A stretch of DNA of 64,000 nucleotides, from assembly GCA_964540475.1 (NCBI GenBank), contig CAZIMC010000001.1, forward strand, positions 269,240 through 333,239. Reading direction: 5' to 3'. The position numbers were made by a program, and so were the translations under genes. Positions 1 through 64,000 of this stretch are shown here, in pieces (position 1 is the first letter of the stretch; each line of letters starts with the position of its first letter). The notes beneath the pieces were generated by a model. That model was not told the origin of the DNA and did not search any database. It saw nothing but the letters and a program-made list of their open reading frames with translations. Source of the DNA: an uncultured Gammaproteobacteria bacterium (GTDB taxonomy: Bacteria; Patescibacteriota; Microgenomatia; UBA8517).

Positions 1-479
1 TAGGCTGTTTACTTCACGATATTGGCAAGGTGGTAACGGATGAGGAAGGTAACCATATTGACGTAGGTGTTTCTACTCTAAAAAGATTTGGTATTCCCAG
101 AGAGGTTGTAAATACTGTCGCAGAACACCATGAAGATAAGCCATTTTCTTCTATTGAATCTGTCGTTGTTTGGACAGCAGACGCGATATCAGGTTCGAGA
201 CCTGGTGCAAGATATGAGCCGCATGGTGAGTACGTTAAGAGGATGGATAAGATAGAAGAGATTGCGGCAAGTTTTGAAGGCGTGGAGGTTGCATATGCCT
301 TTCAGGCAGGAAGAGATGTAAGAGTAATTGTTGACCCTCAGGAAGTAAATGATGATAAACTGACAATTTTGGCCCATGAAATTGCCAAAAGACTGGAAAA
401 GGAAGCCGAGTATGCAGGCCAAATCAAGGTAACCGTTATTCGTGAGGTTAGAGCAAGCGACACAACTGCAGCAAAATAA
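1..479 (+). CDS. rny: Ribonuclease Y, C-terminal part (5' end lies outside window)
   Basis: ORF is open to the window edge. In-frame codons upstream of the listed start give ..LLHDIGK.. (HD-domain motif). Downstream ...VNTVAEHHED... and ...GQIKVTVIRE... are typical of the RNase Y HD/C-terminal region. Confidence 0.8.
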   Translation, partial: GCLLHDIGKVVTDEEGNHIDVGVSTLKRFGIPREVVNTVAEHHEDKPFSSIESVVVWTADAISGSRPGARYEPHGEYVKRMDKIEEIAASFEGVEVAYAFQAGRDVRVIVDPQEVNDDKLTILAHEIAKRLEKEAEYAGQIKVTVIREVRASDTTAAK

Positions 480-521
480 CCTTGACTTTTTTATAAGCTT
501 TATTTATTCTAGTGATCTAAG

Positions 522-797
522 ATGACGAAAAAAGATTTAATCGATTTAGTGGCCAGAAAGGCCCATTTAACAAAAAAAGGTGCTACTGAAGCTGTAGACG
601 TGTTTCTATCAGAAATTGGCAGAGTTCTTTCAAAGGGGGAGAAGGTGGTTTTGTCAGGATTTGGTACATTTAGAGTTATTTCCATGAAAGGCAAGACTGT
701 TAAAATTCCCAAAACAGACAAACTTGTTACGATTAAATCTCACAGATCCCCTCGTTTTACTCCAGGTAAGAGGCTAAAAAGACAGGTATTAAGGTAA
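522..797 (+). CDS. hup: HU family nucleoid DNA-binding protein
   Basis: 91 aa with ...LSGFGTF.V..R..R.GRNP.TG... arm motif; size and sequence are classic HU/IHF. Confidence 0.85.
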   Translation: MTKKDLIDLVARKAHLTKKGATEAVDVFLSEIGRVLSKGEKVVLSGFGTFRVISMKGKTVKIPKTDKLVTIKSHRSPRFTPGKRLKRQVLR

Positions 798-821
798 GCT
801 TTTAACGTAATCCTGATTCAG

Positions 822-1883
822 TTGGCTAAATTAGAAATAAGGAATCAGCTGGGATATACTTCAGATATGGAGAAAGCAATTACGGTTGATCATCTTGCCA
901 AAAACTTTACTGTAACCGAGCGGAAGCCAGGTGTATTAGGGGCTATTAACTCAATTATTTCTCCAAAGAAAAGAATCATTAAGGCTTTAAAAAACGTCAC
1001 CTTCACAGTCTATCAAGGAGAGCTGGTAGGTTTCATTGGTCCTAACGGCGCGGGAAAAACAACCACTCTAAAAATTTTATCAGGACTTTTGTATCCCACA
1101 TCCGGTTTTGTTCAGGTACTCGAACATGACCCATGGAAGCGTAATTCTCAATATCTTAAACAAATCTCCACGGTTTTTGGTCAGAAAAATCAGCTGTGGT
1201 GGGATCTACCGGCCGCAGAAACTTTCGAACTGAATAAGGCTATTTATGAAATTCCAACAAGAGTATATAAGCAAAATCTGGAGGAATTGGTTGAGCTATT
1301 GGGTGTAGGTAAAATTATCAATATTCCCGTGAGACGAGTTTCCCTGGGACAGCGTATGAGACTTGAGTTGGTTGCTGCCCTTTTACACAAACCCAAAGTC
1401 TTATTTTTAGACGAGCCGACAATAGGTTTGGACCTGGTTGCCCAACAAAAGGTGCGTGATTTTATTTATGAATATAATAAAAAAAACGAGGCAACAATAC
1501 TTTTAACATCGCACAACATGAATGACTTAATAGATTTGGCAAGAAGGGTAATTGTTATTGATGAAGGCCAACTGTTGTTTGATGGAGCACTTGAGGAGTT
1601 GGTGGGACGTTTTGCTAAAGAAAAATTGATCAAATTAACTTTTTCTGAGGAAGCTGATATAAAGAAATTAGAATCTATTGGTAAAGTAAAAAAGGTTTCA
1701 TTCCCGCAGGTTGATGTTTCAGTACCAAGATCAATGGTGGCAATTGCAGCGGCAGAAATTCTGCAAAATTATCCAATTTCTGATTTAACCATAGGGGAAA
1801 CACCCATAGAGGAAGTGATAAGGAAGGTGTTTCGTGGCGAAAGTCAACCAAAGCGCATTCTTAAGAAAAAGTTTCGAGCATGA
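822..1883 (+). CDS. ABC transporter ATP-binding protein (ABC-2 exporter type)
   Basis: Walker A GPNGAGKTTTLKILSG, signature VSLGQRMRL, Walker B LFLDEPTIGLD. The listed start is TTG; ATG at 867 (MEKAITVDHL) is an alternative start. Confidence 0.88.
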   Translation: MAKLEIRNQLGYTSDMEKAITVDHLAKNFTVTERKPGVLGAINSIISPKKRIIKALKNVTFTVYQGELVGFIGPNGAGKTTTLKILSGLLYPTSGFVQVLEHDPWKRNSQYLKQISTVFGQKNQLWWDLPAAETFELNKAIYEIPTRVYKQNLEELVELLGVGKIINIPVRRVSLGQRMRLELVAALLHKPKVLFLDEPTIGLDLVAQQKVRDFIYEYNKKNEATILLTSHNMNDLIDLARRVIVIDEGQLLFDGALEELVGRFAKEKLIKLTFSEEADIKKLESIGKVKKVSFPQVDVSVPRSMVAIAAAEILQNYPISDLTIGETPIEEVIRKVFRGESQPKRILKKKFRA

Positions 1884-2704
1884 GGAAATCAAGCAGATCT
1901 TCAATCGGTAAATACTTTTCTGTCTTTAGGGTGTCTTTTCAGCAGGAAATAGCCTACAGGTTTAATTTTTTAATGTGGAGATTAAGAAATGTTTTGCAGA
2001 TATTTCTAGTGTTTTTCCTGTGGGACGCGGTTTTTGCAGTTCCGGGAAGAGAGCTATTTGGTTATACCCGCGAACAAATCCTTACATACGTTTTTTTAAC
2101 AATTTTAGTAAAAGCGCTGGTCTTCTCGGCAAGAGCAGTTGATGTTTCAGGTGATATTGCTAGAGGGGATTTGTCTAATCATCTGTTAAAACCAATAAGC
2201 TACTTTAAGTATTGGTTTACACGAGATGTTTCAAGTAAGCTCTTAAATGTGGGATTTGCATCAATAGAGTTTAGTGTTCTGGTTTTAGCTTTTAAGCCAA
2301 ATTTATTTTTTCAGACAAGTATTTCCTATATACTCTTGGCCGCATTGTCAGTTTTTATTGCCATATTTATATACTTTTGTATCCTATTTATAGTAAGCTC
2401 AATTCCATTTTGGATGCCGGAGGGGGGTTGGGGTGCAAATTTTTTACTAATAATAGTTCTCGATTTTCTTTCAGGTTCCCTATTTCCCATCGATGTTTTG
2501 CCGGTGAACGTCCAGAGGTTCTTATATTTTACCCCGTTTCCATATATGATATTTTTCCCAATTCAAATATATCTGGGAAATTTTGACATGACATTTGCCC
2601 TGCAAGGCATTTTAACAGGTGGAATATGGGGTATGGCGCTTTATCTGATTATGAAAAATGTATGGCGTAAGGGCATGCTTTCCTATCAAGCTACAGGCAA
2701 ATGA
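1880..2704 (+). CDS. ABC-2 family transporter permease
   Basis: Multi-TM hydrophobic protein; start overlaps the ATPase stop (operon). ABC-2 permease-like topology. Confidence 0.65.
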   Translation: MRKSSRSSIGKYFSVFRVSFQQEIAYRFNFLMWRLRNVLQIFLVFFLWDAVFAVPGRELFGYTREQILTYVFLTILVKALVFSARAVDVSGDIARGDLSNHLLKPISYFKYWFTRDVSSKLLNVGFASIEFSVLVLAFKPNLFFQTSISYILLAALSVFIAIFIYFCILFIVSSIPFWMPEGGWGANFLLIIVLDFLSGSLFPIDVLPVNVQRFLYFTPFPYMIFFPIQIYLGNFDMTFALQGILTGGIWGMALYLIMKNVWRKGMLSYQATGK

Positions 2705-3489
2705 TTAAGATATTTTATTATCTTAGGGTTTGGATTTTGATGAGCAGAAATGCATTTTTGATCTGGTTCAATCAGCGATTTTTATTTTTAATTTTTTTGG
2801 TCGGAAAGTTAATGAGATTCTTCCTGTTTTTTGTTTTCTTGATCTTGATTACACAAGGGGCACAAAATATAGCGGGATATTCAACTAATCAGATCGTTTT
2901 CTTTTTTCTAACATTTAACCTAGTTGACGTTGTAGGGCAATTCTTATTTCGTGAAGTATATCGGTTCAGAAACCTGTTGATCTCGGGAGATTTTGATTTG
3001 ATATTAGTTAAGCCTGTAAATAGTTTGTTCAGAGTATTGATGGGTGGAGCGGATTTTATTGATTTAATTACCATCCCTCCGCTTATATGGGGAGTATATT
3101 ACTTTGGTCAAACATTAAACCCCAGCGCTAGTGAAATTGTAATGTTTGTAATATTAATAATTAACGGAATTCTAATTGCAACAGCTTTCCATATTGTGGT
3201 TGTAAGCTTGGCTATTATCACTTTAGAAATTGATCATTCAATTATGATATATCGAGATTTAACTTCCCTTGGGAGGTTCCCGGTCGATATCTACCGTGAA
3301 CCTTTAAGGGGACTTCTCACGTATCTTATTCCAGTTGGCTTAATGGTTACTATACCTGCAAGGGCACTTATGGGCATGGTTACTCCGCCTGCGGTTCTAT
3401 TGTCATTATTTTTCGGGCTATTTTGTGTGATTCTCTCGGTCAGATTTTGGGATGTTGCCTTGAAAAAGTACACAAGCGCTAGTAGCTAA
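2701..3489 (+). CDS. ABC-2 family transporter permease (second subunit)
   Basis: Multi-TM hydrophobic protein overlapping the previous permease stop; third gene of the ABC operon. Confidence 0.6.
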   Translation: MIKIFYYLRVWILMSRNAFLIWFNQRFLFLIFLVGKLMRFFLFFVFLILITQGAQNIAGYSTNQIVFFFLTFNLVDVVGQFLFREVYRFRNLLISGDFDLILVKPVNSLFRVLMGGADFIDLITIPPLIWGVYYFGQTLNPSASEIVMFVILIINGILIATAFHIVVVSLAIITLEIDHSIMIYRDLTSLGRFPVDIYREPLRGLLTYLIPVGLMVTIPARALMGMVTPPAVLLSLFFGLFCVILSVRFWDVALKKYTSASS

Positions 3490-3532
3490 ATATCTGGAGA
3501 GATTGAGGAAAAAATGATATATTCTAAAATAT

Positions 3533-4510
3533 ATGCCAAGAAAAATTGAAATTTCACATCGAACTATAATTTTTGCAGTACTCTTTTTGCTCTTTTTATG
3601 GTTTTTATATGTTATTAGGGGCATAATTCTTGAGGTTTTTGTTGCTCTTCTTCTAATGGCAATATTAAATCCTTTAGTTAGCAAATTGTCTAATTATAGA
3701 ATCCCCAGGGCATTATCAGTCGCGATAACGTACTTGTTGGTTTTTGGAGTTTTTGGTGCAGCACTATTCTCCCTTATACCTCCGTTAATCGAGCAAACTG
3801 CCGGTTTTGCTTCTAGTTTGCCAGTGTATTTACAAATGCTACCGTCTGAATTTCTTGTAAATGAGCAGCTTGTGAATCAGCTTCTATCACAAATAGGTGG
3901 AATACCTTCTCAGGTGTTACGAGTCCTGCTTTCAGTCCTATCTAATGTTTTTGAGATACTTACAATTTTAATTTTCGCATTTTACCTTCTTATTTCCAGA
4001 AACAAATTAGATGACCAATTGGGCTCCTTTTTAGGAGAGAACAGGAAACAAGAAATAGCTAGTGTGATTGACGCATTGGAGAAAAGGCTGGGTGCTTGGG
4101 CTAGAGGCCAAATAGCGTTAATGTTTCTAGTTGGTGTACTAACATATATCGGATTGACTGTATTGGGAGTACCTTATTCACTACCTTTGGCAATACTGGC
4201 AGGATTGTTGGAGATTATTCCTTATCTGGGGCCAATCATAGCTGCAATACCTGCTATACTGATAGGCTTTGGTATATCGCCCCTGATGGGAATTGCACTG
4301 GTTGTGCTCTACTTCATAATTCAACAGCTTGAAAGCTATGTATTTGCACCTAAAGTTATGGAAAGTTCAGCTGGTGTTTCTCCTATTGTGACATTATTGT
4401 CATTAGCAATCGGGTTTAGGCTGGCAGGAATTATTGGTGTAATAATTGCGATTCCAATTGTATTATCTGTGCAGGTTTTATCACAGAAATATTTTTCTTC
4501 AAAACACTAA
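3533..4510 (+). CDS. AI-2E family transporter (PerM/UPF0118-like)
   Basis: 325 aa, about 8 TM segments; ...LLEIIPYLGPIIAAIPAIL... is the characteristic AI-2E block. Confidence 0.7.
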   Translation: MPRKIEISHRTIIFAVLFLLFLWFLYVIRGIILEVFVALLLMAILNPLVSKLSNYRIPRALSVAITYLLVFGVFGAALFSLIPPLIEQTAGFASSLPVYLQMLPSEFLVNEQLVNQLLSQIGGIPSQVLRVLLSVLSNVFEILTILIFAFYLLISRNKLDDQLGSFLGENRKQEIASVIDALEKRLGAWARGQIALMFLVGVLTYIGLTVLGVPYSLPLAILAGLLEIIPYLGPIIAAIPAILIGFGISPLMGIALVVLYFIIQQLESYVFAPKVMESSAGVSPIVTLLSLAIGFRLAGIIGVIIAIPIVLSVQVLSQKYFSSKH

Positions 4511-4538
4511 GTGTAAGTGGAATAAGTGTGCCAAATTT

Positions 4539-4546
4539 GGTATAAT
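4539..4546 (+). promoter_or_regulatory. Extended -10 element (TGgTATAAT) for the RNase P RNA gene
   Basis: tggtataat lies 8-9 nt upstream of the predicted RNA 5' end (ctggaaga...). Confidence 0.4.
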
Positions 4547-4554
4547 TAAAGCAT

Positions 4555-4848
4555 CTGGAAGAAGGGTGACTACTCCGAATTAAATCGGAGAGGAAAGTCC
4601 AGGCAGCAGAAAGCAGGGTGCCCGCTGTAAGGCGGGGCGGGAAACCGCCAGTTAGAGCCACAGAGACTATGTCGATTTCTTTACCCTAAAGGTACGAGAA
4701 AAACGAGTGAAAAGAGGCAATCCTCCCCGCTGCAACCTCCGACTAGAGCACAAGGTAGCTTTCCTAGCTCTAAAGTTGAGGGCTTAGACAGATTGTCACC
4801 ACTCCGGTCAACCGGAGATAACAGAACCTGGCTTACTCTCTTCCAGAT
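4555..4848 (+). ncRNA. rnpB: RNase P RNA, bacterial type A (compact, about 294 nt)
   Basis: Conserved blocks match the type A consensus. P4 5' strand GAGGAAAGUCCAGGC; CAGGGUGCCCGCUGUAAGGCGGGGCGGGAAACCGCC (P5-P7/GNRA); CACAGAGAC; CUUAGACAGAUUGUCACCAC; ACAGAACCUGGCUUAC (P4 3' strand). P1 is formed by ctggaagaag (4555-) and ctcttccag (4838-4846). No ORF in the region is coherent. Confidence 0.85.
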
Positions 4849-4858
4849 TACAAGGATT

Positions 4859-4880
4859 GGGCTCACTTAATAGTGAGCCC
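4859..4880 (+). terminator. Stem-loop immediately 3' of rnpB (gggctcac-ttaata-gtgagccc), followed by a second hairpin ttcctc..gaggaa
   Basis: Perfect 8-bp stem; weak U-tract (ttcctcgttt). Likely the 3' processing/termination structure of the RNase P RNA transcript. Confidence 0.3.
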
Positions 4881-5146
4881 TTCCTCGTTTAAAGAGAGGA
4901 AGAGAACAAGGTTCTGGGGTTACCCACCAGGTTCTTACTCTCATCCTGATTTTTTGTTTAAATAGCAAAGAGCTAGATTTCTAGGTAACCCTTGGTTTTT
5001 AAACTCCTCGAGATATAGCAGAGTACTCATAAAGGGGACTTTTTGATGTCTAAGCATTGACATTTTCACGAAAAAAAATGAAAATCTGAATAAGTAGGAA
5101 GGGGGTGATTTAAATAAATAATTTATCAGTTTGGCAGAATGCACTC

Positions 5147-5797
5147 ATGGACTCATGGGGGCAAGTTATAAACTCCTTTTTGCTGGTAATTCCGAATGTT
5201 GTTGCCGCAATAGTAATTTTTGCAATTGGCTTGATACTTGCATATTGGGTCAAGCGGCTCATTGTGGATGGTCTAAAAGCACTTAAGTTAGAAGGCTTTC
5301 TTAAAAATGCCGGTGTAGACAATTATCTCGCTAAGGCAGATATCCGTTTAACTTTTGTAGAGCTTATTGGAACAATATTTCAGTGGCTAGTCATATTAGT
5401 ATTTTTCCTGGCAGTGGTTGATATATTGGGTTTGGGTATGGTCTCCGAGGTTTTAACTAGAGTTTTGGGTTACTTACCCAATGTATTGGCGGCATCTTTG
5501 ATCTTTGCTGCTGGTTATATAGTTTCAGGCTTGGCAGATGGGGTGGTTCGGGGAGCAATCGCATCAGTTGATCCGCAAATTGCAAGACCTACTGGAAAGA
5601 TTGCAAGATATGTAATTATTCTTGTTGCCTTATTTGCGGCTATTGATCAGCTGCAAATTGCGCAAGGGCTAATCGTTACATTCTTTCAAGGTTTAACCTA
5701 TACAGTGGTATTGGTGGTTGGTCTCTCAGTCGGATTGGGGGCGAAAGATTTGGTCTCAAAACTATTAATGGAATGGTATGATCGCCTGAGAAAGTAA
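5147..5797 (+). CDS. Membrane protein with repeated conserved TM helices (MscS-N-terminal-like 'conserved TM helix' repeats)
   Basis: 216 aa, 5-6 TM helices. A candidate -35 ttgaca (5057-5062) lies upstream. No catalytic motif recognised. Confidence 0.45.
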   Translation: MDSWGQVINSFLLVIPNVVAAIVIFAIGLILAYWVKRLIVDGLKALKLEGFLKNAGVDNYLAKADIRLTFVELIGTIFQWLVILVFFLAVVDILGLGMVSEVLTRVLGYLPNVLAASLIFAAGYIVSGLADGVVRGAIASVDPQIARPTGKIARYVIILVALFAAIDQLQIAQGLIVTFFQGLTYTVVLVVGLSVGLGAKDLVSKLLMEWYDRLRK

Positions 5798-5835
5798 GCG
5801 AAAAGTTGACCATTCTTTGTGGTAAGCTAAGATTA

Positions 5836-7368
5836 ATGCTTGCCAAGATTTTGTCCGGTGCGACTGTTGGCTTAGAGGCCGTACTAATTGATGTTGAGGT
5901 CGATATTGCAGAACAAGGCTTGCCATCATTTACTATAGTGGGTCTTCCCGATAAAGCGGTTGAAGAAAGCAAAGAGAGGGTCAGGTCTGCCATAAAAAAT
6001 TCTGGGGCAGATTTTCCTGTAAGTCGCATCACGGTCAACCTGGCACCAGCTGACCTGCCCAAAGCTGGGCCTTCATATGATCTACCAATTGCACTTGGAA
6101 TACTGGTTGCTTCAGGCCAAATTAGGCCCAACCTTGAAAGCTCCATTTTTGTGGGCGAACTGTCTCTAGACGGAAATTTGAGACAAACAAATGGCGTACT
6201 GCCAATTACATATCTCGCCAGTCAGAAAAAAATTGACAAAGTCTTCATTCCAAAAATAAACGAGCAGGAGGCGGTTGTTGTATCAAAAACTGAAGTATAT
6301 GCTGTAAATTCATTACTCGAGTTGGTGCGCTTTTTTTGTAGCACTACGGAGTTAAAATCTTCTCCCAAGATTAGTCTAAGCACATTTTTGAAAAAAGCAG
6401 AAGCAGAATTTGACTTCTCGGAGGTAATCGGTCAGGAAAACGCCAAACGTGCACTTGAGATTGCTGCTGCCGGGGGACACAACGTGTTTATGAAAGGTAC
6501 GCCTGGATCCGGAAAAACTATGTTAGCAAGAGCCTTTCCAGGAATCTTACCAACTCTATCGGAAGACGAAGCACTTGAGGTTACTAAAATCTATTCTGTT
6601 AGTGGTAATCTTACTCCTGGTAATTCTATTATCACAACGAGACCATTCAGAAGCCCACACCACACAACTTCAAGAATTGGTCTTATAGGAGGGGGAACTA
6701 ATCCCGCGCCCGGGGAAATTTCACTTGCCCATAGAGGTGTACTTTTTTTGGACGAATTTCCTGAATTTCCAAGACACGTTCTTGAGGCGCTTAGACAACC
6801 AATAGAAGACGGTATTGTTTCAATCTCACGTGCCAAGGGTACGGTTACATACCCTTCTAAATTCATGTTGATAGCAGCCTCAAATCCGTGTCCCTGCGGC
6901 TACTACGGCGATTCTAAGAGGCGTTGCACATGTTTACCAGGACAAATCAGTCGGTATGAAAAAAGGGTGTCTGGACCAATTTTAGATAGAATTGATATTC
7001 ATCTTGATATTCCATCAGTAGAAACACAAAAACTGGTTGATGGTGACAGGGAAAGATCACCTTCCTCATTAACTATCCAGAGAAGGGTACAAAGAGCCCG
7101 CGAGATACAACTTAATCGCTTTTCTGACACAAAACTAAAAAGTAATAGCGAAATGTCGACTCGGAATGTTAAGCAGTATGCCCCACTCTCCTCCGAATGT
7201 CGCACAATATTAATGAGTGCGATTGCAACTATGAATCTTTCTGCAAGGAGCTATTTTAAAGTTGTAAAAGTAGCTAGGACAATTGCCGACCTTGCGGGAG
7301 AAAAACAAATTAATCCTAATCACCTAGCTGAAGCTTTGCAGTATAGACCAAAAATTAGCGAAAATTAA
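5836..7368 (+). CDS. comM: YifB/ComM family Mg-chelatase-like AAA+ ATPase
   Basis: N-terminal MLAKILSGATVGLEAVLIDVEVD (ComM start). Walker A GTPGSGKTMLA, Walker B LFLDEFPEF, C-terminal C4 zinc motif CPCG..C..CTC. The listed ORF start at 5806 is TTG; ATG at 5836 is preferred. Confidence 0.85.
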   Translation: MLAKILSGATVGLEAVLIDVEVDIAEQGLPSFTIVGLPDKAVEESKERVRSAIKNSGADFPVSRITVNLAPADLPKAGPSYDLPIALGILVASGQIRPNLESSIFVGELSLDGNLRQTNGVLPITYLASQKKIDKVFIPKINEQEAVVVSKTEVYAVNSLLELVRFFCSTTELKSSPKISLSTFLKKAEAEFDFSEVIGQENAKRALEIAAAGGHNVFMKGTPGSGKTMLARAFPGILPTLSEDEALEVTKIYSVSGNLTPGNSIITTRPFRSPHHTTSRIGLIGGGTNPAPGEISLAHRGVLFLDEFPEFPRHVLEALRQPIEDGIVSISRAKGTVTYPSKFMLIAASNPCPCGYYGDSKRRCTCLPGQISRYEKRVSGPILDRIDIHLDIPSVETQKLVDGDRERSPSSLTIQRRVQRAREIQLNRFSDTKLKSNSEMSTRNVKQYAPLSSECRTILMSAIATMNLSARSYFKVVKVARTIADLAGEKQINPNHLAEALQYRPKISEN

Positions 7369-7392
7369 CGCATTGTATTAGAATTGCAAATT

Positions 7393-7830
7393 ATGAAATT
7401 AGTTATTCAAAGGGTAACAAAAGCTTCAGTTTCGGTTGAAGAGAAAACTGTTGGAGAAATTGGTAAAGGACTTTTTGTGCTAGTGGGGATCAAAAAAGAT
7501 GACAGTGAGAATGACGTAGATAGGTTAGTTGAAAAACTTCTTAAACTCCGGATAATGGCAGATGAAAACGGCAAGATGAATTTGACAGTAAATGATGTTG
7601 GCGGTGAATATTTGATAGTTTCGCAGTTTACTCTGTTTGCAAATACAACAGGTGGCAATAGGCCATCTTTTATTGATGCAGCCGAACCGAAAGATGCCAA
7701 AAAGCATTATGAATATTTTATCGACAAATTAAGAGTGGGTGGAGCAAAAGTAAAGACAGGTAGCTTTGGAGATTATATGGATATTCGGTGTCAGCTAGAT
7801 GGCCCGGTTACAATTATATTGGAAAGCTAA
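7393..7830 (+). CDS. dtd: D-aminoacyl-tRNA deacylase
   Basis: MKLVIQRV... start, SQFTL motif and GPVT near the C-terminus; about 146 aa is typical for Dtd. The listed start at 7384 is TTG. Confidence 0.85.
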   Translation: MKLVIQRVTKASVSVEEKTVGEIGKGLFVLVGIKKDDSENDVDRLVEKLLKLRIMADENGKMNLTVNDVGGEYLIVSQFTLFANTTGGNRPSFIDAAEPKDAKKHYEYFIDKLRVGGAKVKTGSFGDYMDIRCQLDGPVTIILES

Positions 7831-8528
7831 TGGAAATTTCGGAAGTTGGTGTAAATGTTGAGGCAAGTACAAAGATTGCCAACGACCATATAGTAAAAGG
7901 TCTTAGAGATCTCAATTCAGTACTGCCTGCTGGTAAATATCGCATATTTGGTTCATTAATTCCGCAATCTTTAATCGGCCCCAACCGCAGAATTGGTGAC
8001 ATAGACGTATTGGCATTGGAAGAAGATATTAATCAAGTCAGAGAACAGTTAATGAGAGTTGGGTACCAAACATCACCGGCCAGGCCGCGAATTGCTGAGG
8101 AATTACTAATTGCGTTCAGAAATGGTGATACCCAGATTCAAATAATGTTTGGTAAGTTGACTCGAAACGGTTGGGAGGTCGGATTGAGTAGGGGTCTTAA
8201 GTTTTATCTTCCTAAAGATGAGTGGGATAAGCCGATGAATTATGAATTCGGAAGCGAAAATTTTACTGGGATAAGCCCAGAGCTTGCACATTATTTTCTA
8301 TCTAACTTCGAAAATAACCCCTCTCCCCTTATGCCGGAAAGAGGCTCGAGAGCACAAGACCTTCTCATATTAAAAGATTATATAAACAATAATCCTGCAA
8401 GCGGAGAAAGAATTAATAATATAAATTGGCGAAAGCCAGGATTATATATTGGGCGTATTCATTTTCCTACTAGGTGGCTGTTTTCTATTATTGGTGCAGT
8501 ATCACCTTTTTTGGCCAAAAAGAGTTAA
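7830..8528 (+). CDS. Hypothetical protein with nucleotidyltransferase-like motif (FGS...GDIDVLA)
   Basis: ATG overlaps the dtd stop (TAATG). GS..(n)..DID pattern resembles the pol-beta-type nucleotidyltransferase fold. No further homology recognised. Confidence 0.4.
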   Translation: MEISEVGVNVEASTKIANDHIVKGLRDLNSVLPAGKYRIFGSLIPQSLIGPNRRIGDIDVLALEEDINQVREQLMRVGYQTSPARPRIAEELLIAFRNGDTQIQIMFGKLTRNGWEVGLSRGLKFYLPKDEWDKPMNYEFGSENFTGISPELAHYFLSNFENNPSPLMPERGSRAQDLLILKDYINNNPASGERINNINWRKPGLYIGRIHFPTRWLFSIIGAVSPFLAKKS

Positions 8529-8618
8529 TTAAGTTTATCGGCAGATACGTATACAAGGTTTAGTAAATCTTAACACGCTTCTTACAGGCTTACGTTAATT
8601 AAGTTGTAAAACCGGAGC

Positions 8619-9278
8619 ATGTTTCCAGTGCGGGATCGCAGTAGAACCCGGAGATTTCCATTTCTTACTTACCTAATTATCTTGGTAAATGTTTTCGTTT
8701 TTGTTCGCCAAGTCCTCTCCCCCACGCCTGTGGGGTTCATACGAGACTTTGCATTAATTCCCTCTGCGATTAATTGGACTAATCCGCTAACACTATACCC
8801 GTTTGTTACCAGTCAATTCTTACATGCCGGCATGTTTCACATCTTTTCCAACATGTGGTTTTTAAAGATATTCGGAAATAATGTGGAGGATAGGCTTGGG
8901 GGTATAAGGTTTATGTTTGTCTATCTGGCCGCAGGGGTTGCGGGCGGGCTTGCTCAGTATGCGTTTTTTCCAGATTCTGATATACCAATGCTGGGAGCTT
9001 CGGGTGCAGTGGCAGGGATTTTAGGCGCTTATTTGGTGCTTTTTCCATATCATAAGATTGAGACAGTGGTTCTGCCATTTTTATTTTTAGTCCATATTCC
9101 CGCCTCTGTGATGCTTGCCTACTGGTTTTTTATACAATTGTTTTCAGGTTTAGGCGGAATCCTGACCGCCCAACCGGGCGGAGTAGCTTGGTGGGCACAT
9201 GTAGGAGGGTTTGGTGTGGGTTGGATAATTGCTAGATTGAGTTCAATATATTCAGTACGGCGGATCAATTCTTATTAA
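8619..9278 (+). CDS. Rhomboid family intramembrane serine protease
   Basis: 6 TM protein with catalytic GASGAVAGILGAY (GxSG) and downstream AHVGGFGVG (catalytic His). Confidence 0.8.
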   Translation: MFPVRDRSRTRRFPFLTYLIILVNVFVFVRQVLSPTPVGFIRDFALIPSAINWTNPLTLYPFVTSQFLHAGMFHIFSNMWFLKIFGNNVEDRLGGIRFMFVYLAAGVAGGLAQYAFFPDSDIPMLGASGAVAGILGAYLVLFPYHKIETVVLPFLFLVHIPASVMLAYWFFIQLFSGLGGILTAQPGGVAWWAHVGGFGVGWIIARLSSIYSVRRINSY

Positions 9279-9349
9279 TAAGTTTGGAAAAAGCTATATT
9301 TCAAAATTGTATATGTCAAGTGGTCTGAGTTTTTGATAAAAATAATAAT

Positions 9350-10243
9350 ATGGCTTTAACCGATGCGTTAAATGATTTTTTGGGAAGAAATGAAAACATA
9401 AGGATACCTGGTGTTAGTGTTGTTGAGGGTAAAGTTAGTGTAATAGGTGGAAGGAGTGAACAGCAAGACTTCTTATGGACAGCTACCAAAAAAGACGGCA
9501 CGAGATGGGGGATTGTAGCCGATGGTCACGGAGAAGATGGAGCTAGAGTTTCAAAACTGGCAGTAGAGGTATTAATAAAAGAGTATGAACGTCTACACAC
9601 TCAACCAGATTTTGCCAATCGTGCAAAGTTCTCATTTAATCGCGCACATGCTTACTTAAAAGGTAGGTTTAATGGTGGAACTACAGCAACTGCTTTTGAC
9701 ATATTACGCAAGAATCATAGGGTTACTCTAAATTTGGCGCACGTTGGTGATACTAAAGGTGTGATATTTAATTTGGTTACCAATTCTAAAATTCATGAAA
9801 CAAGAGATCATGTGGGAGATAATCATTCGGAGGCTGAAAGAGTAGAAGAAGCTGGTGGATTTGTACGGCGGGGAAGAGTTTCTGGGATACTAGCTGTTAC
9901 CAGGGGGCTGGGTGATGAATATACAGGTGTTATCTCAGAGCCGGAAACAACCACGATAGAATTGTCGGCAGGAAGATATCTAATGGCAATCTGCACAGAT
10001 GGACTGATTAAGGGCCTAAGGAAATATTTAGAAATTAAAGTTGATGCAGATACCCCAGTAGATTATATTTTGAAATACTTTAGAACTTTTGGTTCAACAA
10101 TGTCAATGGAGCAGATAACAGAAAATCTTGTAGGACAAGCAGTCCGTGGCTTTCAAGAAAGCAGGCTTCGCAAGGGTAAGTCATTAAGGGCTTCTTATGG
10201 AGACAATGTTACTCTGGTTCTCTCCGGTATTGAGGTTAAATAA
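9350..10243 (+). CDS. PP2C-family Ser/Thr protein phosphatase
   Basis: Metal-binding motifs GIVADGHGEDG, LAHVGDTKGV and ICTDGL match the PP2C catalytic aspartate pattern. Confidence 0.7.
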   Translation: MALTDALNDFLGRNENIRIPGVSVVEGKVSVIGGRSEQQDFLWTATKKDGTRWGIVADGHGEDGARVSKLAVEVLIKEYERLHTQPDFANRAKFSFNRAHAYLKGRFNGGTTATAFDILRKNHRVTLNLAHVGDTKGVIFNLVTNSKIHETRDHVGDNHSEAERVEEAGGFVRRGRVSGILAVTRGLGDEYTGVISEPETTTIELSAGRYLMAICTDGLIKGLRKYLEIKVDADTPVDYILKYFRTFGSTMSMEQITENLVGQAVRGFQESRLRKGKSLRASYGDNVTLVLSGIEVK

Positions 10244-10844
10244 GTCTATTAATTTCCAGAAATTTCTGCAGTTTTTTATTAGAATAATATTGCCTTCCGA
10301 TTGATACGAACAGTTTGTTCATATCGGTCCAATATTTTTTGGGGACCATTTTTACCAGCTCTCTTTCTGTCTGGTCTGGTGAGTTTGTATTAACCAAACC
10401 AAGCAAATTACTAATTCGATGAACGTGTGTATCTACGGCAATAGCCGGTATCCCAAACGCCCTGTTCAGCACTAGATTTGCAGTTTTTCTACCCACACCC
10501 GGTAAACTCACTAGCCCGTTTCTGGTTTGCGGGATTTTACCTCTATATTCTTGCGCAACCAGGTTAGCCAATTTTTTGAGATATTTTGCCTTTGTAGTAT
10601 AAAATCCCACTGGATATATTAGCTTCTCAATTTCTTTTTCAGACAGCGAAGTTAGTGTATTTATATCCGGCGCCTTTTTAAATAGCCTTAAACTTGCCGC
10701 TAGGCTGACTTCGTCTCTGGTCCTCGCAGAAAGAAGGGTGGAGATTAAAGTTCTGTAAGGATCACCACCAAAAACCTCAAGTGGTATTTCCTTGTAATTC
10801 TTTTTAAAAACTTTGAAGATTTTTTTTAAAGTAGTTATTTTCAC
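10236..10844 (-). CDS. nth: Endonuclease III-like HhH-GPD DNA glycosylase (no Fe-S cysteine cluster)
   Basis: HhH-GPD motif LVSLPGVGRKTANLVL with catalytic Lys, and VDTHV with catalytic Asp. The C-terminus has no Cys-x6-Cys-x2-Cys-x5-Cys cluster. Confidence 0.78.
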   Translation of the reverse strand: MKITTLKKIFKVFKKNYKEIPLEVFGGDPYRTLISTLLSARTRDEVSLAASLRLFKKAPDINTLTSLSEKEIEKLIYPVGFYTTKAKYLKKLANLVAQEYRGKIPQTRNGLVSLPGVGRKTANLVLNRAFGIPAIAVDTHVHRISNLLGLVNTNSPDQTERELVKMVPKKYWTDMNKLFVSIGRQYYSNKKLQKFLEINRLI

Positions 10845-10910
10845 TTTTAAAATCCAAAGAGAACCAGCTGTAGCCGGTTTCTCTTTGTTTTAGTGTTCAA
10901 AATTGAAGAG

Positions 10911-11045
10911 TTACCCTCCAATTTTGAACATTGTTGTGCCACAAACTTCGCAAACTGCCTTCGTAGCTTTTTTACCATTTTTCATGGTAACAGCTTGTGC
11001 GTCTTTACCTTCTCTCTTTGTGCGGCACTTTACACAGTACATCAT
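10911..11045 (-). CDS. Small zinc-ribbon protein (DUF5679-like), 44 aa; not in the supplied ORF track
   Basis: Minus-strand ORF MMYCVKCRTKREGKDAQAVTMKNGKKATKAVCEVCGTTMFKIGG with CxxC...CxxC. A strong RBS GGAGGTGA sits 8 nt upstream of the ATG. It lies between two minus-strand genes in an apparent operon. Confidence 0.55.
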   Translation of the reverse strand: MMYCVKCRTKREGKDAQAVTMKNGKKATKAVCEVCGTTMFKIGG

Positions 11046-11077
11046 TTAGTCACCTCACCTCCTTTCAAATATTAATA

Positions 11078-11413
11078 CTAAATCTTACTGACAAAGTATA
11101 TCACCAGCTCCAGGCTTAAAATAAAGCCTGCAAGCATAATACTTTTAAAGACATCTCTCGTAAATGAGGCTGAATCCTCGTTTTTGTCCGAATATGCGGT
11201 ATTTTTGAATTTAGTTAATGTAGTACTACCGTCAAATTGCTTCTGCCTTATTTGCCCCTTGACATGAAGTTGCTTCCCCGTGGCTAATCGAGGATTCCAG
11301 CTTACCGTGAAAGTCTCTCTGGCCTTAACTTTCTGTCTTCGTGTTCTTCTTTTCGCCATGCTTATGATGATACACCTTAACCATAATAGTATATGTGTCA
11401 AGAGAAAAAACAT
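11078..11413 (-). CDS. Hypothetical protein (basic middle region, C-terminal TM); start uncertain (alternative ATG at 11359)
   Basis: ORF only; no recognisable domain. Contains MAKRRTRRQKVKARE...; C-terminal hydrophobic segment. Confidence 0.3.
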   Translation of the reverse strand: MFFLLTHILLWLRCIIISMAKRRTRRQKVKARETFTVSWNPRLATGKQLHVKGQIRQKQFDGSTTLTKFKNTAYSDKNEDSASFTRDVFKSIMLAGFILSLELVIYFVSKI

Positions 11414-11442
11414 TGACAGTACCCCGCTTTATTCATTAGAAT
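11413..11442 (+). promoter_or_regulatory. Sigma70-like promoter (TTGACA-18-TAGAAT) for the DUF4446 gene
   Basis: ttgaca at 11413-11418, tagaat at 11437-11442, about 65 nt upstream of the ATG at 11507. Confidence 0.35.
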
Positions 11443-11506
11443 GGTTAAGTTTTTAGTTATCCAGCTGCGAAATATCAGCTGGTTTGTATTTACATAATAG
11501 TAGTTC

Positions 11507-11956
11507 ATGACGATTGTTGATTTTGCCTTAATGGGAATTATCATTTGGCTTTTGGCTGTCACAGTCGGCCTGATTTATGTATTCCCTTTCTTTTTTAGGC
11601 TCAATAAGTCTGGAAAAGAAGAAAGTGTAAAATCCATACTTGCCAGGTTGTTATCAGAAGAGCAAGCAAAAAGAAGTGAGTTAAAGGAGATATTTAAAAA
11701 TTTAGATAGAATTGAGGCGGAAGGATCTACTCATGTCCAAAAGTTGGGACTAGTAAGATTTAATCCCTTTCCTGAAACTGGTGGCGATCACAGTTTCGCG
11801 CTAGCAATTCTGGACGGCAACCAAAATGGCGTAGTTATTACGTGTTTGCATGCAAGAGAGAGAACCAGAATGTATATAAAGCCAATTGCAAAAGGCAAAA
11901 GCAGCCTTACTCTTTCTGAAGAGGAAAAGAAGGCGATTGAAAAGGCGATAAAATAA
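11507..11956 (+). CDS. DUF4446-family protein (N-terminal TM)
   Basis: N-terminal TM, then ...LGLVRFNPFPETGGDHSFALAILDGNQNGVVITCLHARERTRMY..., recalled as the conserved DUF4446 core. Confidence 0.5.
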   Translation: MTIVDFALMGIIIWLLAVTVGLIYVFPFFFRLNKSGKEESVKSILARLLSEEQAKRSELKEIFKNLDRIEAEGSTHVQKLGLVRFNPFPETGGDHSFALAILDGNQNGVVITCLHARERTRMYIKPIAKGKSSLTLSEEEKKAIEKAIK

Positions 11957-11966
11957 CAGCTTTAAT

Positions 11967-13214
11967 ATGGAATCAGCAGTCAGTAATACAAGTAACTTAT
12001 CCGGGAGACGCAGCGTTCCTCCCAAGAAAAATCACAAGGTGACGTTATTACTCTCTCTATTGGGTGTATATCTTTTATCATCTGGTATCTCAATGGGGGC
12101 ATTCACATTGCTGGCAGGGAAAGGTGTTAATCTAAATATTGAAAATCTAAGATCACGTGTTGATTTGAGCCAACCTAAGACAGAAGCGTGTCCTATGAAC
12201 GGGCTCAAGTACACCAAAGATGAGAAAAAAATTTGGGACGATCGTCGCCCCATAACGGCAATAATAGAAAATCATCTTGACTCAAGACCCCAATCCGGAT
12301 TATCAAAAGCAGATATAATTTACGAAGCAGTCGCGGAGGGGGGGATTACCCGCTTTATGGCAATATTTTATTGTGGTGCATCAGAAGCCGATGTAAGGAT
12401 CGGGCCAATCAGAAGTGCAAGGATTTATTTTATAAATTGGGCAGCAGAATACGCAAATAAACCCCTTTTTGTTCATGTGGGTGGGGCCAACAATATATGT
12501 TCCAGCTGTCCGGGTGGCGTAAAGCCGGCCGGAACTACTGCTCGGGAAGTTAGAGCTATTGAGGAACTTATTACTCTCGGATGGCGATTTGCAAAAGGTA
12601 ATGCTTTAGATGCCGGTACTAATGTGGGCTTTCCAGTGGTGTGGCGAGATTACGAGCGTATTCCAGGTGCTGCCACAGAGCATACGTTTATGGGCTCAAC
12701 CGATAAATTGTTCGAAGAGGCTGAAAAGCGGGGATTTGGCTTTAAGGGTTCTGACGGGAAACGGTGGGATGAAAATTTTGTGCAATGGAATTTTTCGGAT
12801 AGCAAGTCTGCGTCAGGGGCAAAACACGCAGATATCTCGTTTAAGTTTTGGAATAATAAGCCAGAATATGATGTCACTTGGAAGTACAATTCAGACAGTA
12901 ACCAGTATCTGAGGTTTAACGGTGGGAAAGAGCATGTTGATATGGATACTAAACAGCAATTGAGTGCCAAGAATATCGTGATTCAATTTGTTCGCGAACA
13001 AGGACCGGTTGACAAAGAAGGCCACATGCTTTATACCAACATTGGTACTGGTAGAATTTTATTATTCCAAAATGGCCAAGTTCAAGAAGGAACTTGGAGC
13101 AAAAGGACTCAAAACAGTAGGACCGAATATAAGGTTAACGGCCGTGATGTCGAGTTTGTACCGGGTACTATCTGGATAGAAGCACTGCCGATTGGTAATA
13201 ATGTAAGTTATTAA
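11967..13214 (+). CDS. DUF3048-domain secreted/lipoprotein-like protein (YerB-like)
   Basis: N-terminal TM/signal; ...PITAIIENHLDSRPQSGLSKADIIYEAVAEGGITRFMAIFY... matches the DUF3048 N-terminal core. Confidence 0.55.
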   Translation: MESAVSNTSNLSGRRSVPPKKNHKVTLLLSLLGVYLLSSGISMGAFTLLAGKGVNLNIENLRSRVDLSQPKTEACPMNGLKYTKDEKKIWDDRRPITAIIENHLDSRPQSGLSKADIIYEAVAEGGITRFMAIFYCGASEADVRIGPIRSARIYFINWAAEYANKPLFVHVGGANNICSSCPGGVKPAGTTAREVRAIEELITLGWRFAKGNALDAGTNVGFPVVWRDYERIPGAATEHTFMGSTDKLFEEAEKRGFGFKGSDGKRWDENFVQWNFSDSKSASGAKHADISFKFWNNKPEYDVTWKYNSDSNQYLRFNGGKEHVDMDTKQQLSAKNIVIQFVREQGPVDKEGHMLYTNIGTGRILLFQNGQVQEGTWSKRTQNSRTEYKVNGRDVEFVPGTIWIEALPIGNNVSY

Positions 13215-13244
13215 CAATTAAAGACCATCTGCCCCCAACTAAGA

Positions 13245-13829
13245 ATGGCTAATTTAAGCGATATTATTACTTCAAAGGTTCGCGTAAAAATTTTAGAACT
13301 TTTTTTCTCCAATTTACGCGAAATGTACCATGTTCGCGGGATAGTGAGGGAGGTTAAGGAAGAAATAAATGCAATCCGCAGAGAATTAGAACGATTAGAA
13401 AAAGCAGGTATTTTGAAGAAAGAACCTCGTGGTAACAGGGTTTATTATTGGTTACGCCCAGATTACGAATTTTTTGGTGATTTACTTTCTGTAGTATCTA
13501 AAACGACTGGATTAGGAGTAAATTTAATCCAGAACAAAAACAAGATAGGAAAAGTCTCTTTTATTATGTTTTCAGGTAGATTTGCGAGATTCAAAGACAA
13601 AAAGCGCGACGATGAGGTGGAGATACTGGTTGTAGGAGAAATTATTTTACCTGAACTGGCGGCCTTAATAAGAATAGAGGAAAGTAAACGTGGCAAGGAG
13701 ATAAACTACACAGTTATGAGCCGTGAAGAATTAGATTTTAGGAAAAAACGTCGTGACCCTTTCCTTTTGGGAATTTTGTCGGGTAGTAGGACAATGATAA
13801 TTGGTGATGAGGAGGACTTGGTTTCCTAA
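13245..13829 (+). CDS. Hypothetical winged-helix (HTH) protein
   Basis: N-terminal ...SKVRVKILELFF...VRGIVREVKEEINAIRRELERLEKAGIL... resembles a wHTH. It lies directly upstream of secDF. Confidence 0.35.
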   Translation: MANLSDIITSKVRVKILELFFSNLREMYHVRGIVREVKEEINAIRRELERLEKAGILKKEPRGNRVYYWLRPDYEFFGDLLSVVSKTTGLGVNLIQNKNKIGKVSFIMFSGRFARFKDKKRDDEVEILVVGEIILPELAALIRIEESKRGKEINYTVMSREELDFRKKRRDPFLLGILSGSRTMIIGDEEDLVS

Positions 13830-13831
13830 AA

Positions 13832-15166
13832 ATGCCTTTTTCACCTGCTAAAAAGCTAATTGCAATATTTCTTCTAGTTTTAATCGCTCTTTATATAAGT
13901 CTGCCAAATAATATTCCTGTAAATATATCAGTTGGAACACTTAAAATTCACAAAGTGCTACACAAGCGGGCAATCGACATTAAAATTGGCGAATTCTCAT
14001 TTCAGAAACAGTTTGATCTTCTTTATGGTTTGGATTTGGCTGGTGGTGCTCACCTAGTCTTTGAGGCGGATACATTGGCGCTTTCAGATAGCGATAAGAA
14101 AAATGCGGTAGAATCAGCAAAGACAATTATTGAGCGAAGAGTCAACCTTTTTGGTATTTCTGAGCCATTAGTCCAAACTTCCCACTTTGAGGGAAAGGAT
14201 CGGATAATTGTTGAGTTGCCGGGAATTCAAGATACCTCCGATGCAGTGGAGTTGATAGGTGCCACCGCACAGTTGATCTTTGCTGAGGTTGTGGAAAACG
14301 AAGGATCGGAAACGTTATCGCCAACTCCGCTTACCGGAGCTGATTTAAAAAGAGCAGAGGTTGTTTATGAGGGAACAACAGGTAGGCCGGCAGTTTCTCT
14401 TAACTTTTCCGATGAAGGAGCAAAAAAGTTTGAGGAATTAACAGAGAAAAACATTGGCAAACCACTAGCAATCCTCCTAGATAACGACTTAGTCTCTGCC
14501 CCTCTTGTACAGGAAAAGATTTCTGGCGGAACTGCGCAAATAAGTGGTAGCTTCTCGGTTGATGAGGCAAAGAGTCTATCAATTCAATTGAATGCAGGAG
14601 CTTTACCAGTCCCTGTTAATTTGGTTGAAGAAAGAATCGTGGGGGCCACTCTTGGAGTCGATTCAATACAAAAAAGCATCAGGGCGGGAATTGTAGGACT
14701 TTCCATGGTAATGTTATTTATGATTCTAACCTATGGCAGATTAGGAATTGTTGCTAGTGCTTCATTGTTAATTTTTGGGATACTCACTTTGGCACTCTAT
14801 AAAGTGATTCCTATCACATTAACTTTGCCCGGGATTGCAGGGTTTTTGCTTTCCGTTGGAATGGCTGTAGATTCAAATATATTGATATTCGAGAGGTTTA
14901 AGGAGGAAAAACAAAAAAGAAGTATTGCAAATGCTTTAGAAGTTTCTTTTGGTCGTGCATGGGATTCAATCAGGGATGCAAATATTGCAACTTTGATTGC
15001 TGCGTTTATTCTAGCCAACCCATTTGATTGGACTTTTCTTCATATTTCAGGACCCGTCAGGGGTTTTGCCATCACTCTTTCATTGGGTGTGGCAATTAGC
15101 TTGTTTACAGGAATTGTAGTCTCGCGAAACTTATTAAGAGTGTTTGTAAAAGAAAGGAGTATATAG
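13832..15166 (+). CDS. secD: Protein translocase subunit SecD
   Basis: N-terminal TM, large periplasmic domain, C-terminal 5 TM block with ...LTLPGIAGFLLSVGMAVDSNILIFERFKEE... (SecD/SecF RND-like motif). Confidence 0.88.
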   Translation: MPFSPAKKLIAIFLLVLIALYISLPNNIPVNISVGTLKIHKVLHKRAIDIKIGEFSFQKQFDLLYGLDLAGGAHLVFEADTLALSDSDKKNAVESAKTIIERRVNLFGISEPLVQTSHFEGKDRIIVELPGIQDTSDAVELIGATAQLIFAEVVENEGSETLSPTPLTGADLKRAEVVYEGTTGRPAVSLNFSDEGAKKFEELTEKNIGKPLAILLDNDLVSAPLVQEKISGGTAQISGSFSVDEAKSLSIQLNAGALPVPVNLVEERIVGATLGVDSIQKSIRAGIVGLSMVMLFMILTYGRLGIVASASLLIFGILTLALYKVIPITLTLPGIAGFLLSVGMAVDSNILIFERFKEEKQKRSIANALEVSFGRAWDSIRDANIATLIAAFILANPFDWTFLHISGPVRGFAITLSLGVAISLFTGIVVSRNLLRVFVKERSI

Positions 15167-15232
15167 CACATAGCGCAAAGACATAGACAGGAGATTGGAA
15201 AGTTTGTTCCTATGCACTATTAACTAAACTTA
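15165..15232. repeat. Copy C of a palindromic intergenic repeat family (left arm agcacatagcgcaaagacatag, right arm ctatgcactattaact)
   Basis: About 80% identity to the left arm of the 20228-20300 copy (agcgcatagtgcaaagcgcatagtgcatgggg). Right arm shared with the 26040-26130 copy (cactatgcgctattaact). Confidence 0.6.
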
Positions 15233-16107
15233 TGGATTGGATGAAATATCGTTACGTTTACTTTTTAATATCTGCGCTTATTGTTGGTGCAGGCATTTTT
15301 GGATTGTTAAAGTGGGGTGTACGACTTGGGATAGATTTTACCGGTGGAACTGTAGTTGAGTATAAAGTGGATAGAAAGCTGGATTTTGGTCAGGTCACCA
15401 GAAGAATCGAAGATGTTGGTATCAAATTAGCTTCAATTCAAGAAACCTCTAATGAAACTATTCTATTAAGACTTGCTCCCTTGACCCCTGAGCAAAAAGG
15501 AGAAATTCATGTGGTTATTAATGAAATTGGTGGAAACGCTAGTGAGTTAAAGTATGAAACTGTTGGGCCAACTATTGGCCCAGAGCTTACTAGAAAAACC
15601 CTATACGCTCTACTTTTAGCAAGTACTGCAATATTCACATGGATTGCTTTTCAATTTAGGAGTTATAAATTTGGTGTATCCGCTGTATTGGCTACAATTC
15701 ATGATGCCTTATTGGTGGTTGGAGGTTTTGCCATTCTTGGTCATTATTTTGCAGCAGAGATTGATTTTTTGTTTGTTACGGCAATTCTGACAGTACTGTC
15801 CTTTTCGGTACACGATACAATCGTTGTATACGACAGGATTCGGGAAACCCAGAAAAAGACGGGTGGGGAAATATACGATCTAGCCAATAAAGCAATAAGT
15901 GAGACAATGGTGCGTTCCTTAAACAACTCATTCACCCTTATCTTTATGCTTGCTGCCCTAATTTTATTGGGTGGAGAAACAACTAGATGGTTTTCGGTGG
16001 CACTTCTAATTGGGACAATCGCAGGAACTTATTCTTCACCTTTTGTTGCTGTTCCCATTCTTGTAACTTGGGATAAACTGGAGAAAAGATTTAGAAAAAA
16101 CATTTAG
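15232..16107 (+). CDS. secF: Protein translocase subunit SecF
   Basis: ...GIDFTGGT... motif, C-terminal TM bundle with ...LSFSVHDTIVVYDRIRE...; immediately follows secD. Confidence 0.88.
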   Translation: MDWMKYRYVYFLISALIVGAGIFGLLKWGVRLGIDFTGGTVVEYKVDRKLDFGQVTRRIEDVGIKLASIQETSNETILLRLAPLTPEQKGEIHVVINEIGGNASELKYETVGPTIGPELTRKTLYALLLASTAIFTWIAFQFRSYKFGVSAVLATIHDALLVVGGFAILGHYFAAEIDFLFVTAILTVLSFSVHDTIVVYDRIRETQKKTGGEIYDLANKAISETMVRSLNNSFTLIFMLAALILLGGETTRWFSVALLIGTIAGTYSSPFVAVPILVTWDKLEKRFRKNI

Positions 16108-16118
16108 TTTCAAACTTA

Positions 16119-16694
16119 ATGAACAAGAAAATACTGCACCGCTTGGCACTGAGTATAATATTTATTCTTCTGGTTTCCGTAATAAATCATTTTGAGGGAG
16201 ATTTAAATCAAACACCAAAAGAGGATACTTCAGAACGGAACGGATCAACTCAAGAGGTTGAAGAAATCCAAGAAGTGATAGGTGTTTCTGGTGAAAAAGC
16301 AAAAGTTGCCAGGGTAATTGATGGGGATACAGTTGTGTTGGATGATGGGAGAACTGTTCGTTATATCGGGATAGACACCCCGGAAATTACGGGAGGTGAA
16401 GAATGTTTTTCCAGAGAGGCCAAGAACCAAAACGAAGAGTTGGTGCTTGGTAAAAATGTGATATTAGAGAAAGACGTATCCGAAACCGACAGATATAATA
16501 GGCTATTAAGATATGTTTATGTCAACTCCCCAGACATGGGGCAAGACATTTTTGTTAATGAGTATTTAGTTCGTGAAGGTTATGCTACGGTTTCAACTTT
16601 TCCTCCGGATGTTAAAAACCAGCAGAGGTTCATGGAAGCTGAAAGAAAGGCTAGGGAAGAAAACAAAGGATTGTGGGGAAGCTGTCCACTTTAA
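16119..16694 (+). CDS. Thermonuclease (staphylococcal nuclease / SNase-like), secreted
   Basis: N-terminal signal/TM; ...ARVIDGDTVVLDDGRTVRYIGIDTPEI... and ...RYNRLLRYVYV...DIFVNEYLVREGYA... match the SNase fold. Confidence 0.8.
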   Translation: MNKKILHRLALSIIFILLVSVINHFEGDLNQTPKEDTSERNGSTQEVEEIQEVIGVSGEKAKVARVIDGDTVVLDDGRTVRYIGIDTPEITGGEECFSREAKNQNEELVLGKNVILEKDVSETDRYNRLLRYVYVNSPDMGQDIFVNEYLVREGYATVSTFPPDVKNQQRFMEAERKAREENKGLWGSCPL

Positions 16695-17036
16695 CTACTT
16701 AAAATATTCTAACGACAGTGTTTCAAAGTCTTTATCAAGAACCTTTAACTGTTTCTGGATACTATCTAGTGCTTCCTGTAGTTCAGGCTTAAGTCTAAAA
16801 TCCAGGACATTTACAATATGTGCCCATTGCTGAAGAAGTTGGCCACGTCTGTTTTCAAGTCCTGTTTTAATAAACTGAAATTGTACGTGTTTACTTAACG
16901 AATGCCATTCAGCAAAGGTTGATAAATATTCCGGGTCATATTCACCCATATCGACAGCTTTTTGAAGCGTCATGGTTGGGGATTTGACAGTTGGTCGGCC
17001 TTTGTTTAACTTTTCTCCCGACCCATCAGGTTCCAT
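16695..17036 (-). CDS. Hypothetical protein
   Basis: ORF only, convergent with the thermonuclease gene; no motif recognised. Confidence 0.35.
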   Translation of the reverse strand: MEPDGSGEKLNKGRPTVKSPTMTLQKAVDMGEYDPEYLSTFAEWHSLSKHVQFQFIKTGLENRRGQLLQQWAHIVNVLDFRLKPELQEALDSIQKQLKVLDKDFETLSLEYFK

Positions 17037-17104
17037 AATTGATTATATCATTCACAATGTCATATTGAACGTGCCATAAAAATAGTGTTTGCTATACTTC
17101 GAAT

Positions 17105-18100
17105 ATGCGCTACTTTTCCACTTTCATTTCTGGTACAGAACAAGTAATTAAAAAATGGCTGGCAGAAAATATAGGTTACAGCTACATAGTAAAACTGTGG
17201 GACGGGCTGGTTATTTATGAAACTTCTGAAGGTATAGATAAGGTGGCTAAAATCCCCATATTTAACAACACATTTATCTTAACTGATACTTATGATGCAA
17301 CTACGGATATGTCGATCCACCAAATTGTCAGAGAAATTATAACAGGCAATACTTTAAATAATAACCCCAATTGGGTGAAAAAATATCGCACATTTCGTGT
17401 AATATACTCCATAGAAAACGAAATCAGTAAAGTTGATAAAGACTTACTTGGCAAGTTAGAGGGCTATGTTTCTGATAAAACTAACCTAAAATTAAATAGG
17501 GGTGGAGCCGATACTGAATTATGGATTTTGAAAAGAAGTGAAGGAGTTATTTTAACTGGCTTTAGGATTACCAAAAACCCAATTGCAGAAAAAACCTTTC
17601 AGAAGGGGCAACTTAGGCCGCAACTGGCATACATTTTAAACTATATTTCCGAGCCGAATAAACAGGATATATTTCTTGACCCCTTTGCAGGTTTTGGCGC
17701 CATACCGTTGGCAAGGAAAAAGTATTTTCCAGCTAAAGAAATAACCGCCAGTGACAAAAGTAGAGCTCAATTAAAAAATTTAAGCAAAACGGGCGGGGTA
17801 GTGATAAAAGACTGGGACGCGCTCAATTTAACGAAGCTTATAGACAACACCGTCAATAGAATTGTAACTGATCCCCCTTGGGGAATTTATAAACAAATGA
17901 ATATTCAAGTTTTTTATCAAAAAATGCTTAATGAATTTACCCGAGTCGTTAAGCACGGAGGTATTATAGTCGTACTAACCGCCCAAAAAGACATATTAGA
18001 GAAACTAATTTATGCTTCAAAAGATCTCAATTTAATGAAAAAACTAGACGTTTTAGTTTCCGGTAAAAAATCGGCTATATACAAATTAAAGAGGAAATGA
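17105..18100 (+). CDS. THUMP-domain RNA (guanine-N2/adenine-N6-type) methyltransferase
   Basis: SAM motif I LDPFAGFGAIPLA and motif IV VTDPPWG (D/N-PP-Y/W); N-terminal about 150 aa consistent with a THUMP domain. Confidence 0.7.
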   Translation: MRYFSTFISGTEQVIKKWLAENIGYSYIVKLWDGLVIYETSEGIDKVAKIPIFNNTFILTDTYDATTDMSIHQIVREIITGNTLNNNPNWVKKYRTFRVIYSIENEISKVDKDLLGKLEGYVSDKTNLKLNRGGADTELWILKRSEGVILTGFRITKNPIAEKTFQKGQLRPQLAYILNYISEPNKQDIFLDPFAGFGAIPLARKKYFPAKEITASDKSRAQLKNLSKTGGVVIKDWDALNLTKLIDNTVNRIVTDPPWGIYKQMNIQVFYQKMLNEFTRVVKHGGIIVVLTAQKDILEKLIYASKDLNLMKKLDVLVSGKKSAIYKLKRK

Positions 18101-18111
18101 GTACTGTACAA

Positions 18112-18714
18112 TTATTTGATATTGTCGAACCAGCAGACAATTTCAGGATTTTGAGTGTTTGCTAAAACTCCCCCGGGATTAATGCCCTTAGACCTTAATT
18201 GTTCAATTTTAGATAAATTATTATGTTTATTGACCATATAAAATCCAAGAATAAGCATGCCACTGGGGGATAAAAGACTTTTTACTTCGTTAAAATTATC
18301 TATCCTATCGGTTGTTCCAAAATCCCAATTATCCCAGACATTCCAGTAGATTAAATTGTATGAATTGGGAAGTCCCAGTTCGGATAGCTGACTAATATTT
18401 TCACTGGATAGTACTGAAAAATTGTTTTCAAAGTCTGGGAAGACTATGGTTTTTGCTTGTTCAATAAAGTTAGGGTTTGTATCAATGCCGTAAGGAATAA
18501 GTTCATGACTTTGCCACTCCTGCAAGCAACGAAGTAAAAACCCGTTTCCACACCCTATGTCTAAAATAGTTCCGGATTGATTAATTGCTTTACCGATAAA
18601 TTTTCGACCTAATTCCCAATATTCAAAACTTGGTGCACTGTACGAACTACCACGAAACACCTGTTTTAAATTGTCTGGAGAGGAAATTATCCTCTTAAAT
18701 TCTTCGGAATACAT
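18112..18714 (-). CDS. Class I SAM-dependent methyltransferase
   Basis: Motif I ILDIGCGNGFLLRCL and motif II/post-I acidic residue; small, about 200 aa. Confidence 0.7.
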   Translation of the reverse strand: MYSEEFKRIISSPDNLKQVFRGSSYSAPSFEYWELGRKFIGKAINQSGTILDIGCGNGFLLRCLQEWQSHELIPYGIDTNPNFIEQAKTIVFPDFENNFSVLSSENISQLSELGLPNSYNLIYWNVWDNWDFGTTDRIDNFNEVKSLLSPSGMLILGFYMVNKHNNLSKIEQLRSKGINPGGVLANTQNPEIVCWFDNIK

Positions 18715-18756
18715 CTATAATAATCCATTTCACTCTAAACAACAAAACTTTCAAAT

Positions 18757-19272
18757 TCAGTTATTTAATTTACTTCTAACAATATTCACACACTCTTCAA
18801 TCGTAAATTTTTCGGTATCCAATATTATAGCTTGCGGAAGAAAAGTTTCATCTAGGTGGTTTTGAATTTTTTCTATGGTATCTTTTCTTAACGGTTTGCG
18901 GCAGCCTTCTTTTACTCCTGGTCTTGCTCTATCGCGCATAAGTAATGTTTTTGAAGAACAAGTAATTTGAAAGACCAAGACTTTGATTCCTAACTGTTGA
19001 GCCTCATTGGTGGCTAAGGGAATAATGAAAGGATCATAGAAAATTTTCTCCATTACAACAGAAAATCCTTGGTTCAAGAGGTATTTAAGTGCAGAAAGTG
19101 CACATTCATCTACGAACTTCTGTTCTCTTAGTTTTGCTTCGTCGGAGAAGAAATCCTTAAAATTGTCCACCTTTAACCAGACAATCCCTTCATCAAAATT
19201 ACGTAAGCTTTTTGCTAAAGTTGTCTTTCCACTCGCCGGAGCACCCCTTATAATTACTAGAAACTGATTCAT
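18757..19272 (-). CDS. P-loop NTPase / kinase (possibly PNK-like)
   Basis: Walker A GAPASGKTTLAKSL at the N-terminus; about 170 aa; stop overlaps the cca start (operon). Confidence 0.55.
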   Translation of the reverse strand: MNQFLVIIRGAPASGKTTLAKSLRNFDEGIVWLKVDNFKDFFSDEAKLREQKFVDECALSALKYLLNQGFSVVMEKIFYDPFIIPLATNEAQQLGIKVLVFQITCSSKTLLMRDRARPGVKEGCRKPLRKDTIEKIQNHLDETFLPQAIILDTEKFTIEECVNIVRSKLNN

Positions 19273-20672
19273 ATATATTTGTATATTTCTTTCATTTTTT
19301 GCAAAAGAGCTGTTTTATTGTTTTCGAGTTTTTTCTCCACCACTTCTTGAAAAAGTTTCTCGAGAATTTCGCCGACCTTTGGTCCTGAGCGAAGTCGAAG
19401 GACTTTCATTACGTCGTTGCCATCGATTTTTAAATCGCGAACTGAAAATGGCTCTTTTTGAACTTCAATAATCCTTCTTTTAAAGTCTTCATGCCGCCAG
19501 GAGGTTTCTTTAGCGCCACTTCCCAGTCGGTCTGCGACCCGTAAGATAAGCATGTCTTCGATGTTGTCTTTACCGACATTTCTAATAAACCGTCTTATCG
19601 CAGAATCGGTCTGCATTTCAGTAACTGAAAATTGATGCCAGCGAACCAAAGTAAGGAGTTTGTCTTTTTCTTTTTTAGAGAAGCGTAGTCTGTCTGCAAT
19701 ATTTGCTGCAATTTTAGTACTTACCATCTCGTGGTTGTAGAAAGTTATTACACCCGTATCCAGTTTTTTATAAGTTTGAGGTTTGCCGATATCGTGTATA
19801 AGGCAAGCAAAACGTACGACCGGATCTTGGGATTTACAGTACTTTAATGACATTAAAAGGTGTGTCCCCACATCGTAAATGTGGTGCCTGCCTGGGGACT
19901 TTTGCTCAACCCCAAATGTTTTCTCCAGTTCCGGTAGCACCTCCTCCAATAGTCCGCTTTCTCGGAAATTTAGTATTCCGTCATAAGGGTTTGGCGAAGA
20001 AAGAATTTTAAATAACTCTTCTTTAACTCTTTCCTTAGCAATTTTATTAATTAAAGTAGAATTTTCCTGGATTGCCAAAAAAGTATTTTTTTCAATGGTA
20101 AAACCCAATTGTGATGCAATACGAACAGCCCGCATCATGCGCAAAGCATCTTCTGCAAATCTCTCGCTTGGATTGCCCACTGCTCGGATTAACTTATCTT
20201 TAAGGTCGGATTGGCCACTGAAGGGATCAAGTAAGCGCATAGTGCAAAGCGCATAGTGCATGGGGTTCTTACTATTTGCTATGCCCTTTTCGCTCTGTTC
20301 TAACTTAAGAGCCATTGCATTAATCGTAAAATCCCGCCTTGCCAAATCTTCATTTAAAGATTTACCCCAAGACACCTTGTCTGGTCTTCTGTGATCCGAA
20401 TATCCGTGTTCGGTTCTAAAAGTAGTTATTTCGTACGGACTGGGGGAACTTTCGTGAACAATACCAACAGTACCGAACTGGTTATCATAAAAGCCTTCAG
20501 GAAAGATTTCGAGAATTTGTTCAGGAGTGGCGTTGGTTGTAAAATCCCAGTCTTCGACAATGTTTCCGGTCAAAATGTCACGCACTGCCCCGCCGACGAT
20601 ATAAATTTCAAATCCGGCTTTTTGAAATTTCTGGAGTATATATATAACAAATTCCGGTAGTTCAAGTTTCAT
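19269..20672 (-). CDS. cca: CCA-adding tRNA nucleotidyltransferase with C-terminal HD domain
   Basis: GGAVRDILTG...DWDFTT head motif, RRDFTINAMA, ...EDALRMMRAVR..., HD domain HDIGK. Contains an insertion of about 20 aa (ALKLEQSEKGIANSKNPMHYALCTMR) encoded by a copy of the repeat element. Confidence 0.85.
   Translation of the reverse strand: MKLELPEFVIYILQKFQKAGFEIYIVGGAVRDILTGNIVEDWDFTTNATPEQILEIFPEGFYDNQFGTVGIVHESSPSPYEITTFRTEHGYSDHRRPDKVSWGKSLNEDLARRDFTINAMALKLEQSEKGIANSKNPMHYALCTMRLLDPFSGQSDLKDKLIRAVGNPSERFAEDALRMMRAVRIASQLGFTIEKNTFLAIQENSTLINKIAKERVKEELFKILSSPNPYDGILNFRESGLLEEVLPELEKTFGVEQKSPGRHHIYDVGTHLLMSLKYCKSQDPVVRFACLIHDIGKPQTYKKLDTGVITFYNHEMVSTKIAANIADRLRFSKKEKDKLLTLVRWHQFSVTEMQTDSAIRRFIRNVGKDNIEDMLILRVADRLGSGAKETSWRHEDFKRRIIEVQKEPFSVRDLKIDGNDVMKVLRLRSGPKVGEILEKLFQEVVEKKLENNKTALLQKMKEIYKYI
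20228..20300. repeat. Copy A of the palindromic repeat family, located in-frame inside cca
   Basis: gcgcatagtgcaaagcgcatagtgcatggggttcttactatttgctatgcccttttcgctctgttctaacttaag. Shares ttcttactatgcccttt and ctttgcactatgcgc (as reverse complement) with the 26040-26130 copy. Confidence 0.6.
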
Positions 20673-20714
20673 ATACTAATTATATTACCAAATCGTGCGA
20701 TATAATATGTTTAC

Positions 20715-22400
20715 ATGCAGGATAAACGGTGGGAAGTGTTGTACAAACCCAAAACCCAAAATTCAAAATTCAATAGTGAAGAGATTGTCAATATTTTGCT
20801 TACAAATCGGGGAGTAAAGACTGAAAAACAGAAGATTGAGTTTTTTAACCCCAAAGACCCGTTAGAAATTTCTTTGAAAGAGCTTGGAATAGACGGAAAA
20901 GCTGTGGGACTTGCCATAAATCGGATTAGGCAGGCCAGAGAAAAGGAGGAAAATGTATTGGTGTATGGTGACTATGATGCGGATGGGATTTGTGCGACTG
21001 CAATTCTCTGGGAAATATTGTATGAGTTGGGGGTAAAAGCGTTACCATATATTCCCGAAAGGTTTTCCGAAGGGTATGGACTTAACATTGAAAGTATTAA
21101 AAATTTAAAGAAAAGAGACCCGAATCTTTCTTTGATTATAACCGTTGACCATGGAATAGTTGCTGAGAAAAAGGTTGATTTAGCAAGGGATTTGGGGATT
21201 GATCTGATTATTACCGATCACCATCAACCAGGAGAGAAAAAACCCAAACCGTTAAGCTTAATTCATACAACCAAAATAGGTGGAGCGGCAGTTTCCTGGG
21301 TTTTGGCCAGAGAATTAGTTAGAAATCTTAATCCCGGGAAACTTACTGTAGTAGAGCAATCCTTAGAACTTGTTGCATTGGGGACAATTGCTGATCAAAT
21401 TCCGCTAATTGGTCCAAATAGGTCGTTTGTAAGACATGGCCTTACAAAGCTTCGGTCAACCAAAAGACTTGGGTTTTTAGCACTTTTTGAGCTTGCAGGT
21501 ATTAATAGCCAGGAAATAAACCCATATCATATTGGATTTGTTATCGCACCCAGATTAAACGCAATGGGCAGACTCGAGCATGCCATGGAGTCACTTAGAC
21601 TTCTTTGTACCAAAGACAAAGTTAGGGCACAAAAATTGGCACTTCACTTAAATAAAGTTAATTTGGAACGACAGGGGGTTGTTGAAAAAGTAGTCGAGCA
21701 CGCTAAAAAAATATTGGGTAAAGATGTTGCTTCAAAAGTTATTGTTATTGCACACAAAAGTTACCACGAAGGCGTAATAGGGCTTGCTGCAAGCCGTCTG
21801 GTGGAGGAATACTACAAACCAACCATTGTTATTTCGAAAAGTGGTGAAATTTCCAAAGCCTCGGCCAGGTCAATTGCAGGCTTTAATATCATTGAAACAA
21901 TCAGGAAAATCGAAGAATATTTATTGGAGGGTGGAGGCCACCCCATGGCGGCCGGTTTTTCCATTAATACCAAAAACATCAAGCTTTTTGCCAAAAAGTT
22001 TGAGAAGCTCTCTTTGAATCTTCTGACTGAAGATATTTTAAAAAGAACATTGCGTATAGATATGGAGTTATTTTTTGATCAAATAAATGAGGGGTTACAT
22101 TCAACACTAGAAGAATTCGAACCAATTGGGCTTAACAATCCTACTCCAACATTTATTTCGCGAGGAGTAGAGGTTGTTTCAACCAGAATTATTGGCAAGG
22201 ATGGCGCACACCTTAAATTAAGCTTGAAACAGAATGAAAAAACTATTGATGCAGTTGGGTTTGGTATGGCTGCATTTTATGACTCATTAAAAAAGAGTAA
22301 TATAATTGATGTGGTTTATACAATCGACGAAAATGTCTGGAATGGAAGCCGTAGCTTGCAACTTAAGGTAAAAGATTTACGAGCCGGACTCAACAACTGA
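20715..22400 (+). CDS. recJ: Single-stranded-DNA-specific exonuclease RecJ
   Basis: DHH motifs VLVYGDYDADGICATAIL, ITVDHGI, ITDHH; DHHA1-like C-terminal region (GGGH). Confidence 0.85.
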   Translation: MQDKRWEVLYKPKTQNSKFNSEEIVNILLTNRGVKTEKQKIEFFNPKDPLEISLKELGIDGKAVGLAINRIRQAREKEENVLVYGDYDADGICATAILWEILYELGVKALPYIPERFSEGYGLNIESIKNLKKRDPNLSLIITVDHGIVAEKKVDLARDLGIDLIITDHHQPGEKKPKPLSLIHTTKIGGAAVSWVLARELVRNLNPGKLTVVEQSLELVALGTIADQIPLIGPNRSFVRHGLTKLRSTKRLGFLALFELAGINSQEINPYHIGFVIAPRLNAMGRLEHAMESLRLLCTKDKVRAQKLALHLNKVNLERQGVVEKVVEHAKKILGKDVASKVIVIAHKSYHEGVIGLAASRLVEEYYKPTIVISKSGEISKASARSIAGFNIIETIRKIEEYLLEGGGHPMAAGFSINTKNIKLFAKKFEKLSLNLLTEDILKRTLRIDMELFFDQINEGLHSTLEEFEPIGLNNPTPTFISRGVEVVSTRIIGKDGAHLKLSLKQNEKTIDAVGFGMAAFYDSLKKSNIIDVVYTIDENVWNGSRSLQLKVKDLRAGLNN

Positions 22401-22616
22401 AACAGCAGTTGTTTCTATTACTGGTTTCTCTTTTACATCTGGGTTATTATCTTTAATAGGTCGAAGTTCGGGATCGTCTGCTGGTAAACGGAAAGGTAAA
22501 ACCCCTCCGTATTCGCCGGTGGGGTAATAGCCGCGCCCAGAAGTGTCTTTTTCTTTACGTCCCATATGGTGTGCGAAATTTTCACACAAGTGCAATTTTA
22601 GAAATTGTTATCCGTA

Positions 22617-22645
22617 TTGTCAACCCTGTAAATTGCTACTACAAT
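22617..22645 (+). promoter_or_regulatory. Sigma70-like promoter TTGTCA-17-TACAAT directly upstream of aspS (near-leaderless)
   Basis: ttgtca 22617-22622, tacaat 22640-22645. The ATG at 22656 is only about 10 nt downstream of the -10 element and has no Shine-Dalgarno. Confidence 0.4.
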
Positions 22646-22655
22646 ACGAATTGTT

Positions 22656-24041
22656 ATGCAAAGAACGTTATCTATTGAAACACCGGAAAAAATAGGTAAA
22701 GAGATTATGCTTCTCGGTTGGATAGATAGTATCCGCGATCATGGAAAAATTACATTTTTGGACCTTCGCGACAGAAGCGGGCTCGTGCAATGCGTAGGTG
22801 AGAGTTTGCAGAAAGTAAGCCATGAATCGGTTGTCAGGATAGTTGGCGAAGTTGTAAAAAGACCGGAAAGACTGGTAAATCCCAACATAATAACGGGAAC
22901 CGTCGAGATACAGGTAAAAGAAATGCATGTAATATCAGAAGCAGAAGAACTCCCAATACCAGTAAGTACCGATGGCCACGATATTGATGAAGAAGTAAGA
23001 AATAAGTTCCGGTATTTAGATTTAAGACGTCCCCGAATGAGTACAAATATTAGATTGCGTTCAAAAGCTGCCCAGTTTATGAGAAACTGGTTAACTGCAC
23101 GCGATTTTGTTGAGATTGAAACTCCCATCTTAACTAAAACAACCCCTGAAGGTGCGCGGGACTTTCTTGTTCCTTCACGGCTTCAGCCTGGTAAATTCTA
23201 TGCGCTTCCCCAATCACCCCAACAATATAAGCAACTCTTGATGGTTGCAGGATTTGAGAGATATTTTCAACTTGCTCGATGCTTTCGGGATGAAGATCCA
23301 AGGAAGGATAGGGCATATGGGGAGTTTACCCAGCTTGATATTGAAATGTCGTTTGTGACACAAGAGGACATCCTACAGTTAACTGAAAGTCTGTTCACAG
23401 AATTGGTAAGAGAAATTTTCCCTGAAAAGCGAATTTCCAAATCTCCTTGGCCAAGAATATCCCACAAAGAGGCGATAGAGAAATACGGGACCGATAAACC
23501 AGACCTAAGAGAAAATAAAAATGATCCAAACGAATTGGCATTTAGTTGGACGATTGATTTTCCGCTCTTCACAGAGCAATCCCAAGAGGATTTTTACCAT
23601 GGTTCGGGAACCTCTAAATGGGCACCCTCCCATCACATGTTTACTTCCCCGCACCCTAAAGATTTGGGGTTACTTGACTCTGATCCTTCCCGTGTGAGGG
23701 GTTTACAGCACGATCTGGTGCTTAATGGCTTTGAGGTAGGCGGTGGGAGTATTAGAATTCATGATGCAATAGTGCAGCAGAAGATATTTGATTTAATTGG
23801 TTTCACCGAAAAACAAAAGAGCGAGTTTAGCCACATGCTAACAGCATTTAAATATGGAGTTCCACCCCACGGGGGAATAGCCCCAGGAGTGGACCGTTTC
23901 GTTTATGTTGCATTGGGAGAACCATCAATTCGTGAAGTTATGGCTTTTCCAGCTTCTGCGTCGGGCCAGACTGCAGTCATGGACGCTCCTTCTGAAGCCT
24001 CGACTGATCAACTTAAGGAACTCGGGATAAAATTACTGTAA
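22656..24041 (+). CDS. aspS: Aspartate--tRNA ligase (short form lacking the GAD insertion domain; possibly non-discriminating)
   Basis: Class II motifs, including FRDEDPRKDRAYGEFTQLDIEMSF (motif 2 region) and GGGSIRIHD / GIAPGVDRFV (motif 3). 461 aa versus about 590 for GAD-containing bacterial AspRS. Confidence 0.88.
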   Translation: MQRTLSIETPEKIGKEIMLLGWIDSIRDHGKITFLDLRDRSGLVQCVGESLQKVSHESVVRIVGEVVKRPERLVNPNIITGTVEIQVKEMHVISEAEELPIPVSTDGHDIDEEVRNKFRYLDLRRPRMSTNIRLRSKAAQFMRNWLTARDFVEIETPILTKTTPEGARDFLVPSRLQPGKFYALPQSPQQYKQLLMVAGFERYFQLARCFRDEDPRKDRAYGEFTQLDIEMSFVTQEDILQLTESLFTELVREIFPEKRISKSPWPRISHKEAIEKYGTDKPDLRENKNDPNELAFSWTIDFPLFTEQSQEDFYHGSGTSKWAPSHHMFTSPHPKDLGLLDSDPSRVRGLQHDLVLNGFEVGGGSIRIHDAIVQQKIFDLIGFTEKQKSEFSHMLTAFKYGVPPHGGIAPGVDRFVYVALGEPSIREVMAFPASASGQTAVMDAPSEASTDQLKELGIKLL

Positions 24042-24043
24042 AG

Positions 24044-24991
24044 ATGAAATTTCTGTTTGATGGCCGGAATCGATTATTTTTTCTATCTTATGTTTCTTTG
24101 GTGCTTATAGTTTCGGTTTCATTGGTCTCAGTTAAGGAACAATCTCTGGCCGGCGTAATAATTCAGAAAGTCAAATCTCCCTTTATGGTAAGGACCGTCT
24201 CTAATGTTTCATTAATGCCGGTTTTAGCATCTACTACCGATTTTCCGATTCTTACGGCCCAGAGTGTTATTGCAGTCGATCTTGATTCTGGTGTTACGCT
24301 ATATGAGAAAAACCCAGACAATAAACTTCTTCCGGCTTCAACGACCAAAATAATGACAGCATTAGTTGCGCTCGACCATTACCCCAAGGAGTATGTGCTC
24401 GAAGTCGGAAATGTGAGCGTAATTGGGCAAAAGATGGGGCTTATTAGTGGTGAAAAAATAACAGTTGAGAATCTTTTATACGGGCTTTTAGTTTTTTCTG
24501 CCAACGACGCAGCTGAGGTATTAGCGGCAAGTTACCCCGGGGGAAGACAACTTTTCATTGAGGCGATGAACCTAAAGGCGCAAGAATTATATCTAACCAA
24601 AACACATTTTGAGAATCCCACAGGCCTTGACAGCGCAAACCACTATTCAACTGCAAGGGATATGGTAAGGCTTGCAGAAGTGGCAATGAGGGATCCTTTT
24701 TTCGCCCAAATTGTAGCCACAAGCGAGAAAACTGTAACAAGTGTTGACGGACAGTTTGTGCACCGGTTAAGAAATATCAATGAGCTTCTGCGAACCGTCG
24801 AGGGTGTAAAGGGGGTCAAAACCGGCTGGACGGCTAACGCCCGAGAAAATCTGGTTACATATATAAAGCGTGACGGTAGATCAATTTTAATAGGGATACT
24901 TGGAAGTCAGGATAGATTTGGAGAAACAAAAGAACTTATTGATTGGGTATTTGAGAATTACAGTTGGGAAAGTGTCCGTTATTCACCGTAA
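24044..24991 (+). CDS. D-alanyl-D-alanine carboxypeptidase (peptidase S11, PBP5-like)
   Basis: SxxK ASTTKIM, SxN SAND, KTG KTGWT; N-terminal TM/signal. Confidence 0.82.
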   Translation: MKFLFDGRNRLFFLSYVSLVLIVSVSLVSVKEQSLAGVIIQKVKSPFMVRTVSNVSLMPVLASTTDFPILTAQSVIAVDLDSGVTLYEKNPDNKLLPASTTKIMTALVALDHYPKEYVLEVGNVSVIGQKMGLISGEKITVENLLYGLLVFSANDAAEVLAASYPGGRQLFIEAMNLKAQELYLTKTHFENPTGLDSANHYSTARDMVRLAEVAMRDPFFAQIVATSEKTVTSVDGQFVHRLRNINELLRTVEGVKGVKTGWTANARENLVTYIKRDGRSILIGILGSQDRFGETKELIDWVFENYSWESVRYSP

Positions 24992-26022
24992 TAGTCGGCT
25001 GTTACGGCTGGGACAAAAGCCAAGAACCCATTGTCACCCTCAAAGGCAACAACTGGTTGATAGAAGTCGCTTGGGACATTGGGATCAAAGTAGGCAAGAT
25101 ATATTTTTCGGATCGTCACCATTCCATTGGGATTGTTTCCAGGTGAAGCAATGTATCCGCCCCCACCGTTCAACTCATTCAAGGCAATTTCGGCAGTTTT
25201 TATAGGATAGGTCGCAAATCTTTGTTCGTCTACAGGGAAATATTGATATTGGCCAGCGATGATTTGTTTACCTCTTTCTCTTGAACCTGAAACGATAAAC
25301 CAGACATTACTTTGTTTAGTGTTAGCAGTCAAGCTGGGCATATTTTCAAAGCTTTTTCTGAAAAAGTTAATCTTCGTAAAATTGGCCTCGGATAGAGAAA
25401 TTGCTCCGATTAGATTACGGTCCTCGACCTTTAAGAACTCATGTTCCGTGGATCCCGTTAAGTCCGCGGGTAGCAGTTCTGCTGCCGACAGGAAAGACCT
25501 AATTTGAGTAGCTGCGATTTCTGGTGCTGGAGCCCGCAAGTCCACAATTACGGGATCTGACGCTAGATTTGTGCTAATCGAAAAAGCACCCGAGACAATG
25601 TTGATCTCGATCCTTGAATCAGTAGTCTGATTACTAAACCTATACACGGTTTCTGAAACTGATTCCTCTACGTCAAACCCTAATGTACGCGCCTTCGATC
25701 TGGCATTGTCTAGTGATAGTAACGTAGGAGATAGCTTGGGCATAAAGTATACCTTTGCTTGCAAAGGAAGTGTGGGTAAATCTCCTGTTGGAGTTTCAAC
25801 CCTAAGTTGTGTAATTGCCGGCCTATCTTTTACTGGAAAGTTAATTCTGGGAAGTCGCCCAAAAGTTAAAGTTGGCGGTGGGGGAGGCTCGGGGAAGTAG
25901 TGCCTGTAAACACCAACTCCAATATCTAAACTGACCTTTCCAATAATTAGAAAAATTGCAAAAAATAGACCCCAACGGATAACTTTGCGTGTTGCGATTG
26001 CTACATGTGTTAGTCTGGTCAT
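24979..26022 (-). CDS. Hypothetical membrane-anchored protein (N-terminal TM, Pro-rich linker)
   Basis: ORF 347 aa; TM near the N-terminus, then PEPPPPPT; no catalytic motif recognised. 3' end overlaps the dac 3' end by 13 nt (convergent). Confidence 0.45.
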   Translation of the reverse strand: MTRLTHVAIATRKVIRWGLFFAIFLIIGKVSLDIGVGVYRHYFPEPPPPPTLTFGRLPRINFPVKDRPAITQLRVETPTGDLPTLPLQAKVYFMPKLSPTLLSLDNARSKARTLGFDVEESVSETVYRFSNQTTDSRIEINIVSGAFSISTNLASDPVIVDLRAPAPEIAATQIRSFLSAAELLPADLTGSTEHEFLKVEDRNLIGAISLSEANFTKINFFRKSFENMPSLTANTKQSNVWFIVSGSRERGKQIIAGQYQYFPVDEQRFATYPIKTAEIALNELNGGGGYIASPGNNPNGMVTIRKIYLAYFDPNVPSDFYQPVVAFEGDNGFLAFVPAVTADYYGE

Positions 26023-26039
26023 AGTTTAGTACACAGAGC

Positions 26040-26130
26040 ATAGAATATAGTGCATAGTGTGGAGACTATCATTAAAATATTCTTACTATGCCCTTTGCAC
26101 TATGCGCTATTAACTCCCTTAAGTATATCT
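26040..26130. repeat. Copy B of the palindromic repeat family (upstream of gltX)
   Basis: tagaatatagtgcatagtgtggag ... ttcttactatgccctttgcactatgcgctattaactcccttaag. The right arm is the reverse complement of the left arm of the 20228-20300 copy (gcgcatagtgcaaag / ctttgcactatgcgc). Confidence 0.6.
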
Positions 26131-26200
26131 TTTAACCAATCTTACTTCAATTTATTCTTTTGTGGCGGAAAGTAGGTAAACGCGATACAATTCAAATAAT

Positions 26201-27496
26201 ATGTCACAGAAAGTTGATCCTAAAACAGTGCGTGTTCGCATCGCACCTTCCCCTACAGGTTTTGCCCATGTGGGTACTGGCTATACAGCGCTTTTTAACT
26301 ATGCGTTTGCTAGGAAAAACAATGGAACTTTTGTGGTTCGTATCGAGGACACAGATATTAAGCGAAACATGGAGGGTGCGGAAAAGGCGATATTTGAAGG
26401 TTTAACCTGGTTGGGACTTACCTGGGACGAAAGCGCCGATAAAGGTGGAGAATTTGCTCCATACAGACAGTCGGAGAAGCTATCAATTTATCAGCAAAAA
26501 GCGCGAGAACTGGTTGATTTGGGGTTAGCATATGAAGATGAGGGGGCAATAAGATTCAAAAACCCCGGTAATGACGTATCTTGGGAAGACCTAGTGCGAG
26601 GAAAAGTTACTTTCCCGGGAGGAGAAATAACTGATTTTGTAATTCTAAAGTCGGACGGGTATCCTACATACAATTTTGCAGTTGTTGTTGATGATATATA
26701 CATGCAGATAAGTCATGTTATCCGTGGGGAGGAACACATTTCCAATACTCCCAGGCAGCTAGCGCTTTACAAAGCATTTGAAGTTTCTCCTCCACAGTTT
26801 GCTCATCATGTAACTCTCAGGGGAGTTGATCGGAAAAAACTCTCGAAAAGGCGTGACCCCGTAAATTTAAGTATTTATAAAGATCAGGGCTACTTACCTG
26901 AGGCGCTGGTTAACTTTTTATGCAACTTGGGTTGGTCTCACCCTGAAGGTAAAGAAATTTTTCCATTAAGTGAATTTGTCGAACTCTTTGACATTAAGAG
27001 GTTTAGAAAAGCCGGGCCGGTATTTGATTTAAATAAACTTGATTGGATTAATGGTGAATATATAAGGAAACTATCAGATGAGAGCTTGAAATCAAAGTTC
27101 AAGGACCAAAGTCTAAAATTTGCAAGCCTTCCGGAGGCTAAACAATTAGAAATAACCAAGATTGTAAAAGATAGAATAAAGAAACTCTCCGACTTAGATG
27201 CTCTGGCGGGCTTTTTCTTTGAAAAAAGAGAGGTAGATCAGAGTTTATTCACACATGATTATAAAAAACATCTAGACACTGCTTTCGAAATATTAAATAA
27301 AATAAAGAATTGGGAGAAGGGAGAAGTAGACAAGACTATGTTGGGGGCGGTTAAGAGTAATAATTACAAAACTGGGGATTTTTTTATGGATTTAAGAATT
27401 GCGATAACAGGCGCGAAGTTTACGCCACCCATCAATGATTCGTTAATAATTTTGGGTAAAAAAGAAACTCTTGCTAGAATAAAGATACATCTATAA
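26201..27496 (+). CDS. gltX: Glutamate--tRNA ligase
   Basis: HIGH region PSPTGFAHVGTGYTAL, KMSKS variant KLSKR; class I catalytic core; 431 aa. Confidence 0.88.
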   Translation: MSQKVDPKTVRVRIAPSPTGFAHVGTGYTALFNYAFARKNNGTFVVRIEDTDIKRNMEGAEKAIFEGLTWLGLTWDESADKGGEFAPYRQSEKLSIYQQKARELVDLGLAYEDEGAIRFKNPGNDVSWEDLVRGKVTFPGGEITDFVILKSDGYPTYNFAVVVDDIYMQISHVIRGEEHISNTPRQLALYKAFEVSPPQFAHHVTLRGVDRKKLSKRRDPVNLSIYKDQGYLPEALVNFLCNLGWSHPEGKEIFPLSEFVELFDIKRFRKAGPVFDLNKLDWINGEYIRKLSDESLKSKFKDQSLKFASLPEAKQLEITKIVKDRIKKLSDLDALAGFFFEKREVDQSLFTHDYKKHLDTAFEILNKIKNWEKGEVDKTMLGAVKSNNYKTGDFFMDLRIAITGAKFTPPINDSLIILGKKETLARIKIHL

Positions 27497-27498
27497 AT

Positions 27499-28500
27499 AT
27501 GAATAAACAACCTGCCCAAACGTATTTAGATGGATTAGGACGTAAATTAACCTCTGAAGCTTTAAGAAATAAGTTAAAGCTAGAACAGCTCAAACAACGA
27601 TCAAGTTTAGCAGAAAACTTTCCACATGCACATGAGTTCTTTAAAGAAAAGGGCCTAGATTTACAAAAACTGAGAGAACACTCAGGCAGAATTATTGGTG
27701 CTGGAGCACTTGCTGGGACCTTATTTTTGTCATCTCCTTCAAACGCAAAAACACTACCCCCGCCAAACGAAATAATCGACGAGCTAAAAGAAGCGGGCAA
27801 GTTAACTTCACCGGAGCTTCGTCAAAAAACTTTGTTAGACGGGCTAAGGTCGACAATTCCCGAAAAACCAAGGCCCTTAACACGTGATGAGGAAAAGGCG
27901 TTAGAAAAATTGTTTGGGGAGATAGTGGGTGTGGAAGCGAAGGCTACCTTAGAAGGTGAAAAACTTAATACCAGTTATGGTTATATTGGCGCAGAGCAAC
28001 ATTTAAGAAGATACCCGGGTGATACGCTGCAAAACCATGGAAGTTTAGCAGATCAAAAGGAGGGTATGGCACCGGGCTTAGGTGCTTGGGGGTATTTTGC
28101 CCCCTCTTCCGATAAACTCACTCCACAACTAGTTGAAATAGAGAAGTGGTATGCTGTTGTGCAGACGTTATATTTACCCGATTGGCATATTAGGCAACCT
28201 CACCTCAAAAATTGGTATAAATACCGAAAAGTGCTAATTGTTAACACTAATAACGGAAATGCAGTCGTTGCTGCAATCGCAGATTCGGGTCCTGCAGCCT
28301 GGACAGGAAAGCATTTTGGGGGAAGCCCTGAGGTTATGGATTATCTTGGTGGCCCAAGATATAAAAAGGGGCCGGTGCTACTATTTTTTGTTGATGACCC
28401 CGAAAACCGTGTTCCACTCGGACCAGTGGAATATAATAAAGAAGGGCTATTACCACAAAGCATGATCAATATTCCCAGTGTGTCATTTAAACAAATGTAG
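27499..28500 (+). CDS. Hypothetical protein with C-terminal RlpA-like double-psi beta-barrel (DPBB) domain
   Basis: ...KVLIVNTNNGNAVVAAIADSGP... resembles RlpA ...VRVTNL.NGRSVVVRINDRGP...; N-terminal TM. Confidence 0.4.
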   Translation: MNKQPAQTYLDGLGRKLTSEALRNKLKLEQLKQRSSLAENFPHAHEFFKEKGLDLQKLREHSGRIIGAGALAGTLFLSSPSNAKTLPPPNEIIDELKEAGKLTSPELRQKTLLDGLRSTIPEKPRPLTRDEEKALEKLFGEIVGVEAKATLEGEKLNTSYGYIGAEQHLRRYPGDTLQNHGSLADQKEGMAPGLGAWGYFAPSSDKLTPQLVEIEKWYAVVQTLYLPDWHIRQPHLKNWYKYRKVLIVNTNNGNAVVAAIADSGPAAWTGKHFGGSPEVMDYLGGPRYKKGPVLLFFVDDPENRVPLGPVEYNKEGLLPQSMINIPSVSFKQM

Positions 28501-28505
28501 GTAAC

Positions 28506-28835
28506 ATGAGTAAATTATTTTTTGATCACTTAATTGACCTAACCGGTTTAGAGAAAGAGATTAAGAAGCTTACAAGTTCAGAGGAGGAGAAACAAGAGCT
28601 ATGGCTCATTGTTGATGATATTGTCCACCACAAAGTGATAGGTCTAATTCTTGCAAAGCTGCCACGTGAGCACCACGATGAATTCTTAAATTTCTTTCAT
28701 GCTGCCCCGTACGATGACAATTTAATAGCATATCTCAAAGAAAAAGTGAACGGTAATATAGAGGAATTAATAAGCCAAGAGATAGGAAGCCTGACATACA
28801 AGATACTACAAGATCTTAAAAATAAAGAACCTTAA
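28506..28835 (+). CDS. Hypothetical protein
   Basis: ORF only, 109 aa; no motif recognised. Confidence 0.4.
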   Translation: MSKLFFDHLIDLTGLEKEIKKLTSSEEEKQELWLIVDDIVHHKVIGLILAKLPREHHDEFLNFFHAAPYDDNLIAYLKEKVNGNIEELISQEIGSLTYKILQDLKNKEP

Positions 28836-28851
28836 GTATTAAAGCCCCTTA

Positions 28852-28900
28852 CTCGCTTCGCCAATATTTGGATTTGCTTCGAAGCCATTTTCGAAGCGAG
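28852..28900. terminator. Bidirectional stem-loop between convergent genes (ctcgcttcg ... cgaagcgag with inner palindrome gcttcgaagc)
   Basis: 9-bp outer stem plus inner 10-bp palindrome. Lies between the 28506..28835 (+) gene and the 28919..29125 (-) gene. Confidence 0.5.
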
Positions 28901-28918
28901 AAAGGTAGGTTTAAAAAG

Positions 28919-29125
28919 TTATTTTTTCTTACTCATCGCCATCCAGAGCATGTAAAGTCCGGAAGCACCAACTAAGACATAAACAACCTGTACCAAAGCT
29001 CCTGCTCCAAGAAGAGCCTCAACCAAATTAAGGTTTAATGCTCCAAGGAGTCCCCAATTCAATGCTCCAACAACAACCAATGTCCAGGCGACCCAATCTA
29101 CTGTATTCATCTTCATATAAATCAC
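28919..29125 (-). CDS. DUF378-family small membrane protein
   Basis: ...NTVDWVAWTLVVVGALNWGLLGA..LNLV... matches the DUF378 pattern; two TM helices; 60-68 aa. Confidence 0.6.
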   Translation of the reverse strand: MIYMKMNTVDWVAWTLVVVGALNWGLLGALNLNLVEALLGAGALVQVVYVLVGASGLYMLWMAMSKKK

Positions 29126-29211
29126 CCCCTCTCAGTTGTATATATCCAGTATTTCCCCAAAACTTAGGGCTTGTCAAGAGCATTAATTGGTTGCGAAAAG
29201 TATGAGGCAAC

Positions 29212-29826
29212 CTAAATTGCCAAAGGGAGTTTTTGTGCAACCCAAATACCAGCAAGTTCTCGGTAAAGTCCGTCAACGTCCAGCCCGTAACCAACCACAA
29301 ATTTATCAGGAATATAGTAGCCGGGAAATTTCAGGTCGACTTCGAACTTTCTTCTAGATGGTTTATTAAGGAGTGTGCAAACTTCAAGTGATCTGGGTTT
29401 TTGAAAGCCAATATGCTCTCTCAATAGCTCGACAGTAATCCCGGTATCAACTATATCCTCAACTATAACAACATCCCTGTCAGCAACTGAAGGTACCAAC
29501 TCTTCCGTAATTGATGGTTGACCATTACTTCGTGTGCCATTCGTATAACTTGATACTTTTATAAAGCCAAGGTCATAGGGGAAATTTAGATAGCCTCTTA
29601 AGTCGTTAGCAAAAGTCACTGCCCCGTCCTTAACGATCACAAGTATTGGCTTCTTCCCATTATATTCCTCATTGAGGTAACGTGCACTATTTTTCACTAT
29701 AGCACCAACCTCAATCGGTGGAATTAAGAGCTCCGTGAGTTTATATTGAAAACCATTTTTCTCTATGGGGCTAACGAGTGTTGCTCTTTCTATTCTCCCT
29801 TTTTTAGTTAATGATTCCGGAGACAT
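29212..29826 (-). CDS. hpt: Hypoxanthine-guanine phosphoribosyltransferase
   Basis: PRPP-binding VVIVEDIVDTGITV, ...SSY...GQPS..., GFQKPRSLEVCTLLNKPSRRK, FVVGYGLDVDGLYRELAGIW — HPRT-wide conservation. Confidence 0.85.
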   Translation of the reverse strand: MSPESLTKKGRIERATLVSPIEKNGFQYKLTELLIPPIEVGAIVKNSARYLNEEYNGKKPILVIVKDGAVTFANDLRGYLNFPYDLGFIKVSSYTNGTRSNGQPSITEELVPSVADRDVVIVEDIVDTGITVELLREHIGFQKPRSLEVCTLLNKPSRRKFEVDLKFPGYYIPDKFVVGYGLDVDGLYRELAGIWVAQKLPLAI

Positions 29827-29894
29827 AAAATCGTTATAGCAGTAAAAGTTTTAAAGTACAAGTGTTGATTGGTGGTGTTTGATATTATTAGTTA

Positions 29895-30848
29895 ATGTCT
29901 AATCAGAAGGGAATAATTCATCTATTTCCGCTAATAGTAGTAGGTTTTGTTGTAGCGGGCGCCTTAGTACTAACAGTAAGGGGGTTTCCAACTTCCAAGG
30001 TCAGTATGGTGGCAGAAATAAATAATGAAAATACAACGGATGAAAGTCCGTTACCAGATGAATTACCCAGCCTGAGTCCTTTACCTTCCCCTTCTCCGTC
30101 AATTTCACCTACTCCAAAGTCTTCAACCACGCCAGTTCCAGCTGTTAATAACTCCGCTCCGGTTGAGGGTTATTCAAGACAAACTGTAGCAACTGATATT
30201 GGGAGTTTTACTGTAGATTTAATAGCGGCTGATCTTTCCTCGACCCGTGTAATTGTTGATACCGCAAGCCCAAGCGATTGCTTTAACGATTGTCCCGTTT
30301 TACCTCTTGGGGAGTATGTCGCAAGAAACGGGGCATTTGCCGGCATAAACGGCTCATATTTTTGCCCTGCCACATACCCTGATTGTCAGAGTAAGAAGAA
30401 CACTTTTGACACACTACTCATGAACAAAGACAAAGTTTATTTTAATTCTGACAATAACGTTCATTCCACTGTTCCAGCAGTAATTTTTGGCAATGGCTTC
30501 GTAAATTTTATTGGTGCTTCCAGCTCATGGGGCCGTGACACTTCAATTAGCAGTATGATTGCCAATCAACCACTACTGGTGTCTGGAGGACAAGTTGTAT
30601 TTGGTGGAGACGGAGATCCGAAAAAGGGAAGTAAGGCCGGTCGCAGCTTTGTAGCCAACAAAGTAAACACTGTGTATATCGGCGTTGTTCATAATGCAAC
30701 TGTTGCCGAATCTGCACGTGTTTTGGCAGCCTTGGGAGTGGATAATGGGTTAAACCTTGATAGTGGTGGTTCAACCGCCCTTTGGCATGGAGGTTATAAA
30801 GTTGGACCTGGAAGAAATATTCCAAACGCAATATTATTTGTTAAATAA
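29895..30848 (+). CDS. Phosphodiester glycosidase family protein (NAGPA-like, DUF2233), membrane-anchored with Pro/Ser-rich linker
   Basis: N-terminal TM, low-complexity PLPSPSPSISPTPKSSTTP linker, ...INGSYF... and ...LDSGGSTAL... blocks of the phosphodiester glycosidase family. Confidence 0.55.
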   Translation: MSNQKGIIHLFPLIVVGFVVAGALVLTVRGFPTSKVSMVAEINNENTTDESPLPDELPSLSPLPSPSPSISPTPKSSTTPVPAVNNSAPVEGYSRQTVATDIGSFTVDLIAADLSSTRVIVDTASPSDCFNDCPVLPLGEYVARNGAFAGINGSYFCPATYPDCQSKKNTFDTLLMNKDKVYFNSDNNVHSTVPAVIFGNGFVNFIGASSSWGRDTSISSMIANQPLLVSGGQVVFGGDGDPKKGSKAGRSFVANKVNTVYIGVVHNATVAESARVLAALGVDNGLNLDSGGSTALWHGGYKVGPGRNIPNAILFVK

Positions 30849-31174
30849 TGGACAATCATTACGGCGGAGTAATCTGGACAAACCACGCGCTTCAAAGATT
30901 AAGGGAAAGAAACATTTCCCAAGGCGATGCCTGGGCAACATGGAGCAGGCCTGAGCAGAGCCGAAAGGGGGCATCGGGGAACTGGGTTTATTATAAAACT
31001 TGGGGAAATCAAAAAATTGAAGTTGTTGCAAAACAAAACGAAAAGGGTGAATGGTTAATTCTGTCTGTATGGAGCAGACCGGTATATGGCAATCAGCAAA
31101 CATATTCTAAAAGCGGCGGCGGTTTGATGGAAAAAATCCTCCAATTTCTCCTAGGCTGGGCGAGGAAAAAATAG
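30848..31174 (+). CDS. DUF4258-family protein (toxin-like small protein), no adjacent antitoxin-like partner recognised
   Basis: ...WTNHALQRLRERNISQGD... matches the H-A-x-x-R-(M/L)-x-E-R-x-I motif recalled for DUF4258; start overlaps the upstream stop. Confidence 0.35.
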   Translation: MDNHYGGVIWTNHALQRLRERNISQGDAWATWSRPEQSRKGASGNWVYYKTWGNQKIEVVAKQNEKGEWLILSVWSRPVYGNQQTYSKSGGGLMEKILQFLLGWARKK

Positions 31175-31224
31175 CTTCACAAACGCGCAATTCACGAGGC
31201 TTCTATGATAAAATACGCATGTAT

Positions 31225-31238
31225 TGGGAGATCGTCTA
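31225..31238 (+). repeat. 14-nt direct repeat of the tRNA-Gln 5' end (tgggagatcgtcta), forming a hairpin with cgatctcc at 31266-31273
   Basis: Exact match to 31281-31294; does not fold into a cloverleaf. Confidence 0.5.
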
Positions 31239-31280
31239 TACGGTAAGCAGAGATTGGCCGTTATCCGATCTCCAATATGA

Positions 31281-31351
31281 TGGGAGATCGTCTAACGGTA
31301 GGACAATGGACTCTGACTCCATTAATCTTGGTTCGAATCCAGGTCTCCCAG
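31281..31351 (+). tRNA. tRNA-Gln (anticodon CUG)
   Basis: Manually folded. Acceptor tgggaga/tctccca, D-stem gtct/ggac, anticodon stem atgga/tccat with loop ctCTGac (U33, A37), T-arm cttgg-TTCGAAT-ccagg, discriminator G; CCA not encoded. Confidence 0.85.
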
Positions 31352-31402
31352 CTCGTGCCTGTTAAAAAGTGAGATGTGTAAACCCATATCACCCGGAAGG
31401 CG

Positions 31403-31768
31403 CTACGTTGTCCGCAGGATTTTCTCCATTGCTTTGCCTTTGGCCAACTCGTCAACCAATTTATCTAAGTAGCGGATTTCTTGCATTAATGGCTCTTTAA
31501 TTTCCTCAACCCGCATACCGCAAATTATTCCTGTTATTAACTTGCGGGAAGGATTTAATTTGGGAGCTTTTGTAAAAAAAGTCTCAAAATCAGTTTGCTT
31601 TTTTAGTTGCGCTTCTAAGCCTTTAGGGTTATAACCGGTCAACCAAAAAATAATTTTATCCACCTCTTCCTTCGTGCGGCGTTTTTTCTCCACCTTGGCA
31701 ATATATAAAGGATATACACTAGCAAAGCTCATTTTGTAAATGCGGTGATTTTTCCCGTTGGCTTTCAT
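31403..31768 (-). CDS. Conserved hypothetical protein (DUF2200-like); probable start at internal Met ([17 protein letters not shown]...)
   Basis: ...[43 protein letters not shown]... resembles the DUF2200 family from memory. Confidence 0.4.
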
Positions 31769-31868
31769 TTTTAATATTCTATCACGATAAGCATTGACTC
31801 GAGTTAACTATTTTGATCTTCGGGTGTAGCCGTTTTTGTTGCCTGCCTTTGATATAATGATTTAAGCA

Positions 31869-32204
31869 ATGAAGACAAAAAGCTTAAGTTTAATTATGCA
31901 AAACAAGGTATTTGTTTGGATTGCGCTTGTAACTGGCTTTATTTTGCTGATTCCCTTAATGGCAATGCAGTTTGGCTGGCGAGTGACTGACCCTGGTAGC
32001 TCTACTAAAGATGGGGTTAATTGGTCACTTTTTGATTTTGTCGCAATGGGCAGTCTTTTGTTTGGGACCGGCAGCATATTCATCTTGGCAGCAAGAAGGG
32101 TGAATAAAAAATATCGGGGTGTTCTTGGTCTTGTGTTTATGTTCGTACTTCTCTATCTTTGGGCAGAACTGGCTGTAGGGATTTTTACAAAAATTGGCAA
32201 CTGA
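31869..32204 (+). CDS. Small membrane protein (3 TM), hypothetical
   Basis: ORF 111 aa with three hydrophobic helices. Confidence 0.4.
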   Translation: MKTKSLSLIMQNKVFVWIALVTGFILLIPLMAMQFGWRVTDPGSSTKDGVNWSLFDFVAMGSLLFGTGSIFILAARRVNKKYRGVLGLVFMFVLLYLWAELAVGIFTKIGN

Positions 32205-32218
32205 TATTAGGGTGAAAT

Positions 32219-32518
32219 TTATTTTGTCCTTTTAATACTTTGTACAGATGGACTTACTGGTTTATCTGGTCTGTGAATACATCCATACCAGCAGCACGGC
32301 CGACGCTTGCCTTCCAATAACTCCTTCTTAACCCTATTGACGTGTTCTTTTCTTGTTTCTAACTTTTTGACTGAAACTACCCAACATATCCATTCATTCC
32401 GGGCAAGTGGGGTTAAACTTTCCCATTTAGTCAAAACCTGTGAATTGGAAAGTAGTACTTTTCGTAGATCCTTCGGCAATTTATGCACAACGCCAGCTGA
32501 GACATTTTTATTGAGCAT
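32219..32518 (-). CDS. YdeI/OmpD-associated family protein
   Basis: ...LTPLARNEWICWVVSVKKLETR...GKRRPCCWYGCIHR... matches the conserved C-terminal block of the YdeI/OmpD-associated (bacteriocin-protection) family. Confidence 0.6.
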   Translation of the reverse strand: MLNKNVSAGVVHKLPKDLRKVLLSNSQVLTKWESLTPLARNEWICWVVSVKKLETRKEHVNRVKKELLEGKRRPCCWYGCIHRPDKPVSPSVQSIKRTK

Positions 32519-32561
32519 GGGTAAATTCTAACAGATCCAGTTTACTATGTAATATAAGTAA

Positions 32562-32951
32562 TTGGCAGGATGGCAAATAGCTTACACGATCTTCTTTTGC
32601 TATACTCAAATAATGTCTGAAAAGGTGTTGGGGTACATTCTTCTTGGGTTTGGAATACTTGTAATTCTCTTCGCTGTTGTAAACACGTATTGGGTGTTTG
32701 CCGGAATTTCAAATCCTGTTCAAATTGTCGATCCAAACTCACCCTTAATTTTTAATTTAACCCTACCTTCTGATCGAGGAATTCCAATGGAAGTTCCCAT
32801 TAATCTTGGCGAATCCTTACCCTTTTTTGCTTTAACAAACAAAATTTTTCATATAATTCTTATGGGTTTTATCGTTAGTGCCGCGGCCAAGGTTGCGATG
32901 ATTGGCGTAAACCTCGTCCGACCGATTGTTGTAAAAGCCAAATCGGAGTAA
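32562..32951 (+). CDS. Hypothetical membrane protein (start possibly at 32616, MSEKVLGY...)
   Basis: ORF with 3 hydrophobic helices; no motif. Confidence 0.35.
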   Translation: MAGWQIAYTIFFCYTQIMSEKVLGYILLGFGILVILFAVVNTYWVFAGISNPVQIVDPNSPLIFNLTLPSDRGIPMEVPINLGESLPFFALTNKIFHIILMGFIVSAAAKVAMIGVNLVRPIVVKAKSE

Positions 32952-32964
32952 AATATACCTCAGC

Positions 32965-33426
32965 ATGGAGGAAAAAATCAAAGTCCGATTGAGGCTTGTG
33001 ATCATCAAAAACGAAAAACTTCTAGCATACTACGACTCAGTCGAGGATTACTACTTTTATATCGGCGGTAAATTGGAATTTGGAGAAACAATTAAGGAAG
33101 GGTGGGAAAGAGAGATAAGGGAGGAGCTGGGAGAGGATGTACGATTCACTTTCAAGAAAATTCTATACGTTAGGGATTTCATTTTAAGAGAAAAAGGCGA
33201 ACACAGTGTTGAACTTTTTATATTGGGAGATATTAATAAGTTTGAAGAGATTGAGGGCCGACCAGACCCAGAGGATGATGGTAAAAAGTGGCCCACCTGG
33301 CTTGATATCAAAAACCTCCCCGACAATTTATATCCTAAACCTTTAACTAAAAAGATATACGAGGATTATAAAAACGGATTTCCAAATGTTGGGGAATATG
33401 TGGGCAGGATGGATAACGAGTCATGA
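32965..33426 (+). CDS. NUDIX hydrolase
   Basis: Nudix box GGKLEFGETIKEGWEREIREELGED (Gx5Ex7REUxEExGU). Confidence 0.75.
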   Translation: MEEKIKVRLRLVIIKNEKLLAYYDSVEDYYFYIGGKLEFGETIKEGWEREIREELGEDVRFTFKKILYVRDFILREKGEHSVELFILGDINKFEEIEGRPDPEDDGKKWPTWLDIKNLPDNLYPKPLTKKIYEDYKNGFPNVGEYVGRMDNES

Positions 33427-34097
33427 CATTTGGAAAGAGGGTTTTTGAGTTTTATAAGAATTTGGTCGCTCCGCCGCTTCCCCCTGGGATTGAAGTAATG
33501 AATCCGCATAAAAATCCAGAAACTGCTAAGGTTGCTAAAACATTCTTAGATAATTATTTCTCAGACAACAATAAGCGGGTTCTGGTTTTTGGAATAAATC
33601 CTGGAAGGTTTGGTGCAGGGATTACCGGTATAACTTTTACTGATCCGCCGTCACTTAAAAATCACTTAAATATTGATCATAATTTAGGCTATAAATCGGA
33701 GCTTTCTGCGCAATTTGTATACAATTTTATTGAAAGCTGGGGTGGGCCAAAAAAATTCTACTCAAAATTTTTTATGACTGCACTTTCCCCTTTGGGATTT
33801 GTTAAAAACGGCAAAAACTATAATTATTACGACGACCCTGAACTTTTGTCAGCTACACTCCCCTTTATTGTTCAAACGATTAAACAGCAAATCGAACTCG
33901 GTGGAGAAACCCACTCCGCAATCATCTTCGGTTCCGGAAAAAATTTAAAAGTGTTTGAAAAGCTTAACTTAGAAAATAAATTTTTTGACAAAGTTTATGC
34001 ACTAGAGCACCCAAGATTTATATTGCAATACAAACGTAAGTATGTAGATGACTATATTAAAAAATACCACGAAGTGTTTTCAGCTACTTTAAAATAG
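33423..34097 (+). CDS. Uracil-DNA glycosylase superfamily protein (DUF4918-like)
   Basis: ...VLVFGINPGRFGAGITGITFTDP... resembles the UDG-superfamily motif A (GxNPG...G.PF); start overlaps the NUDIX stop. Confidence 0.45.
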   Translation: MTFGKRVFEFYKNLVAPPLPPGIEVMNPHKNPETAKVAKTFLDNYFSDNNKRVLVFGINPGRFGAGITGITFTDPPSLKNHLNIDHNLGYKSELSAQFVYNFIESWGGPKKFYSKFFMTALSPLGFVKNGKNYNYYDDPELLSATLPFIVQTIKQQIELGGETHSAIIFGSGKNLKVFEKLNLENKFFDKVYALEHPRFILQYKRKYVDDYIKKYHEVFSATLK

Positions 34098-34154
34098 TTT
34101 AGTAAAGTCGGCTTTACTAGATTTTCCATCTTTCTTAGTAAATAATACCCATTA

Positions 34155-34847
34155 ATGGACATCAAGATTCACGAGTTTCAGATTTCAATACTTAGGGAGC
34201 TTTTATTTAAGCCTCAAGCAAGGTTTAGGGATCTTAAAAAGGTGGACCTTACTAATGACCACTTTACTTTCCATGTTAACCACTTAATAAAACAAGGTTT
34301 AATTGAAAAAACTGCTGGCAGATATTCCTTAACAACTATTGGCAAAGAGTTTGCAAACCGAATGGACACCGATACGAAAAAACTTGAAAGGCAAGCCAAG
34401 TTGGCAGTTGCTATGCATGCTGTCAGAGGTTATCACGGAAAAACTGAATACCTGGTTCACAAAAGACTTAAAGTGCCGTTCTTTGGCTGGTATGGCTCAC
34501 ATAGTGGAAAAATTAGGTGGGGGGAAACTCCATTGGAATGCGCTAAGCGGGAATTTTTCGAGGAAACTGGATTAACTGGTGAATTCACTCATAAAGGAAT
34601 AGTGCATTACCACCATTTCCATAAAGACGGCAGGCTTTTGGAGGATAAGTACTTTTGGGTCTACAAAGTTACGGATATAGCTGGAGAACTAAAAACTAAA
34701 GTACCGGAAGGAGAGAATATCTGGATGACTGAAGTTGAATTCAGAAAGCTTAAAAATGTGTTTGCGGATTTTGATGAAATGGTCGAAGTAATTAACAGCA
34801 AAAGACTTGTTTATATAGATAGGGCTAAATTTGTAGAAAGTTACTAA
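34155..34847 (+). CDS. Winged-helix (N-terminal) + NUDIX hydrolase fusion protein
   Basis: N-terminal ...ISILRELLFKPQARFRDLKK...HVNHLIKQGLIEK... wHTH; Nudix box GKIRWGETPLECAKREFFEETGL. Confidence 0.65.
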   Translation: MDIKIHEFQISILRELLFKPQARFRDLKKVDLTNDHFTFHVNHLIKQGLIEKTAGRYSLTTIGKEFANRMDTDTKKLERQAKLAVAMHAVRGYHGKTEYLVHKRLKVPFFGWYGSHSGKIRWGETPLECAKREFFEETGLTGEFTHKGIVHYHHFHKDGRLLEDKYFWVYKVTDIAGELKTKVPEGENIWMTEVEFRKLKNVFADFDEMVEVINSKRLVYIDRAKFVESY

Positions 34848-35155
34848 TGAGCGCAGAAAGTATTGTTAAAAAATGGGCGAGTTGCCATCACTCTCTGGCT
34901 TTTGGGTATGGCGGGGAGGATGGCCACGAGTTAAGAAGCCAAGGTTTTAATGAAAACTATGCTTGCGAACACCCTGAGGTTGTTACTAGCGGCCAACACA
35001 AAATAACTGGTCTTTATGAAGATGGTAAGACAACGCAGGTTGCAGTATTACACGGAACTGGTCATGTCGAAGACCCAACTGTAATAAAAACACTCGAAGC
35101 TTCTTGCATGAATTGTCCGTATTATCTCAAAAACCGAAGCCCTTGGGAGAAATAG
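34847..35155 (+). CDS. Hypothetical Cys/His-containing protein
   Basis: ORF 102 aa; ...CHHS...CEHPE...CMNCPYY...; no family recognised. Confidence 0.35.
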   Translation: MSAESIVKKWASCHHSLAFGYGGEDGHELRSQGFNENYACEHPEVVTSGQHKITGLYEDGKTTQVAVLHGTGHVEDPTVIKTLEASCMNCPYYLKNRSPWEK

Positions 35156-35156
35156 C

Positions 35157-35348
35157 TTATTGCTTTGCCCAGTGGTAGAGGATATAGGCGCTTGCTCCAA
35201 TAAATACCACCCACATTAAAGCTAGCAGATTTGCAAAAAATTCCGTGAAGTAAATTCCTAATAAAATTCCAAAAGCAACTGCGGCGGATTTAAAAAGCCC
35301 CATCTGCCACCAGTTCATTTTCATATTTTTAAATGGATTAAGTTTCAT
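35157..35348 (-). CDS. Small membrane protein (2 TM), hypothetical
   Basis: 63 aa, two hydrophobic helices. Confidence 0.3.
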   Translation of the reverse strand: MKLNPFKNMKMNWWQMGLFKSAAVAFGILLGIYFTEFFANLLALMWVVFIGASAYILYHWAKQ

Positions 35349-35395
35349 ATAAATATTATTACATCAAAATTCAGTCTATAGCAATATGCATAAAA

Positions 35396-36001
35396 TCATA
35401 ATAGGAATTTTCCTACATACACTTCTATGAATGCGGCAATCAGAAGCAAAAATGCTATTCCCGGTAAGTAAAGAAGTACCAGCAACAAGTCCTGCTTGAA
35501 GGTTTTCCACTTAGTTTCTGATCTTATCCAATTTGTCCCCAAGCGCAAACCCAATGCTGCACCGATCAGGATTGCCGGGATTTCTATAATGCCATGTGGC
35601 AACAGATAAACCAGGGAGCGGGTTACAAGCTCAATTACACTAGTATTGGGTGTAGTAAAAAATGCTGCTACCACATATCCCACAACAAAACCATTAACAA
35701 TTATTATCAGAATTGGTCCGAGTCCCAGCAACAAACCGGAAATCAATGAAGCTGTAACTACGGTTAAATTATTTTTGAAAATTAATAAAACTAATTTGGC
35801 ATCAAATATAATATCAGAGCCGAACTTCTCATAGTAATCCTTCATAATTTCCTCCAATAGCCTGGGGTTAAGACGAAACGCAGTAACACCAAAAATCATA
35901 GCCATCAAAAACCAAATAGTGACCGCGCGGAACCATCTGCCGTTTTCCTTGAACATTTTTTTGTAATAATCAAGAAATCGCTTCATATAATTAACAAGCA
36001 T
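35396..36001 (-). CDS. Stage II sporulation protein M-like (SpoIIM/DUF95 family) membrane protein
   Basis: About 200 aa, 5-6 TM; ...LIFKNNLTVVTASLISGLLLGLGPILIIIVNGFVVGYVVA... matches the SpoIIM/DUF95 core. Confidence 0.55.
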   Translation of the reverse strand: MLVNYMKRFLDYYKKMFKENGRWFRAVTIWFLMAMIFGVTAFRLNPRLLEEIMKDYYEKFGSDIIFDAKLVLLIFKNNLTVVTASLISGLLLGLGPILIIIVNGFVVGYVVAAFFTTPNTSVIELVTRSLVYLLPHGIIEIPAILIGAALGLRLGTNWIRSETKWKTFKQDLLLVLLYLPGIAFLLLIAAFIEVYVGKFLL

Positions 36002-36004
36002 AAA

Positions 36005-37264
36005 TTACTCAACAAAAGTCAAAGCAACACCTCGTCGATTTGCCCTACCGGTCCTTCCGATTCTATGAATATAATCCTCATAGGTTTCAGGAAGATCGTA
36101 ATTTATAACATGTGTAACGTTATCAATATCAAGTCCTCTCGAAGCAACGTCTGTTGCCAATAAAACCTGGATGTTATTTTGCTTAAAGCTTTGTAGAGTC
36201 CTAAGTCTGTGGGCTTGTCTTTTGTTTCCATGAATCGCTCCAACCCTAAAACCTCTTTCAGTGAGTTGTCTTGTTAATCTTTCAATTCCATGTTTTGTTC
36301 TACCGAATATCATAACTTTGGTAAAACCGTCTTTGATAAGCAGCTGATGTAGCTGCTCAATCTTTTGTTCTTTATTAATTACTCTAACAACGTCTTGATC
36401 AACATTTTCAGAAGTCTCCTGTTTTTTGACAGAAACACGCACCGGTTCCTTAACAAAATTTTGCAAAATCCCCAAAACCTTTTCCGGGATAGTAGCCGAA
36501 AAGAAAAGTGACTGGCGTTTTTTGGGAAGCAAGCTTATAAAAAACTTGACCTCATGTATAAAACCGATATCAACCATTAAGTCGACTTCGTCCAATATAA
36601 AGATTGAAAATGTGTCCATTCTTACAATATTTCGTTCGATTAAATCCTTAAGTCTTCCGGGGGTCGCAATAACAATATCGGGGTTTCTTTTTAAGCCTTC
36701 CACTTGTCTTCCGAAACCTGCTCCCCCAATTACTAATGTAGAGAATAAATTAAACCCTCTAGAAAATTCCTTAAACTCCTCGTTAATTTGTGCTGCCAGC
36801 TCGCGTGTTGGCGCAATTACAATTGTGCGCTCATTGGGGTTTTTTAACATCTTATCTATAACAGGAATCAAAAAAGCAGCGGTTTTACCTGTTCCCGTGC
36901 TTGCAAGTCCAATCAAATCCCGCCCCTCCAGTATTGGAACAATGGCCTGATCTTGAATTGGAGTGGGGTTTTTATAGCCCTTTTTGGCAATGTTTTGCTT
37001 TAGACGGGCATCAATTGGCAAGTTATCAAAACTTATGTTGGGAGTATAAATGGATGTTTCTGGTACTTGGCTAGCTTTTTTAATGAAAATATCAACTTTG
37101 CCCTCGAGTTTGCTTCTGCCAAATCTTGACCGGCGATTTTCGCCACGATTACCGGTGCCAAAGTTTTTGCCACTGAAACGCTTGCCCCTGTGAGAGGGTC
37201 TGTTTGATCTATCAAACCGGCTATTGTTCCTTCCGGAACTAAACCTACGTGCATATTTATACAT
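36005..37264 (-). CDS. DEAD-box ATP-dependent RNA helicase with RG-rich N-terminal tail
   Basis: Q-motif region, Walker A ASTGTGKTAAF, DEVD, SAT, HRIGRTGR; N-terminal RG/RS-rich low-complexity extension. Confidence 0.88.
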   Translation of the reverse strand: MYKYARRFSSGRNNSRFDRSNRPSHRGKRFSGKNFGTGNRGENRRSRFGRSKLEGKVDIFIKKASQVPETSIYTPNISFDNLPIDARLKQNIAKKGYKNPTPIQDQAIVPILEGRDLIGLASTGTGKTAAFLIPVIDKMLKNPNERTIVIAPTRELAAQINEEFKEFSRGFNLFSTLVIGGAGFGRQVEGLKRNPDIVIATPGRLKDLIERNIVRMDTFSIFILDEVDLMVDIGFIHEVKFFISLLPKKRQSLFFSATIPEKVLGILQNFVKEPVRVSVKKQETSENVDQDVVRVINKEQKIEQLHQLLIKDGFTKVMIFGRTKHGIERLTRQLTERGFRVGAIHGNKRQAHRLRTLQSFKQNNIQVLLATDVASRGLDIDNVTHVINYDLPETYEDYIHRIGRTGRANRRGVALTFVE

Positions 37265-37650
37265 AGTATTTGGTTAACGCGAAACTTAATAATGTGTGGA
37301 TGGGATAGCCATTTCAAACACTCTAAGGAGCCGTGTCGAAATAGTGTATTCCTGATAGGGGTAACTTTTCTTAGAGCTCTTACGCAGTCAACAATTGTGA
37401 TTATACCACGGAGGCTTGATTAAACCTAATCTGGCCAAGCTAAGTGGTATTTAATGTGCTAATATGAAATATTGCTTTCCAATAAAACCACACAAGAGTT
37501 GATCGAAAGATTCTTAGAAAAAGGGGGCAAGATTAACGATTATTATTTAAGAAATACTAATCGGAGTAAGAGGTCCCTGGTCCATCTAAATGGCTGGTTT
37601 AGTGGTACCAATATTCGAGAAGCAATTCTTAAAGCATTCGGAAAATAGTT

Positions 37651-38226
37651 ATGACTGGAAGAACTCATGATTTGGCGGCATTTACCGCACTTACGTTAGT
37701 GGTTTCAGCCTACGATATTCCACAGATGAGCCTGGCTACAGGTATTGTTGCTCTTGGCGCATGTTTAATGGGTGGATTAACCCCGGATCTAGATGAGCCG
37801 GCGGCAGGCTTTTGGGGGAGACTCCCTGCAGGTTCCATAATAAGCCGGATTGTTAAGCCGTTTCTTGGCGGGCATAGAATGATTTCACATTCGCTGCTTG
37901 GCCTTTTAGTTATTGGTTATTTGGTTAACTTGTTATTGGATAAAATTGGGGCGGTGCTACTCGTGGATATGCAAATTGTCTGGTGGGCATTTATGATAGG
38001 CTACGTCTCCCATTTATTTATGGACCTTCTGACAAAAGAGGGAGTGCCGCTACTCTTTCCATTGCCGTTTAAGTTTGGTTTTCCACCTGTTAAAGCATGG
38101 CGGATTACAACAGGTAAAATGGCCGAAAAAGCGATAATCTTTCCCAGCCTTCTGATATTCGCAGGATACATTATTTATCAAAACTACGGAAAGTTCTTAA
38201 ATATACTTGATACGGTTACGAAATAA
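37651..38226 (+). CDS. Membrane-bound metal-dependent hydrolase (YdjM/DUF457 family)
   Basis: ...MISHSLLGLL... and ...YVSHLFMDLLTKEGVPLLFP... His motifs in TM helices, typical of the YdjM family. Confidence 0.6.
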   Translation: MTGRTHDLAAFTALTLVVSAYDIPQMSLATGIVALGACLMGGLTPDLDEPAAGFWGRLPAGSIISRIVKPFLGGHRMISHSLLGLLVIGYLVNLLLDKIGAVLLVDMQIVWWAFMIGYVSHLFMDLLTKEGVPLLFPLPFKFGFPPVKAWRITTGKMAEKAIIFPSLLIFAGYIIYQNYGKFLNILDTVTK

Positions 38227-38228
38227 TT

Positions 38229-38268
38229 CCCACAACAAACACACCGTCTGCCTAGTGTGTTTGTTGGG
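38229..38268. terminator. Long hairpin (cccacaacaaacacac / gtgtgtttgttggg, about 14 bp stem with a 2-nt bulge) between YdjM (+) and a minus-strand ORF
   Basis: Starts 3 nt after the YdjM stop. The minus-strand side is followed by the T-rich aattattt. Confidence 0.5.
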
Positions 38269-38280
38269 ACTGGCCTAGCG

Positions 38281-38523
38281 TTATATTTGCTCTGTGTCGT
38301 CACCAAATCCGCCCCTATCCTGCTCATCGATTGCTTCACCCGTATCCGGTGTATCCTCGTTTATATCTCTATCAATACGAGTTTTACCACCTTTCCTACC
38401 TTTTTCGGTAGTCGGGTCCATTTCGCCCTGATTTTGTCGATCTTCGCCAATGTTTTGATCCCAGTTTTCATTCATATTGTCATCCTGCATGCTTCTCACC
38501 CCCTTTCTACGCTTAATGATCAT
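38281..38523 (-). CDS. Hypothetical small acidic/hydrophilic protein
   Basis: 80 aa, D/E/N/Q-rich, no hydrophobic core; the antisense + ORF (38257..38544) looks less protein-like. Confidence 0.35.
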   Translation of the reverse strand: MIIKRRKGVRSMQDDNMNENWDQNIGEDRQNQGEMDPTTEKGRKGGKTRIDRDINEDTPDTGEAIDEQDRGGFGDDTEQI

Positions 38524-38628
38524 AAGCAGTATTATTCCGCTTAAGCGTTAACAAAAAGTTTCATTAAAGTTAGAAAGCCGTAAGAGTCTTGATAGCAATT
38601 CCAAAAGGAGTAAAATGACTTTTAAGCA

Positions 38629-39330
38629 ATGTCTGTAGAATTCGGCAGGCTAACCGATCGTTTATACATCTCACCTGAGGCAAGAACGATCATCCAAGTG
38701 CGTGATAATGCTCACTTTCAGACAATTGAGGTGGTCAATAATGAGGAGTTTGGAAGTGCGCCCTCTTTAATTTACACATTTCACCTGGATAGTATATGGG
38801 GAAAGATCCATATTTTCCCGGATTTCCGCTCCACCACCTTGCGTGCTGTTACTGTCGGTAGAAGTCTGGGTGCTTCGGGGGTGCATGACATTCAATTAAT
38901 ACTAGGGGATGAACGTGTAAAATATTATGCTTTTTTAACTAGCCCAAATCGTCCACCGGTTAAAACTGAAAAGGACCTTGGCAATGTTGATTGGGCTAAG
39001 TTAGGAGACGCCAAGAGACCAGAGTTTTATAAGGCAAGCACGAATATATGCAAAGATCCGGAAACGGGCCTTGCCTCATTCGCTTACAGAATTATTCCTG
39101 CCAGCAACTTCCCGCTTATTCAGATTTCTTTGACCGAAAGGTTTAGTAAAACGTCAACACTAAGTGTTGATATGGCATATGCAATGACCAGAGGTGTGTT
39201 TGACCATATTTATGGCGAAGGTGATAAGATTGTGGCAAGCGGAAGTTTGTCGGCAGAGGAAGAAGTTATATTTTCAGATGCCTTGCAGATTGCTTTTTCC
39301 AGGTATTTCCCCATGCACTTAAGATACTAG
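38629..39330 (+). CDS. Hypothetical protein, paralog 1 of a tandem pair
   Basis: 233 aa; shares ...ICKDPETGLASFAYRIIPAS..PLIQISLTERFSKTSTLSVDMAYAM... and C-terminal ..LQIAFSRYFP.. with the next gene. Confidence 0.5.
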   Translation: MSVEFGRLTDRLYISPEARTIIQVRDNAHFQTIEVVNNEEFGSAPSLIYTFHLDSIWGKIHIFPDFRSTTLRAVTVGRSLGASGVHDIQLILGDERVKYYAFLTSPNRPPVKTEKDLGNVDWAKLGDAKRPEFYKASTNICKDPETGLASFAYRIIPASNFPLIQISLTERFSKTSTLSVDMAYAMTRGVFDHIYGEGDKIVASGSLSAEEEVIFSDALQIAFSRYFPMHLRY

Positions 39331-39400
39331 CTTTTCTAACCCTAATATTAGTAAACAGATATACAGTTATTTAAGAGTTAGTAGTACAATACTCACAATT

Positions 39401-40108
39401 ATGAGCGCAGAAAGAGTTGTACCACTTGATAATTTCCCAACCCCTCACGACTACTTGGTTATATCAAGAGAAAGATATGCAATTACTCACCGAGTTGACG
39501 GGGTGCCATACCAGAGCTTAACCGTTTACAGAGACCCAGAAGCTAATGGTGCGCCTACATTAGGATATTTTTTCTGCATAGATGGTATGTGGGCTTCCAT
39601 GCAGCTATGTTATACGGAACTACCCTCGTTTTCAGTCGGAAGGCAGATGCCCGATGGGGAGCTAAGGGGTATTTGTTTTTTACGCAACGTAGAACGGCCA
39701 CAATATTTGCGTGTAAACGGTGCGGAAACGCAGACGTACGATTATCCTTGGTTGCCATGTCTTAATTGGAAACAACTTTGTGATAGAAATTGCGCTGGTA
39801 TCGGGCATACCTTAACTTTTATATGCAAAGATCCGGCCACCAATAACGCAGATTTTCTTTACAAGCTTTTACCTTCAGCCGGCTCTCCGGTTGTTCAGGT
39901 CTCGCAAGAAGCAACATTTACAGATGATCAAACTTTAACGCTTGATACTTCATACGTTGTTGGGACTAAAACCTTTAGAGATATTTTATTTAGAGCTGAA
40001 CAAATAATTAATTCAGAAGATGTGTTAGAAACCCAAGCGATCAACTTTTGCGAAGACCTGCAACTGGCGTTTTGCAGAAACCTTCCAATACCTGAGATTG
40101 ATGAGTAG
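39401..40108 (+). CDS. Hypothetical protein, paralog 2 of the tandem pair
   Basis: 235 aa; ...ICKDPATNNADFLYKLLPSAGSPVVQVSQEATFTDDQTLTLDTSYVV... and ..LQLAFCRNLP.. are colinear with paralog 1. Confidence 0.5.
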   Translation: MSAERVVPLDNFPTPHDYLVISRERYAITHRVDGVPYQSLTVYRDPEANGAPTLGYFFCIDGMWASMQLCYTELPSFSVGRQMPDGELRGICFLRNVERPQYLRVNGAETQTYDYPWLPCLNWKQLCDRNCAGIGHTLTFICKDPATNNADFLYKLLPSAGSPVVQVSQEATFTDDQTLTLDTSYVVGTKTFRDILFRAEQIINSEDVLETQAINFCEDLQLAFCRNLPIPEIDE

Positions 40109-40129
40109 AATTTTTATATTGAATTTGAT

Positions 40130-40729
40130 ATGAAACTTGGTAAGCTGTTGGTCGTAGTAGTACTTGGCTTAGTGCTTCTTTCGGCCTATTTGTTTAGTAG
40201 AGTTAGAACCCAAACTCAAACTCTTCCTTGGGAGGCAACCCCAAATCCTACTGAGACCAGAGATTGCATCCCGACATTTGCGGATGGCGGTGGGCCGTAC
40301 TACAAACCAAATTCCCCGTTCAGAGAAAAGATATCTGATCCTACTTCATCCGGCCAAGAGTTAATTGTTGAAGGAAAAGTTTTATTAAACGACTGCCAGA
40401 CAACAGTTCCTGATGCAGTAATTGACATCTGGCAGGCGGACGAAACAGGAGTTTATCCGGATGAGTGGTTCAGGGGGCAAATTCGGACAAATGAAAACGG
40501 GGAGTATCGATTTGAAACTGTAGTACCAAAAGGATATGGTTCAGGAACCGGCTTTCGTCCGCCGCATATTCATTTCAAGATTTTCATTGAAGGCCGCGAA
40601 ATAATTACCTCCCAAATGTTTTTCCCGGAGTCCCGCGGCCGAGCGGGCTTTTCGGATGCATATATTATGGATATTCAAGAAGAAGGAGAAAATCTGGGCG
40701 CTAAGCATGATATAATTCTGCCAATTTAA
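40130..40729 (+). CDS. Intradiol ring-cleavage dioxygenase-like protein (dioxygenase_C fold), secreted
   Basis: N-terminal TM/signal; ...GKVLLNDCQTTVPDAVIDIWQADETGVY... and ...RPPHIHFKI... are the conserved dioxygenase_C blocks. Confidence 0.6.
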   Translation: MKLGKLLVVVVLGLVLLSAYLFSRVRTQTQTLPWEATPNPTETRDCIPTFADGGGPYYKPNSPFREKISDPTSSGQELIVEGKVLLNDCQTTVPDAVIDIWQADETGVYPDEWFRGQIRTNENGEYRFETVVPKGYGSGTGFRPPHIHFKIFIEGREIITSQMFFPESRGRAGFSDAYIMDIQEEGENLGAKHDIILPI

Positions 40730-40776
40730 CTTGACCTGTTGCGTGTTTGTTTTTCTCGATTTTATAAGATTTAACT

Positions 40777-41100
40777 ATGTCTAAAGAAAGCTTGATTCCA
40801 GAAGGTGAAACACCAGCCACGATGTTTCGCAAGTTGACAGGATCAAAGGAAATAGTCCTGACGGACGAAATGATTGATGTTCACTGGTATATTCTGAGAC
40901 AAAGAGGAAAAATGGAGTTTAGGGAGAAAATTTTAGAGATTCGGGAAATATTGTCACATATCTCACCTCGTGATCGATGGGAGAAAATTCCAGTAGACAC
41001 ACGAAGGAAAGTGGCTGCCACTATTTTTGTGCTTGTAGCTTCTGGTGTCACATCCGTGGTCGTAACCGAAGCGCTTATGCCCTATTTTGGTGTAAAGTAA
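40777..41100 (+). CDS. Hypothetical protein (C-terminal TM)
   Basis: ORF only. Confidence 0.35.
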   Translation: MSKESLIPEGETPATMFRKLTGSKEIVLTDEMIDVHWYILRQRGKMEFREKILEIREILSHISPRDRWEKIPVDTRRKVAATIFVLVASGVTSVVVTEALMPYFGVK

Positions 41101-41102
41101 AA

Positions 41103-42071
41103 TTACGGCATATAAGTGCCATTAGTGTCGTAAAGTGCTTGTATTTTTTCTTTAGATACCACTTTCTCTCCCATTACAAGCTCTCTTACGAAGCCAGGCC
41201 TTTTCCTTCCGTCATATTCGTCAGAAACAAAATTAGTGAAATTAACCTGGTGATTTGTATCGGTTGCACTTCCAAAAGCCACTCTTAATAGTATTGGAGT
41301 TGTTCCTTTAACGAATGCTGAACGCGGGTACTGCTTAACCGCTTCCAGTAGTCCAGGTAGAGTTAGGCCCCGTCCTTTTGTGTCCATTATTTTGTACCTT
41401 AATTTTAAGTTTGTAAGCGGTGTAAATTTAAAATCCAATCTAAAATTATTACTGCTATAAACTGTCGCATCTGTCGAGGGTGACTGGAACTGGGGGTGGG
41501 TTGTAAATTGTAAATCTGGATTAAAATAATTAGGTATATCGTTGTTTGGGTGCGTGTTCCATTCAACAATTTTAACAGGGGATAAGGAGGCAGCGCGGGC
41601 AAAGCAGGTTGCAGTAAGGGATAAGCCTTGTGCTTCTGCGGGATAAATAAACGGGGGAAATCTCCTTGAAAGAACTCCGGCAATATAGCCTGCGTTTGGA
41701 TTAAAATTATTATCATAATTATTGTCAAGCTGGAGTAAATTGATAAGCGAATATTCCTTTCCTTCTTCCAATTCCATTCCGTCTAATTTTTGTGATGCAA
41801 TCAGATTATTAACTACAACCCAAATACGGGAGTACGGCCAAAGTGCAAAGTACTCAGATCGTGTTTTGCCAAGCTCTCCCAGCTCCAAGTCATTTGCTTT
41901 TATCTCGCTTAGAACATTTTGGTTCACCTCAACTTTTGATGGAGTGTTAAGAAAATCAATAACCTTACTGCCGCCAGCAACTAGCCCAGCTGATACACCT
42001 GCAAGTGCGAGGAATTTCCTTCGGGACATTCCAGGACGGTGGGAGACTGTAGAATCCAGGACTTGGTCCAT
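41103..42071 (-). CDS. Secreted hypothetical protein with twin-arginine (Tat) signal peptide
   Basis: N-terminal SRRKFLALAGVSAGLVAG (Tat motif S/T-RR-x-F-L); remainder N/T-rich, no catalytic motif. Confidence 0.5.
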   Translation of the reverse strand: MDQVLDSTVSHRPGMSRRKFLALAGVSAGLVAGGSKVIDFLNTPSKVEVNQNVLSEIKANDLELGELGKTRSEYFALWPYSRIWVVVNNLIASQKLDGMELEEGKEYSLINLLQLDNNYDNNFNPNAGYIAGVLSRRFPPFIYPAEAQGLSLTATCFARAASLSPVKIVEWNTHPNNDIPNYFNPDLQFTTHPQFQSPSTDATVYSSNNFRLDFKFTPLTNLKLRYKIMDTKGRGLTLPGLLEAVKQYPRSAFVKGTTPILLRVAFGSATDTNHQVNFTNFVSDEYDGRKRPGFVRELVMGEKVVSKEKIQALYDTNGTYMP

Positions 42072-42107
42072 TAAACCAATTTATCAATTATTTCCCAGTC
42101 AAGCAAT

Positions 42108-43214
42108 TTGGGGTACTATTGTTATAGTATGGCAGTTGTTAAATTTACCAAATACTCCGTGCTTTTAACGATTGCATTTATGCTCTTGGGGGCATTTACT
42201 TATTCGCTTCACACTCGGCTTGTAAATGTTGAAAGGCGCTTCGGGGGAATTGAAAAATTAAAATGTAATGAGGAGGATGTCAGAAAACTAATGCAAGAAA
42301 GTGTTGTCAGGGTAATCGGGGCGTACGGGGAAGGTTCCGGTTTTCCAATATCAGAAAAAGAAATCTTAACAAATTTCCATGTAATTGACGGTGAGCCAAC
42401 CCCAAAGGTTGTCTTTTCGGACGGAACATTTGAGACAGTTAAAAGAATACGGGGAAGTAAGAAAAAAGACGTTGCCATTTTGGAGGTTGAAAGAGCCCTT
42501 ACGCCACTTTCGTTTTATGGATTCTACGGGAATGCTCTTCTTTCCGCGGACCCCACCTTTGGTGAACCAATCTATACCGCCGGGTTCCCCCTCGGGTCAG
42601 ATTTGGTAGGTGATGTAACCGTTAAAAAAGGTTCGTACGGCGGAAAAAGATACTTAAAAGAGCTGGATATGACAGTGGTTCAGACGGAAATTAGCTTAAA
42701 TGGCGGAATGAGTGGAGGGCCGTTGGTTAATTCCTGCGGGCAAGTCCTGGGGGTTAACTTGTCAGGCCTTTCCGGCCTCTCGCTTTTCCTTGATATGGTC
42801 AGTGTTCAGAACTCATTTGGCGATTATACAACCGATGATGTAGCAAAAATTACAATAGATTTATCCTCTCCGGAAGGAACTGTAGAAGCTTTTTATACAC
42901 ATATAAGAGCAAGGGATTTAAAAAACGCATACGAGTTAATTTCCAGTGAGAGAAAAGCCACAATTCAATCATTTGAACAGTGGACCGAAGGTTACAACCA
43001 GACATTACACGTTGAGCTTTTGTCAGCAATTCCGGATGAAGAAGACGAGAATTTAATTTTTGTTAAGTTAGTTTCTCAAGATTGGGTTAACGGCGAGCTT
43101 GTTTTTAAATACTTTGAAGGAACATGGCAAGTGGTTAAAGAAGACAGCTTATATAAATTAAACCAAAGCAATATCAAGGAAATTGCGGAACCCTCCTGGG
43201 AGTGGTTTAGATAG
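42108..43214 (+). CDS. Trypsin-like serine protease (S1 family), membrane-anchored, with C-terminal extra domain
   Basis: Catalytic triad context: ...TNFHVI... (His), ...DVAILEV... (Asp), ...GGMSGGPLV... (Ser). Confidence 0.75.
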   Translation: MGYYCYSMAVVKFTKYSVLLTIAFMLLGAFTYSLHTRLVNVERRFGGIEKLKCNEEDVRKLMQESVVRVIGAYGEGSGFPISEKEILTNFHVIDGEPTPKVVFSDGTFETVKRIRGSKKKDVAILEVERALTPLSFYGFYGNALLSADPTFGEPIYTAGFPLGSDLVGDVTVKKGSYGGKRYLKELDMTVVQTEISLNGGMSGGPLVNSCGQVLGVNLSGLSGLSLFLDMVSVQNSFGDYTTDDVAKITIDLSSPEGTVEAFYTHIRARDLKNAYELISSERKATIQSFEQWTEGYNQTLHVELLSAIPDEEDENLIFVKLVSQDWVNGELVFKYFEGTWQVVKEDSLYKLNQSNIKEIAEPSWEWFR

Positions 43215-43245
43215 TTACGCAATTGTGGCAATTGGTGTCTTTGTG

Positions 43246-43653
43246 CTAGCCTTCCAAACTTTTTCTTGCCATTACCAGTTTGTAGTTTTCAATGACCTTT
43301 TTATTATATTTAATGTATGTAGTTAATACCCGTTTCATCAATTCCCTCTCTTTAGCAACCTCAAATTTTGCAACTGTTTCTCGTATATCTTCCTCGTCTA
43401 TCATTAGCTTGCCGTAATAATGCTGGTTCACATACCGCACGGCATATTTTAGGGGAACTCTGGCAAGCCATTCCTGTCGAGACTCATTTTTCGATTTTAC
43501 CGGAGCCGGATCAATGAGATTTAAAAACTTAAACCAGTAACTCCTAATTTTCTTTTTCATTAAGTTTAATATTACCTCTGAGCAAGGCAATAATCTATCA
43601 AACCCAAGCAATTTGGGGTAAAATACGGTCAGAATGGCCAATAAAAATCTCAC
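43246..43653 (-). CDS. Hypothetical protein (likely start at internal Met 43560, MKKKIRSYW...)
   Basis: ORF only; divergent from the methyltransferase operon. The long form would overlap the MTase start by 20 nt. Confidence 0.35.
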   Translation of the reverse strand: MRFLLAILTVFYPKLLGFDRLLPCSEVILNLMKKKIRSYWFKFLNLIDPAPVKSKNESRQEWLARVPLKYAVRYVNQHYYGKLMIDEEDIRETVAKFEVAKERELMKRVLTTYIKYNKKVIENYKLVMARKSLEG

Positions 43654-44770
43654 AAACGCAAAACGGGTAAAGAACGACGAGTTTTATACCCAGTTTCCTG
43701 ATATCCAAAAAGAAATGGAAGCGTATTTGGAATATAACCCAGATACGTTTCGAGGTAAGGTGGTCTACTGCAACTGCGATGATCCTTTTGAGAGCAATTT
43801 TTTTAGATATTTTGCGCTTAATTTCAAACGTCTCAAGTTAAAAAAACTAATCACAACAAGCTATAAAGGCTCGCCAGTTGCCTTCACTCAGTCTGCCATT
43901 CCTGGAACGGGAGTCACTGATCAAGAAGCTGCAAGACCAAAGGGTCGTTCTACTAAAGCTGTGGCGTATGAAATAACAACTGTTGGGGATTTTAATAATG
44001 ACGGAGAGTTTAACAGTGAAGATATTAATTATCTTCTTACTCATCCTCAAAATTTATCAAAAGAACTGCATGGAAATAGCATTTACTCCGCTGGAGATTT
44101 CAGAAGCGATGAATGCATATTACTCTTGAAGCAGTCAGACATTGTGGTTACCAACCCACCATTTAGTCTTTTTAGAGAGTATGTTAAACAACTGTTTGAA
44201 CACAACAAAAAGTTTTCAATAATTGCCAGTTTAAATGCCATTACATATAAAGAACTATTTCCACTTATAAAAGAAAATAAAATGTGGCTGGGTAGAGGTT
44301 TTAATGCAGGTAACGCTTATTTTTTGACACCAAACGTCAGAGATTTTGCATTAGGTGTTTATGATGAGAAAACGGGACTTGTGAAGTTTCGCAACTGTCA
44401 CTGGTTTACAAATTTGGATCACGGAAAGCGACATACTCCATTAAGATTGTCTACAATGGAAGATAACCTAAAGTTCAGAGACGATAAACTAAGAGCGAAA
44501 AATGCTTATGAAAAATACGACAACTATGACGCCATAGAAGTGCCATTTACCGATGCCATACCAAGTAATTATTCTGGAGTAATGGGTGTACCAATCAGTT
44601 TTTTAGATAAATACAACCCCGAGCAGTTTGGGATAATTGGTGGTACCGCAAACGGTTTAGTGCCTGTGGAGTTTAAAATTGGGGATTTCAAGGTGTATAA
44701 CAATCCTATTATAGGCAATAGAAAAGTATTTCAACGGATTCTTATAAAACACAAAAACCCAAAATCATGA
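43634..44770 (+). CDS. DNA N6-adenine methyltransferase, EcoRI-methylase-like family
   Basis: N-terminal ...KNDEFYT... and catalytic motif IV NPPF (VVTNPPFSL), characteristic of the M.EcoRI-like family. Confidence 0.65.
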
Positions 44771-45936
44771 AAACTACACTTTGGACAAATACTACAGTGC
44801 GAGAAGTGGTTGACGGCTTCGAGTATAACGAGCTTGAGGGAAAGGGTTTGTTCGGGCTTACAGGCAAACTTACCATCCAGCCGGAATACCAACGTAATTA
44901 TATTTATGCCAGTGACGGTGGGAAGCGCGAGCAGGCAGTTATAGAATCTCTTCTTAAAGGCTACCCAATTGGACTTATTTATATTAATAAATTAAAAACA
45001 GATAAGTACGAAGTTTTAGATGGCCAACAACGCATAACGAGTATCGGCAGGTTTGTAACTAACAAGTTTGCCATTAAGGATGAATACGAACATGAGCAGT
45101 ATTTTAGCGGCATGGCAGAAGATAAACAGGCAAAAATTATGGAAGCAAAACTGTTGATCTATGAGTGCATGGGAACGGAAAGTGAAATAAAAGAATGGTT
45201 TAAGACAATTAACATTGCAGGCGTGCCGCTCAATGAACAGGAACTGTTAAATGCCGTTTATTCGGGTCCGTTTGTAACTAAGGCCAAAGAAGAGTTCAGC
45301 AATAGCCAAAATTCACATATTTATAAATGGGGGTCATATATTAATGGTGTAGCTAATAGGCAAGACTTTTTGGCAACTGCTATTGAGTGGGTAAGCCGCG
45401 GAGAAGTGGGAGAATACATGAGTCGTCACCGCTATGATGACAATATTGAGGAGCTTATAACACATTTCAACACTGTAATTGACTGGGTTTCTGGCGTGTT
45501 TGCCGACGTCGAAAAAGAAATGAGGGGACTGCCGTGGGGAAGATTATATGATGAGTATCATAAAAAATTTTACGATCCGGAAAAAGTATCTGAGCAAGTG
45601 CAACATCTTTATGGCGACCCCTATGTCAAAAACCGCAGGGGTATTTTTGAGTATGTACTGGGTGATTCGAAAGACACCAAATTACTTGAAGTGCGAGTGT
45701 TTGACGATGCTACTAAAAGAGTCGTATACGAAAAGCAAACAAAGATGGCCAATGCCAAAGGGGTAAGTAATTGCCCATATTGTGCTATAGGAAATGATGC
45801 GAACAAGACAAAGGTGTGGCAGATTTTTGAAATGGATGCCGACCATGTTGCGGCTTGGAGCAAGGGTGGCGAGACAAACATAGAAAATTGCCAAATGCTT
45901 TGCAAGACACACAATCGCGTAAAAGGAAACCGATAA
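44767..45936 (+). CDS. DUF262 (ParB-like nuclease/NTPase, DGQQR motif) + C-terminal HNH endonuclease fusion
   Basis: ...[12 protein letters not shown]... DUF262 signature; C-terminal ...CPYCA...[27 protein letters not shown]... HNH (His-Me finger). ATGA overlap with the MTase stop. Confidence 0.65.
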
Positions 45937-45994
45937 CATACAGAAAACAAGATAGCTAAAGTCAATTAGAATAGGAAAATTAAACAATAATTTT

Positions 45995-46408
45995 ATGAGG
46001 GAAGAAAATAAGCGAAAGCACCTTGAATTTATACAAAACACAATTAGCAGGATGTCGGGCAATTTGTTTTTTCTCCGTGGCTGGACAGTAACACTAATTA
46101 CTGCGATGTTTGCCCTGTTTGTTAAGGATGCTAATCAGCGCTTTATTTTTGTAGCCTATATACCCCTGCTTGTCTTTTGGATGTTAGATGGCTACTTTTT
46201 GTCTCAAGAAAGATTATTCCGGGCATTATACGAACATGTACGCAAACTGCCGCAAGAAAGGATAGATTTTTCAATGGACACCACCAAGTATCGAGGCCAC
46301 CGCGGAAACAGCTGGCTAGCTGCCATCTTGTCTCACACTTTGCTAATGTTCTACCTTCCGTTCTTTGTATTGTTGGTGGGAATAACATATTGGTTATGCA
46401 AGGACTAA
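45995..46408 (+). CDS. Small multi-TM protein (2-3 TM; SLATT-like architecture), candidate membrane effector
   Basis: 137 aa. N-terminal amphipathic region, then hydrophobic helices GWTVTLITAMFALFV, FIFVAYIPLLVFWMLDGYFL and LAAILSHTLLMFYLPFFVLLVGITYWL. 3' end overlaps the TIR gene start by 13 nt. Confidence 0.5.
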   Translation: MREENKRKHLEFIQNTISRMSGNLFFLRGWTVTLITAMFALFVKDANQRFIFVAYIPLLVFWMLDGYFLSQERLFRALYEHVRKLPQERIDFSMDTTKYRGHRGNSWLAAILSHTLLMFYLPFFVLLVGITYWLCKD

Positions 46409-46905
46409 ACGCAAAAAGACAGGTTTTCTACAGTTTTCACTACAAACCTGACTGTTGGCGCGCAGCCCAGGTTCGCAGCATTGGTGTGATTGAGGGCAAC
46501 AGGCCTGCTCCAGATAATGACTGGGAAGAGATAAAAGGCGCGGGCGAGGATGCAATCAGACGCTGGATAAACAAACAATTGGAGTATAGGTCTTGTACAC
46601 TAGTATTAGTTGGAAGCGAAACAGCCAACAGGAAGTGGATAAACTATGAAATAGTTGAGTCTTGGAACAGAGGCATGGGGGTGGCGGGAATTTACATTCA
46701 TGGTTTAATGGACAATAACAAATTCGTTTCTCATATTGGAAACAACCCTTTTGACTATATACTTCTCGGGGGTAATATTCCTTTATCAAGTGTGGCCAAA
46801 TGTTACAACCCAATAGGTGCAAATAGCAAAGAAATATATGATTGGATATCTAGAAATATATCTGCTATGGTTGAAGAAGCAATAACCATAAGATCAAAAT
46901 ATTAA
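46396..46905 (+). CDS. TIR-like domain protein, ThsB-like (DUF1863/TIR_2 family)
   Basis: Blocks colinear with Thoeris ThsB: RQVFYSFHYKPD, CTLVLVGSETANRKWINYEI (contains the candidate catalytic Glu), GIYIHGL, GNNPFDYILLG. True ATG at 46396; the upstream part of the listed 46177 ORF overlaps the previous gene in another frame. Confidence 0.65.
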   Translation: MQGLNAKRQVFYSFHYKPDCWRAAQVRSIGVIEGNRPAPDNDWEEIKGAGEDAIRRWINKQLEYRSCTLVLVGSETANRKWINYEIVESWNRGMGVAGIYIHGLMDNNKFVSHIGNNPFDYILLGGNIPLSSVAKCYNPIGANSKEIYDWISRNISAMVEEAITIRSKY

Positions 46906-47019
46906 GTGTTGTAGTTTATTTACTTTATACTACCCCAATTAGCTAAAAAGGCAGTGCACCAATAATTTTCGAGTCTGGCTAGCTTCAATGCTGATCCTTT
47001 GTGACATATTCGTTTCTAG

Positions 47020-47048
47020 TTGACTCAATGTTGCAATTAAAATATTAT
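47020..47048 (+). promoter_or_regulatory. Near-consensus sigma70 promoter TTGACT-17-TATTAT
   Basis: ttgact 47020-47025, tattat 47043-47048; about 35 nt upstream of a small ORF with a strong RBS. Confidence 0.45.
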
Positions 47049-47082
47049 TTAGCCAAATTAAACCCGAAAAGAGGTGGTTAAT

Positions 47083-47217
47083 ATGGCGCATCCAAAAACT
47101 ACGAGTAGAAGAGTGGCTAGAAGTGCCTCTAAGGTGCTTAGAGGGAATTACAGCAGAGTAGCAAAATCTGCTGCTGGCAGCGCTCTTTCTCAAAAACACA
47201 GCAGAAAGCGAAAGTAA
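47083..47217 (+). CDS. Small highly basic protein, 44 aa (not in ORF track)
   Basis: MAHPKTTSRRVARSASKVLRGNYSRVAKSAAGSALSQKHSRKRK; RBS agaggtgg 6 nt upstream; consensus promoter upstream. Confidence 0.4.
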   Translation: MAHPKTTSRRVARSASKVLRGNYSRVAKSAAGSALSQKHSRKRK

Positions 47218-47220
47218 TTT

Positions 47221-47448
47221 ATGAGTATTAAAAAGTGCATAAAGTGTGGGTCTTTTATTGCTGTAACCATGTTATCAGTGTCGGCCTCTTATTATTGCAA
47301 TAACATCTGGTGCAAAAATGATGATCAGCCGTCTGATCCTTATGGTAGCCAATATAATATTGATACAACCATTAAAACATCAGTATCTAGTACAGCATCT
47401 TCGGCATCTACAACTATTTTGCCTTTCATACCATTAAAGGAACTTTGA
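47221..47448 (+). CDS. Small Cys-containing protein (CxxC...CxxxxC), 75 aa, hypothetical
   Basis: Starts 3 nt after the previous small ORF; ...CIKCG...YYCNNIWC... then a Ser/Thr-rich tail. Confidence 0.35.
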   Translation: MSIKKCIKCGSFIAVTMLSVSASYYCNNIWCKNDDQPSDPYGSQYNIDTTIKTSVSSTASSASTTILPFIPLKEL

Positions 47449-47507
47449 CTTCTTAAAAGCAAGAACCGTAGAATTGTTTGTGGTGATAAAATAAATGTTA
47501 GGTGATA

Positions 47508-47594
47508 ATGAAATCTACTTTAATTGGGATATCAATTCTTTTGGCGGCCGCAATAATTGCTTTGCTTTCCTGGACCGACAAAAAATCCAAATAA
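47508..47594 (+). CDS. Tiny hydrophobic peptide, 28 aa (single TM), hypothetical
   Basis: MKSTLIGISILLAAAIIALLSWTDKKSK; RBS aggtga 5 nt upstream of the ATG. Confidence 0.3.
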   Translation: MKSTLIGISILLAAAIIALLSWTDKKSK

Positions 47595-47666
47595 CTTTAA
47601 GGGTCAGGACTTTTGTTATCCGCATTTAATTGCTTTCTTTAGCAATTCACGGTAGAATCGGGGTAA

Positions 47667-48314
47667 TTGCCTATAGCTTCTATGAAAAAACTGTTCTTCG
47701 ATATTGAAACGCTTCCTCTTGAAAAAGACAAGCACCATATCTTAAAAGAGCTTCACGAAAAAATGCTTGATGACGGAAAGAAAAAAGATTTTGAAACTCT
47801 TCTTTCAGAAACTTCATTTGACGGCGGTTTCGGGAGAATTGCCTGCATCAGTTATGCAGTTAACGACGAGCCGGTTGCAACATTGCGGGGAGACGAAGTG
47901 CAAATGCTAAAAAAGTTTTGGGAGATTGTGAAGGACTGTGATTTATTTGTTGGCTACAACATTTTCAGTTTTGATCTGCGCTTTTTATACCAAAGATCGG
48001 TGGTTTTGCGTGTTCAACCGAGTAAAGAGCTTAGTTTTGCAAGGTACAGGAATAACCCGATTTTTGACATTATGTGTGAGTGGGCCAAGTGGGACAGCCG
48101 AAATAATATAAGTATGGACCGTTTGGCTAGAGTGTTGGGGCTTCCTACCTCCAAAGGCGGCGAAGTTGAAGGGAAAAATCTGGCAAAGGCTTTTGAAGAC
48201 GGGAAAATTGACGAGATTTGTGAGTACTGCGAAAAAGACGTTGAACTGACAAGAAAAATTTATAAAAGAATGATTTTTGAGGACGAACCCACCCAAAACG
48301 AAATACCGTTTTGA
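47667..48314 (+). CDS. DEDDy-type 3'-5' exonuclease (RNase H-like, YprB/COG3298-like)
   Basis: Exo I LFFDIETLPL, Exo II FVGYNIFSFDLRFL, Exo III YCEKDVELT (Y-x3-D). Confidence 0.6.
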   Translation: MPIASMKKLFFDIETLPLEKDKHHILKELHEKMLDDGKKKDFETLLSETSFDGGFGRIACISYAVNDEPVATLRGDEVQMLKKFWEIVKDCDLFVGYNIFSFDLRFLYQRSVVLRVQPSKELSFARYRNNPIFDIMCEWAKWDSRNNISMDRLARVLGLPTSKGGEVEGKNLAKAFEDGKIDEICEYCEKDVELTRKIYKRMIFEDEPTQNEIPF

Positions 48315-48925
48315 TCTGGCTTTACATGCAAGATTTCACAAAGGACCCAGAGTATATTAAGGCAAGGAGGGAATTTAGCAGAAAACTTCGTTTTAGTAAA
48401 AAGTTTCGCGACAACCTTAGAAAGAGCGCTTTGGAATTGGAGACATATGGCCTAAAGGGATTAGAGATTAACGAAAAAATTCCCAGTAACCTTTGGAAGG
48501 GGAAAGATACAATAATGTTTGAGACATTTTTAGACTTGTCTCAAAAGTTTCTAGAAAGCATAAAAAATTGCGAAGATGATGCGAAAAAGGACTCGATAAG
48601 ATTCAAAAAATATCAGTTTTATAAAAAGAAAAACGGTAAAAGCATAATAATCAGATGCACATTCTATAAAGTTTACGAGAAGAAAAGTAAAATTGCCTGC
48701 TTTTATTTTGAAGATGGTTTGAAGAAAAATAAGCGATTGAAGGGTGTAAGGTACAGAAGAAGCATGTCAACAAAAGGTTATGAGTTTATTGATGAGGGAA
48801 AGTTTAGATACAAACACAGAGATATTGACCATTTCATATATATTTTTGAAGGGAGAAAAACATACGAAATCAAGATTTCTGCCAGAGACAACAAGAAAGA
48901 TAAATTTTGGATTGAGCTGTTGTAA
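48311..48925 (+). CDS. Hypothetical Lys-rich protein
   Basis: ORF 204 aa, very K-rich, low local GC; start overlaps the exonuclease stop. Confidence 0.35.
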   Translation: MIWLYMQDFTKDPEYIKARREFSRKLRFSKKFRDNLRKSALELETYGLKGLEINEKIPSNLWKGKDTIMFETFLDLSQKFLESIKNCEDDAKKDSIRFKKYQFYKKKNGKSIIIRCTFYKVYEKKSKIACFYFEDGLKKNKRLKGVRYRRSMSTKGYEFIDEGKFRYKHRDIDHFIYIFEGRKTYEIKISARDNKKDKFWIELL

Positions 48926-49014
48926 TTAAGGTTTTTGATATGTTTTTCTTTATAGAGCCAGATTTTGCCTCTAACTTTAGGATTGAAGTATAATATCTCC
49001 TATAGTTCACACTT

Positions 49015-49908
49015 ATGCAGAGAGAAAGATCAGTTTGGGAAACTTTCCAAAGAAGGATGGCGCGGTTAGATGCGCGGATGGAGGCGTGGAGTAAAAGATT
49101 AGAAGAAGCAGATAATAGAAATAGAGAAATACATTTGTACGGCAAAGAAGTAAAGCATCGTGACAGGTGGAATTCTGAAACCTTCCATGAATATCTTTTT
49201 GCCGTAAATCGTGACAAGAATTATTTAATGCCACAGGCAGACTATCCGGACCAAATTGAGCTGGGGCGAGAATGGCATGCTGTGTTTAATCAAATGAGGC
49301 AAGAAACGCAAGACGGCTATGAGAGAATTTCCGTTCAAGGCGTAATGCAGAATTCCAGGCAAGTAGTGCTGGGTAAAGTAGATGTTGGTAAAAAGCATTT
49401 TGTTCCTGGAGATTTAATTTTCAGACTTAGAAAAAATCTAATTCACGATGGAGCAGACAATACTCTTTCAGATGTGCATACACATCCTAGAAAGTTGTGG
49501 CGAAGTGAATTTTTATCCATACCCGATGATACTGATGGCAGATATAGTCAGAGAACTGCAAGTTTTTCCGCCGGAGACTTGTATTGTCTAGCCGAACTTC
49601 GAATTCCGCATTTTTTTATGGGTTTAATTGACGGCCATTGGAATTATTTGGCTTTTAGATCCCGAGAAACCTTATCCACTAATTTGCATTATCTCCGAGG
49701 CGGGAGTCAAGAGGATTTTGCTAGGCATTGGTATAGGATGGTGGGTTTTGACTATACACCACATGATTATGATAAGGACCAAAGCGGTAAGCTTAAACCA
49801 TTTGCCGTTGATGCCAACATTCGAAGATTAACTCCTTTGGTAGCATCAAGACACAATCTGGTGGTTTATGCAGGAAGGCCAAACCGCGATTTGGAGTGGT
49901 ATTACTAG
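49015..49908 (+). CDS. Hypothetical protein with HxH...S..D (JAMM/MPN-like?) metal motif
   Basis: ...SDVHTHPRKLWRSEFLSIPDD...; spacing deviates from the canonical JAMM HxHx7Sx2D (here x10), so the assignment is tentative. Confidence 0.35.
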   Translation: MQRERSVWETFQRRMARLDARMEAWSKRLEEADNRNREIHLYGKEVKHRDRWNSETFHEYLFAVNRDKNYLMPQADYPDQIELGREWHAVFNQMRQETQDGYERISVQGVMQNSRQVVLGKVDVGKKHFVPGDLIFRLRKNLIHDGADNTLSDVHTHPRKLWRSEFLSIPDDTDGRYSQRTASFSAGDLYCLAELRIPHFFMGLIDGHWNYLAFRSRETLSTNLHYLRGGSQEDFARHWYRMVGFDYTPHDYDKDQSGKLKPFAVDANIRRLTPLVASRHNLVVYAGRPNRDLEWYY

Positions 49909-49956
49909 TTTTGAAGCATTCAGCTATAGTAGCGGCTTTGAAGGTATAATAAATTA

Positions 49957-50607
49957 ATGCTTGGGGTTTTGGCTTTTTTCATTTTACTTTTAACTCTTTA
50001 TATTCTTTCCAGGATTTTTATACAGAGACTGTTTATTTTTCTTTTCAGAATTTTTAAGACCCGAGAACGGGCAACATTCGTTTTAGGTTTAATATTTTTG
50101 CCAGGAACATTTATTCATGAAATGGCTCACTTTTTGATGGCTTTATTTTTGCTGGTCCCTGTTGGGAGAATAAATTTAATGCCGGAAGTGCAAGAGAGGG
50201 GAATTAAATTGGGGAGTGTTGAAGTGGGAAAAACAGACTTTTTGCGTGGGTCGCTAATTGGAATGGCTCCGTTAATTGTTGGCATTGGAATAATATTTTT
50301 TATAATTTCGAATGCGCTTTCGTATGGGTTACTGACAGCCTGGTGGGTTACCCCGTTACTAATATATTTAATATTTCAACTGACACACACCATGTTTGCA
50401 AGCAGGACCGATACCAGAGCGCTTCTTGAGCTTTTAGTATTTTTAATAATTGTTTGCGCATTTTTACTCCTTTTCAAAATTTATACACCCTTCACCTTTT
50501 TACTTGCCAAAACTCAGGATGCAGGTCAACTTTTGCAGCGTCTATCCGTGCTTTTACTAATTCCCATAGGGGTTGAGATAACTTTCCTTGCTATGTTTAG
50601 AAAGTAA
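49957..50607 (+). CDS. Polytopic membrane protein with intramembrane HExxH (zinc metalloprotease-like)
   Basis: ...GTFIHEMAHFLMA... inside a hydrophobic helix; 6 TM. Confidence 0.45.
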   Translation: MLGVLAFFILLLTLYILSRIFIQRLFIFLFRIFKTRERATFVLGLIFLPGTFIHEMAHFLMALFLLVPVGRINLMPEVQERGIKLGSVEVGKTDFLRGSLIGMAPLIVGIGIIFFIISNALSYGLLTAWWVTPLLIYLIFQLTHTMFASRTDTRALLELLVFLIIVCAFLLLFKIYTPFTFLLAKTQDAGQLLQRLSVLLLIPIGVEITFLAMFRK

Positions 50608-50660
50608 CGCAAGCATTTTGCCCTTTTGCATTTAAATCTTTGGGTGTAAAATGCTAGCTT

Positions 50661-51005
50661 ATGAGGAGAGAAAGAGGGGACAGGTTAAGCGAACAAGCAC
50701 TTGCCTTTGTTAGCCGATTGACTACCGGTAAAACCTTTGTACTTGACATGAATGACACTGGAGTGGAGTCAATGGTCAAGATATTGGCCCTTAGCAGAAT
50801 GAATGGTTGTGTTAAGCGTGTACCGTCAGACGGAAAGGCAACATACAGGAAGGTTTTTGATATAGATGCATTATTAAGAGAACTTATTTTCCAGGCAGTT
50901 CACCGGCACAGGAACATTCCTGCCAGTTGCAACAAATGCCCTTTTTCCAGAAGTAATTGCCCAATGCTGTCCCAATTGCAAGATATTATTAAAGGTATTT
51001 CCTGA
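50661..51005 (+). CDS. Hypothetical protein (Cys cluster near C-terminus)
   Basis: ORF 114 aa; ...CNKCPFSRSNCP...; slightly higher GC than the surroundings. Confidence 0.3.
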   Translation: MRRERGDRLSEQALAFVSRLTTGKTFVLDMNDTGVESMVKILALSRMNGCVKRVPSDGKATYRKVFDIDALLRELIFQAVHRHRNIPASCNKCPFSRSNCPMLSQLQDIIKGIS

Positions 51006-51029
51006 TATAATTTGTTTACGGAAGTTAAA

Positions 51030-51371
51030 TTAATACCTGTACCTATTGGCTCTGCGTCTAATTTTCTTTCCTCCCGTTTTTAACTCACCATCCCTTGCTC
51101 CGCTAATATGAGTACTAGGTCTACCATTTCCGGCTGCAAAAGCCTGAAATATTTGTGCGTTTGTTGCGCCGGGGTGTTCTTTACGGAATTCTTCAATTAC
51201 TCTTCGTGCCTCCTCACGGTCTCCAAAAAAACGATATAGATGTCTGGCAAGTCTTGAAGGATGGATATCGTCAGGCGGATCTTCTGCTGGTGGCGGGCCA
51301 CCGATCCCGATTGATATTTGGAGATCGAAACTAAGTCTCAGGCGCGTTTTGTCATTTTCCCTTTCCGCCAT
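51030..51371 (-). CDS. Hypothetical protein
   Basis: ORF 113 aa, only minus-strand gene in this stretch; no motif. Confidence 0.3.
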   Translation of the reverse strand: MAERENDKTRLRLSFDLQISIGIGGPPPAEDPPDDIHPSRLARHLYRFFGDREEARRVIEEFRKEHPGATNAQIFQAFAAGNGRPSTHISGARDGELKTGGKKIRRRANRYRY

Positions 51372-51553
51372 CCTAGTAATATAGCATTTGGAAACTTTAT
51401 GGTAAACAATTACTATGGCCTCAAATTAAACATGCCAGACGTGTGGTGTGTTTAGCAGTTTTGTACTTTGACACACCCTGCACCCTAGACAAGCAAGCAT
51501 TAATCCTTTAGTCTGTTTATTGTGATTAGGAATAGAGAGGAGGTGAATAATTA

Positions 51554-52489
51554 ATGAATATTAAGAAAATTTTGACATCCTCAATGATTGGTGTTTTCGT
51601 ACTCGTATTTTCAGCGGGAGTAGTTCTTGCGACTACTTTGAGCTCAACCGATTTTGAAGGATTTACCACTGGAGTTAGCGTGGATGGACAAGGCGGATGG
51701 TCGTCTGCCCCCAAGTGGGATGAAGATATTGTAGATGACGCTGGCAACACAGTATGGCGTATATCAAACGCAGTCTTCGCTGGTAGTTTTGGCGATATGC
51801 CGTTTGCACCCAGACCTGGCGGATTATCCATGACTAGCGCTGATCCCGTAGGAGGAAACCCCCAGTATTTTGCTGGAGAAAGCTCTACCGGAGCTGACAA
51901 TACAGAGTTCTTTGGGAGTTTTGACTTTAAGTCATCTACTGGAGCACCACAACCTGGACTCAGAATTACTGTTAGCGCAGATAATGGGCAGGGAGGTAGG
52001 CAATCATTTTTCTCTATAGAAGATAATGGATCTACAGGGTTAAATGTAACTACATTTAATGTCTTGCCAGATGGATCCTTCGATGGCCCCATCACAATAG
52101 CTGAAGATCTTTCTTACACAGACTGGCATTCAGTAGGAGTAGATTTGGAGTTCATTGACGGACCATCAAATGATGTAGTTAGATATTTTGTAAACGACTC
52201 TCTAGTTCATACCGATACTAGCTGGGAACAGTTTTACACAAATCATCAGCCAGCATTACATCCATTAGGAGTACCCGTTCAGACTTTACTCTTTAGGATT
52301 TCTAGTGGAACATCAACTGATGTCACTGGTGACGGATTCTATATCGATAATGTTCACACAGGAATTGGACTTTTTAGTATAGACCCAGAGACAATAGATG
52401 ACTGTAAAAATGGTGGTTGGGAAGCTTATGGCTTCAGCAATCAAGGGCGATGTATTCAATTTGTGAATACAGGGAAAGATAGCAGATAA
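51554..52489 (+). CDS. Secreted hypothetical protein (signal peptide, Gly/Ser/Thr-rich)
   Basis: Strong RBS aggaggtga 7 nt upstream; N-terminal signal MNIKKILTSSMIGVFVLVFSAGVVLA; followed by a clean rho-independent terminator. Confidence 0.55.
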   Translation: MNIKKILTSSMIGVFVLVFSAGVVLATTLSSTDFEGFTTGVSVDGQGGWSSAPKWDEDIVDDAGNTVWRISNAVFAGSFGDMPFAPRPGGLSMTSADPVGGNPQYFAGESSTGADNTEFFGSFDFKSSTGAPQPGLRITVSADNGQGGRQSFFSIEDNGSTGLNVTTFNVLPDGSFDGPITIAEDLSYTDWHSVGVDLEFIDGPSNDVVRYFVNDSLVHTDTSWEQFYTNHQPALHPLGVPVQTLLFRISSGTSTDVTGDGFYIDNVHTGIGLFSIDPETIDDCKNGGWEAYGFSNQGRCIQFVNTGKDSR

Positions 52490-52538
52490 GTTGAAAACTA
52501 ATTTTACTTACTTGTAAGTAAAATTCAACTTTAATAGT

Positions 52539-52574
52539 GGGCTTGGTTAGGAAAAAACCAGGCCCGCTTTTTTC
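52539..52574 (+). terminator. Rho-independent terminator (gggcttggtt-aggaaaa-aaccaggccc + gcttttttc)
   Basis: 10-bp GC-rich stem with one mismatch plus a U-tract, 50 nt after the stop of the secreted-protein gene. Confidence 0.75.
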
Positions 52575-52596
52575 TATTATCCTGTATTATTGAATA

Positions 52597-52980
52597 GTGG
52601 AAATTGAGGACGAGTTTACAAATTATGTTAATAAAGCCTTAGAAGAGCTTCCGGCCGAATTTAAAGAAAAGCTTGATAACGTAAATATTTTTGTTGAGGA
52701 TTACCCCACCCGTGAACAATTTGTGAAACTTCGGATGCGCCCGGAGCACACCTTACTTTTGGGTTTATATGAGGGCATACCGCAAACAAAAAGAGGAAAT
52801 TACGGACAAGGAGTATTACCCGACAAGATCACACTATTTAAAATGCCAATTTTGTCTCTTGCCCAAAACCGTGAGCATCTGGTCCAGCTAATCAAAGACA
52901 CGCTTTTTCATGAAGTTGGTCATCATTTCGGAATGAGCGAAAAAGAAATAAGAGATGCCCAAAGCAAACGGACTTACTGA
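52597..52980 (+). CDS. Metallopeptidase family protein (zincin-like, DUF1025-type)
   Basis: C-terminal HEVGHHFGMSEKEI matches the family signature. Confidence 0.6.
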   Translation: MEIEDEFTNYVNKALEELPAEFKEKLDNVNIFVEDYPTREQFVKLRMRPEHTLLLGLYEGIPQTKRGNYGQGVLPDKITLFKMPILSLAQNREHLVQLIKDTLFHEVGHHFGMSEKEIRDAQSKRTY

Positions 52981-53330
52981 AGCTGAACGCTAATACTTAA
53001 TAAAAACTCCGGAAGGATTTGGGTTAAAAGAATTATAAGAAGAAGTGTAACGCTTTGTAATGCAATTCTTTTATAAAGGGGAAGAAGCGCTTTTTGATCG
53101 CTTTCTTCAATTGAAACTGCAAGTTGGGCCAGATTTCTAAATACCACAAAAAATCCGTAAGCAAAAAGAAGTATTAAAAAATGGCTCACGAATGGTTGGA
53201 AGGTTGTTGTATAGGTTCTTGCAAAATTGGCAGCAAGGGATGCAAGCCTTAGGAAAATAAATACATTTAGCCAAAAGAGTCCGGCTTTATATAGAAAGTT
53301 TGCGATATTATTTTCGTTTTTTTCCTTCAT
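52974..53330 (-). CDS. Hypothetical membrane protein (3 TM)
   Basis: ORF 118 aa, hydrophobic. Confidence 0.35.
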   Translation of the reverse strand: MKEKNENNIANFLYKAGLFWLNVFIFLRLASLAANFARTYTTTFQPFVSHFLILLFAYGFFVVFRNLAQLAVSIEESDQKALLPLYKRIALQSVTLLLIILLTQILPEFLLSISVQLQ

Positions 53331-53542
53331 CTTTCTTTTTTTGAATAGTTTCTTTAATAACCGTTAAGAAAAGTCCCATTCCGGCCCCGCCGCTAATTGT
53401 TGCCATTTTAATAAAATCCAAAGTTTGAACTGAGCAGCCGCCTGCGAGGTTACAAACGGGAACTGTTGTAATGTTACAAACCCCACACATATAAACAATT
53501 TTAACACAACAATTAAAACGTCATTTGTTATCCAATTGTTAT

Positions 53543-54586
53543 TTAATGCTTAGATTTTCTACCGATCTTAACATTTCGTTTTTTTAGATATTCTGTTAAT
53601 AATATAATTGTAGCCTGAAGTTGTGTCTTTTCATCCACTTTTGCAGGAGCGTTGTATTTATATCCTGCGTCAATCGGCACTTCTCTTGACCGGCCCAAAT
53701 ATCCTCTTTCGTAAGTTGATATGGCATACTCAAGTGCCCTAGAAAACAATCCTTCAGGCAAACCAGGAGCCAAGTCTACATTTTGAATTCGTTTGGATAC
53801 CATAAATGCTCTTGCATATCGTGATGCGTTATCTTCTAATTGCAATACTTCAGTACCAACCGATGAGACCATGCTCGTAAACTCGCTTAAATATCTTTTT
53901 AATTTGTTCGGAATATTTTTTTGCAATTCAATTAAACGTAATTGCGCCGATATCTTTGCAACATATTTCACCAATCTGTCCTCATTGATATATTTTCTAT
54001 ATGCATTTGGGTTCATTTGACTATCATACCAATGACCCATCTCGTGTAAAAATATTACTATACCTGCTCTCATTCCTATAAGACGAGAGAATTTTGCTAA
54101 ATCACCGAACATGATAATTTGTGCTTCGGAGTCACATGCGTTTATCAAAGTTGGAGAATAGATACAGTCCACCTCGGGGTTCAATTCTTCGATTAAATCT
54201 ACAGTGTACCCGTTCTGCCCTACTACGTATAAATTTTCAAGTTGGTAACTGTGAGGCGAGCTTTTGTCTGCATCGATAACAGCTATTGTGCGTGCCCCAT
54301 CCGGGGTGGGCTGCTCGATAAATAAGTGTCTTCTTATCTTGCCATTTTCGACATATTCGCCGTATGTATATGATGCGTTTTCAAAAGGTAATGCCCTGAG
54401 TGAATTACTTAGTTCAGAGGGAGATTTACTTAACCCCTCACCCCATTTGTAAGCGGTAAATTTTTTGTGCCCCATGGCCTCCATTGGCGAAGAATAATTG
54501 GTAGATTTTATTTCGACGTTCCCGATGTTTAATACAATATAATCAGGATTTAAATGCTGAGAATTTTGCTCATTAACCTCTGACAT
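53543..54586 (-). CDS. Hypothetical HExxH zinc-metallopeptidase-like protein
   Basis: ...GIVIFLHEMGHWYD...; no other family signature recognised. Confidence 0.4.
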   Translation of the reverse strand: MSEVNEQNSQHLNPDYIVLNIGNVEIKSTNYSSPMEAMGHKKFTAYKWGEGLSKSPSELSNSLRALPFENASYTYGEYVENGKIRRHLFIEQPTPDGARTIAVIDADKSSPHSYQLENLYVVGQNGYTVDLIEELNPEVDCIYSPTLINACDSEAQIIMFGDLAKFSRLIGMRAGIVIFLHEMGHWYDSQMNPNAYRKYINEDRLVKYVAKISAQLRLIELQKNIPNKLKRYLSEFTSMVSSVGTEVLQLEDNASRYARAFMVSKRIQNVDLAPGLPEGLFSRALEYAISTYERGYLGRSREVPIDAGYKYNAPAKVDEKTQLQATIILLTEYLKKRNVKIGRKSKH

Positions 54587-54611
54587 AAGTTAATTATACA
54601 ATGAGAAAACT

Positions 54612-54645
54612 GTGTGAGGTTGGGAGGTCTCAACCTCACACGTTT
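54612..54645 (-). terminator. Perfect 10-bp inverted repeat (tgtgaggttg / caacctcaca) downstream of the minus-strand GNAT gene
   Basis: Hairpin between the GNAT stop (54655) and the upstream gene's start. Confidence 0.4.
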
Positions 54646-54654
54646 ATTGTGCCC

Positions 54655-55298
54655 TTACGGGAAGATCACTTTCTCTCGCGCGAGTGCAAGAGCGATCTTG
54701 GCCCGATTGAGCCCTTCATGGTACATGTTTGGCATGCCCTCAGGAAACAGAAACTCTGTTCGTTCTGGGTGCAGCCAGCAAAGAAGGTACGTGTCGATAA
54801 ATCGACCTTCGCGATACCCTGTTCGTGGTTCCATGCCGATCATGTTGTATCCGACACGCAGTAATGCTTTAAGGGACGCAGGGTTTTCGGTGCGGACGGA
54901 ACTTTTAATCGTCAACCGATTCAAGTAATCCGCCGCAAAGAGCGTCCTTCCCAGGTGCGCCCTGCTGGCAACCCCTTTGCCCCACCAACCTTGGTTCCAG
55001 ATTATGATTCCACTACTTGCGGAACCGAACCTGTCATCGATATGGTGGAGCGAGGTTATGCCGATTGCGGTTTCTGCCCCGTCAGGTTGGATAATCCAAG
55101 TGCAACTGCTCTGGTCTTTCCTGTTCTTCTCGTACCACTCCTCCTCGTTTTCCAGTGATTGCGCAAACAAACCATTTGTGTACATGTGTACACGCATGGA
55201 GTTGAATGCGAGACCAGTACGGGCAAATCAGCCTTGCACAATGGCCTCAGATTAACTGCAAAGCCGTCCAACTCGATACGCATGGTGATCCCGAACAT
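54655..55298 (-). pseudogene. GNAT (RimJ/RimL-like) N-acetyltransferase, frameshifted (or sequencing error)
   Basis: N-terminal part MFGITMRIELDGFAVNLRPLCKADLPVLVSH... in one frame, with RBS aaggag 8 nt upstream of ATG 55298. The remainder ...LFAQSLENEEEWYE...GIIIWNQGWWGKGVASRA... is in another frame. The frames switch near the tandem heptamer gtgtacaTgtgtacaC (about 55185-55200). Locally elevated GC. Confidence 0.55.
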
Positions 55299-55601
55299 CT
55301 TGTTCTCCTTTTTAACTAGTGTGTAAATGTACCAGCCCAACAAGGCGGCCTCCTTTTGTTTGCCTTTAGATTATTGGGCTAGTTAAAGCACCAAGAAGAA
55401 CTAATTGGGGACTTAGCTAGAAGTTTATGCCACGACACCAATAATCCCGTTTAGCGAGATTTGTTAACACGCCCCTGAAGGGCCATAATTGGTGTATGGC
55501 AATATTCCATTACACTCTATATAGTATGGCAAGTAGTCCCCAAAGTCAAACTATAGGTGTATCTATCTAAATTCCAGTTAATTTGTTAAAATACGTCTTA
55601 T

Positions 55602-55633
55602 CCCCAGACAAGTATTAAAGCTTGGGGTTTTTT
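55602..55633 (+). terminator. Hairpin + U6 tract 18 nt upstream of typA (possible terminator of an upstream ncRNA or leader attenuator)
   Basis: ccccag...cttgggg followed by tttttt; no + strand CDS upstream within 300 nt. Confidence 0.35.
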
Positions 55634-55650
55634 GTCTAAAAAATACTAAT

Positions 55651-57471
55651 ATGGATCAAAGAATAATCAATATTGCTGTAATTGCCCACGTTGACCATGG
55701 TAAAACAACTTTGGTTGACGCGCTTTTAAAACAAACTCACGTTTTCCGCGAAAACGAGGAGGAGATGGGCCAATCTCAAATTCTCGACCGAAACGAATTG
55801 GAACGTGAACGGGGGATTACAATCTTAGCTAAAAACTGCGCCATCCGTTACGGGGATTACAAAATTAATATCATAGATACTCCTGGCCACGCGGATTTTT
55901 CAGGGGAGGTTGAGCGAACTCTTGGTATGGCGGACGGGGCACTATTAATAGTAGATGCTCAGGAAGGGCCAATGCCCCAGACTCGGTTCGTTTTGAAAAA
56001 GGCATTGGAACTTGGGCTCAAAGTTATTGTTGTTATCAATAAAATTGACAAAACCTTTGCAAAGCCTGCGGAAGCGCTAGCTAAGGTGGAGAGCTTGTTT
56101 TTGGAAATTGCGAAAGATGAGAACCAATTGGATTTCCCGGTTTTATATGCAATTGGAAGACGAGGGGTTGTTTATAACACCCTACCCAGTGATTTTGAAG
56201 CACCTGGTGATGTAACAGCCCTTCTTGAAACGATAGTTGCCAGTGTTCCCCAAGCTCCGCAAAACCCCGAGAGTTTTAAAATGATGGTTACCTCATTGGA
56301 ATACGATTCCCACATAGGCCGCCTTGCAGTCGGCAAAGTTCAACAGGGAGAAATTACAAAAGGAATGAAAGTTATTCTAACGGACAATCCGAGTAAAGTT
56401 TTTACGGTTGAAAAATTGTTTGTTTATGAGGGCTTAGGAAAAGCGGAAGTGCGGGTGGCCAGAAGTGGTGAAATAGTTTGCTTTGCCGGAGTAACGGATG
56501 TAAAAATTGGGGGTACCATTGCAACGCCCGGGGATACGCAAGGTCTTCCAGTCGTATTTATTAGTGAGCCCACACTGCATATGACTGTCGGGCCAAATAC
56601 TTCACCTTTCGCAGGACGAGAGGGGGAATTTGTTACAAGCAGGCAAATAGATGAAAGATTAACGCGTGAACTTGAACACAATTTAAGCCTTCGGCTTGAA
56701 AGGCTGGGAAATGGGAAATTTGTAATTTCCGGGCGCGGCGAACTTCACCTTTCGGTGCTTTTAGAAACAATGAGACGAGAGGGATATGAGATGGAGGTGG
56801 GCAAACCTGAGGTTATTATTAAAGTTGTGGATGGGGTAACCCAAGAGCCTTTTGAGGATGTATCAGTAGTAGTTACAAATGAATTTGTAGGGGTTGTGAC
56901 TGAAGAATTTGGAAAGCGGTATGCGGATCTTGTAAACATGAGCCCGATTAGCGAAACGGAAGTTGAGTTTATTTTTCATATGCCGACACGCGCATTAATC
57001 GGCCTTCGAAGTCATTTACTTACGGCGACAAAAGGAACAGTTATTTTTAATTCAAGCTTTGCAGGATTTGAAAAGAAAGGCAAAGACGTTCCCAAGATCA
57101 GGCGCGGTGCCTTAATTGCAGATCAGGCAGGGGAGGCGTTGGCTTATGGGCTTAATAACGCCCAAGGGAGGGGGATTACTTTTATTGATCCGGGTACGCA
57201 AGTTTATGAGGGAATGATAGTTGGAGTAAATGCTAAAGACGAGGATATTACCCTTAACATTTGTAAAGGTAAAAAGCTTACCAACATGCGTTCAAAGTCT
57301 TCGGATGGCGTAATCCAACTTACTCCGGCCACAAAGCTTTCATTGGAGCAGTCGTTGGATTTTTTGGAAAAAGACGAGCTTTTGGAAATTACACCTAAAG
57401 CTCTGAGGCTTAGAAAAAAATACCTCACAGACTTCGAAAGAAGAAGATTTAGCAGGTCAGTAAACGCCTAA
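55651..57471 (+). CDS. typA: Translational GTPase TypA/BipA
   Basis: N-terminal NIAVIAHVDHGKTTLVD, DTPGHADF, NKID; about 600 aa EF-G-like architecture typical of BipA. Confidence 0.9.
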   Translation: MDQRIINIAVIAHVDHGKTTLVDALLKQTHVFRENEEEMGQSQILDRNELERERGITILAKNCAIRYGDYKINIIDTPGHADFSGEVERTLGMADGALLIVDAQEGPMPQTRFVLKKALELGLKVIVVINKIDKTFAKPAEALAKVESLFLEIAKDENQLDFPVLYAIGRRGVVYNTLPSDFEAPGDVTALLETIVASVPQAPQNPESFKMMVTSLEYDSHIGRLAVGKVQQGEITKGMKVILTDNPSKVFTVEKLFVYEGLGKAEVRVARSGEIVCFAGVTDVKIGGTIATPGDTQGLPVVFISEPTLHMTVGPNTSPFAGREGEFVTSRQIDERLTRELEHNLSLRLERLGNGKFVISGRGELHLSVLLETMRREGYEMEVGKPEVIIKVVDGVTQEPFEDVSVVVTNEFVGVVTEEFGKRYADLVNMSPISETEVEFIFHMPTRALIGLRSHLLTATKGTVIFNSSFAGFEKKGKDVPKIRRGALIADQAGEALAYGLNNAQGRGITFIDPGTQVYEGMIVGVNAKDEDITLNICKGKKLTNMRSKSSDGVIQLTPATKLSLEQSLDFLEKDELLEITPKALRLRKKYLTDFERRRFSRSVNA

Positions 57472-58514
57472 TTCTTTAAATGCTTATCAAAGAAGGCTAT
57501 TGAGCGTTGCATTGCTAGGCTAAAATTTTGACTGATATTATGATCGTCCCCGCGGTATGTATATATTTCGACTTCTTTGCCTACTGTGCGCATTTGCTCG
57601 GCAAGTTTCTCGGAAAACTCAACAGGGACGGAAGTGTCGGAAGTGCCGTGGTGGAGCTGAAGCGGTCCCGAGATCTCATGTAAGTAATTGTTGGCAGATA
57701 TAGAATTCCAAAATGTCGGGTTTTGCTCGGGGGAGCCAAATGTTTGCGTTAATTCATCTCTCCACCTTCTAGCCTGAGGCAATAAGGTTGGTGCGGGAGT
57801 TGGTGAAGGTCTATTTCTGCGCCAGTTATTTAATAAGTCCTCATATGAGGCAACGACTCCCGCCCAGATTACCCCAGCTTTAACATCTTCTCTTACAACC
57901 ATATTCCTAAGCGTTATATAACCGCCCATTGAATGTCCCCACATACCAATTTTTTCCGGGTTAACGTCTTCGTGATTTTTTACCGCTGATACAGCATTAA
58001 TGACATCGATTGTGTAGCTGTTACTGCCGTAGCCTCCTCGAGCGTCCCCTTCGGAATTTCCATGACCGCGGTAGTCGGACCTAAAAACTACATATCCATT
58101 TCTTGCAAAACCATCAACGTAGGCTACGTACCTTTCTGTGGTTCTATACTGTGCAGGGGGAATATATCCATGATTAAAAATAATCGCCGGAAACCCACCT
58201 TCCGGTTTAGTGGTATTAGGAACAGTTAAAAGGCCATAAATTTTTAAGCCCTCAGATTGGTAGCTTGCAACATACCTGCTATAGTTACTTCCAGGGCTTA
58301 AGACCTCTTCAATCAAAAGCTCACTCTCCGGGAAATTTGCTTTTCTTAAGTATTCAATCGACAGCGGATGAAGCTCCAACAATTTTTCCTGAATTGGTGC
58401 GGCAATATTTTGCGTTAGCCTTGAGAGATTTTGATTGAAACTATTTCGTCTTAAAGAATATGCAGTAAGTAGGGTAATTGCTGCCAATATTACAAATACA
58501 GACCACTTTTTCAT
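57468..58514 (-). CDS. Secreted alpha/beta hydrolase (S9 peptidase/dienelactone hydrolase-like)
   Basis: Signal peptide; nucleophile elbow GMWGHSMGGYITL; C-terminal ...HGTSDTSVP... (Asp/His region). Confidence 0.65.
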   Translation of the reverse strand: MKKWSVFVILAAITLLTAYSLRRNSFNQNLSRLTQNIAAPIQEKLLELHPLSIEYLRKANFPESELLIEEVLSPGSNYSRYVASYQSEGLKIYGLLTVPNTTKPEGGFPAIIFNHGYIPPAQYRTTERYVAYVDGFARNGYVVFRSDYRGHGNSEGDARGGYGSNSYTIDVINAVSAVKNHEDVNPEKIGMWGHSMGGYITLRNMVVREDVKAGVIWAGVVASYEDLLNNWRRNRPSPTPAPTLLPQARRWRDELTQTFGSPEQNPTFWNSISANNYLHEISGPLQLHHGTSDTSVPVEFSEKLAEQMRTVGKEVEIYTYRGDDHNISQNFSLAMQRSIAFFDKHLKN

Positions 58515-58563
58515 TTCATTAATTATACTTGAGTATGTAAAGGTGGTATCATTTTAAACTTCA

Positions 58564-59739
58564 ATGAAATTTTCATTTGAGCTAATCAAAAAAGACAAGA
58601 AAACCAAAGCGCGTACGGGAGTAATAACAACTGCCAACGGTGTTATTAAAACACCTAGTTTTTCACCGGTTGCTACAAGGGCTTCAGTCCGAGGACTTTC
58701 GATAGAAGATCTTATTAACGCAAAATCTCAAGTTGTACTTGCAAATACCTATCATTTGTATTTGCAGCCTGGAACTAAAGTAATAAAAAAGTTTGGGGGA
58801 TTTGCCCCGTACATGGGTTGGACTGGGCCGACAATTACAGATTCCGGAGGTTATCAGGTTTCGTTTTTGTGGACGCCAAAGGAAAAGATAGGCCACAGAA
58901 AACGGGTAGCTAAACGTAAGGTTAAAATTACCGATGAGGGAGCTGTTTTTACATCCCATATAGATGGAAGTAGACACCTTCTTACCCCTGAAAAATCGAT
59001 GCAAATCCAAAAGGATCTAGGGGCAGATATTACTATGGCATTTGATCAGCCCTTGGGAAGTAATTATTCAAGTAAAAAAAGCGCAGAGGCGTTTAACAGA
59101 ACTTTAAAATGGGAAGAGAGAAGCTTCGTAGCCTGGAAGAAATTAAAAAGCACCCAAGCACTTTTTGGAATTATTCAGGGGGATTTAGATAAAAAGCTGC
59201 GCGAGCAGTCTTTAAGATTTATTTTACAAATGGGTTTTCCTGGTCTTGCGATGGGAGGCGAATCGATTGGTGCAAATCCGGGGGTAACGGCAGAAAGCCT
59301 TGATTTGATAGCGGACCTCTTACCGGATGATAAGCCCCTTCATACTCTTGGTCTGGGTGGGGGGCCAGAGGGAATATTCGAAGCAGTACAAAGAGGCATG
59401 GACACGTTTGATAATACCGGAATAACCAGAATGGCAAGGACGGGTCTACTATTTATATACCCGGAAGACGGTGGAAAAAGAGAAAATAAATTCCGGGTTG
59501 ATGTTACAAAATCCAAATTTTCGGAAAGTAAAAAGCCCGTTAGCAAAATTTGTAAATGTTATGCTTGCACCCACTATTCTGCAGGCTATATTTCTCATTT
59601 AATTAAATCAGAAGAACTTTTGGGTTTAAGGCTTACTAGTCTGCATAACGTTCGTTTTATAAACGATTTAATGGAAAGAATTAGAAGTTCAATTGAAGAA
59701 AATAACTTCTTAATCCTAAAGAAAGAATGGTTGGGCTAG
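58564..59739 (+). CDS. tgt: Queuine tRNA-ribosyltransferase (tRNA-guanine transglycosylase)
   Basis: N-terminal ...ARTGVITTANGVIKTPSF..., ...LGLGGGPEGIF... and zinc site CKCYACTHYSAGYISHL. Confidence 0.85.
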   Translation: MKFSFELIKKDKKTKARTGVITTANGVIKTPSFSPVATRASVRGLSIEDLINAKSQVVLANTYHLYLQPGTKVIKKFGGFAPYMGWTGPTITDSGGYQVSFLWTPKEKIGHRKRVAKRKVKITDEGAVFTSHIDGSRHLLTPEKSMQIQKDLGADITMAFDQPLGSNYSSKKSAEAFNRTLKWEERSFVAWKKLKSTQALFGIIQGDLDKKLREQSLRFILQMGFPGLAMGGESIGANPGVTAESLDLIADLLPDDKPLHTLGLGGGPEGIFEAVQRGMDTFDNTGITRMARTGLLFIYPEDGGKRENKFRVDVTKSKFSESKKPVSKICKCYACTHYSAGYISHLIKSEELLGLRLTSLHNVRFINDLMERIRSSIEENNFLILKKEWLG

Positions 59740-60120
59740 AAGCTTTGGAAAAAAAATTAGCGCACCTACGGCTACCGCTAAAACGGAGGTCAGAAGGACG
59801 GCGGCAGCGGAAACATCTTTGGCAACTTTGGCCTTTTCCTGCACCTCTGGACTTACAATGTCAACAACTGCTTCAATTGCGGTATTGACTAGCTCCATAA
59901 TCAGAACAAAAAATATTGTAAAAATTAATATAAGCCACTCAAGTGAAGAAAGCCCCAGATATACTGCAAATGCGGTCGCAAGAATCGCAATAACGATATG
60001 AATCCGGAAGTTTGGTTCCTGTACAAGAGCTGTCTTAATTCCAGAAAATGCAAAACCAAAGCTTTTTATTGTTGAATGCTTTACTCCCATACCTTTAGTA
60101 TAGTTAGGCTTGTTGGGCAA
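59716..60120 (-). CDS. dgkA: Diacylglycerol kinase family protein (DgkA/undecaprenol kinase-like)
   Basis: About 130 aa, 3 TM; ...RIHIVIAILA...IFFVLIMELVNTAIEAVVD... conserved DgkA motifs. Confidence 0.7.
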   Translation of the reverse strand: MPNKPNYTKGMGVKHSTIKSFGFAFSGIKTALVQEPNFRIHIVIAILATAFAVYLGLSSLEWLILIFTIFFVLIMELVNTAIEAVVDIVSPEVQEKAKVAKDVSAAAVLLTSVLAVAVGALIFFPKLLAQPFFL

Positions 60121-60144
60121 GTAAAGTCTATGCTAGCATGAATA

Positions 60145-60810
60145 GTGACTAAAAAGGCCTACATATTTACGCTTTTTTCAGTTGCTGCTCTAGCAGCCTC
60201 TTTTGTTATATTTAAAATTACAAGCGAGAAAGTGTTGGGAGCATATTCCTGTCAGGCTTCTGATTTAAGCGGTGAACTAACAAATGAATATACTGCTTTT
60301 TATAACGGCGAGAGCTTTCCCGTTCCTCAAATAGCATTTTCAGATAGTTCGGAAAGGGTTTTGGGTATTACTGATCAAAACAAGTGGATTGAGGTGGATT
60401 TAAGCGACCAGATGCTTAGAGCCTGGGAAGGAGATAGCTTGTACCTGGAAACAAAAGTTTCAACAGGTTTGCCCTGGTGGCCAACACCTAAAGGGGAATT
60501 TTGGGTCGGGTATAAGATTCAAGCACAGAAGATGGAGGGTGGGCAGGGTAAATACTATTATTATCTGCCTAACGTTCCGTTTGTAATGTTTTTTGGAAAC
60601 GATAAAATGCCATGGTGGAAAGGGTATGGATTGCACGGAGCATATTGGCATAATGATTTCGGAACAAGGCGTTCTCACGGTTGTGTGAATCTTCCTATAC
60701 CGGTAGCTGAAAAATTATATTATTGGGCCGGACCGGTAGTGCCAGAGGGAAAAAGATTTGCCCGAGCAGACGCTGCAAATCCGGGCACGAGAGTTGTAAT
60801 TCACGAATGA
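60145..60810 (+). CDS. L,D-transpeptidase (YkuD domain)
   Basis: Catalytic ...RRSHGCVNLP... (His/Cys) block; N-terminal TM. Confidence 0.7.
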   Translation: MTKKAYIFTLFSVAALAASFVIFKITSEKVLGAYSCQASDLSGELTNEYTAFYNGESFPVPQIAFSDSSERVLGITDQNKWIEVDLSDQMLRAWEGDSLYLETKVSTGLPWWPTPKGEFWVGYKIQAQKMEGGQGKYYYYLPNVPFVMFFGNDKMPWWKGYGLHGAYWHNDFGTRRSHGCVNLPIPVAEKLYYWAGPVVPEGKRFARADAANPGTRVVIHE

Positions 60811-61274
60811 ACTATCTTATTACATTTGTTGCAAGCTTTTTAATTTGGATAATGTTTGCAGGACTTTTCGTTTTGTGGTTTATTGATGGCAAAATCAAAA
60901 AGGAACAGGTCCTTCATGCACTTCTGGCAGTCGGAATTTCTTGGGTTGCAACTCATATATTAAAAGACATGTTTGAGGTTCCACGACCCTTCGTGTTGGA
61001 AGGAGTAAGGCCCTTAACATTGTTTGTTAGTAGTGGTGAAGATTGGGCATTCCCTTCGAGTCATGCTGCAATTGCTGCCGCAATGGCAACAACTGTTTGG
61101 CTTCATGACAAAAAGGTTGGATTAATATTTATTTCAGGGGCCTTGCTTGTAGGAGCGGGGCGGGTTATGAGCCTGTCTCACTATCCACTGGATATTGCAG
61201 GGGGTGCATTTATTGGAATAGTGGTTGCTTTATTAATCGAAAAATTGCATTTGTTTAAAATCACCCCTAAATAG
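60807..61274 (+). CDS. PAP2-family phosphatase (undecaprenyl-diphosphatase-like)
   Basis: PAP2 motifs KDMFEVPRP, PSSH, SLSHYPLDIAGG; ATG overlaps the upstream stop (ATGA). True start is the internal Met of the listed 60723 ORF. Confidence 0.7.
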   Translation: MNYLITFVASFLIWIMFAGLFVLWFIDGKIKKEQVLHALLAVGISWVATHILKDMFEVPRPFVLEGVRPLTLFVSSGEDWAFPSSHAAIAAAMATTVWLHDKKVGLIFISGALLVGAGRVMSLSHYPLDIAGGAFIGIVVALLIEKLHLFKITPK

Positions 61275-61343
61275 ACTATCCGCATCGACAATATCGGGAT
61301 TGACTTTTAGCAGTTGGGGTGCTAGACTGCTAGAACATCGAGC

Positions 61344-63782
61344 ATGAAGGAAGATAATAAAAATCCCAAAAAAGGTTTGGAAAGAACAGTTCCAGTTGTT
61401 GCGATTCGGGGTTCGGTTGTTTTTCCCCACACAGATACACTACTTTCCTTTGGTAGGCCCAAATCCATACAGGCAGTAAATTCAGCTTTTCAGGAAGATA
61501 AGGTTGTGGCTATATTCACTCAAAAAGATCCGAGGACTACGGATCCAACTGAAACAGACCTTAATCTTCACGGAACCATTGCGACAATAAGTCAAATGAT
61601 GTCAACTGAGGGGGAAATACATGCTCTAGTTCGAGGGCATGCCCGGATTAGACTAGAAGAAGTAATTTCCAGCTCTCCATATTTACTTGGGAGGGTTACA
61701 GAAATTGAAGAAGAAAAGAGCGACTCACCTGAAGTCGCTGCACTGGCAACACAGCTTTCGGAGCTATTTAAAAAGGCAATTAACCTGGGTAAGCAAGCGG
61801 AGGTAATGACGGTTATGAGGCTTGTTTCAGGGCAGGTTGATCCGGGAGAACTGGTTGATCAAATTGCAACCATTCTTGATATCAAAGTAAACGAAAAGCA
61901 AAAGCTTCTTGAAACTTTTTCCCTTCAAAAACGGTTGGAAAAAGTAATTTCCCTTCTTGCCCATGAAGTAAATGTCTTGGAAATTGAAAGAACTATTTCC
62001 TCAAAAACTCAAAAAAGATTTGAAGAGCAGATGAGGAAGGCGATGCTTCGAGAAAAGAAGAAAACTATTGAAGAAGAACTAGGCGAAGAGGCAGATGAAG
62101 ATGTATTGGCTGACGAAGCTGCGGAATATAAAGCAAAAATTAAAAAGGCACAAATGCCTGTCGATGTAGAAAAACGAGCCAATAAGGAACTCAAGAGATT
62201 AACACAACTCTCACCCCACAATCCTGAGGGGGCATACATAAGAAACTATCTTGATTGGTTGGTTGATATGCCGTGGAGCACTGTATCACCTAACAATATT
62301 TCGGTTAAAAACGCAAAGAAAATACTTGAAAAAGGGCATTATGGCTTGGATAAGACAAAAGAGCGAATTTTAGAGTTTTTGTCGGTCATGAAGCTTAAAA
62401 ATGCCCATAAAAAGAGCAAAACCGCACTTGAATCCCAACCCACAATACTTTGTTTTATAGGCCCTCCGGGTGTAGGCAAGACCTCCATTGGAAAGTCTAT
62501 TGCAGAAGCTTTGGGCCGCAAGTTTGTTCGTGTCTCTTTGGGGGGAATCCGGGATGAAGCTGAAATCAGGGGTCATAGAAGAACCTATGTAGGGGCTCTT
62601 CCGGGAAGAATAATTCAAGGGATTAAAAACGCCGGAACAAAAAACCCAGTATTTATGCTTGATGAAATTGACAAAGTTGGGATGGATTTTAGGGGGGACC
62701 CGACATCAGCCCTCCTTGAAGCTCTTGACCCTGAACAAAATAAAGAGTTCTCAGACCACTATCTGGAAGTACCTTTCGACCTTTCAGAAGTCATGTTTGT
62801 TGCAACAGGAAATGTACTAGAAACAATTCCAGCGGCTCTGCGGGATCGAATGGAAGTTATCCGCTTCCCTGGTTACACCGAAGAGGAAAAATTCCACATT
62901 GCCGAAAACTTCATTTGGCCAAAGCAAGTAAAAGTTCACGGCCTGGAGGATAAGAAAATAAAATTAAGCGAAAAGGCCCTAAAAGAAATTATTAATCGCT
63001 ACACCAGAGAATCTGGAGTCAGAAACTTAGAGAGGAATTTGGCTGGAATTTGTAGAAAGCTTGCGATGCTTATAGCAGAAAATAAAAAGTTTCCAAAAGT
63101 CATTAATTCTATCGATGTACATAAGTTCCTGGGACCGCAGAAATTTACTTCGCTCATAGCTGAAAAGGTGGACGAGGTGGGTATGGCAACCGGTTTGGCA
63201 GTAACTGCAACAGGGGGAGAGATTTTGTTTATCGAGGTTGCATTAATGCCTGGTAAGGGAAGACTGACCTTAACAGGGCAGTTGGGCGAGGTTATGCAGG
63301 AGTCTGCCAAAGCCGCTTTCACTTGGGCAAAAAGTCATTATCAAGACTTAGGATTAAGGGAGGATTTTGGGAAAGGAATAGATGTTCATATCCATGTTCC
63401 TGAGGGGGCGGTACCAAAAGATGGACCATCAGCTGGTATTGCACTTTCAACCGCGTTAGTTTCAGCATTAACTGGCATTCCAGTCAAGCGAAACGTTGGT
63501 ATGACCGGAGAAGTTACACTGCGCGGACGTGTGTTGGAGATTGGCGGAGTTAAGGAAAAAGTTATTGCAGGCCACAGAGCAGGCTTAAAGACAATAATTC
63601 TTCCAAGAGACAACAAAAAAGATATGGAAGACGTACCGGAGAAGGTTAAGAAGGACATTAATTTTGTATTTGCTAGTCGCTTAAGCGAGGTATTGGAAGT
63701 TGCGCTTAAAACCTGGCCTCCAAAACATGCAATAAAAATGCGCAAATACACTTCAATCCCTACCCTTTTGGCTGCCAACTAG
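61344..63782 (+). CDS. lon: ATP-dependent Lon protease
   Basis: N-terminal LON domain, AAA+ Walker A GPPGVGKTS, protease active site ...PKDGPSAGIALSTALVSAL... (Ser) and downstream Lys. Confidence 0.9.
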   Translation: MKEDNKNPKKGLERTVPVVAIRGSVVFPHTDTLLSFGRPKSIQAVNSAFQEDKVVAIFTQKDPRTTDPTETDLNLHGTIATISQMMSTEGEIHALVRGHARIRLEEVISSSPYLLGRVTEIEEEKSDSPEVAALATQLSELFKKAINLGKQAEVMTVMRLVSGQVDPGELVDQIATILDIKVNEKQKLLETFSLQKRLEKVISLLAHEVNVLEIERTISSKTQKRFEEQMRKAMLREKKKTIEEELGEEADEDVLADEAAEYKAKIKKAQMPVDVEKRANKELKRLTQLSPHNPEGAYIRNYLDWLVDMPWSTVSPNNISVKNAKKILEKGHYGLDKTKERILEFLSVMKLKNAHKKSKTALESQPTILCFIGPPGVGKTSIGKSIAEALGRKFVRVSLGGIRDEAEIRGHRRTYVGALPGRIIQGIKNAGTKNPVFMLDEIDKVGMDFRGDPTSALLEALDPEQNKEFSDHYLEVPFDLSEVMFVATGNVLETIPAALRDRMEVIRFPGYTEEEKFHIAENFIWPKQVKVHGLEDKKIKLSEKALKEIINRYTRESGVRNLERNLAGICRKLAMLIAENKKFPKVINSIDVHKFLGPQKFTSLIAEKVDEVGMATGLAVTATGGEILFIEVALMPGKGRLTLTGQLGEVMQESAKAAFTWAKSHYQDLGLREDFGKGIDVHIHVPEGAVPKDGPSAGIALSTALVSALTGIPVKRNVGMTGEVTLRGRVLEIGGVKEKVIAGHRAGLKTIILPRDNKKDMEDVPEKVKKDINFVFASRLSEVLEVALKTWPPKHAIKMRKYTSIPTLLAAN

Positions 63783-64000
63783 AGCGTTAATAGATCAAGC
63801 AAAGCCGCTGCCGACCAAGCTTGCTCGCGGCAGCTGGTTTGCCCGTTTCCGTTGTTAAACTCCTGATACACCCCTTCTCTACTCCTTATATAAAGTTCAA
63901 TCGGGCTTTGGAAAAAGTCTATTGGCTTAAGGCTTGCTTCTTTGAGAAGCTCTGCCTCCAAACTAAAGCCCCATTTAACAAGACCTTCATGAATAAGGCC
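63779..64000 (-). CDS. C-terminal fragment of an amylo-alpha-1,6-glucosidase/GDE_C-like glycoside hydrolase (gene start outside window)
   Basis: Minus-strand frame open to the window edge; ...REGVYQEFNNGNGQTSCREQAWSAAALLDLLTL resembles the conserved C-terminus (..C.EQAWSAA..L) of glycogen-debranching-type hydrolases. Confidence 0.45.
   Translation of the reverse strand, partial: GLIHEGLVKWGFSLEAELLKEASLKPIDFFQSPIELYIRSREGVYQEFNNGNGQTSCREQAWSAAALLDLLTL

What the first reader, a model, noticed from the sequence alone, without database searches (positions are those of the whole stretch)
15165..26130. Palindromic repeat element of about 75-100 bp in three copies, one inserted in-frame inside the CCA-adding enzyme gene
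Copies sit at about 15165-15232 (secD-secF spacer), 20228-20300 (inside cca) and 26040-26130 (upstream of gltX). They share a left module (agcRcatagYgcaaagMcatagtgcatgggg) and a right module (ttcttactatgcccttt...ctttgcactatgcgctattaact). The arms are mutually reverse-complementary (gcgcatagtgcaaag versus ctttgcactatgcgc), i.e. MITE/REP-like terminal inverted repeats. The cca copy is 72 nt with no stop in frame and encodes an extra ~LKLEQSEKGIANSKNPMHYALCTM between the conserved RRDFTINAMA and LLDPFSGQ blocks, where CCA enzymes normally have only about 5-7 residues. In-frame tolerated insertion of small palindromic elements is known from Rickettsia RPEs but is unusual elsewhere. A possible degenerate fourth copy is at 60121-60144 (ctatgctagcatgaatagtgac).
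Basis: seen in the sequence. Interest (0 to 1): 0.65.

Follow-up and report, generated by a model that had tools for sequence, protein, structure and literature searches.

The report
In-frame hairpin repeat inside CCA enzyme gene
A small hairpin-forming repeat built from 7-base units occurs three times in this Woesebacteria (candidate phyla radiation) genome piece, once read through in frame inside the essential CCA-adding enzyme gene. The same protein loop carries unrelated repeat inserts of this kind in many related species.

Summary
Three related copies lie at 15164-15226 (secD/secF junction), 20231-20305 (inside cca, minus strand) and 26035-26114 (next to the start of a hypothetical gene, upstream of gltX). 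Pairwise similarity beats window-wide nulls (p 0.005 to <0.0005). The suggested fourth copy at 60121 is chance.

The arms are not simple terminal inverted repeats. They are inverted arrays of tandem heptamers (GYGCAWA).

The cca copy is open in one of six frames, the one cca uses. It adds 19 residues relative to solved CCA enzymes, modelled as a lengthened beta-hairpin.

In 120 Woesebacteria orthologs this loop ranges from 7 to 34 residues and carries at least four unrelated insert families, scattered on the tree. Two contigs that are 100% identical over the roughly 1.9 kb and 0.7 kb on either side of it differ in a ~250-nt patch around the loop that carries different inserts.

Relatives show empty sites for all three positions. 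In another genome a different, octamer-based family occupies both the cca loop and the same gltX-upstream site.

Best reading: a non-autonomous, RPE/REP-like hairpin repeat family that persists only at the few permissive sites. How it spreads is unknown. I found no transposase, and target-site duplication is unresolved. This is a new variant of known kinds.

The parts
15164..15226 (+). Copy A, the most degenerate. It lies between the secD stop codon (15164-15166) and the secF ATG (15232). Left arm 15164-15192 (AGCACATAGCGCAAAGACATAG...), right arm 15204-15224 (CCTATGCACTATTAACT).
   Evidence: A-C p<0.0005, A-B p=0.005; arm E=0.0015 and 1.3. The RNA fold is weak (-11 kcal/mol, z -0.8). The empty site in relatives has secD/secF overlapping as ATGA (L001, L085, L082).
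20231..20305 (+). Copy B, inside cca and antisense to it in element orientation. Left arm 20231-20261 is two 14-nt units, AAGCGCATAGTGCA x2. Right arm 20273-20305 is degenerate. It encodes LEQSEKGIANSKNPMHYALCTMR of Cca.
   Evidence: I9, D4; period 14, 2.0 copies, 100%; E 1.8e-6 and 7.3e-5. Open in 1 of 6 frames. RNA fold on the + strand is -26.9 kcal/mol, z -2.65; on the cca mRNA strand -20.1, z -0.99.
26035..26114 (+). Copy C, in the divergent spacer between a conserved hypothetical gene (start at 26022, minus strand) and gltX (26201). Left arm 26035-26064, right arm 26082-26114 (ACTATGCCCTTTGCACTATGCGCTATTAACT).
   Evidence: E 2.4e-6 and 1.5e-4. RNA fold on the + strand is -23.3 kcal/mol, z -3.05. 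The spacer is 178 nt here, against 41 nt (L001), 38 nt (L082) and 14 nt (L085) in relatives.
19269..20672 (-). cca, a class II CCA-adding enzyme with an HD domain (467 aa), host of copy B. The insert lies between motif B (RRDFTINA, residues 112-119) and LLDPFSGQ (147-154).
   Evidence: Pfam PolyA_pol, PolyA_pol_RNAbd, HD and tRNA_NucTran2_2. The PDB alignment shows a 19-aa gap. AF2 model, pLDDT 89.6: strands 121-127 and 140-148 form a long hairpin whose tip (131-137) has pLDDT <50.
13832..16107 (+). The secD (13832-15166) and secF (15232-16107) operon that contains copy A in its intercistronic junction.
   Evidence: Pfam. Synteny is conserved in all relatives fetched.
24979..27496 (.). Divergent gene pair, a conserved hypothetical (24979-26022, minus) and gltX (26201-27496, plus), whose spacer holds copy C.
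60121..60144 (.). The claimed degenerate fourth copy. Rejected: it is the 24-nt spacer between two divergent ORFs.
   Evidence: p 0.4-0.7; no hit.

Best explanation
The three sequences are decaying copies of one small, non-autonomous, hairpin-forming repeat family of a Candidatus Woesebacteria genome.

**Architecture (shown).** Each copy has a left array of 2-4 tandem 7-nt units (GYGCAWA, here alternating GCGCATA/GTGCAAA), a short non-repeat centre (TGGRG ... TTCTTACTAT), the inverse array, and a tail (CTATTAACT).

**Behaviour.** Copies of a genome's own family sit at several sites (shown); I infer that the family spreads or is homogenised within a genome. In these tiny, gene-dense genomes copies are retained only at a handful of permissive places. 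These are intercistronic junctions, divergent promoter spacers, and the tips of surface loops of proteins.

**Inside cca (frame constraints shown, selection inferred).** Only variants that are a multiple of three in length and stop-free in the reading frame can survive, because the gene is read straight through the element. (GCGCATA)n and (TGCATAG)n arrays carry stops in every frame cycle. (GTRCAAA)n and (CTATGCA)n arrays are open. The coding copy is therefore an imperfect hairpin. It is translated into a longer two-stranded beta-hairpin between motif B and the LLDPFSGQ block (the start of motif C, by my recollection of CCA-enzyme motif naming), apparently away from the catalytic core.

**Across species (partly shown).** The same loop is occupied again and again by unrelated repeat families. 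Insert-bearing alleles move between lineages by homologous recombination of short tracts.

**Not shown.** The enzymology of spread, and whether a copy has any function. Spread could be by ssDNA-hairpin transposition as for REP/RAYT or IS200/605, by templated copying during break repair at hairpins, or by slippage plus gene conversion. I regard the elements as essentially selfish or neutral.
For: **One family in the window.** See the observation check. Homology among A, B and C extends beyond the repeat units into the centre and the tail.

**Heptamer arrays.** The cca inserts of relatives are tandem arrays: (GTACAAA)4 ... (CTATGCA)4 in L001, and (AGTACAA)n ... (GTACTNT)n in L002. In L083 they are octamers, (AGAGTGAA)4 ... 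(ACTCTTAY)4. Period-7/8 arrays number 0-4 per locus (most loci about 20 kb), found in 7 of 8 sources, against 0.05-0.1 in shuffles.

**Insertion, not ancestral sequence.**
- Cca loops range from 7 to 34 aa in 120 orthologs of 67-78% identity.
- Solved enzymes have a 7-residue turn.
- L085 is empty at all three sites; L001 is empty at sites A and C.

**Recurrent occupancy.**
- Insert families are scattered on a tree built with the loop masked. Sister sequences differ in state: P0002 against P0004, P0040 against P0103, P0010 against P0058.
- L001 and L086 are 100% identical for about 1.9 kb and 0.7 kb on either side, but only 33-87% identical in a ~250-nt patch around the loop that carries different inserts.

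**Sharing within a genome.**
- Window B against C.
- In L083 the cca insert and the gltX-upstream element align over 72 nt, score 58 against a null maximum of 24.
- In L084 there is a 32-nt exact match between the cca loop and the gltX coding sequence.
- In L004 the secD-secF spacer element has a second copy about 2 kb away.

**Coding filter.** B is open in 1 of 6 frames; A and C in none.

**Structure.** The AF2 model shows the insert as an extended beta-hairpin with a disordered tip.

**Other loops.** A RecJ loop (about aa 204) carries heptamer or hairpin inserts in L004, L083 and L002.

**Precedent.** Convergent pairs of heptamer arrays between aligned ORFs are described in Xanthomonas (PMC4692102).
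Against: - No target-site duplication could be defined; the flanks are too diverged from the nearest relative (78% Cca identity).
- No transposase, RAYT or reverse transcriptase among 66 window ORFs. This is only 64 kb of the genome.
- All three window copies lie within 11 kb and none in the other 53 kb. That could instead point to local copying or gene conversion.
- With DNA energy parameters none of the copies folds better than shuffles (z +0.1 to -1.5), and copy A is not significant as RNA either. The hairpins here are weak.
- Loops are stable within 90%-identity clusters (7 of 7 identical in the P0002 cluster), so there is no sign of ongoing activity.
- The same heptamer motif occurs in many unrelated phyla (77 loci against about 9 expected by my own estimate). 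A simple lineage-specific mobile element does not explain that.
Confidence: 0.55

Rival explanations
1. In-situ origin. The arrays arise locally by replication slippage of 7-nt units (simple sequence repeats), and the inverse arm arises by template switching. Similarity between sites reflects convergent, slippage-prone units or ectopic gene conversion, not movement of an element.
For: - In L084 the cca insert is a plain direct array, exactly 21 nt (three heptamers) longer than the basal loop.
- Its 32-nt twin lies in a native-length stretch of gltX. That looks like templated copying or conversion rather than insertion.
- Heptamer repeats are the commonest long simple sequence repeats in prokaryotes and are attributed to slippage (Mrazek 2007, as summarised in PMC4679880).
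- The same unit type recurs in unrelated phyla.
Against: - A, B and C share the non-repeat centre and tail as well as the unit order.
- In L083 the two copies align end to end, including the loop.
- Length polymorphism within 90% clusters is rare, with no stepwise unit variation.
- Relatives have clean empty sites.
Confidence: 0.2
2. Functional cis-element. The hairpins are RNA or DNA structures kept by selection, for example for mRNA stabilisation or processing between cistrons as with REP/BIME, for translational coupling of secF, or as binding sites for a conserved protein. The cca copy would be a by-product or a regulatory hairpin.
For: - The intercistronic position matches REP elements, the Xanthomonas heptamer pairs and several cross-phylum loci that lie between operon genes.
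- The unit GCRCAWR is conserved across phyla.
- B and C fold significantly as RNA on the + strand.
- The L083 in-frame hairpin is very stable (-35.8 kcal/mol, z -7.2).
- Copy A lies between the AAGGAG at the end of secD and the secF ATG, so a hairpin could bring them together. This is inference only.
Against: - All three sites are empty in close relatives with the same gene order.
- Copy B folds best on the strand antisense to cca.
- Copy A does not fold better than shuffles.
- There is no consistent strand asymmetry in 66 cross-phylum loci, 27 against 36.
- There is no Rfam match.
- Promoter and terminator scans are at chance level.
Confidence: 0.12
3. Adaptive hypervariability of the Cca loop. 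Diversifying selection on a surface hairpin, for example to escape a phage or toxin protein that targets Cca, drives the turnover. The repeats are merely the raw material.
For: - Extreme length and sequence variation confined to one loop of an otherwise 67-78% identical protein.
- A recombination patch centred on the loop between otherwise identical contigs.
- The loop differs sharply within one 90% cluster, P0064 against P0146.
Against: - The inserts match intergenic DNA in the same genome.
- RecJ shows the same behaviour.
- Many lineages keep a minimal 7-9 aa turn.
- Other recombination patches without indels occur nearby, so the patch at the loop is not unique.
Confidence: 0.06
4. Assembly or binning artefact that creates chimeric repeats.
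For: All the data are metagenome assemblies. Mosaic identity patterns can also arise when an assembler switches between strains.
Against: The same inserts are recovered identically in independent assemblies and sources: seven full-length members in the P0002 cluster and 21 contigs for P0010. The ORFs stay intact, and the elements are far shorter than reads or k-mer repeat problems would produce.
Confidence: 0.02

Closest known systems
Rickettsia palindromic elements (RPE; Ogata et al. 2000, from my own knowledge; listed among prokaryotic MITEs in the review PMC10969869)
   Same: Small palindromic repeats dispersed in a reduced genome. Some copies are inserted in frame in essential protein-coding genes and translated, and are tolerated because they sit on the protein surface.
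   Different: - RPEs are 100-150 bp with family-specific unique consensus sequences; these are 60-80 nt and built from tandem 7-nt units.
- The host phylum is different (Patescibacteria).
- Here one loop is hit recurrently by several families.
- Only one in-frame copy of this family is seen in the window.
- No comparison with RPE consensus sequences was possible.
Convergent (inverted) pairs of heptamer repeat arrays in Xanthomonas (GGGAATC; Rehm et al. 2015, PMC4692102). More generally, long simple sequence repeats and cyanobacterial STRR heptamers.
   Same: Arms made of tandem heptamers, in two arrays of opposite orientation close together. They lie preferentially between aligned ORFs, with genome-specific units and many loci per genome.
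   Different: [quoted passage not shown]
- Here the unit is GYGCAWA and copies share a non-repeat centre and tail.
- Here one copy is translated.
REP/BIME and REPIN-RAYT systems (PMC3116915)
   Same: Short imperfect palindromes in intercistronic spacers that are non-autonomous. Populations are specific to each genome, and the hairpin is the likely recognised feature.
   Different: - No RAYT found in 64 kb.
- No conserved GTAG-type head.
- The arms are tandem arrays.
- REPs are extragenic by definition, whereas one copy here is coding.
MITEs such as Correia/NEMIS, ERIC and Nezha (review PMC10969869)
   Same: Size range, inverted arms, lack of coding capacity, and occasional in-frame or gene-fusing insertions.
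   Different: No demonstrable target-site duplication, no related autonomous insertion sequence, and the arms are not unique terminal repeats.
TAACTGA heptamer repeats of Beggiatoaceae, Cyanobacteria and Bacteroidetes (MacGregor 2015, PMC4679880)
   Same: - A heptamer unit shared by distant phyla with no evident transfer mechanism.
- Mostly intergenic and just upstream of start codons.
- Occasional in-ORF copies at the periphery of proteins.
- Orientation-dependent stop codons.
   Different: Those are almost always direct repeats (one inverted case in 170). Here the inverted arrangement is the rule and the in-frame copy is internal to a catalytic domain.
Small dispersed repeats (SDR) of Nostoc (Elhai et al. 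2008; from memory, the paper could not be read)
   Same: Very small mobile repeats associated with hairpins and tandem heptamers.
   Different: SDRs are 21-27 nt units inserted into such contexts. I could not verify details, so this is only a lead.

Membership tests
Rickettsia palindromic elements (RPE-like in-frame palindromic repeats) | Dispersed multi-copy palindromic repeat within one genome | tested here: met
   Three copies in 64 kb with significant pairwise similarity. The genome-wide count could not be tested.
Rickettsia palindromic elements (RPE-like in-frame palindromic repeats) | Copies inserted in frame in protein-coding genes, with the ORF and the host protein retained | tested here: met
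   cca reads through copy B. There is a 19-aa insertion relative to the PDB enzymes, orthologs with basal loops exist, and the AF2 fold is intact.
Rickettsia palindromic elements (RPE-like in-frame palindromic repeats) | Sequence homology to the RPE-1 to RPE-8 consensus; Rickettsiales host | tested here: not met
   The host is Candidatus Woesebacteria. The element is 60-80 nt of heptamer units. No RPE consensus library was available, so sequence homology itself was not tested.
MITE | Unique terminal inverted repeats | tested here: inconclusive
   The arms are inverted but consist of tandem 7-nt units. Within-copy complementarity is weak. The outermost AGTWWATAG/CTATTAACT may be true termini.
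MITE | Target-site duplication flanking the element | tested here: inconclusive
   Comparison of filled and empty sites shows short similar strings (AGTA/AAGTATA) on both sides of copy C and of the L083 element. The flanks are too diverged to call a duplication.
MITE | A related autonomous insertion sequence or transposase in the genome | tested here: not met
   No transposase among 66 window ORFs scanned. The rest of the genome could not be tested.
REP / REPIN-RAYT | Extragenic location only | tested here: not met
   Copy B lies inside the cca coding sequence.
REP / REPIN-RAYT | Associated RAYT (Y1 HUH transposase) gene | tested here: not met
   None in the window. The whole genome is not available: the source is absent from genome contigs, because the window's own three pattern matches were not returned.
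Heptamer simple-sequence-repeat inverted pairs (Xanthomonas GGGAATC type; STRR / long simple sequence repeats) | Tandem arrays of a 7-nt unit | tested here: met
   TRF finds period 14 (two alternating heptamers) in B. Perfect heptamer arrays occur in the orthologous inserts.
Heptamer simple-sequence-repeat inverted pairs (Xanthomonas GGGAATC type; STRR / long simple sequence repeats) | Two arrays in convergent orientation close together, between aligned ORFs | tested here: met
   Copy A lies between secD and secF. Arms are inverted in A, B and C. The description is in PMC4692102.
Heptamer simple-sequence-repeat inverted pairs (Xanthomonas GGGAATC type; STRR / long simple sequence repeats) | Copy-number (length) polymorphism by slippage between close strains | tested here: not met
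   Loops are identical within 90% clusters. The single exception is a 10-aa indel, not a multiple of one unit.
Known RNA families (Rfam 15) | Match to a curated covariance model | tested here: not met
   No relevant hit at E<=1 in 14500-27000.

The most novel reading that the evidence does not exclude
Woesebacteria, and perhaps many other phyla that share the GCRCAWR unit, possess an undescribed trans-acting mechanism that writes or rewrites hairpins made of short tandem units at defined chromosomal sites, including the tips of protein loops. Each genome would stamp its own unit family onto the same sites. The supporting pattern is that the cca loop and the hyp-gltX spacer carry the heptamer family in the window and an unrelated octamer family in L083. 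That would be a new kind of site-directed, structure-templated DNA insertion or conversion system. It would also be a previously unrecognised source of protein-loop innovation in ultra-small genomes.
Probability: 0.15. Interest if true: 0.85.

Novelty: new variant of a known kind. Interest (0 to 1): 0.62.

Why it matters
In-frame survival of selfish palindromic repeats in essential genes is classically a Rickettsia curiosity. Finding the same phenomenon in candidate phyla radiation bacteria has three consequences.

- **Scope.** Here the repeat architecture is different (inverted heptamer arrays), and one enzyme loop has been re-occupied many times by unrelated families. Repeat-driven loop growth may therefore be a general feature of tiny, gene-dense genomes where few neutral sites exist.
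- **A comparative system.** There are 120 or more Cca alleles with basal, heptamer, octamer and hairpin inserts. These can be used to ask how hairpin repeats spread, how recombination moves them, and how much extra peptide a nucleotidyltransferase head domain tolerates.
- **Annotation.** Peptide strings such as MHYALCTM, VQSTKYK and SLAQGKP in proteins of uncultured bacteria are translated repeats, not conserved motifs.

The cross-phylum recurrence of the same 7-nt unit remains unexplained and is worth following.

Tried and rejected
- **Fourth copy at 60121-60144.** Chance-level similarity.
- **Known RNA family.** Nothing in Rfam.
- **Promoter or terminator role.** Counts are at the shuffle level, and no terminator-like site falls on the elements.
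- **ssDNA hairpin stability.** DNA-parameter folds are not better than shuffles. The idea that the better-folding strand marks an ssDNA or lagging-strand mechanism rests only on G-U pairs in 2 of 3 copies, and is not supported in 66 cross-phylum loci (27 against 36).
- **Single ancient insertion inherited vertically.** Rejected by the tree with the loop masked and by the L001/L086 mosaic.
- **Contingency-locus behaviour (rapid unit gain and loss).** Not seen within 90% clusters.
- **'Arm degeneration in B was forced by stop codons'.** Only partly true. Arrays of (GCGCATA)n cannot be coding, but a C-like arm would be open in the cca frame, so I do not claim it.
- **Genome-wide copy count.** The source genome is not in genome contigs; the scan returned other phyla only.
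- **Metagenome scan.** Not run. Every pattern specific to the Woesebacteria copies was either too short (hundreds of chance hits expected) or so long that it would match only this genome, which exists only as one NCBI record.
- **Viral contigs.** Only 4 matches; not followed up.
- **Transposase, RAYT or reverse transcriptase in the window.** None.
- **Elhai 2008.** The paper could not be retrieved.
- **Peptide search for other proteins carrying the insert.** Not run, because 8-10 residue matches cannot reach significance in a database of 5.8 billion sequences.

Full report
**1. What is in the window**

The window comes from a Candidatus Woesebacteria genome (Patescibacteria, candidate phyla radiation). 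The Cca protein is identical to a single NCBI record on a 440-kb contig. Its best named relatives are Woesebacteria MAGs.

The region 12-29 kb encodes DUF3048, a conserved 194-aa protein, SecD, SecF, an SNase-like protein and several small genes. It then encodes Cca (minus strand), RecJ, AspS, an S11 peptidase, a conserved hypothetical (minus strand) and GltX. This gene order is conserved in all eleven related loci fetched.

**2. The observation**

The three copies exist. The core GCRCATAGYGCA occurs four times against 0.38 expected. The left arm of B and the right arm of C are 96% complementary over 24 nt.

Local alignment scores against about 2000 random window segments give A-B p=0.005, A-C p<0.0005 and B-C p<0.0005. 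The proposed fourth copy at 60121 scores at chance, p 0.4-0.7. A profile of the six arms finds only those arms in the 64 kb.

Beyond the arms, the copies share a centre (CATAG-TGGRG ... TTCTTACTAT / TTGTTCCTAT) and a 3' tail (CTATTAACT, or TCTAACT in B). They therefore descend from one progenitor over their whole length. All three have the same orientation on the + strand.

Each copy keeps one good arm. Within a copy the two arms pair poorly. As RNA, B and C fold better than shuffles on the + strand (z -2.65 and -3.05), but A does not. With DNA parameters none is significant. These are old, decaying copies.

**3. Anatomy: inverted arrays of heptamers**

TRF reports a perfect 14-nt period in B, which is two alternating heptamers, GCGCATA and GTGCAAA. 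The DNA of orthologous cca inserts makes this plain:

| Locus | Relation to window | Insert |
|---|---|---|
| L001 | 78% Cca identity | (GTACAAA)4 then (CTATGCA)4 |
| L002 | GW2011_GWA2_40_7 | (AGTACAA/AGCACAA)n then (GTACTNT)n |
| L004 | | (ACAGTGC)n then (CTATGCA)n |
| L083 | | octamers, (AGAGTGAA)4 then (ACTCTTAY)4 |
| L084 | | plain direct array (ATGCCAA ATTCCAA ATGGCAA ATGCCAA), exactly 21 nt longer than the basal loop |

The peptide MHYALCTM is simply (ATGCACT)n read through its three frames. Period-7/8 arrays number 0-4 per locus (most loci about 20 kb), and are found in 7 of 8 sources, against 0.05-0.1 in shuffles.

**4. The cca copy is a real in-frame insertion in a permissive loop**

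Solved class II CCA-adding enzymes read RRDFTINAMAMTEDLKIIDPFGG. The window protein has 19 extra residues at that point.

Among 120 orthologs of 67-78% identity, the stretch between RRDFTINA and IDPF is 7-34 residues long. There are 31 sequences with 7-9 residues, and a class with 12-13.

The AlphaFold model (61-sequence alignment, pLDDT 89.6) places the insert as two long strands, 121-127 and 140-148. The tip (131-137) has low confidence. This is an extension of the native beta-hairpin.

B is open in exactly one of six frames, the cca frame. A and C have stops in all six. Arrays of GCGCATA or TGCATAG contain a stop in every frame cycle, whereas GTRCAAA and CTATGCA arrays are open. This explains why coding copies use units that are not perfectly complementary, and so form imperfect hairpins.

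In frame does not mean weakly structured, however. The L083 insert folds at -35.8 kcal/mol, z -7.2, on the sense strand.

**5. Empty sites**

- L085 has the 7-aa loop, overlapping secD/secF and a 14-nt hyp-gltX spacer. All three sites are empty.
- L001, the closest relative, has the ATGA overlap of secD/secF and a 41-nt hyp-gltX spacer.

A and C are therefore insertions relative to relatives.

**6. A hot spot, not a single event**

The loop carries at least four unrelated insert families:

| Family | Peptide signature |
|---|---|
| GTRCAWA heptamers | VQST...LCTM |
| A small hairpin | RLASLAQGKPS |
| An octamer or other family | ESKRVKEWKK...S.S..L |
| CCAAATK-type heptamers | KCQIPNGKCQI, LQINSKL |

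On a neighbour-joining tree built with the loop masked, these families are interspersed and sister sequences differ in state.

The clearest case is L001 against L086. The two contigs are 100% identical for about 1.9 kb upstream and 0.7 kb downstream. They are only 33-87% identical in a ~250-nt patch centred on the loop. One carries the heptamer insert (27-aa loop) and the other the SLAQGKP hairpin (17-aa loop).

Insert alleles are therefore swapped by short-tract homologous recombination. Similar patches without indels occur elsewhere in the same contigs, so recombination is general in these populations.

Within 90%-identity clusters the loops are stable. There is one 10-aa indel and one heavily substituted loop. 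This is not a rapidly slipping contingency locus.

**7. Genome-specific families at shared sites**

- In the window, the heptamer family sits in the cca loop, the secD-secF junction and the hyp-gltX spacer.
- In L083, an unrelated octamer family sits in the cca loop and again in the hyp-gltX spacer, next to the start of the same hypothetical gene. The two copies align over 72 nt, score 58 against a null maximum of 24.
- In L084, the cca insert shares a 32-nt exact match with gltX coding sequence 7 kb away.
- In L004 and L002, the secD-secF spacer holds yet other heptamer palindromes (TATCGGN, ACGAAT). The L004 one has a second copy nearby.
- A RecJ loop near residue 204 shows the same behaviour. 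L004 has heptamers (WKMEDGKWKI), L083 has FKIDDSRFK, and L002 has a perfect 11-nt hairpin.

There are two readings. Either very few sites in these compact genomes tolerate insertions, so whichever family is active ends up there. Or existing hairpins attract new ones, or are overwritten by gene conversion. The data do not separate these.

**8. Beyond the phylum**

A scan of one genome per species for CTATG-N1-2-CTTTGCRCTATGYGC returned 77 loci (78 matches), none from Patescibacteria. My estimate of the chance expectation is about 9, from 1.2e12 positions at 7.3e-12 per position.

About six hits are coding coincidences in thiolase (RYALCTMC). Most of the rest are intergenic heptamer arrays in Desulfobacterota, Omnitrophota, Nitrospirota, Planctomycetota, Acidobacteriota and others. 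In 28 of 66 loci the inverse array lies within 100 nt upstream, and some lie between operon genes. I have no explanation for why the same unit recurs so widely.

**9. Comparison with known systems**

Convergent pairs of heptamer arrays between aligned ORFs are documented in Xanthomonas (PMC4692102). Heptamers are the commonest long simple repeats in prokaryotes (summarised in PMC4679880). A heptamer shared by distant phyla, with occasional in-ORF copies, is known for TAACTGA.

In-frame palindromic repeats are the hallmark of Rickettsia RPEs (my own knowledge; cited in reviews found). Full-text searches found no report of such elements in Patescibacteria.

The finding therefore combines two known phenomena in a new host and adds the recurrent hot spot. 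I file it as a new variant of a known kind, not as a member of RPE, MITE or REPIN. For each of those, at least one defining feature was not met or could not be shown (see the membership table).

**10. Mechanism and confidence**

Shown:
- the family relationship and the heptamer architecture;
- the insertion status, in-frame translation and predicted structural position;
- recurrent occupancy of the loop;
- recombinational exchange of alleles;
- within-genome sharing of a family between sites.

Inferred:
- selfish or neutral status;
- the selection filter for permissive sites and for stop-free units.

Unknown:
- the enzyme or process that copies the element.

I put 0.55 on the non-autonomous hairpin-repeat model. 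I put 0.2 on purely local slippage, template switching and conversion, and 0.12 on a functional cis-element. The remainder goes to adaptive loop variation or artefact.

Noticed in passing
window 20745-20773 (N-terminus of recJ, ORF 20715-22400): Two adjacent perfect heptamer arrays (AAACCCA x2.4, CAAAATT x2.4) are translated as KPKTQNSKFNS. L004 has a related array (KRKTQNAKW) at the same place in RecJ, at L004 5548-5578.
   Followed up: partly
window about 21327-21350 (RecJ residues about 204-211), and L004 4964-4999, L083 and L002 recJ: A second in-frame hot spot. The same RecJ loop carries heptamers (WKMEDGKWKI) in L004, FKIDDSRFK in L083 and a perfect 11-nt hairpin (GTCGGACCCTT/AAGGGTCCGAC, VGPFAEGSDL) in L002. 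The window has LNPGKLTV there.
   Followed up: partly
window 28846-28905: A strong hairpin just after ORF 28506-28835 (CCCCTTACTCGCTTCG...CGAAGCGAGAAAGG). RNA fold is -25.7 kcal/mol, z -3.6, on both strands. Its stem shares ACTCGCTTCGC with the 'SLAQGKP' insert family of other Cca genes (L086). It may be a terminator or a member of that second repeat family.
   Followed up: partly
window 43634-48314: An apparent defence island: an EcoRI-like adenine methyltransferase (43634-44770), a GmrSD-N/HNH nuclease (44767-45936), a ThsB-like TIR protein (46177-46905) and a PolB-exonuclease/RNase H-like protein (47667-48314).
   Followed up: no
L001 versus L086 (whole 6.9 kb overlap): Two contigs from different metagenomes are 100% identical over long stretches, interrupted by sharply bounded patches of 55-90% identity (cca loop, secD 4711-4890, secF/secD 3450-4700). 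This indicates frequent short-tract recombination between diverged Woesebacteria lineages, or strain switching by the assembler.
   Followed up: partly
L005-L081 (genome-contig hits): The heptamer unit GCRCAWR and its inverse CTATGCG/CTTTGCG form intergenic arrays and hairpins in many unrelated phyla, often next to arrays of other heptamers (L013, L019, L035, L071). Six hits are instead a conserved thiolase C-terminal motif (RYALCTMCIGVGQG) that happens to encode the same DNA.
   Followed up: partly
L084 3292-3323 (gltX CDS) and L084 about 10365-10396 (cca loop): There is a 32-nt exact identity between a native-length stretch of GltX (LNAKFQMANAKF) and the Cca loop insert of the same genome. 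This suggests ectopic templated copying between two genes 7 kb apart.
   Followed up: partly
window 15150-15235: The AAGGAG at the end of secD, which lies a few bases before the secF start in relatives without the element, is separated from the secF ATG by copy A. If the hairpin forms, it would bring the two within about 10 nt. No other Shine-Dalgarno-like sequence precedes secF. This is speculative, because the fold is not significant.
   Followed up: no
window 26023-26200, compared with the L001/L082/L084 spacers: Relatives without copy C have a compact promoter-like TTGAGT-17-TACAAT upstream of gltX. In the window the TACAAT is retained at about 26186-26191, but the element lies where the -35 region would be, so gltX and hypothetical-gene promoter geometry must differ.
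   Followed up: no

Follow-up and report, generated by a model that had tools for sequence, protein, structure and literature searches.

A 12-kb block upstream of typA in a Microgenomates-type genome is probably a patchwork of two defence modules, a decaying GNAT gene and lineage-typical genes

The block between positions 43246 and 55350 of the 64-kb window (the whole stretch of DNA analysed) holds two small anti-phage modules, one decaying foreign gene and lineage-typical genes without an assigned function, all set within a more extensive reshuffled part of a CPR chromosome, which partly confirms a sequence-only reading of this DNA. We consider it probable that the block forms the right-hand half of a fluid 24-kb interval between a tRNA-Gln gene and typA on a Microgenomates-type CPR chromosome, and a patchwork rather than one mobile element. 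It would comprise a defence islet of about 3.7 kb (43.2-46.9 kb) made of two self-contained, horizontally acquired modules; a high-GC single-gene GNAT insertion adjoining typA and decaying via a frameshift; and, in between, about 8 kb encoding an exonuclease, a JAMM-like protein, three zincin-like proteins, a secreted protein and ORFans, whose genes were probably inherited vertically or reshuffled locally, not imported. This reading builds on the gene identities, the homology of both modules to plasmid genes across phyla, the composition and frameshift of the GNAT gene, and the synteny landmarks. The source genome belongs to the Patescibacteria (Microgenomates/Woesebacteria-like) and is without a close sequenced relative; no genome in the collections searched encodes a TypA more than 75% identical to that of the window, and all 14 block proteins looked up were singletons when 15 billion proteins were grouped at 90% identity.

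The membrane-anchored, trypsin-like S1 protease gene (42129..43214, + strand; Pfam Trypsin_2, 2e-20), formerly taken as the left housekeeping flank, neither adjoined typA (typA/bipA GTPase, 55651..57471, + strand, recognised from its translation) nor had an orthologue near it in any of 160 related loci retrieved via typA, and it sits inside a larger variable interval. The landmarks in the relatives are instead typA on the right and, on the left, a tRNA-Gln(CTG) gene (31281..31352, + strand; ARAGORN, Rfam) that is found 0.8-7.8 kb ahead of typA in 19 of the 43 close related loci versus 1 of 65 distant ones; the remaining 24 close loci showed no tRNA-Gln in reach, the loci having been fetched with 10-kb flanks, so that relatives with longer tRNA-Gln-typA intervals would be missed. 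Measured between these landmarks, the interval is expanded in the window to 24.3 kb, with the S1 protease inside. Two relatives (L006 and L082) show collinearity with window positions 22.6-31.2 kb and then proceed through the tRNA-Gln and 2.3-3.5 kb to typA. The content of the interval is different in every relative, and a DEAD-box helicase and an HExxH membrane protein are interspersed in it as conserved neighbourhood genes. The TypA proteins compared are 70-75% identical to the nearest relative and 51-55% across phyla.

This arrangement recalls tRNA-linked genomic or defence islands in having a defence gene cluster in an interval with a tRNA on one side and a content that varies among related genomes. 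It departs from them in that neither an integrase nor an att duplication of the tRNA 3' end was seen, composition carries no signature, the block as first delimited is 12 kb away from the tRNA, and the conserved helicase and HExxH membrane protein genes are interspersed. Neither an integrase, an att repeat, nor an Rfam or phage signal was found; likewise, no integrase or transposase was recognisable by domain in ORFs from 26 to 58 kb that encode 100 aa or more, as already noted from the sequence.

The composition of the block, previously described as mosaic, resembled that of the rest of the window. Its GC content was 0.395 versus 0.402 elsewhere, the SD of 500-bp GC was just slightly higher, at 0.038 versus 0.030 in the rest (Levene p=0.11), and its tetranucleotide distance, a check proposed with the original description, was unremarkable. 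Only the GNAT gene was a true outlier. Of the two GC extremes that had been pointed out, the elevated patch at 54.6-55.3 kb is real, whereas the low one at 48.3-48.9 kb owes its low GC to the lysines encoded there, with low GC1 and GC2 and a normal GC3 of 0.405 (window ORFs, 0.362 +/- 0.046). GC3 stayed inside the host range across the middle genes and was 0.33-0.48 in the R-M and TIR genes, which are compositionally ameliorated. Normal composition is nonetheless no proof of vertical descent, as donors could be equally AT-rich.

These data bear on the proposal that the block is one discrete 12-kb island between the S1 protease and typA, built by several acquisitions, which we regard as unlikely. 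Two mobile defence modules together with a foreign GNAT gene, the lack of a homologue near typA in the 160 related loci for most block genes, and a 500-bp GC more heterogeneous than anywhere else in the window would all fit such an origin, but the S1 protease is no syntenic anchor, two genes of the block are conserved near typA, composition is uniform save for 0.7 kb, and integrase, direct repeats and a tRNA-derived att site are lacking. What stands of that proposal is the presence of foreign accessory genes acquired on more than one occasion; what falls is a single 12-kb unit with housekeeping borders.

Both gene pairs named in the sequence-only reading, R-M and TM plus TIR, make up the defence islet. 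At its left edge, an ORFan of 104 aa (43246..43560, - strand), divergent from the methylase, matched only itself among 1.84 billion representatives and nothing in Pfam, PADLOC or PHROG. The R-M pair consists of an EcoRI-family N6-adenine DNA methyltransferase (43634..44770, + strand; PF13651, 1.7e-116; PADLOC MTase_II, 1.9e-98) and its cognate restriction enzyme, a DUF262 plus HNH nuclease (44767..45936, + strand; GmrSD_N, 9e-22; HNH, 6e-7; PADLOC REase_II, full length, 2.1e-84), whose gene overlaps the methylase stop by 4 nt; the NPPF motif of the former and the DGQQR (DUF262) and HNH motifs of the latter are visible in the translations. The pair shares its two domains, gene order and tight coupling with the Type II R-M systems of Moraxella osloensis pSKB0120-6 and Enterococcus faecium plasmids, and it likewise matches the REBASE-derived PADLOC models of both components over their full length; it differs from them in its CPR host and in that the 64-kb window shows no palindrome depletion, an avoidance that would have pointed to an active system. 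Elsewhere, an N-terminal DUF262 domain is chiefly familiar from the modification-dependent GmrSD enzymes, so it is the adjoining methylase and the HMM labels, rather than biochemistry, that support the Type II assignment. Identity to the Moraxella plasmid pair was 69.5% for the REase and 54.5% for the MTase, and the Enterococcus plasmid REase was 61% identical, each of these plasmid REase genes being preceded by an EcoRI-family methylase.

The second module encodes a 137-aa protein with three predicted TM helices (PDC-M50A; 45995..46408, + strand; PADLOC PDLC04686, 6.1e-49) and a ThsB-like TIR protein (PDC-M50B, 1.1e-58; 46396..46905, + strand; PF08937, 4e-24; PADLOC ThsB, 8.5e-66), the genes overlapping by 13 nt. 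Together they constitute the PADLOC candidate system PDC-M50, with adjacent genes and both component HMMs matched over their full length (6e-49 and 1e-58). PDC-M50 is a guilt-by-embedding candidate (bioRxiv 10.1101/2024.01.29.577857), of which we found no published experimental validation in the literature. The TM protein has homologues on 136 plasmids (82 conjugative) from bacterial and archaeal phyla, and these adjoin a TIR gene in all three plasmids inspected. The order TM-TIR is shared with a Desulforapulum plasmid, whose pair is 53% (TM) and 62% (TIR) identical to that of the window, and the same pairing is found as TIR-TM on Priestia and Klebsiella plasmids; the Priestia partner TIR has no detectable similarity to the window TIR. 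Among PDB entries, the TIR protein matched 8wcf (1e-34) and, with a counterpart to its catalytic Glu (motif W-x-x-Y-E), ThsB 6lhy (1e-18); together with the PF08937 and PADLOC matches, this places it in the ThsB family of Thoeris. The effector of type II Thoeris is a TM-Macro ThsA, so that there, too, a TIR enzyme is paired with a membrane protein. In contrast to Thoeris, the window has no ThsA; the partner matches no ThsA model and lacks SIR2, SLOG and Macro domains, and its 137 aa leave little room for a ligand-binding domain, which makes a signal-activated effector logic hypothetical there.

The gene pairs of both modules thus recur on Moraxella, Enterococcus, Priestia, Desulforapulum and Klebsiella plasmids, with gene order either retained or permuted. 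Module identities of 54-70% exceed the 51-55% of TypA across phyla, which counts for horizontal acquisition, and the comparisons demonstrate horizontal transfer for the 3.7-kb R-M plus TIR segment alone (54-70% identity to plasmid genes of other phyla). These figures weigh on a second alternative, namely that the block is an ordinary, poorly annotated stretch of low synteny in which R-M and TIR are long-resident genes of the CPR lineage. Host-like composition of all genes but GNAT, an interval content that differs among all relatives in a background of generally low synteny, and a same-family R-M pair directly upstream of typA in a distant CPR locus (L037) speak for it. Nevertheless, the window REase shares 61-70% identity with its Moraxella and Enterococcus plasmid counterparts but only 38% with that of the CPR locus, the TM family is spread over plasmids of bacterial and archaeal phyla, the identities already point to R-M and TM/TIR copies within a non-CPR clade, and GNAT is clearly foreign. 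We find this alternative quite improbable.

Downstream of the islet lies a 760-bp gap (46906..47666) that, by ORF listing, contains only tiny ORFs: a basic one of 44 aa (47083-47217), one of 75 aa (47221-47448) and a 28-aa hydrophobic peptide (47508-47594, or alternatively 47495-47629). None of them is called in the public collection of 15 billion proteins, the gap has no Rfam or tandem-repeat match, and promoter-like matches in the region (46) were no commoner than in shuffles (41.3 +/- 6.3), so the idea of tiny ORFs behind a consensus promoter was not borne out.

The gene calls made earlier for the middle stretch fared better: a DEDDy exonuclease, a Lys-rich protein, a possible JAMM-like protein, three HExxH-type proteins (49957, 52597 and 53543) and a secreted protein were all recovered. 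The exonuclease is a stand-alone PolB-type DEDDy 3'-5' enzyme (47682..48314, + strand; PF10108, 7.9e-18; phrog_403, 3.4e-25) with visible DxE, NxxxFD and YxxxD motifs, directly followed by a Lys-rich ORFan (199 aa, 18% K; 48326..48925, + strand) that matched only itself. The next gene (49015..49908, + strand) encodes a putative JAMM/MPN+-like metalloprotease of an uncharacterised family, as judged from motif and fold: E103, H155, H157, S185 and D188 (E..HxH..SxxD) are invariant in 12 homologues, and the top PDB fold matches of the AF2 model (pLDDT 79.8) are all JAMM deubiquitinases. No family member matched Pfam, and homologues reside among housekeeping genes (gyrA/xerC/era-type) in other Microgenomates. 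A polytopic membrane protein with a HEMAH motif follows (49957..50607, + strand), with homologues of 30-44% identity 3-4 kb downstream of typA in four relatives (L001, L005, L006 and L024). Two convergent small ORFs (50661-51005, + strand, self-match only; 51030-51371, - strand) lack family matches. The secreted protein (51554..52489, + strand) has an N-terminal signal/anchor and a widespread extracellular domain; most of the 150 matches listed, out of 1,631 (E<=0.001) for five concatenated query proteins together, map to it with identities of up to 60%, many as single domains within proteins of 1000-2400 aa. Beyond it are a Zincin_1 small metallopeptidase-like protein (52597..52980, + strand; PF06262, 2.6e-28) whose homologue in one relative (L007) is 64% identical and lies 6 kb from typA, a hydrophobic protein of 118 aa called in public annotation (52974..53330, - strand) and an HExxH...E protein of 347 aa from an uncharacterised family (53543..54586, - strand). 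Conservation of the membrane HExxH and Zincin_1 genes near typA qualifies the view that the block carries no core functions. The middle genes gave no PADLOC match save a weak generic DEDDh domain on the exonuclease (4.9e-9). Collectively, these about 8 kb (47.6-54.6 kb) show no sign of foreign origin; the genes there either neighbour typA in relatives as well or come from families found amid housekeeping genes in other Microgenomates.

A degraded prophage or integrative element that lost its integrase and structural genes, leaving the exonuclease, Lys-rich protein and small ORFs as phage remnants, is very unlikely. The exonuclease does match the PHROG 'DNA polymerase exonuclease subunit', ORFans and tiny ORFs are several, and a tRNA gene borders the enlarged interval on its far side; yet no other PHROG match was obtained among 10 block proteins, plasmid and viral relatives of the exonuclease are weak (viral contig scans returned one, at 26% identity, and none for the JAMM-like protein), the tRNA 3' end has no att repeat, and capsid, terminase, tail and integrase domains are absent.

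The gene adjoining typA is a GNAT (Acetyltransf_3) pseudogene (54611..55298, - strand), together with its terminator hairpin with a 14-bp stem (54611-54642). As anticipated, it is frameshifted (-1, near 55215). Its high GC (0.516; GC3 0.59, z about +5 versus window ORFs) is sharply bounded over 0.7 kb (54.61-55.30 kb), a composition that suggests horizontal transfer. An assembly chimera, with GNAT or other parts mis-joined into a metagenome-assembled contig, is extremely unlikely despite GNAT being the sole strong composition outlier in a genome known from a single 440-kb NCBI contig, because an independent Logan assembly of run SRR12404947 (a 1185-bp contig identical to window 54286-55464) reproduces gene and frameshift base for base and spans the junction to low-GC 53543 and 120 bp of typA-side spacer.

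Under the patchwork reading, we infer the sequence in which the genes were acquired and how they entered, which would have been by recombination or transformation without a resident integrase. The methylase is predicted to protect host adenines, and the DUF262-HNH nuclease would cut unmodified incoming DNA. Upon infection, the ThsB-like TIR enzyme most likely uses up or converts NAD+, and its three-TM partner most likely is, or anchors, a membrane-damaging effector that would lead to abortive infection. Known system types make up the small defence islet, the surrounding chromosomal interval is fluid, and the region is overall an ordinary one.

The block at 43246-55350, which the sequence-only reading had taken as one accessory island of about 12 kb, is composed of a 3.7-kb islet (43.2-46.9 kb) with two defence modules, a separate decaying import and, in between, genes typical of the lineage, the whole lying in a fluid 24-kb interval from tRNA-Gln to typA on a CPR chromosome. 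ORF, Pfam, PADLOC and PHROG inventories essentially reproduced the gene list proposed for this block, and the sequence-only reading was fair as an inventory; the interpretation as a single 12-kb island was over-extended, most of the block being not demonstrably foreign. The window has a GC content of 40%, and its TypA shares 70-75% identity with its counterparts in Woesebacteria, Amesbacteria and further Patescibacteria of the Microgenomates type (75% to the nearest relative in genome and metagenome scans) and 51-55% with those of other phyla. All 14 block proteins queried are singleton clusters at 90% identity in a 15-billion-protein collection and are thus without a close relative. Ten of ten block proteins were matched in this collection by exact sequence, all from one NCBI contig of 439,997 bp, which independently confirms the gene boundaries; the exact TypA and Lys-rich proteins were absent from the gene-position index.

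Every ORF of the window was compared against 160 typA loci taken from related genomes and metagenomes. One of these loci (L006) is collinear with window positions 22.6-31.2 kb up to tRNA-Gln (31281-31352 in the window), and reaches typA (55651-57471, + strand in the window) after only 2.3 kb; downstream of its typA lie a gene homologous to that of the membrane HExxH protein (49957) and then the genes of window 59.7-61.3 kb. L082 shares this upstream block, and its tRNA-Gln precedes typA by 3.5 kb; in three further loci (L001, L005 and L024) the tRNA lies 5.8-7.8 kb upstream of typA, separated from it by mutS, mutL and an RRM protein. Overall, tRNA-Gln was located 0.8-7.8 kb upstream of typA (median 3.6 kb) in 19 of the 43 loci that have a TypA identity of at least 60% and no less than 3 kb of sequence upstream, with flanks limited to 10 kb, so that longer tRNA-Gln-typA intervals in other relatives would escape notice; the same held for one of 65 loci of more distant lineages. 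In the window the two are 24.3 kb apart (31352 to 55651). The placement of the tRNA in relatives indicates that the syntenic landmarks are tRNA-Gln and typA, rather than the S1 protease and typA as first proposed, and that the gene of this membrane-anchored trypsin-like protease (42129-43214, +) lies inside an expanded interval. Outside the interval, the window consists of plain housekeeping genes (SecDF, aminoacyl-tRNA synthetases, TGT, Lon, RecJ, RNase P RNA). The left half (31.4-43.2 kb) encodes DUF2200, OmdA, two NUDIX proteins, UDG, SpoIIM, a DEAD-box helicase that 10 loci also carry near typA, YdjM and hypothetical proteins. Gene content of the interval is different in each relative, which reveals low synteny across the clade generally. 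As for individual neighbours, a small toxin-like DUF4258 gene (30848-31174) adjoins tRNA-Gln and is its conserved left neighbour in L006, L082 and L088 (62-72% identity). Two adjacent genes of 233 and 235 aa (38629-39330 and 39401-40108) have an identical run of 17 nt in common (39045/39820) and are probably tandem paralogues without a Pfam family.

A phage origin of the block was discarded, as PHROGs matched the exonuclease only and scans of viral contigs were unproductive for both the exonuclease and the JAMM-like protein. Features of a classical integrase-mediated genomic island were looked for as well. No integrase or recombinase Pfam domain was detected in the scanned ORFs of at least 70 aa between 26 and 58 kb, as the sequence-only reading had anticipated for the block. 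The 3' end of tRNA-Gln has no duplicate (no match of at least 21/30 nt in 31.4-56 kb) that could serve as the direct repeat of such an island, and searches for tandem repeats and Rfam families, the latter even at E<=1, returned nothing. Just one 16-mer recurs exactly (42100/43605), no more than the 1.5 per window expected by chance. Both copies of this direct repeat, CAAGCAATTTGGGGTA, at 42100-42115 and 43605-43620, start exactly 29 nt upstream of an ATG (those of the S1 protease and the methylase, respectively) in short divergent intergenic regions; the number of repeated 16-mers is at chance, yet this equal offset is odd, and the element could be a shared promoter or operator or a recombination scar.

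Composition does not set the block apart either. The mosaic that had been claimed for it was mostly not borne out by sliding-window GC and tetranucleotide analysis, in which the block behaved like the rest of the window: GC was 0.395 versus 0.402 elsewhere, the spread of 500-bp GC values was slightly wider without reaching significance (SD 0.038 versus 0.030; Levene p=0.11), and tetranucleotide distances in 3-kb windows ranged from 12.2 to 17.8 in the block and from 11.5 to 19.2 elsewhere. The apparent mosaic comes down to one pseudogene and one lysine-rich ORF. The very low GC noted at 48.3-48.9 kb corresponds to the latter, whose GC3 is normal (0.405) and whose GC1 and GC2 are low, which marks it as an effect of amino-acid composition, namely lysine codons, rather than of foreign origin. 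The elevated GC near 54.6-55.3 kb is a genuine outlier, and the only one among individual genes: the frameshifted GNAT (54655-55298, -) has a GC of 0.516 and a GC3 of 0.59, against 0.362 +/- 0.046 for 54 window ORFs, and the high GC is limited to this gene and its terminator hairpin (54.61-55.30 kb), the sole 0.7 kb of distinct composition in the putative island. The frameshift is real. The N-terminal 30 residues lie in a different frame, and adding one T in CATT(T)CAAC yields ...LVSHFNSMRVHMYT; a contig that Logan assembled independently from run SRR12404947 shows 100% identity along 1185 bp and covers the frameshift as well as the boundary with the adjacent low-GC gene, which argues against an assembler-specific artefact or chimera. 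No homologue of this GNAT was found on plasmids. The GNAT is inferred to be a separate, decaying single-gene import.

The islet opens with an ORFan (43246-43560, -) that retrieved only itself in a HMMER search of 1.84 billion representatives, followed by the restriction-modification pair. The first gene of the pair (43634-44770, +) encodes an EcoRI-family adenine methylase (PF13651, 1.7e-116; PADLOC MTase_II, 1.9e-98) whose translation holds TNPPF, the N6-adenine catalytic motif (D/N)PP(Y/F) expected of a Type II methylase. Its co-oriented neighbour (44767-45936, +), with a start/stop overlap of 4 nt, encodes the adjacent nuclease of such a system, with DUF262 (DGQQR) and HNH (6e-7) domains, matched end to end by the PADLOC REase_II model (2.1e-84 over residues 10-388). 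The two genes are kept together as a unit elsewhere, the same pair occurring on Moraxella and Enterococcus plasmids, where the EcoRI-family methylase lies directly upstream of the nuclease gene in the records inspected, and in the CPR locus L037. The nuclease shares 69.5% identity with a homologue encoded on a 9-kb plasmid of Moraxella osloensis and 61% with those on Enterococcus faecium and Phocaeicola plasmids; the window methylase shares 54.5% identity with its Moraxella and 44% with its Enterococcus plasmid counterpart. The closest CPR copy, that of L037, reaches only 38% (nuclease) and 48% (methylase). The pair is predicted to perform classical methylation and restriction. Among all 4- and 6-mer palindromes, none was depleted in the 64-kb window beyond z = -2.1 relative to a maximal-order Markov expectation (GAATTC, 17 observed versus 21 expected; CAATTG, 32 versus 39). 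We also observed that the L037 pair (7396-9565) immediately precedes typA in a CPR lineage that is only distantly related (TypA 54%), and that in a Woesebacteria genome a lone homologous methylase (about 15542-16411 in L009/L091) follows typA at a distance of 5.5 kb; R-M genes beside typA may reflect recurrent insertion there, or coincidence.

The second module consists of a 3-TM protein (45995-46408, +) and a ThsB-type TIR protein (46396-46905, +), whose genes overlap by 13 nt. These adjacent genes matched the two components of the PADLOC candidate system PDC-M50, namely PDC-M50A (model PDLC04686, 6.1e-49) and PDC-M50B (model PDLC04688, 1.1e-58). The TIR protein further matched PF08937 (4e-24) and PADLOC ThsB (8.5e-66), and aligned with B. 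cereus ThsB 6lhy (1e-18) and with 8wcf (1e-34). It keeps the catalytic Glu of the W-x-x-Y-E motif (WINYE, versus WVRYE in 6lhy), as in the ThsB of Thoeris. However, its neighbour is not ThsA: domain scans of the TM partner revealed none of the SIR2, SLOG and Macro domains (E up to 5) and no nucleotide-binding domain, and the protein matched PDC-M50A only. Since the ThsA effector (SIR2-SLOG or TM-Macro) is absent beside ThsB, we rejected an assignment to strict Thoeris. PDC-M50 is a candidate defined by guilt-by-embedding alone (10.1101/2024.01.29.577857), and a literature search found no paper mentioning it and no published test. The TIR protein of the PDC-M50 pair would likely have NAD+-consuming or signal-generating activity, and we favour for its TM partner a role as membrane effector or anchor in an abortive-infection pair. 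The solved structure closest to the window TIR, 8wcf, is deposited as 'Molecular chaperone Tir', and a literature search retrieved no paper on it.

Homologues of the TM protein are carried by 136 plasmids of Firmicutes, Proteobacteria, Actinobacteria, Desulfobacteria and haloarchaea, 82 of them conjugative, and a TIR gene adjoins the TM homologue, in either order, in all three plasmids inspected; the Desulforapulum TIR is 61.7% identical to that of the window. Conjugative plasmids of Klebsiella and Escherichia frequently carry members of the TM family. An exonuclease near the Desulforapulum pair, considered as a relative of the window exonuclease, proved unrelated. Identities of both modules to plasmid homologues equal or exceed the cross-phylum identity of TypA, which indicates that they are mobile cassettes that entered the lineage. 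GC3 of the R-M and TM+TIR genes (0.33-0.48) is near the host value, so that the acquisitions are either not recent or from AT-rich donors. Together, these data indicate that the two modules are plasmid-derived cassettes of known, predicted defence type.

Beyond the TIR gene, a 760-bp stretch with tiny ORFs only (46906-47666) precedes a stand-alone PolB-type DEDDy exonuclease (47682-48314, +), followed after an 11-nt gap by the Lys-rich ORFan (48326-48925, +; 18% lysine, only self-match). With low probability, this 46.9-48.9-kb segment could be a third, unrecognised defence or toxin module of the islet and, more broadly, the tRNA-Gln-typA interval could be a clade-wide, integrase-independent hotspot of gene gain in Microgenomates. 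Within the stretch, an ORF at 47508-47594 (+) preceded by a good Shine-Dalgarno sequence (AGGTGA) encodes a 28-aa hydrophobic peptide, MKSTLIGISILLAAAIIALLSWTDKKSK, which resembles small membrane toxins; it overlaps, in another frame, the third tiny ORF of the sequence-only reading and is absent from public gene calls. Outside the block, a PADLOC scan of 58 ORFs (1-41100 and 57468-63782) returned 69 family matches of one member each, the best to PDC-M05A (1.8e-31), BrxHI (1.9e-27) and the 'Type II nicking endonuclease' REase_II model (4.8e-15); these are probably, for the most part, generic helicase, Lon or AAA domains.

Besides the exonuclease and the Lys-rich ORFan, the middle 8 kb encode a JAMM-like protein (49015-49908, +), a polytopic membrane HExxH protein (49957-50607, +), two small ORFs (50661-51005, +, which retrieved only itself among the 1.84 billion representatives, and 51030-51371, -), a secreted protein (51554-52489, +), a Zincin_1 protein (52597-52980, +), a small hydrophobic protein (52974-53330, -) and an HExxH...E protein (53543-54586, -). 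Five uncharacterised proteins were concatenated as one query for a full HMMER search of the 1.84 billion representatives. The family of 49015 comprises proteins of about 260-280 aa with 27-41% identity, in which E103, D153, H155, H157, S185 and D188 are invariant (12 sequences), thereby reproducing the E...HxH...SxxD signature of JAMM proteases with an HxH-SxxD spacer of about 27 residues versus the canonical 7. No member matched Pfam JAB or any other Pfam family. The top Foldseek PDB matches of its AF2 model (pLDDT 79.8) were all JAMM/MPN+ proteins (AMSH, Sst2, Rpn11 and the bacterial Ubl-DUB 8tyx), with probabilities up to 1.0 but weak scores (E only 2.5e-3, target-normalised TM 0.37-0.46). 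In two other Microgenomates contigs the family lies among gyrA, xerC-like, era and methyltransferase genes, with no defence context; the member in L163 adjoins a tyrosine recombinase and a Y1 transposase. In the family of 53543 (about 340 aa), the HExxH motif and a downstream Glu (E251) are invariant, and a fold search with its confident model (pLDDT 83) gave neither a zincin nor any other fold match. The secreted-protein domain is widespread, often inside giant proteins, and accounts for most of the 150 matches listed. The membrane HExxH and Zincin_1 proteins are conserved near typA in relatives, and PADLOC detected nothing in the proteins of this region beyond a generic DEDDh domain match. 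Conservation near typA, housekeeping contexts and the lack of defence matches thus provide no evidence of import for the middle 8 kb, whose genes are lineage-typical.

As by-products, the analysis delivers two uncharacterised families, the JAMM-like proteins with a long insert and the HExxH...E proteins, for which a confident model matched no fold. Neither the transfer of the defence modules nor the plasticity of the interval alters current understanding, and the practical value of these findings is mainly corrective. They add a documented case of plasmid-borne defence modules, a DUF262-HNH Type II R-M system and a TM+TIR pair, entering an episymbiotic CPR bacterium with a reduced genome, and show that the clade has a plastic spot between tRNA-Gln and typA.

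What the first reader, a model, noticed from the sequence alone, without database searches (positions are those of the whole stretch)
45995..46905. Overlapping gene pair: small 2-3TM protein + ThsB-like TIR-domain protein — candidate minimal TIR/membrane-effector defence module with no ThsA
What I see: the 169-aa ORF (46396..46905) has four blocks colinear with Thoeris ThsB/DUF1863 TIR-like proteins (VFYSFHY; CTLVLVGSETANRKWINYEI with a conserved Glu; GIYIHGL; GNNPFDY). The supplied 242-aa ORF is an artefact of an upstream in-frame extension. Overlapping its start by 13 nt is a 137-aa protein with an amphipathic N-terminus and 2-3 TM helices and no soluble sensor domain. No SIR2-SLOG or Macro (ThsA) gene is in the window. 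Established knowledge: ThsB TIR enzymes make NAD-derived signals that activate a separate effector. SLATT-type 2TM proteins are predicted membrane-disrupting effectors of nucleotide-signalling conflict systems. Inference: the two genes may form a compact abortive-infection-type system, or a new Thoeris-like variant, embedded in a defence island with an R-M pair immediately upstream.
Basis: partly seen in the sequence, partly recalled or inferred. Interest (0 to 1): 0.8.

Follow-up and report, generated by a model that had tools for sequence, protein, structure and literature searches.

The report
Type V Thoeris: ThsF membrane effector plus ThsB
The overlapping gene pair is a real two-gene anti-phage system, a TIR sensor enzyme plus a small three-helix membrane protein, but it belongs to the already described "type V Thoeris" family (ThsB + ThsF), so it is a correct but ordinary finding.

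Summary
A 137-aa three-helix membrane protein (45995..46408) overlaps by 13 nt a 169-aa ThsB-type TIR protein (46396..46905). An R-M pair lies directly upstream, and there is no SIR2/SLOG/Macro ThsA nearby.

- PADLOC-DB 2023 already lists the pair as candidate system PDC-M50 (A: 6e-49; B: 3e-59).
- Yirmiya et al. (bioRxiv, Dec 2025) validated it as type V Thoeris. The TIR makes 3'cADPR on infection. This activates ThsF, a 3-TM protein modelled as a ring-shaped membrane channel.
- The window membrane protein is 46% identical (E=6e-46) to the ThsF encoded next to the validated B. thuringiensis DAR 81934 ThsB.
- The window TIR is 68% identical to a TIR that the paper lists as type V.
- In 75 of 80 related genomic loci the membrane gene sits next to one or more TIR genes, of at least six classes.

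The membrane protein is not SLATT. Neither it nor the validated ThsF reaches Pfam's DUF2270 threshold.

One question stays open. This TIR class has only been assayed in a type XI system, where its signal is unknown.

Novelty: already known. Interest: low.

The parts
45995..46408 (+). thsF: 137-aa three-TM membrane effector of type V Thoeris (PADLOC PDC-M50A)
   Evidence: PADLOC PDC-M50A 6.1e-49. 46% identity, E=6e-46, to the 141-aa gene directly downstream of the validated B. thuringiensis ThsB. Three hydrophobic peaks and three long AF2 helices. All family-invariant residues are retained: R19, D65, E72, R76, W62, Q14.
46396..46905 (+). thsB: 169-aa ThsB-type TIR protein (sensor and signal synthase), with predicted catalytic Glu85 in the NYEI motif
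   Evidence: Pfam PF08937 2e-24. PADLOC ThsB 2.6e-66 and PDC-M50B 3.4e-59. PDB 8WCF 1e-34 and 6LHY 1e-18, with the Glu aligned. 68% identical to a TIR listed as 'DUF2270 - Type V' in Table S1 of 10.64898/2025.12.03.692087.
46396..46408 (+). 13-nt overlap of the thsF stop region with the thsB start. It suggests co-transcription and possibly translational coupling.
   Evidence: Read directly from the sequence. Homologous loci have gaps of -4 to about +30 nt between the two genes.
43634..44770 (+). Context, not part of the system: EcoRI-like adenine-specific DNA methyltransferase
   Evidence: Pfam PF13651 1.7e-116; PADLOC MTase_II 1.9e-98.
44767..45936 (+). Context, not part of the system: DUF262/GmrSD_N + HNH endonuclease, the probable restriction partner. 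It ends 58 nt before thsF.
   Evidence: Pfam GmrSD_N 9e-22 and HNH 6e-07; PADLOC REase_II 2.1e-84.

Best explanation
The pair is a type V Thoeris anti-phage system. ThsB (46396..46905) is a TIR-domain enzyme that is silent until it senses phage infection. It then converts NAD+ into a cyclic ADP-ribose isomer, most likely 3'cADPR. ThsF (45995..46408) is a 137-aa inner-membrane protein with three membrane helices. Its conserved, basic N-terminal helix and its post-TM2 helix are predicted to face the cytoplasm. ThsF is thought to assemble into a ring-shaped homo-oligomer. Signal binding at inter-protomer basic pockets is proposed to open or distort the ring. That would breach the membrane and stop growth before the phage completes its cycle (abortive infection).

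Shown here:
- orthology of both genes to validated type V components;
- three-TM architecture;
- an aligned catalytic Glu;
- near-obligate adjacency of ThsF to TIR genes.

Shown by others for orthologues, not for this locus:
- phage defence;
- infection-dependent 3'cADPR synthesis;
- 3'cADPR-triggered toxicity;
- inhibition by the Tad1 sponge.

Inferred:
- the identity of the signal for this TIR class;
- the oligomer;
- the pocket residues;
- the topology.
For: Effector (ThsF):
- It hits PADLOC PDC-M50A at 6e-49, and the TIR hits PDC-M50B at 3e-59.
- The paper's TIR sequence for B. thuringiensis DAR 81934 is 100% identical to P0271.
- On its contig the next gene is a 141-aa protein. The window protein is 46% identical to it over 127 aa, E=6e-46.

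TIR (ThsB):
- It is 68% identical to IMG 2627254940, which Table S1 labels 'DUF2270 - Type V'.
- Its Glu85 aligns with the RYEI Glu of BcThsB 6LHY.

Gene context:
- 75 of 80 ThsF loci carry one to three adjacent co-directional TIR genes of at least six classes. This is the Thoeris hallmark of one conserved effector with swappable sensors.
- One ThsF gene is flanked by mixed TIR classes in several loci. L074 has the 1NLA3E type plus the window type. L066 has the Bt type plus class B. L032/43/45/76/77 have class B plus the window type.
- These mixed loci link the window's TIR class, transitively, to the two classes shown to make 3'cADPR.

Conservation and structure:
- Invariant polar residues are shared by the window protein, the 3'cADPR-responsive Bt ThsF and 114 diverse representatives. 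R19 and E72 are 100% conserved, D65 99%, R76 93%.
- The AF2 model has three long helices, pLDDT 86.7.
- Natural SLOG-ThsF fusions (P0142: LD_cluster2 1.7e-15) show the TM module being used as an output domain behind a known cADPR-type sensor.

Published mechanism.
Against: - Nothing was tested on this locus or in its (probably Patescibacteria-like) host.
- The window's TIR class is the paper's cluster 2661146773. The only member assayed there is a type XI TIR (38% identical). It made none of the known signals.
- In the paper one of the two defending type V systems (Bacillus sp. 1NLA3E) was not intoxicated by added 3'cADPR. So 3'cADPR may not be the universal ThsF ligand.
- The heptameric ring is only an AF3 prediction by others. 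I could not run multimer modelling.
- Neither the window protein nor the validated Bt ThsF reaches Pfam PF10028 (DUF2270). Only sub-threshold hits appear in some family members, E 0.006-0.3.
- No solved structure resembles the monomer model.
Confidence: 0.85

Rival explanations
1. Same architecture, different chemistry. The window's ThsB class makes a signal other than 3'cADPR, possibly the unidentified type XI signal, and this ThsF clade is tuned to that molecule.
For: - The window TIR falls in the paper's TIR cluster 2661146773. Its only assayed member (type XI, 38% identical) produced none of the known TIR signals.
- The 1NLA3E type V system was not triggered by exogenous 3'cADPR.
- A Streptomyces plasmid has a ThsF homologue beside a HIT-TIR pair.
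Against: - The putative pocket residues are invariant between the window ThsF and the 3'cADPR-responsive Bt ThsF.
- Mixed-TIR loci put the window's TIR class around the same ThsF as 3'cADPR-producing classes.
- No HIT gene occurs in any of the 80 ThsF loci.
- The window TIR is also homologous to the 3'cADPR-producing type I ThsB, 6LHY, 1e-18.
Confidence: 0.2
2. Reversed logic. The TIR is an NAD+-depleting effector, and the membrane protein is a sensor, anchor or regulator rather than the killer.
For: TIR domains act as NADase effectors in CBASS, Pycsar, SPARTA and Avs. The paper's own limitations section allows this for unverified TIR configurations.
Against: - For type V the TIR expressed alone makes 3'cADPR only on infection.
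- Added 3'cADPR is toxic only with the effector present.
- A 3'cADPR sponge abolishes defence.
- One ThsF is served by many unrelated TIR classes. That fits a common effector, not a common sensor.
- SLOG-ThsF fusions place the TM module in the output position.
Confidence: 0.04
3. The adjacency is incidental, or the genes are decayed remnants with no joint function in this genome.
For: The host appears to be a reduced-genome, uncultured lineage. No promoter or terminator signal above chance delimits an operon.
Against: - Both ORFs are intact.
- All invariant family residues and the catalytic Glu are retained.
- There is a 13-nt overlap.
- 75/80 loci conserve the pairing.
- Decayed examples look different, for example L080, which is cut by an IS.
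Confidence: 0.02

Closest known systems
Type V Thoeris (ThsB + ThsF), Yirmiya et al., bioRxiv 10.64898/2025.12.03.692087 (Dec 2025)
   Same: - It is a two-gene operon of a TIR protein and a roughly 135-140-aa three-TM effector.
- The window ThsF is 46% identical to the B. thuringiensis DAR 81934 effector.
- The window TIR is 68% identical to a TIR listed as type V.
- It sits in a defence-island context.
   Different: - The gene order here is effector first, with a 13-nt overlap. The validated Bacillus systems have the TIR first.
- The TIR is a short ThsB/DUF1863-type. It is not the 250-aa Bt-type or the 1NLA3E-type that were assayed.
- The host is probably a Patescibacteria-like organism.
- The paper's Pfam label DUF2270 is not reproduced at threshold, for this protein or for the validated one.
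PADLOC-DB v2.0.0 candidate system PDC-M50 (2023)
   Same: Both proteins match its models over their full length: PDC-M50A 6.1e-49 and PDC-M50B 3.4e-59.
   Different: PDC-M50 is only a computational candidate with no description. I found no paper that mentions it.
Type I Thoeris (ThsB + ThsA SIR2-SLOG)
   Same: It has a ThsB-type TIR with the same catalytic Glu motif (6LHY, 1e-18). The likely signal is the same, 3'cADPR. ThsB genes are variable and multiple per effector.
   Different: There is no SIR2-SLOG ThsA here. The predicted killing mechanism is membrane disruption, not NAD+ depletion.
Type II Thoeris (ThsC: TM + Macro) and type VII Thoeris (ThsH: SLATT)
   Same: These are membrane-spanning effectors activated by a TIR-made ADPR derivative, and the outcome is abortive infection.
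   Different: ThsF has no Macro or SLATT domain. It has no separate soluble sensor domain at all. The signals differ: His-ADPR for type II and canonical cADPR for type VII.
Small TM effectors of CBASS and Pycsar (Cap14/Cap15-like, PycTM)
   Same: The logic is the same: a nucleotide second messenger activates a small membrane protein that collapses membrane integrity.
   Different: No sequence relationship was detected. The signal synthase is a TIR, not a CD-NTase or cyclase.

Membership tests
Type V Thoeris | Effector homologous to ThsF | tested here: met
   46% identity, E=6e-46, to the gene next to the validated B. thuringiensis ThsB. PADLOC PDC-M50A 6e-49.
Type V Thoeris | Effector has three membrane-spanning helices | tested here: met
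   Three Kyte-Doolittle peaks. AF2 helices 2-43, 48-84 and 114-136, pLDDT 86.7.
Type V Thoeris | Adjacent, co-directional TIR-domain gene (ThsB) | tested here: met
   13-nt overlap in the window. The pairing is conserved in 75/80 loci.
Type V Thoeris | Effector annotated as Pfam PF10028 (DUF2270) | tested here: not met
   There is no PF10028 hit for the window protein or for the validated Bt ThsF. Only sub-threshold hits appear in some relatives, E 0.006-0.3 against a cutoff of 25 bits. This is a labelling criterion that the reference protein itself fails in this Pfam release, so it does not weaken membership.
Type V Thoeris | TIR makes 3'cADPR on infection and the effector is triggered by it | not testable with these tools
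   This needs LC-MS, a ThsA reporter and toxicity assays. It is published only for the Bacillus orthologues.
Type V Thoeris | Protects against phage | not testable with these tools
   Plaque assays are needed. Two of the three tested type V operons defended, in B. subtilis.
Type V Thoeris | Ring-shaped homo-oligomer with basic inter-protomer pockets | not tested
   No multimer prediction was available. Conserved basic and polar residues (K6, R19, K/R28, R73, R76) lie on the predicted cytoplasmic helices.
ThsB / DUF1863 TIR | Significant match to the ThsB_TIR model and to solved ThsB structures | tested here: met
   PF08937 2e-24; 8WCF 1e-34; 6LHY 1e-18.
ThsB / DUF1863 TIR | Catalytic glutamate conserved | tested here: met
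   E85 in NYEI aligns with the Glu in RYEI of 6LHY. That this Glu is catalytic E85 of BcThsB comes from my own knowledge of the literature.
SLATT effectors | Match to a SLATT profile | tested here: not met
   No SLATT family at E<=10 for the window protein or for 25 relatives.
Type I / II Thoeris | ThsA with SIR2-SLOG or a Macro domain next to ThsB | tested here: not met
   None found in ORFs from 37.6 to 52.5 kb. tblastn with SIR2 and SLOG queries found nothing in the window.

The most novel reading that the evidence does not exclude
The short ThsB class in this window (the paper's cluster 2661146773) has never been assayed together with ThsF. Its only tested member, in a type XI system, makes an unidentified signal. 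It is therefore not excluded that this widespread subtype, common in Patescibacteria-labelled genomes, signals with a new TIR-derived molecule. In that case ThsF, which lacks any known sensor domain, would read that molecule directly within a 137-aa membrane protein.
Probability: 0.15. Interest if true: 0.55.

Novelty: already known. Interest (0 to 1): 0.15.

Why it matters
It matters little as a discovery, because the system has been catalogued (PADLOC PDC-M50) and experimentally validated (type V Thoeris). Three points have modest value.
- It is a clean example of type V Thoeris in what looks like a reduced-genome, Patescibacteria-like organism. 37 of the 80 closest loci are labelled as Patescibacteria or candidate-phyla-radiation lineages.
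- It shows that current Pfam does not recognise ThsF. Annotation has to rely on PADLOC or DefenseFinder models, or on homology to the validated protein.
- It points to an untested ThsB class paired with ThsF whose signal is still undetermined.

Tried and rejected
- SLATT identity for the membrane protein was rejected. There is no SLATT hit at E<=10 in 26 family members.
- DUF2270 membership by Pfam was not reproducible. Only sub-threshold hits appeared, and none for the validated ThsF. I had no bona fide PF10028 sequences for a profile-profile test.
- Weak hits to DUF3278 (24/26 members, best 5e-05, all below cutoff) and to 8xMP (E=0.012) were treated as TM-composition or very remote similarity. 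A literature search for 8xMP found nothing relevant.
- A structural search of the AF2 monomer against the PDB gave no match at E<=0.001. A sequence-profile search against the PDB gave nothing. The afdb50 library was unavailable.
- Literature searches for 'PDC-M50' and '8WCF' gave nothing.
- The promoter/terminator scan gave counts equal to the shuffled expectation, so it is uninformative.
- A look-up of the window's own contig by protein identity found no record. The organism is therefore not named.
- The B. cereus plasmid hit H1 has a Bt-type ThsB but no ThsF ORF downstream, so it was not usable as a reference.
- A possible HIT-hydrolase link to ThsF was tested, and none was found in the 80 loci.
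- The composition profile shows only a mild GC dip around 43-49 kb (0.35-0.40 against about 0.41). This is not strong evidence for a foreign island.

Full report
**Observation**

The window holds two overlapping + strand genes.
- ORF 45995..46408 encodes a 137-aa protein.
- An ATG at 46396 opens a 169-aa ORF that ends at 46905.
- The first gene's TAA is at 46406..46408, so the two genes share 13 nt.

The 242-aa ORF from a TTG at 46177 is an upstream extension that runs inside the first gene in another frame. Homologues begin M-x-x-KRQVFYSFHY. The exact 137-aa and 169-aa products are the ones on record at NCBI.

**The TIR protein**

- It matches Pfam PF08937 (ThsB_TIR) at 2e-24.
- It matches PADLOC ThsB models at 2.6e-66.
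- It matches solved structures 8WCF (1e-34) and the B. cereus type I ThsB structures 6LHY and 9B7D (1e-18).
- In those alignments Glu85 of the NYEI motif lines up with the Glu of RYEI. From my own knowledge of the literature, that residue is the catalytic E85 of BcThsB.

**The membrane protein**

- It has no Pfam or NCBIfam family.
- Hydropathy gives three peaks.
- An AlphaFold2 model built on 26 homologues (pLDDT 86.7) has three long helices, 2-43, 48-84 and 114-136.
- The N-terminal 23 residues and residues 67-112 are rich in Lys and Arg (5 and 8), while the TM1-TM2 loop is six residues long.
- By the positive-inside rule both conserved soluble segments should face the cytoplasm. This is inference.

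**How widespread and conserved the membrane protein is**

- It has at least 1,426 relatives at 90% clustering, nearly all about 133 aa.
- It has 4,819 representatives at 50% clustering with E<=1e-3.
- Across 116 diverse members, R19 and E72 are invariant, D65 is 99% conserved, Q14, W62 and F25 are 97%, and R76 is 93%. The window protein keeps all of them.

**Gene neighbourhood**

I fetched 80 genomic loci encoding relatives. 37 are labelled as Patescibacteria or candidate-phyla-radiation lineages. The rest span Pseudomonadota, Bacteroidota, Bacillota, Actinomycetota, Acidobacteriota and archaea.
- 58 loci have a homologue of the window TIR within about 1 kb of the membrane gene, in most cases directly downstream.
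- The other 22 mostly carry different TIR genes next to the membrane gene.
- Classifying by six TIR query types, 75 of 80 loci have one to three co-directional TIR genes flanking the membrane gene.
- The five exceptions include a contig end (L069) and a gene cut by a transposase (L080).
- Several loci combine two TIR classes around one membrane gene.

One conserved small effector with a variable set of TIR sensors is the Thoeris pattern.

**What it is**

PADLOC-DB 2.0 (2023) already has models for both proteins as the candidate system PDC-M50 (A: 6.1e-49; B: 3.4e-59).

Yirmiya et al. (bioRxiv 10.64898/2025.12.03.692087) surveyed TIR neighbourhoods and validated seven new Thoeris types. Their type V pairs a TIR with ThsF. 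They describe ThsF as a three-TM protein annotated DUF2270 and modelled by AF3 as a homo-heptameric channel with basic inter-protomer pockets. For the B. thuringiensis DAR 81934 system they report:
- infection-dependent 3'cADPR synthesis by the TIR;
- 3'cADPR-specific toxicity;
- loss of defence with the Tad1 sponge.

I linked the window to that system directly.
- The paper's TIR sequence for that strain is 100% identical to protein P0271.
- On its contig the next gene is a 141-aa ORF.
- The window membrane protein is 46% identical to that ORF over 127 residues, E=6e-46.
- The Bt-type TIR is also 49% identical to the gene directly upstream of a family member in Clostridium paridis.
- The window TIR is 68% identical to IMG 2627254940, which Table S1 lists as 'DUF2270 - Type V'.

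The pair is therefore type V Thoeris.

**Mechanism and how sure each step is**

Orthology, architecture and adjacency are shown here. Defence, signal and toxicity are shown only for Bacillus orthologues.

That this ThsB makes 3'cADPR is an inference. Three observations support it.
- Pocket-candidate residues are invariant between this ThsF and the 3'cADPR-responsive Bt ThsF.
- Mixed loci place the window's TIR class around the same ThsF as the 1NLA3E-type class (L074). Through class B they also link it to the Bt-type class (L066, L032/43/45/76/77).
- The window TIR is homologous to type I ThsB.

Two observations count against it.
- The window TIR belongs to the paper's cluster 2661146773. Its only assayed member, a type XI TIR that is 38% identical, made none of the known signals.
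- The 1NLA3E type V system did not respond to added 3'cADPR.

Natural fusions of a SLOG domain to a ThsF-like C-terminus exist (P0142, LD_cluster2 1.7e-15). They support the view that the TM module is the output device.

**What it is not**

- It is not SLATT: there is no hit at E<=10 in 26 members.
- There is no ThsA. No SIR2, SLOG or Macro domain occurs in ORFs from 37.6 to 52.5 kb. tblastn with SIR2 and SLOG queries found nothing in the window.
- The Pfam label DUF2270 is not reproduced. Neither the window protein nor the validated Bt ThsF hits PF10028. A few Bacillota relatives give sub-threshold hits in a consistent register, E 0.006-0.1. This is an annotation caveat, not a reason to doubt membership.
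- No solved structure resembles the monomer model.

**Context**

- The R-M pair directly upstream is real: an EcoRI-like methyltransferase plus a DUF262-HNH endonuclease with a 4-nt overlap.
- Related ThsF loci also often sit beside methyltransferases or restriction genes, for example L040, L041, L053 and L059.
- Downstream lie a PolB-type 3'-5' exonuclease and two proteins with no family hit.
- The rest of the window is housekeeping. GC dips only slightly over 43-49 kb.

**Verdict**

The remaining open question, the signal used by this particular ThsB class with ThsF, is narrow. Interest 0.15.

Noticed in passing
window 43634..45936: The R-M pair consists of an EcoRI-like adenine methyltransferase and a DUF262/GmrSD_N-HNH endonuclease (PADLOC REase_II 2e-84) with a 4-nt ATGA overlap. 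GmrSD-type N-terminal domains usually mark modification-dependent enzymes, so their pairing with a methyltransferase is worth a look.
   Followed up: partly
window 47667..49908: Downstream of thsB lies a PolB-type/DEDDh 3'-5' exonuclease (PF10108 8e-18). It overlaps a 204-aa ORF by 4 nt and is followed by a 297-aa ORF. Neither of those two has any Pfam, NCBIfam or PADLOC hit. They could be further defence or mobile-element genes.
   Followed up: partly
P0142, P0144 (representative proteins): These are natural fusions of an N-terminal SLOG domain (LD_cluster2 1.7e-15 in P0142) to a C-terminal ThsF-like 3-TM module. They suggest ThsF can be driven by a dedicated cADPR-type sensor domain.
   Followed up: partly
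P0156 and L083:4773-5195: P0156 fuses a Pfam 8xMP 'octameric membrane protein' domain (1.6e-27) to a ThsF module. The validated Bt ThsF itself gives a weak full-length 8xMP hit (E=0.012). This may be a remote relationship between ThsF and a ring-forming membrane family.
   Followed up: partly
L082 (NZ_AP022022.1) and plasmid hits H16-H30: ThsF homologues occur on 136 PLSDB plasmids, including 40 Klebsiella and 36 E. coli plasmids, most of them conjugative. In L082 a Bt-type TIR plus ThsF lies between a DNA methylase and parM/umuDC. Both genes are annotated only as TIR protein and hypothetical protein.
   Followed up: partly
H31-H33 (Vibrio phage 10N.286.55.*_PE00x, about 14.35 kb records), position 2222-2491: There is a ThsF-like ORF (37% identity over residues 9-97, E=3e-14) in three small Vibrio cyclitrophicus phage or phage-like element records.
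   Followed up: no
L085 (Streptomyces sp. NBC_00724 plasmid) 3444-5899: A ThsF homologue lies beside a HIT-domain gene on the opposite strand and a 510-aa TIR protein with a long C-terminal TM region. Type V-like and type XI-like components are juxtaposed here. No HIT gene was found in the 80 ThsF genomic loci.
   Followed up: partly
L081 (B. cereus plasmid NZ_CP053657.2) 1-6244: A Bt-type ThsB (53% identical) has no ThsF ORF downstream. It sits between two SIR2 + TIR gene pairs. This is a Thoeris-rich island with a possibly orphaned or re-wired ThsB.
   Followed up: no
L080 5679-6958: A ThsF gene is truncated after residue 93 by an inserted transposase gene on the opposite strand. This is an example of an inactivated system.
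   Followed up: no
Pfam PF10028 versus ThsF: The published label 'DUF2270' for ThsF is not recovered with the 2025 Pfam-A models, even for the validated B. thuringiensis protein. Pfam-based annotation pipelines will miss type V Thoeris effectors.
   Followed up: yes
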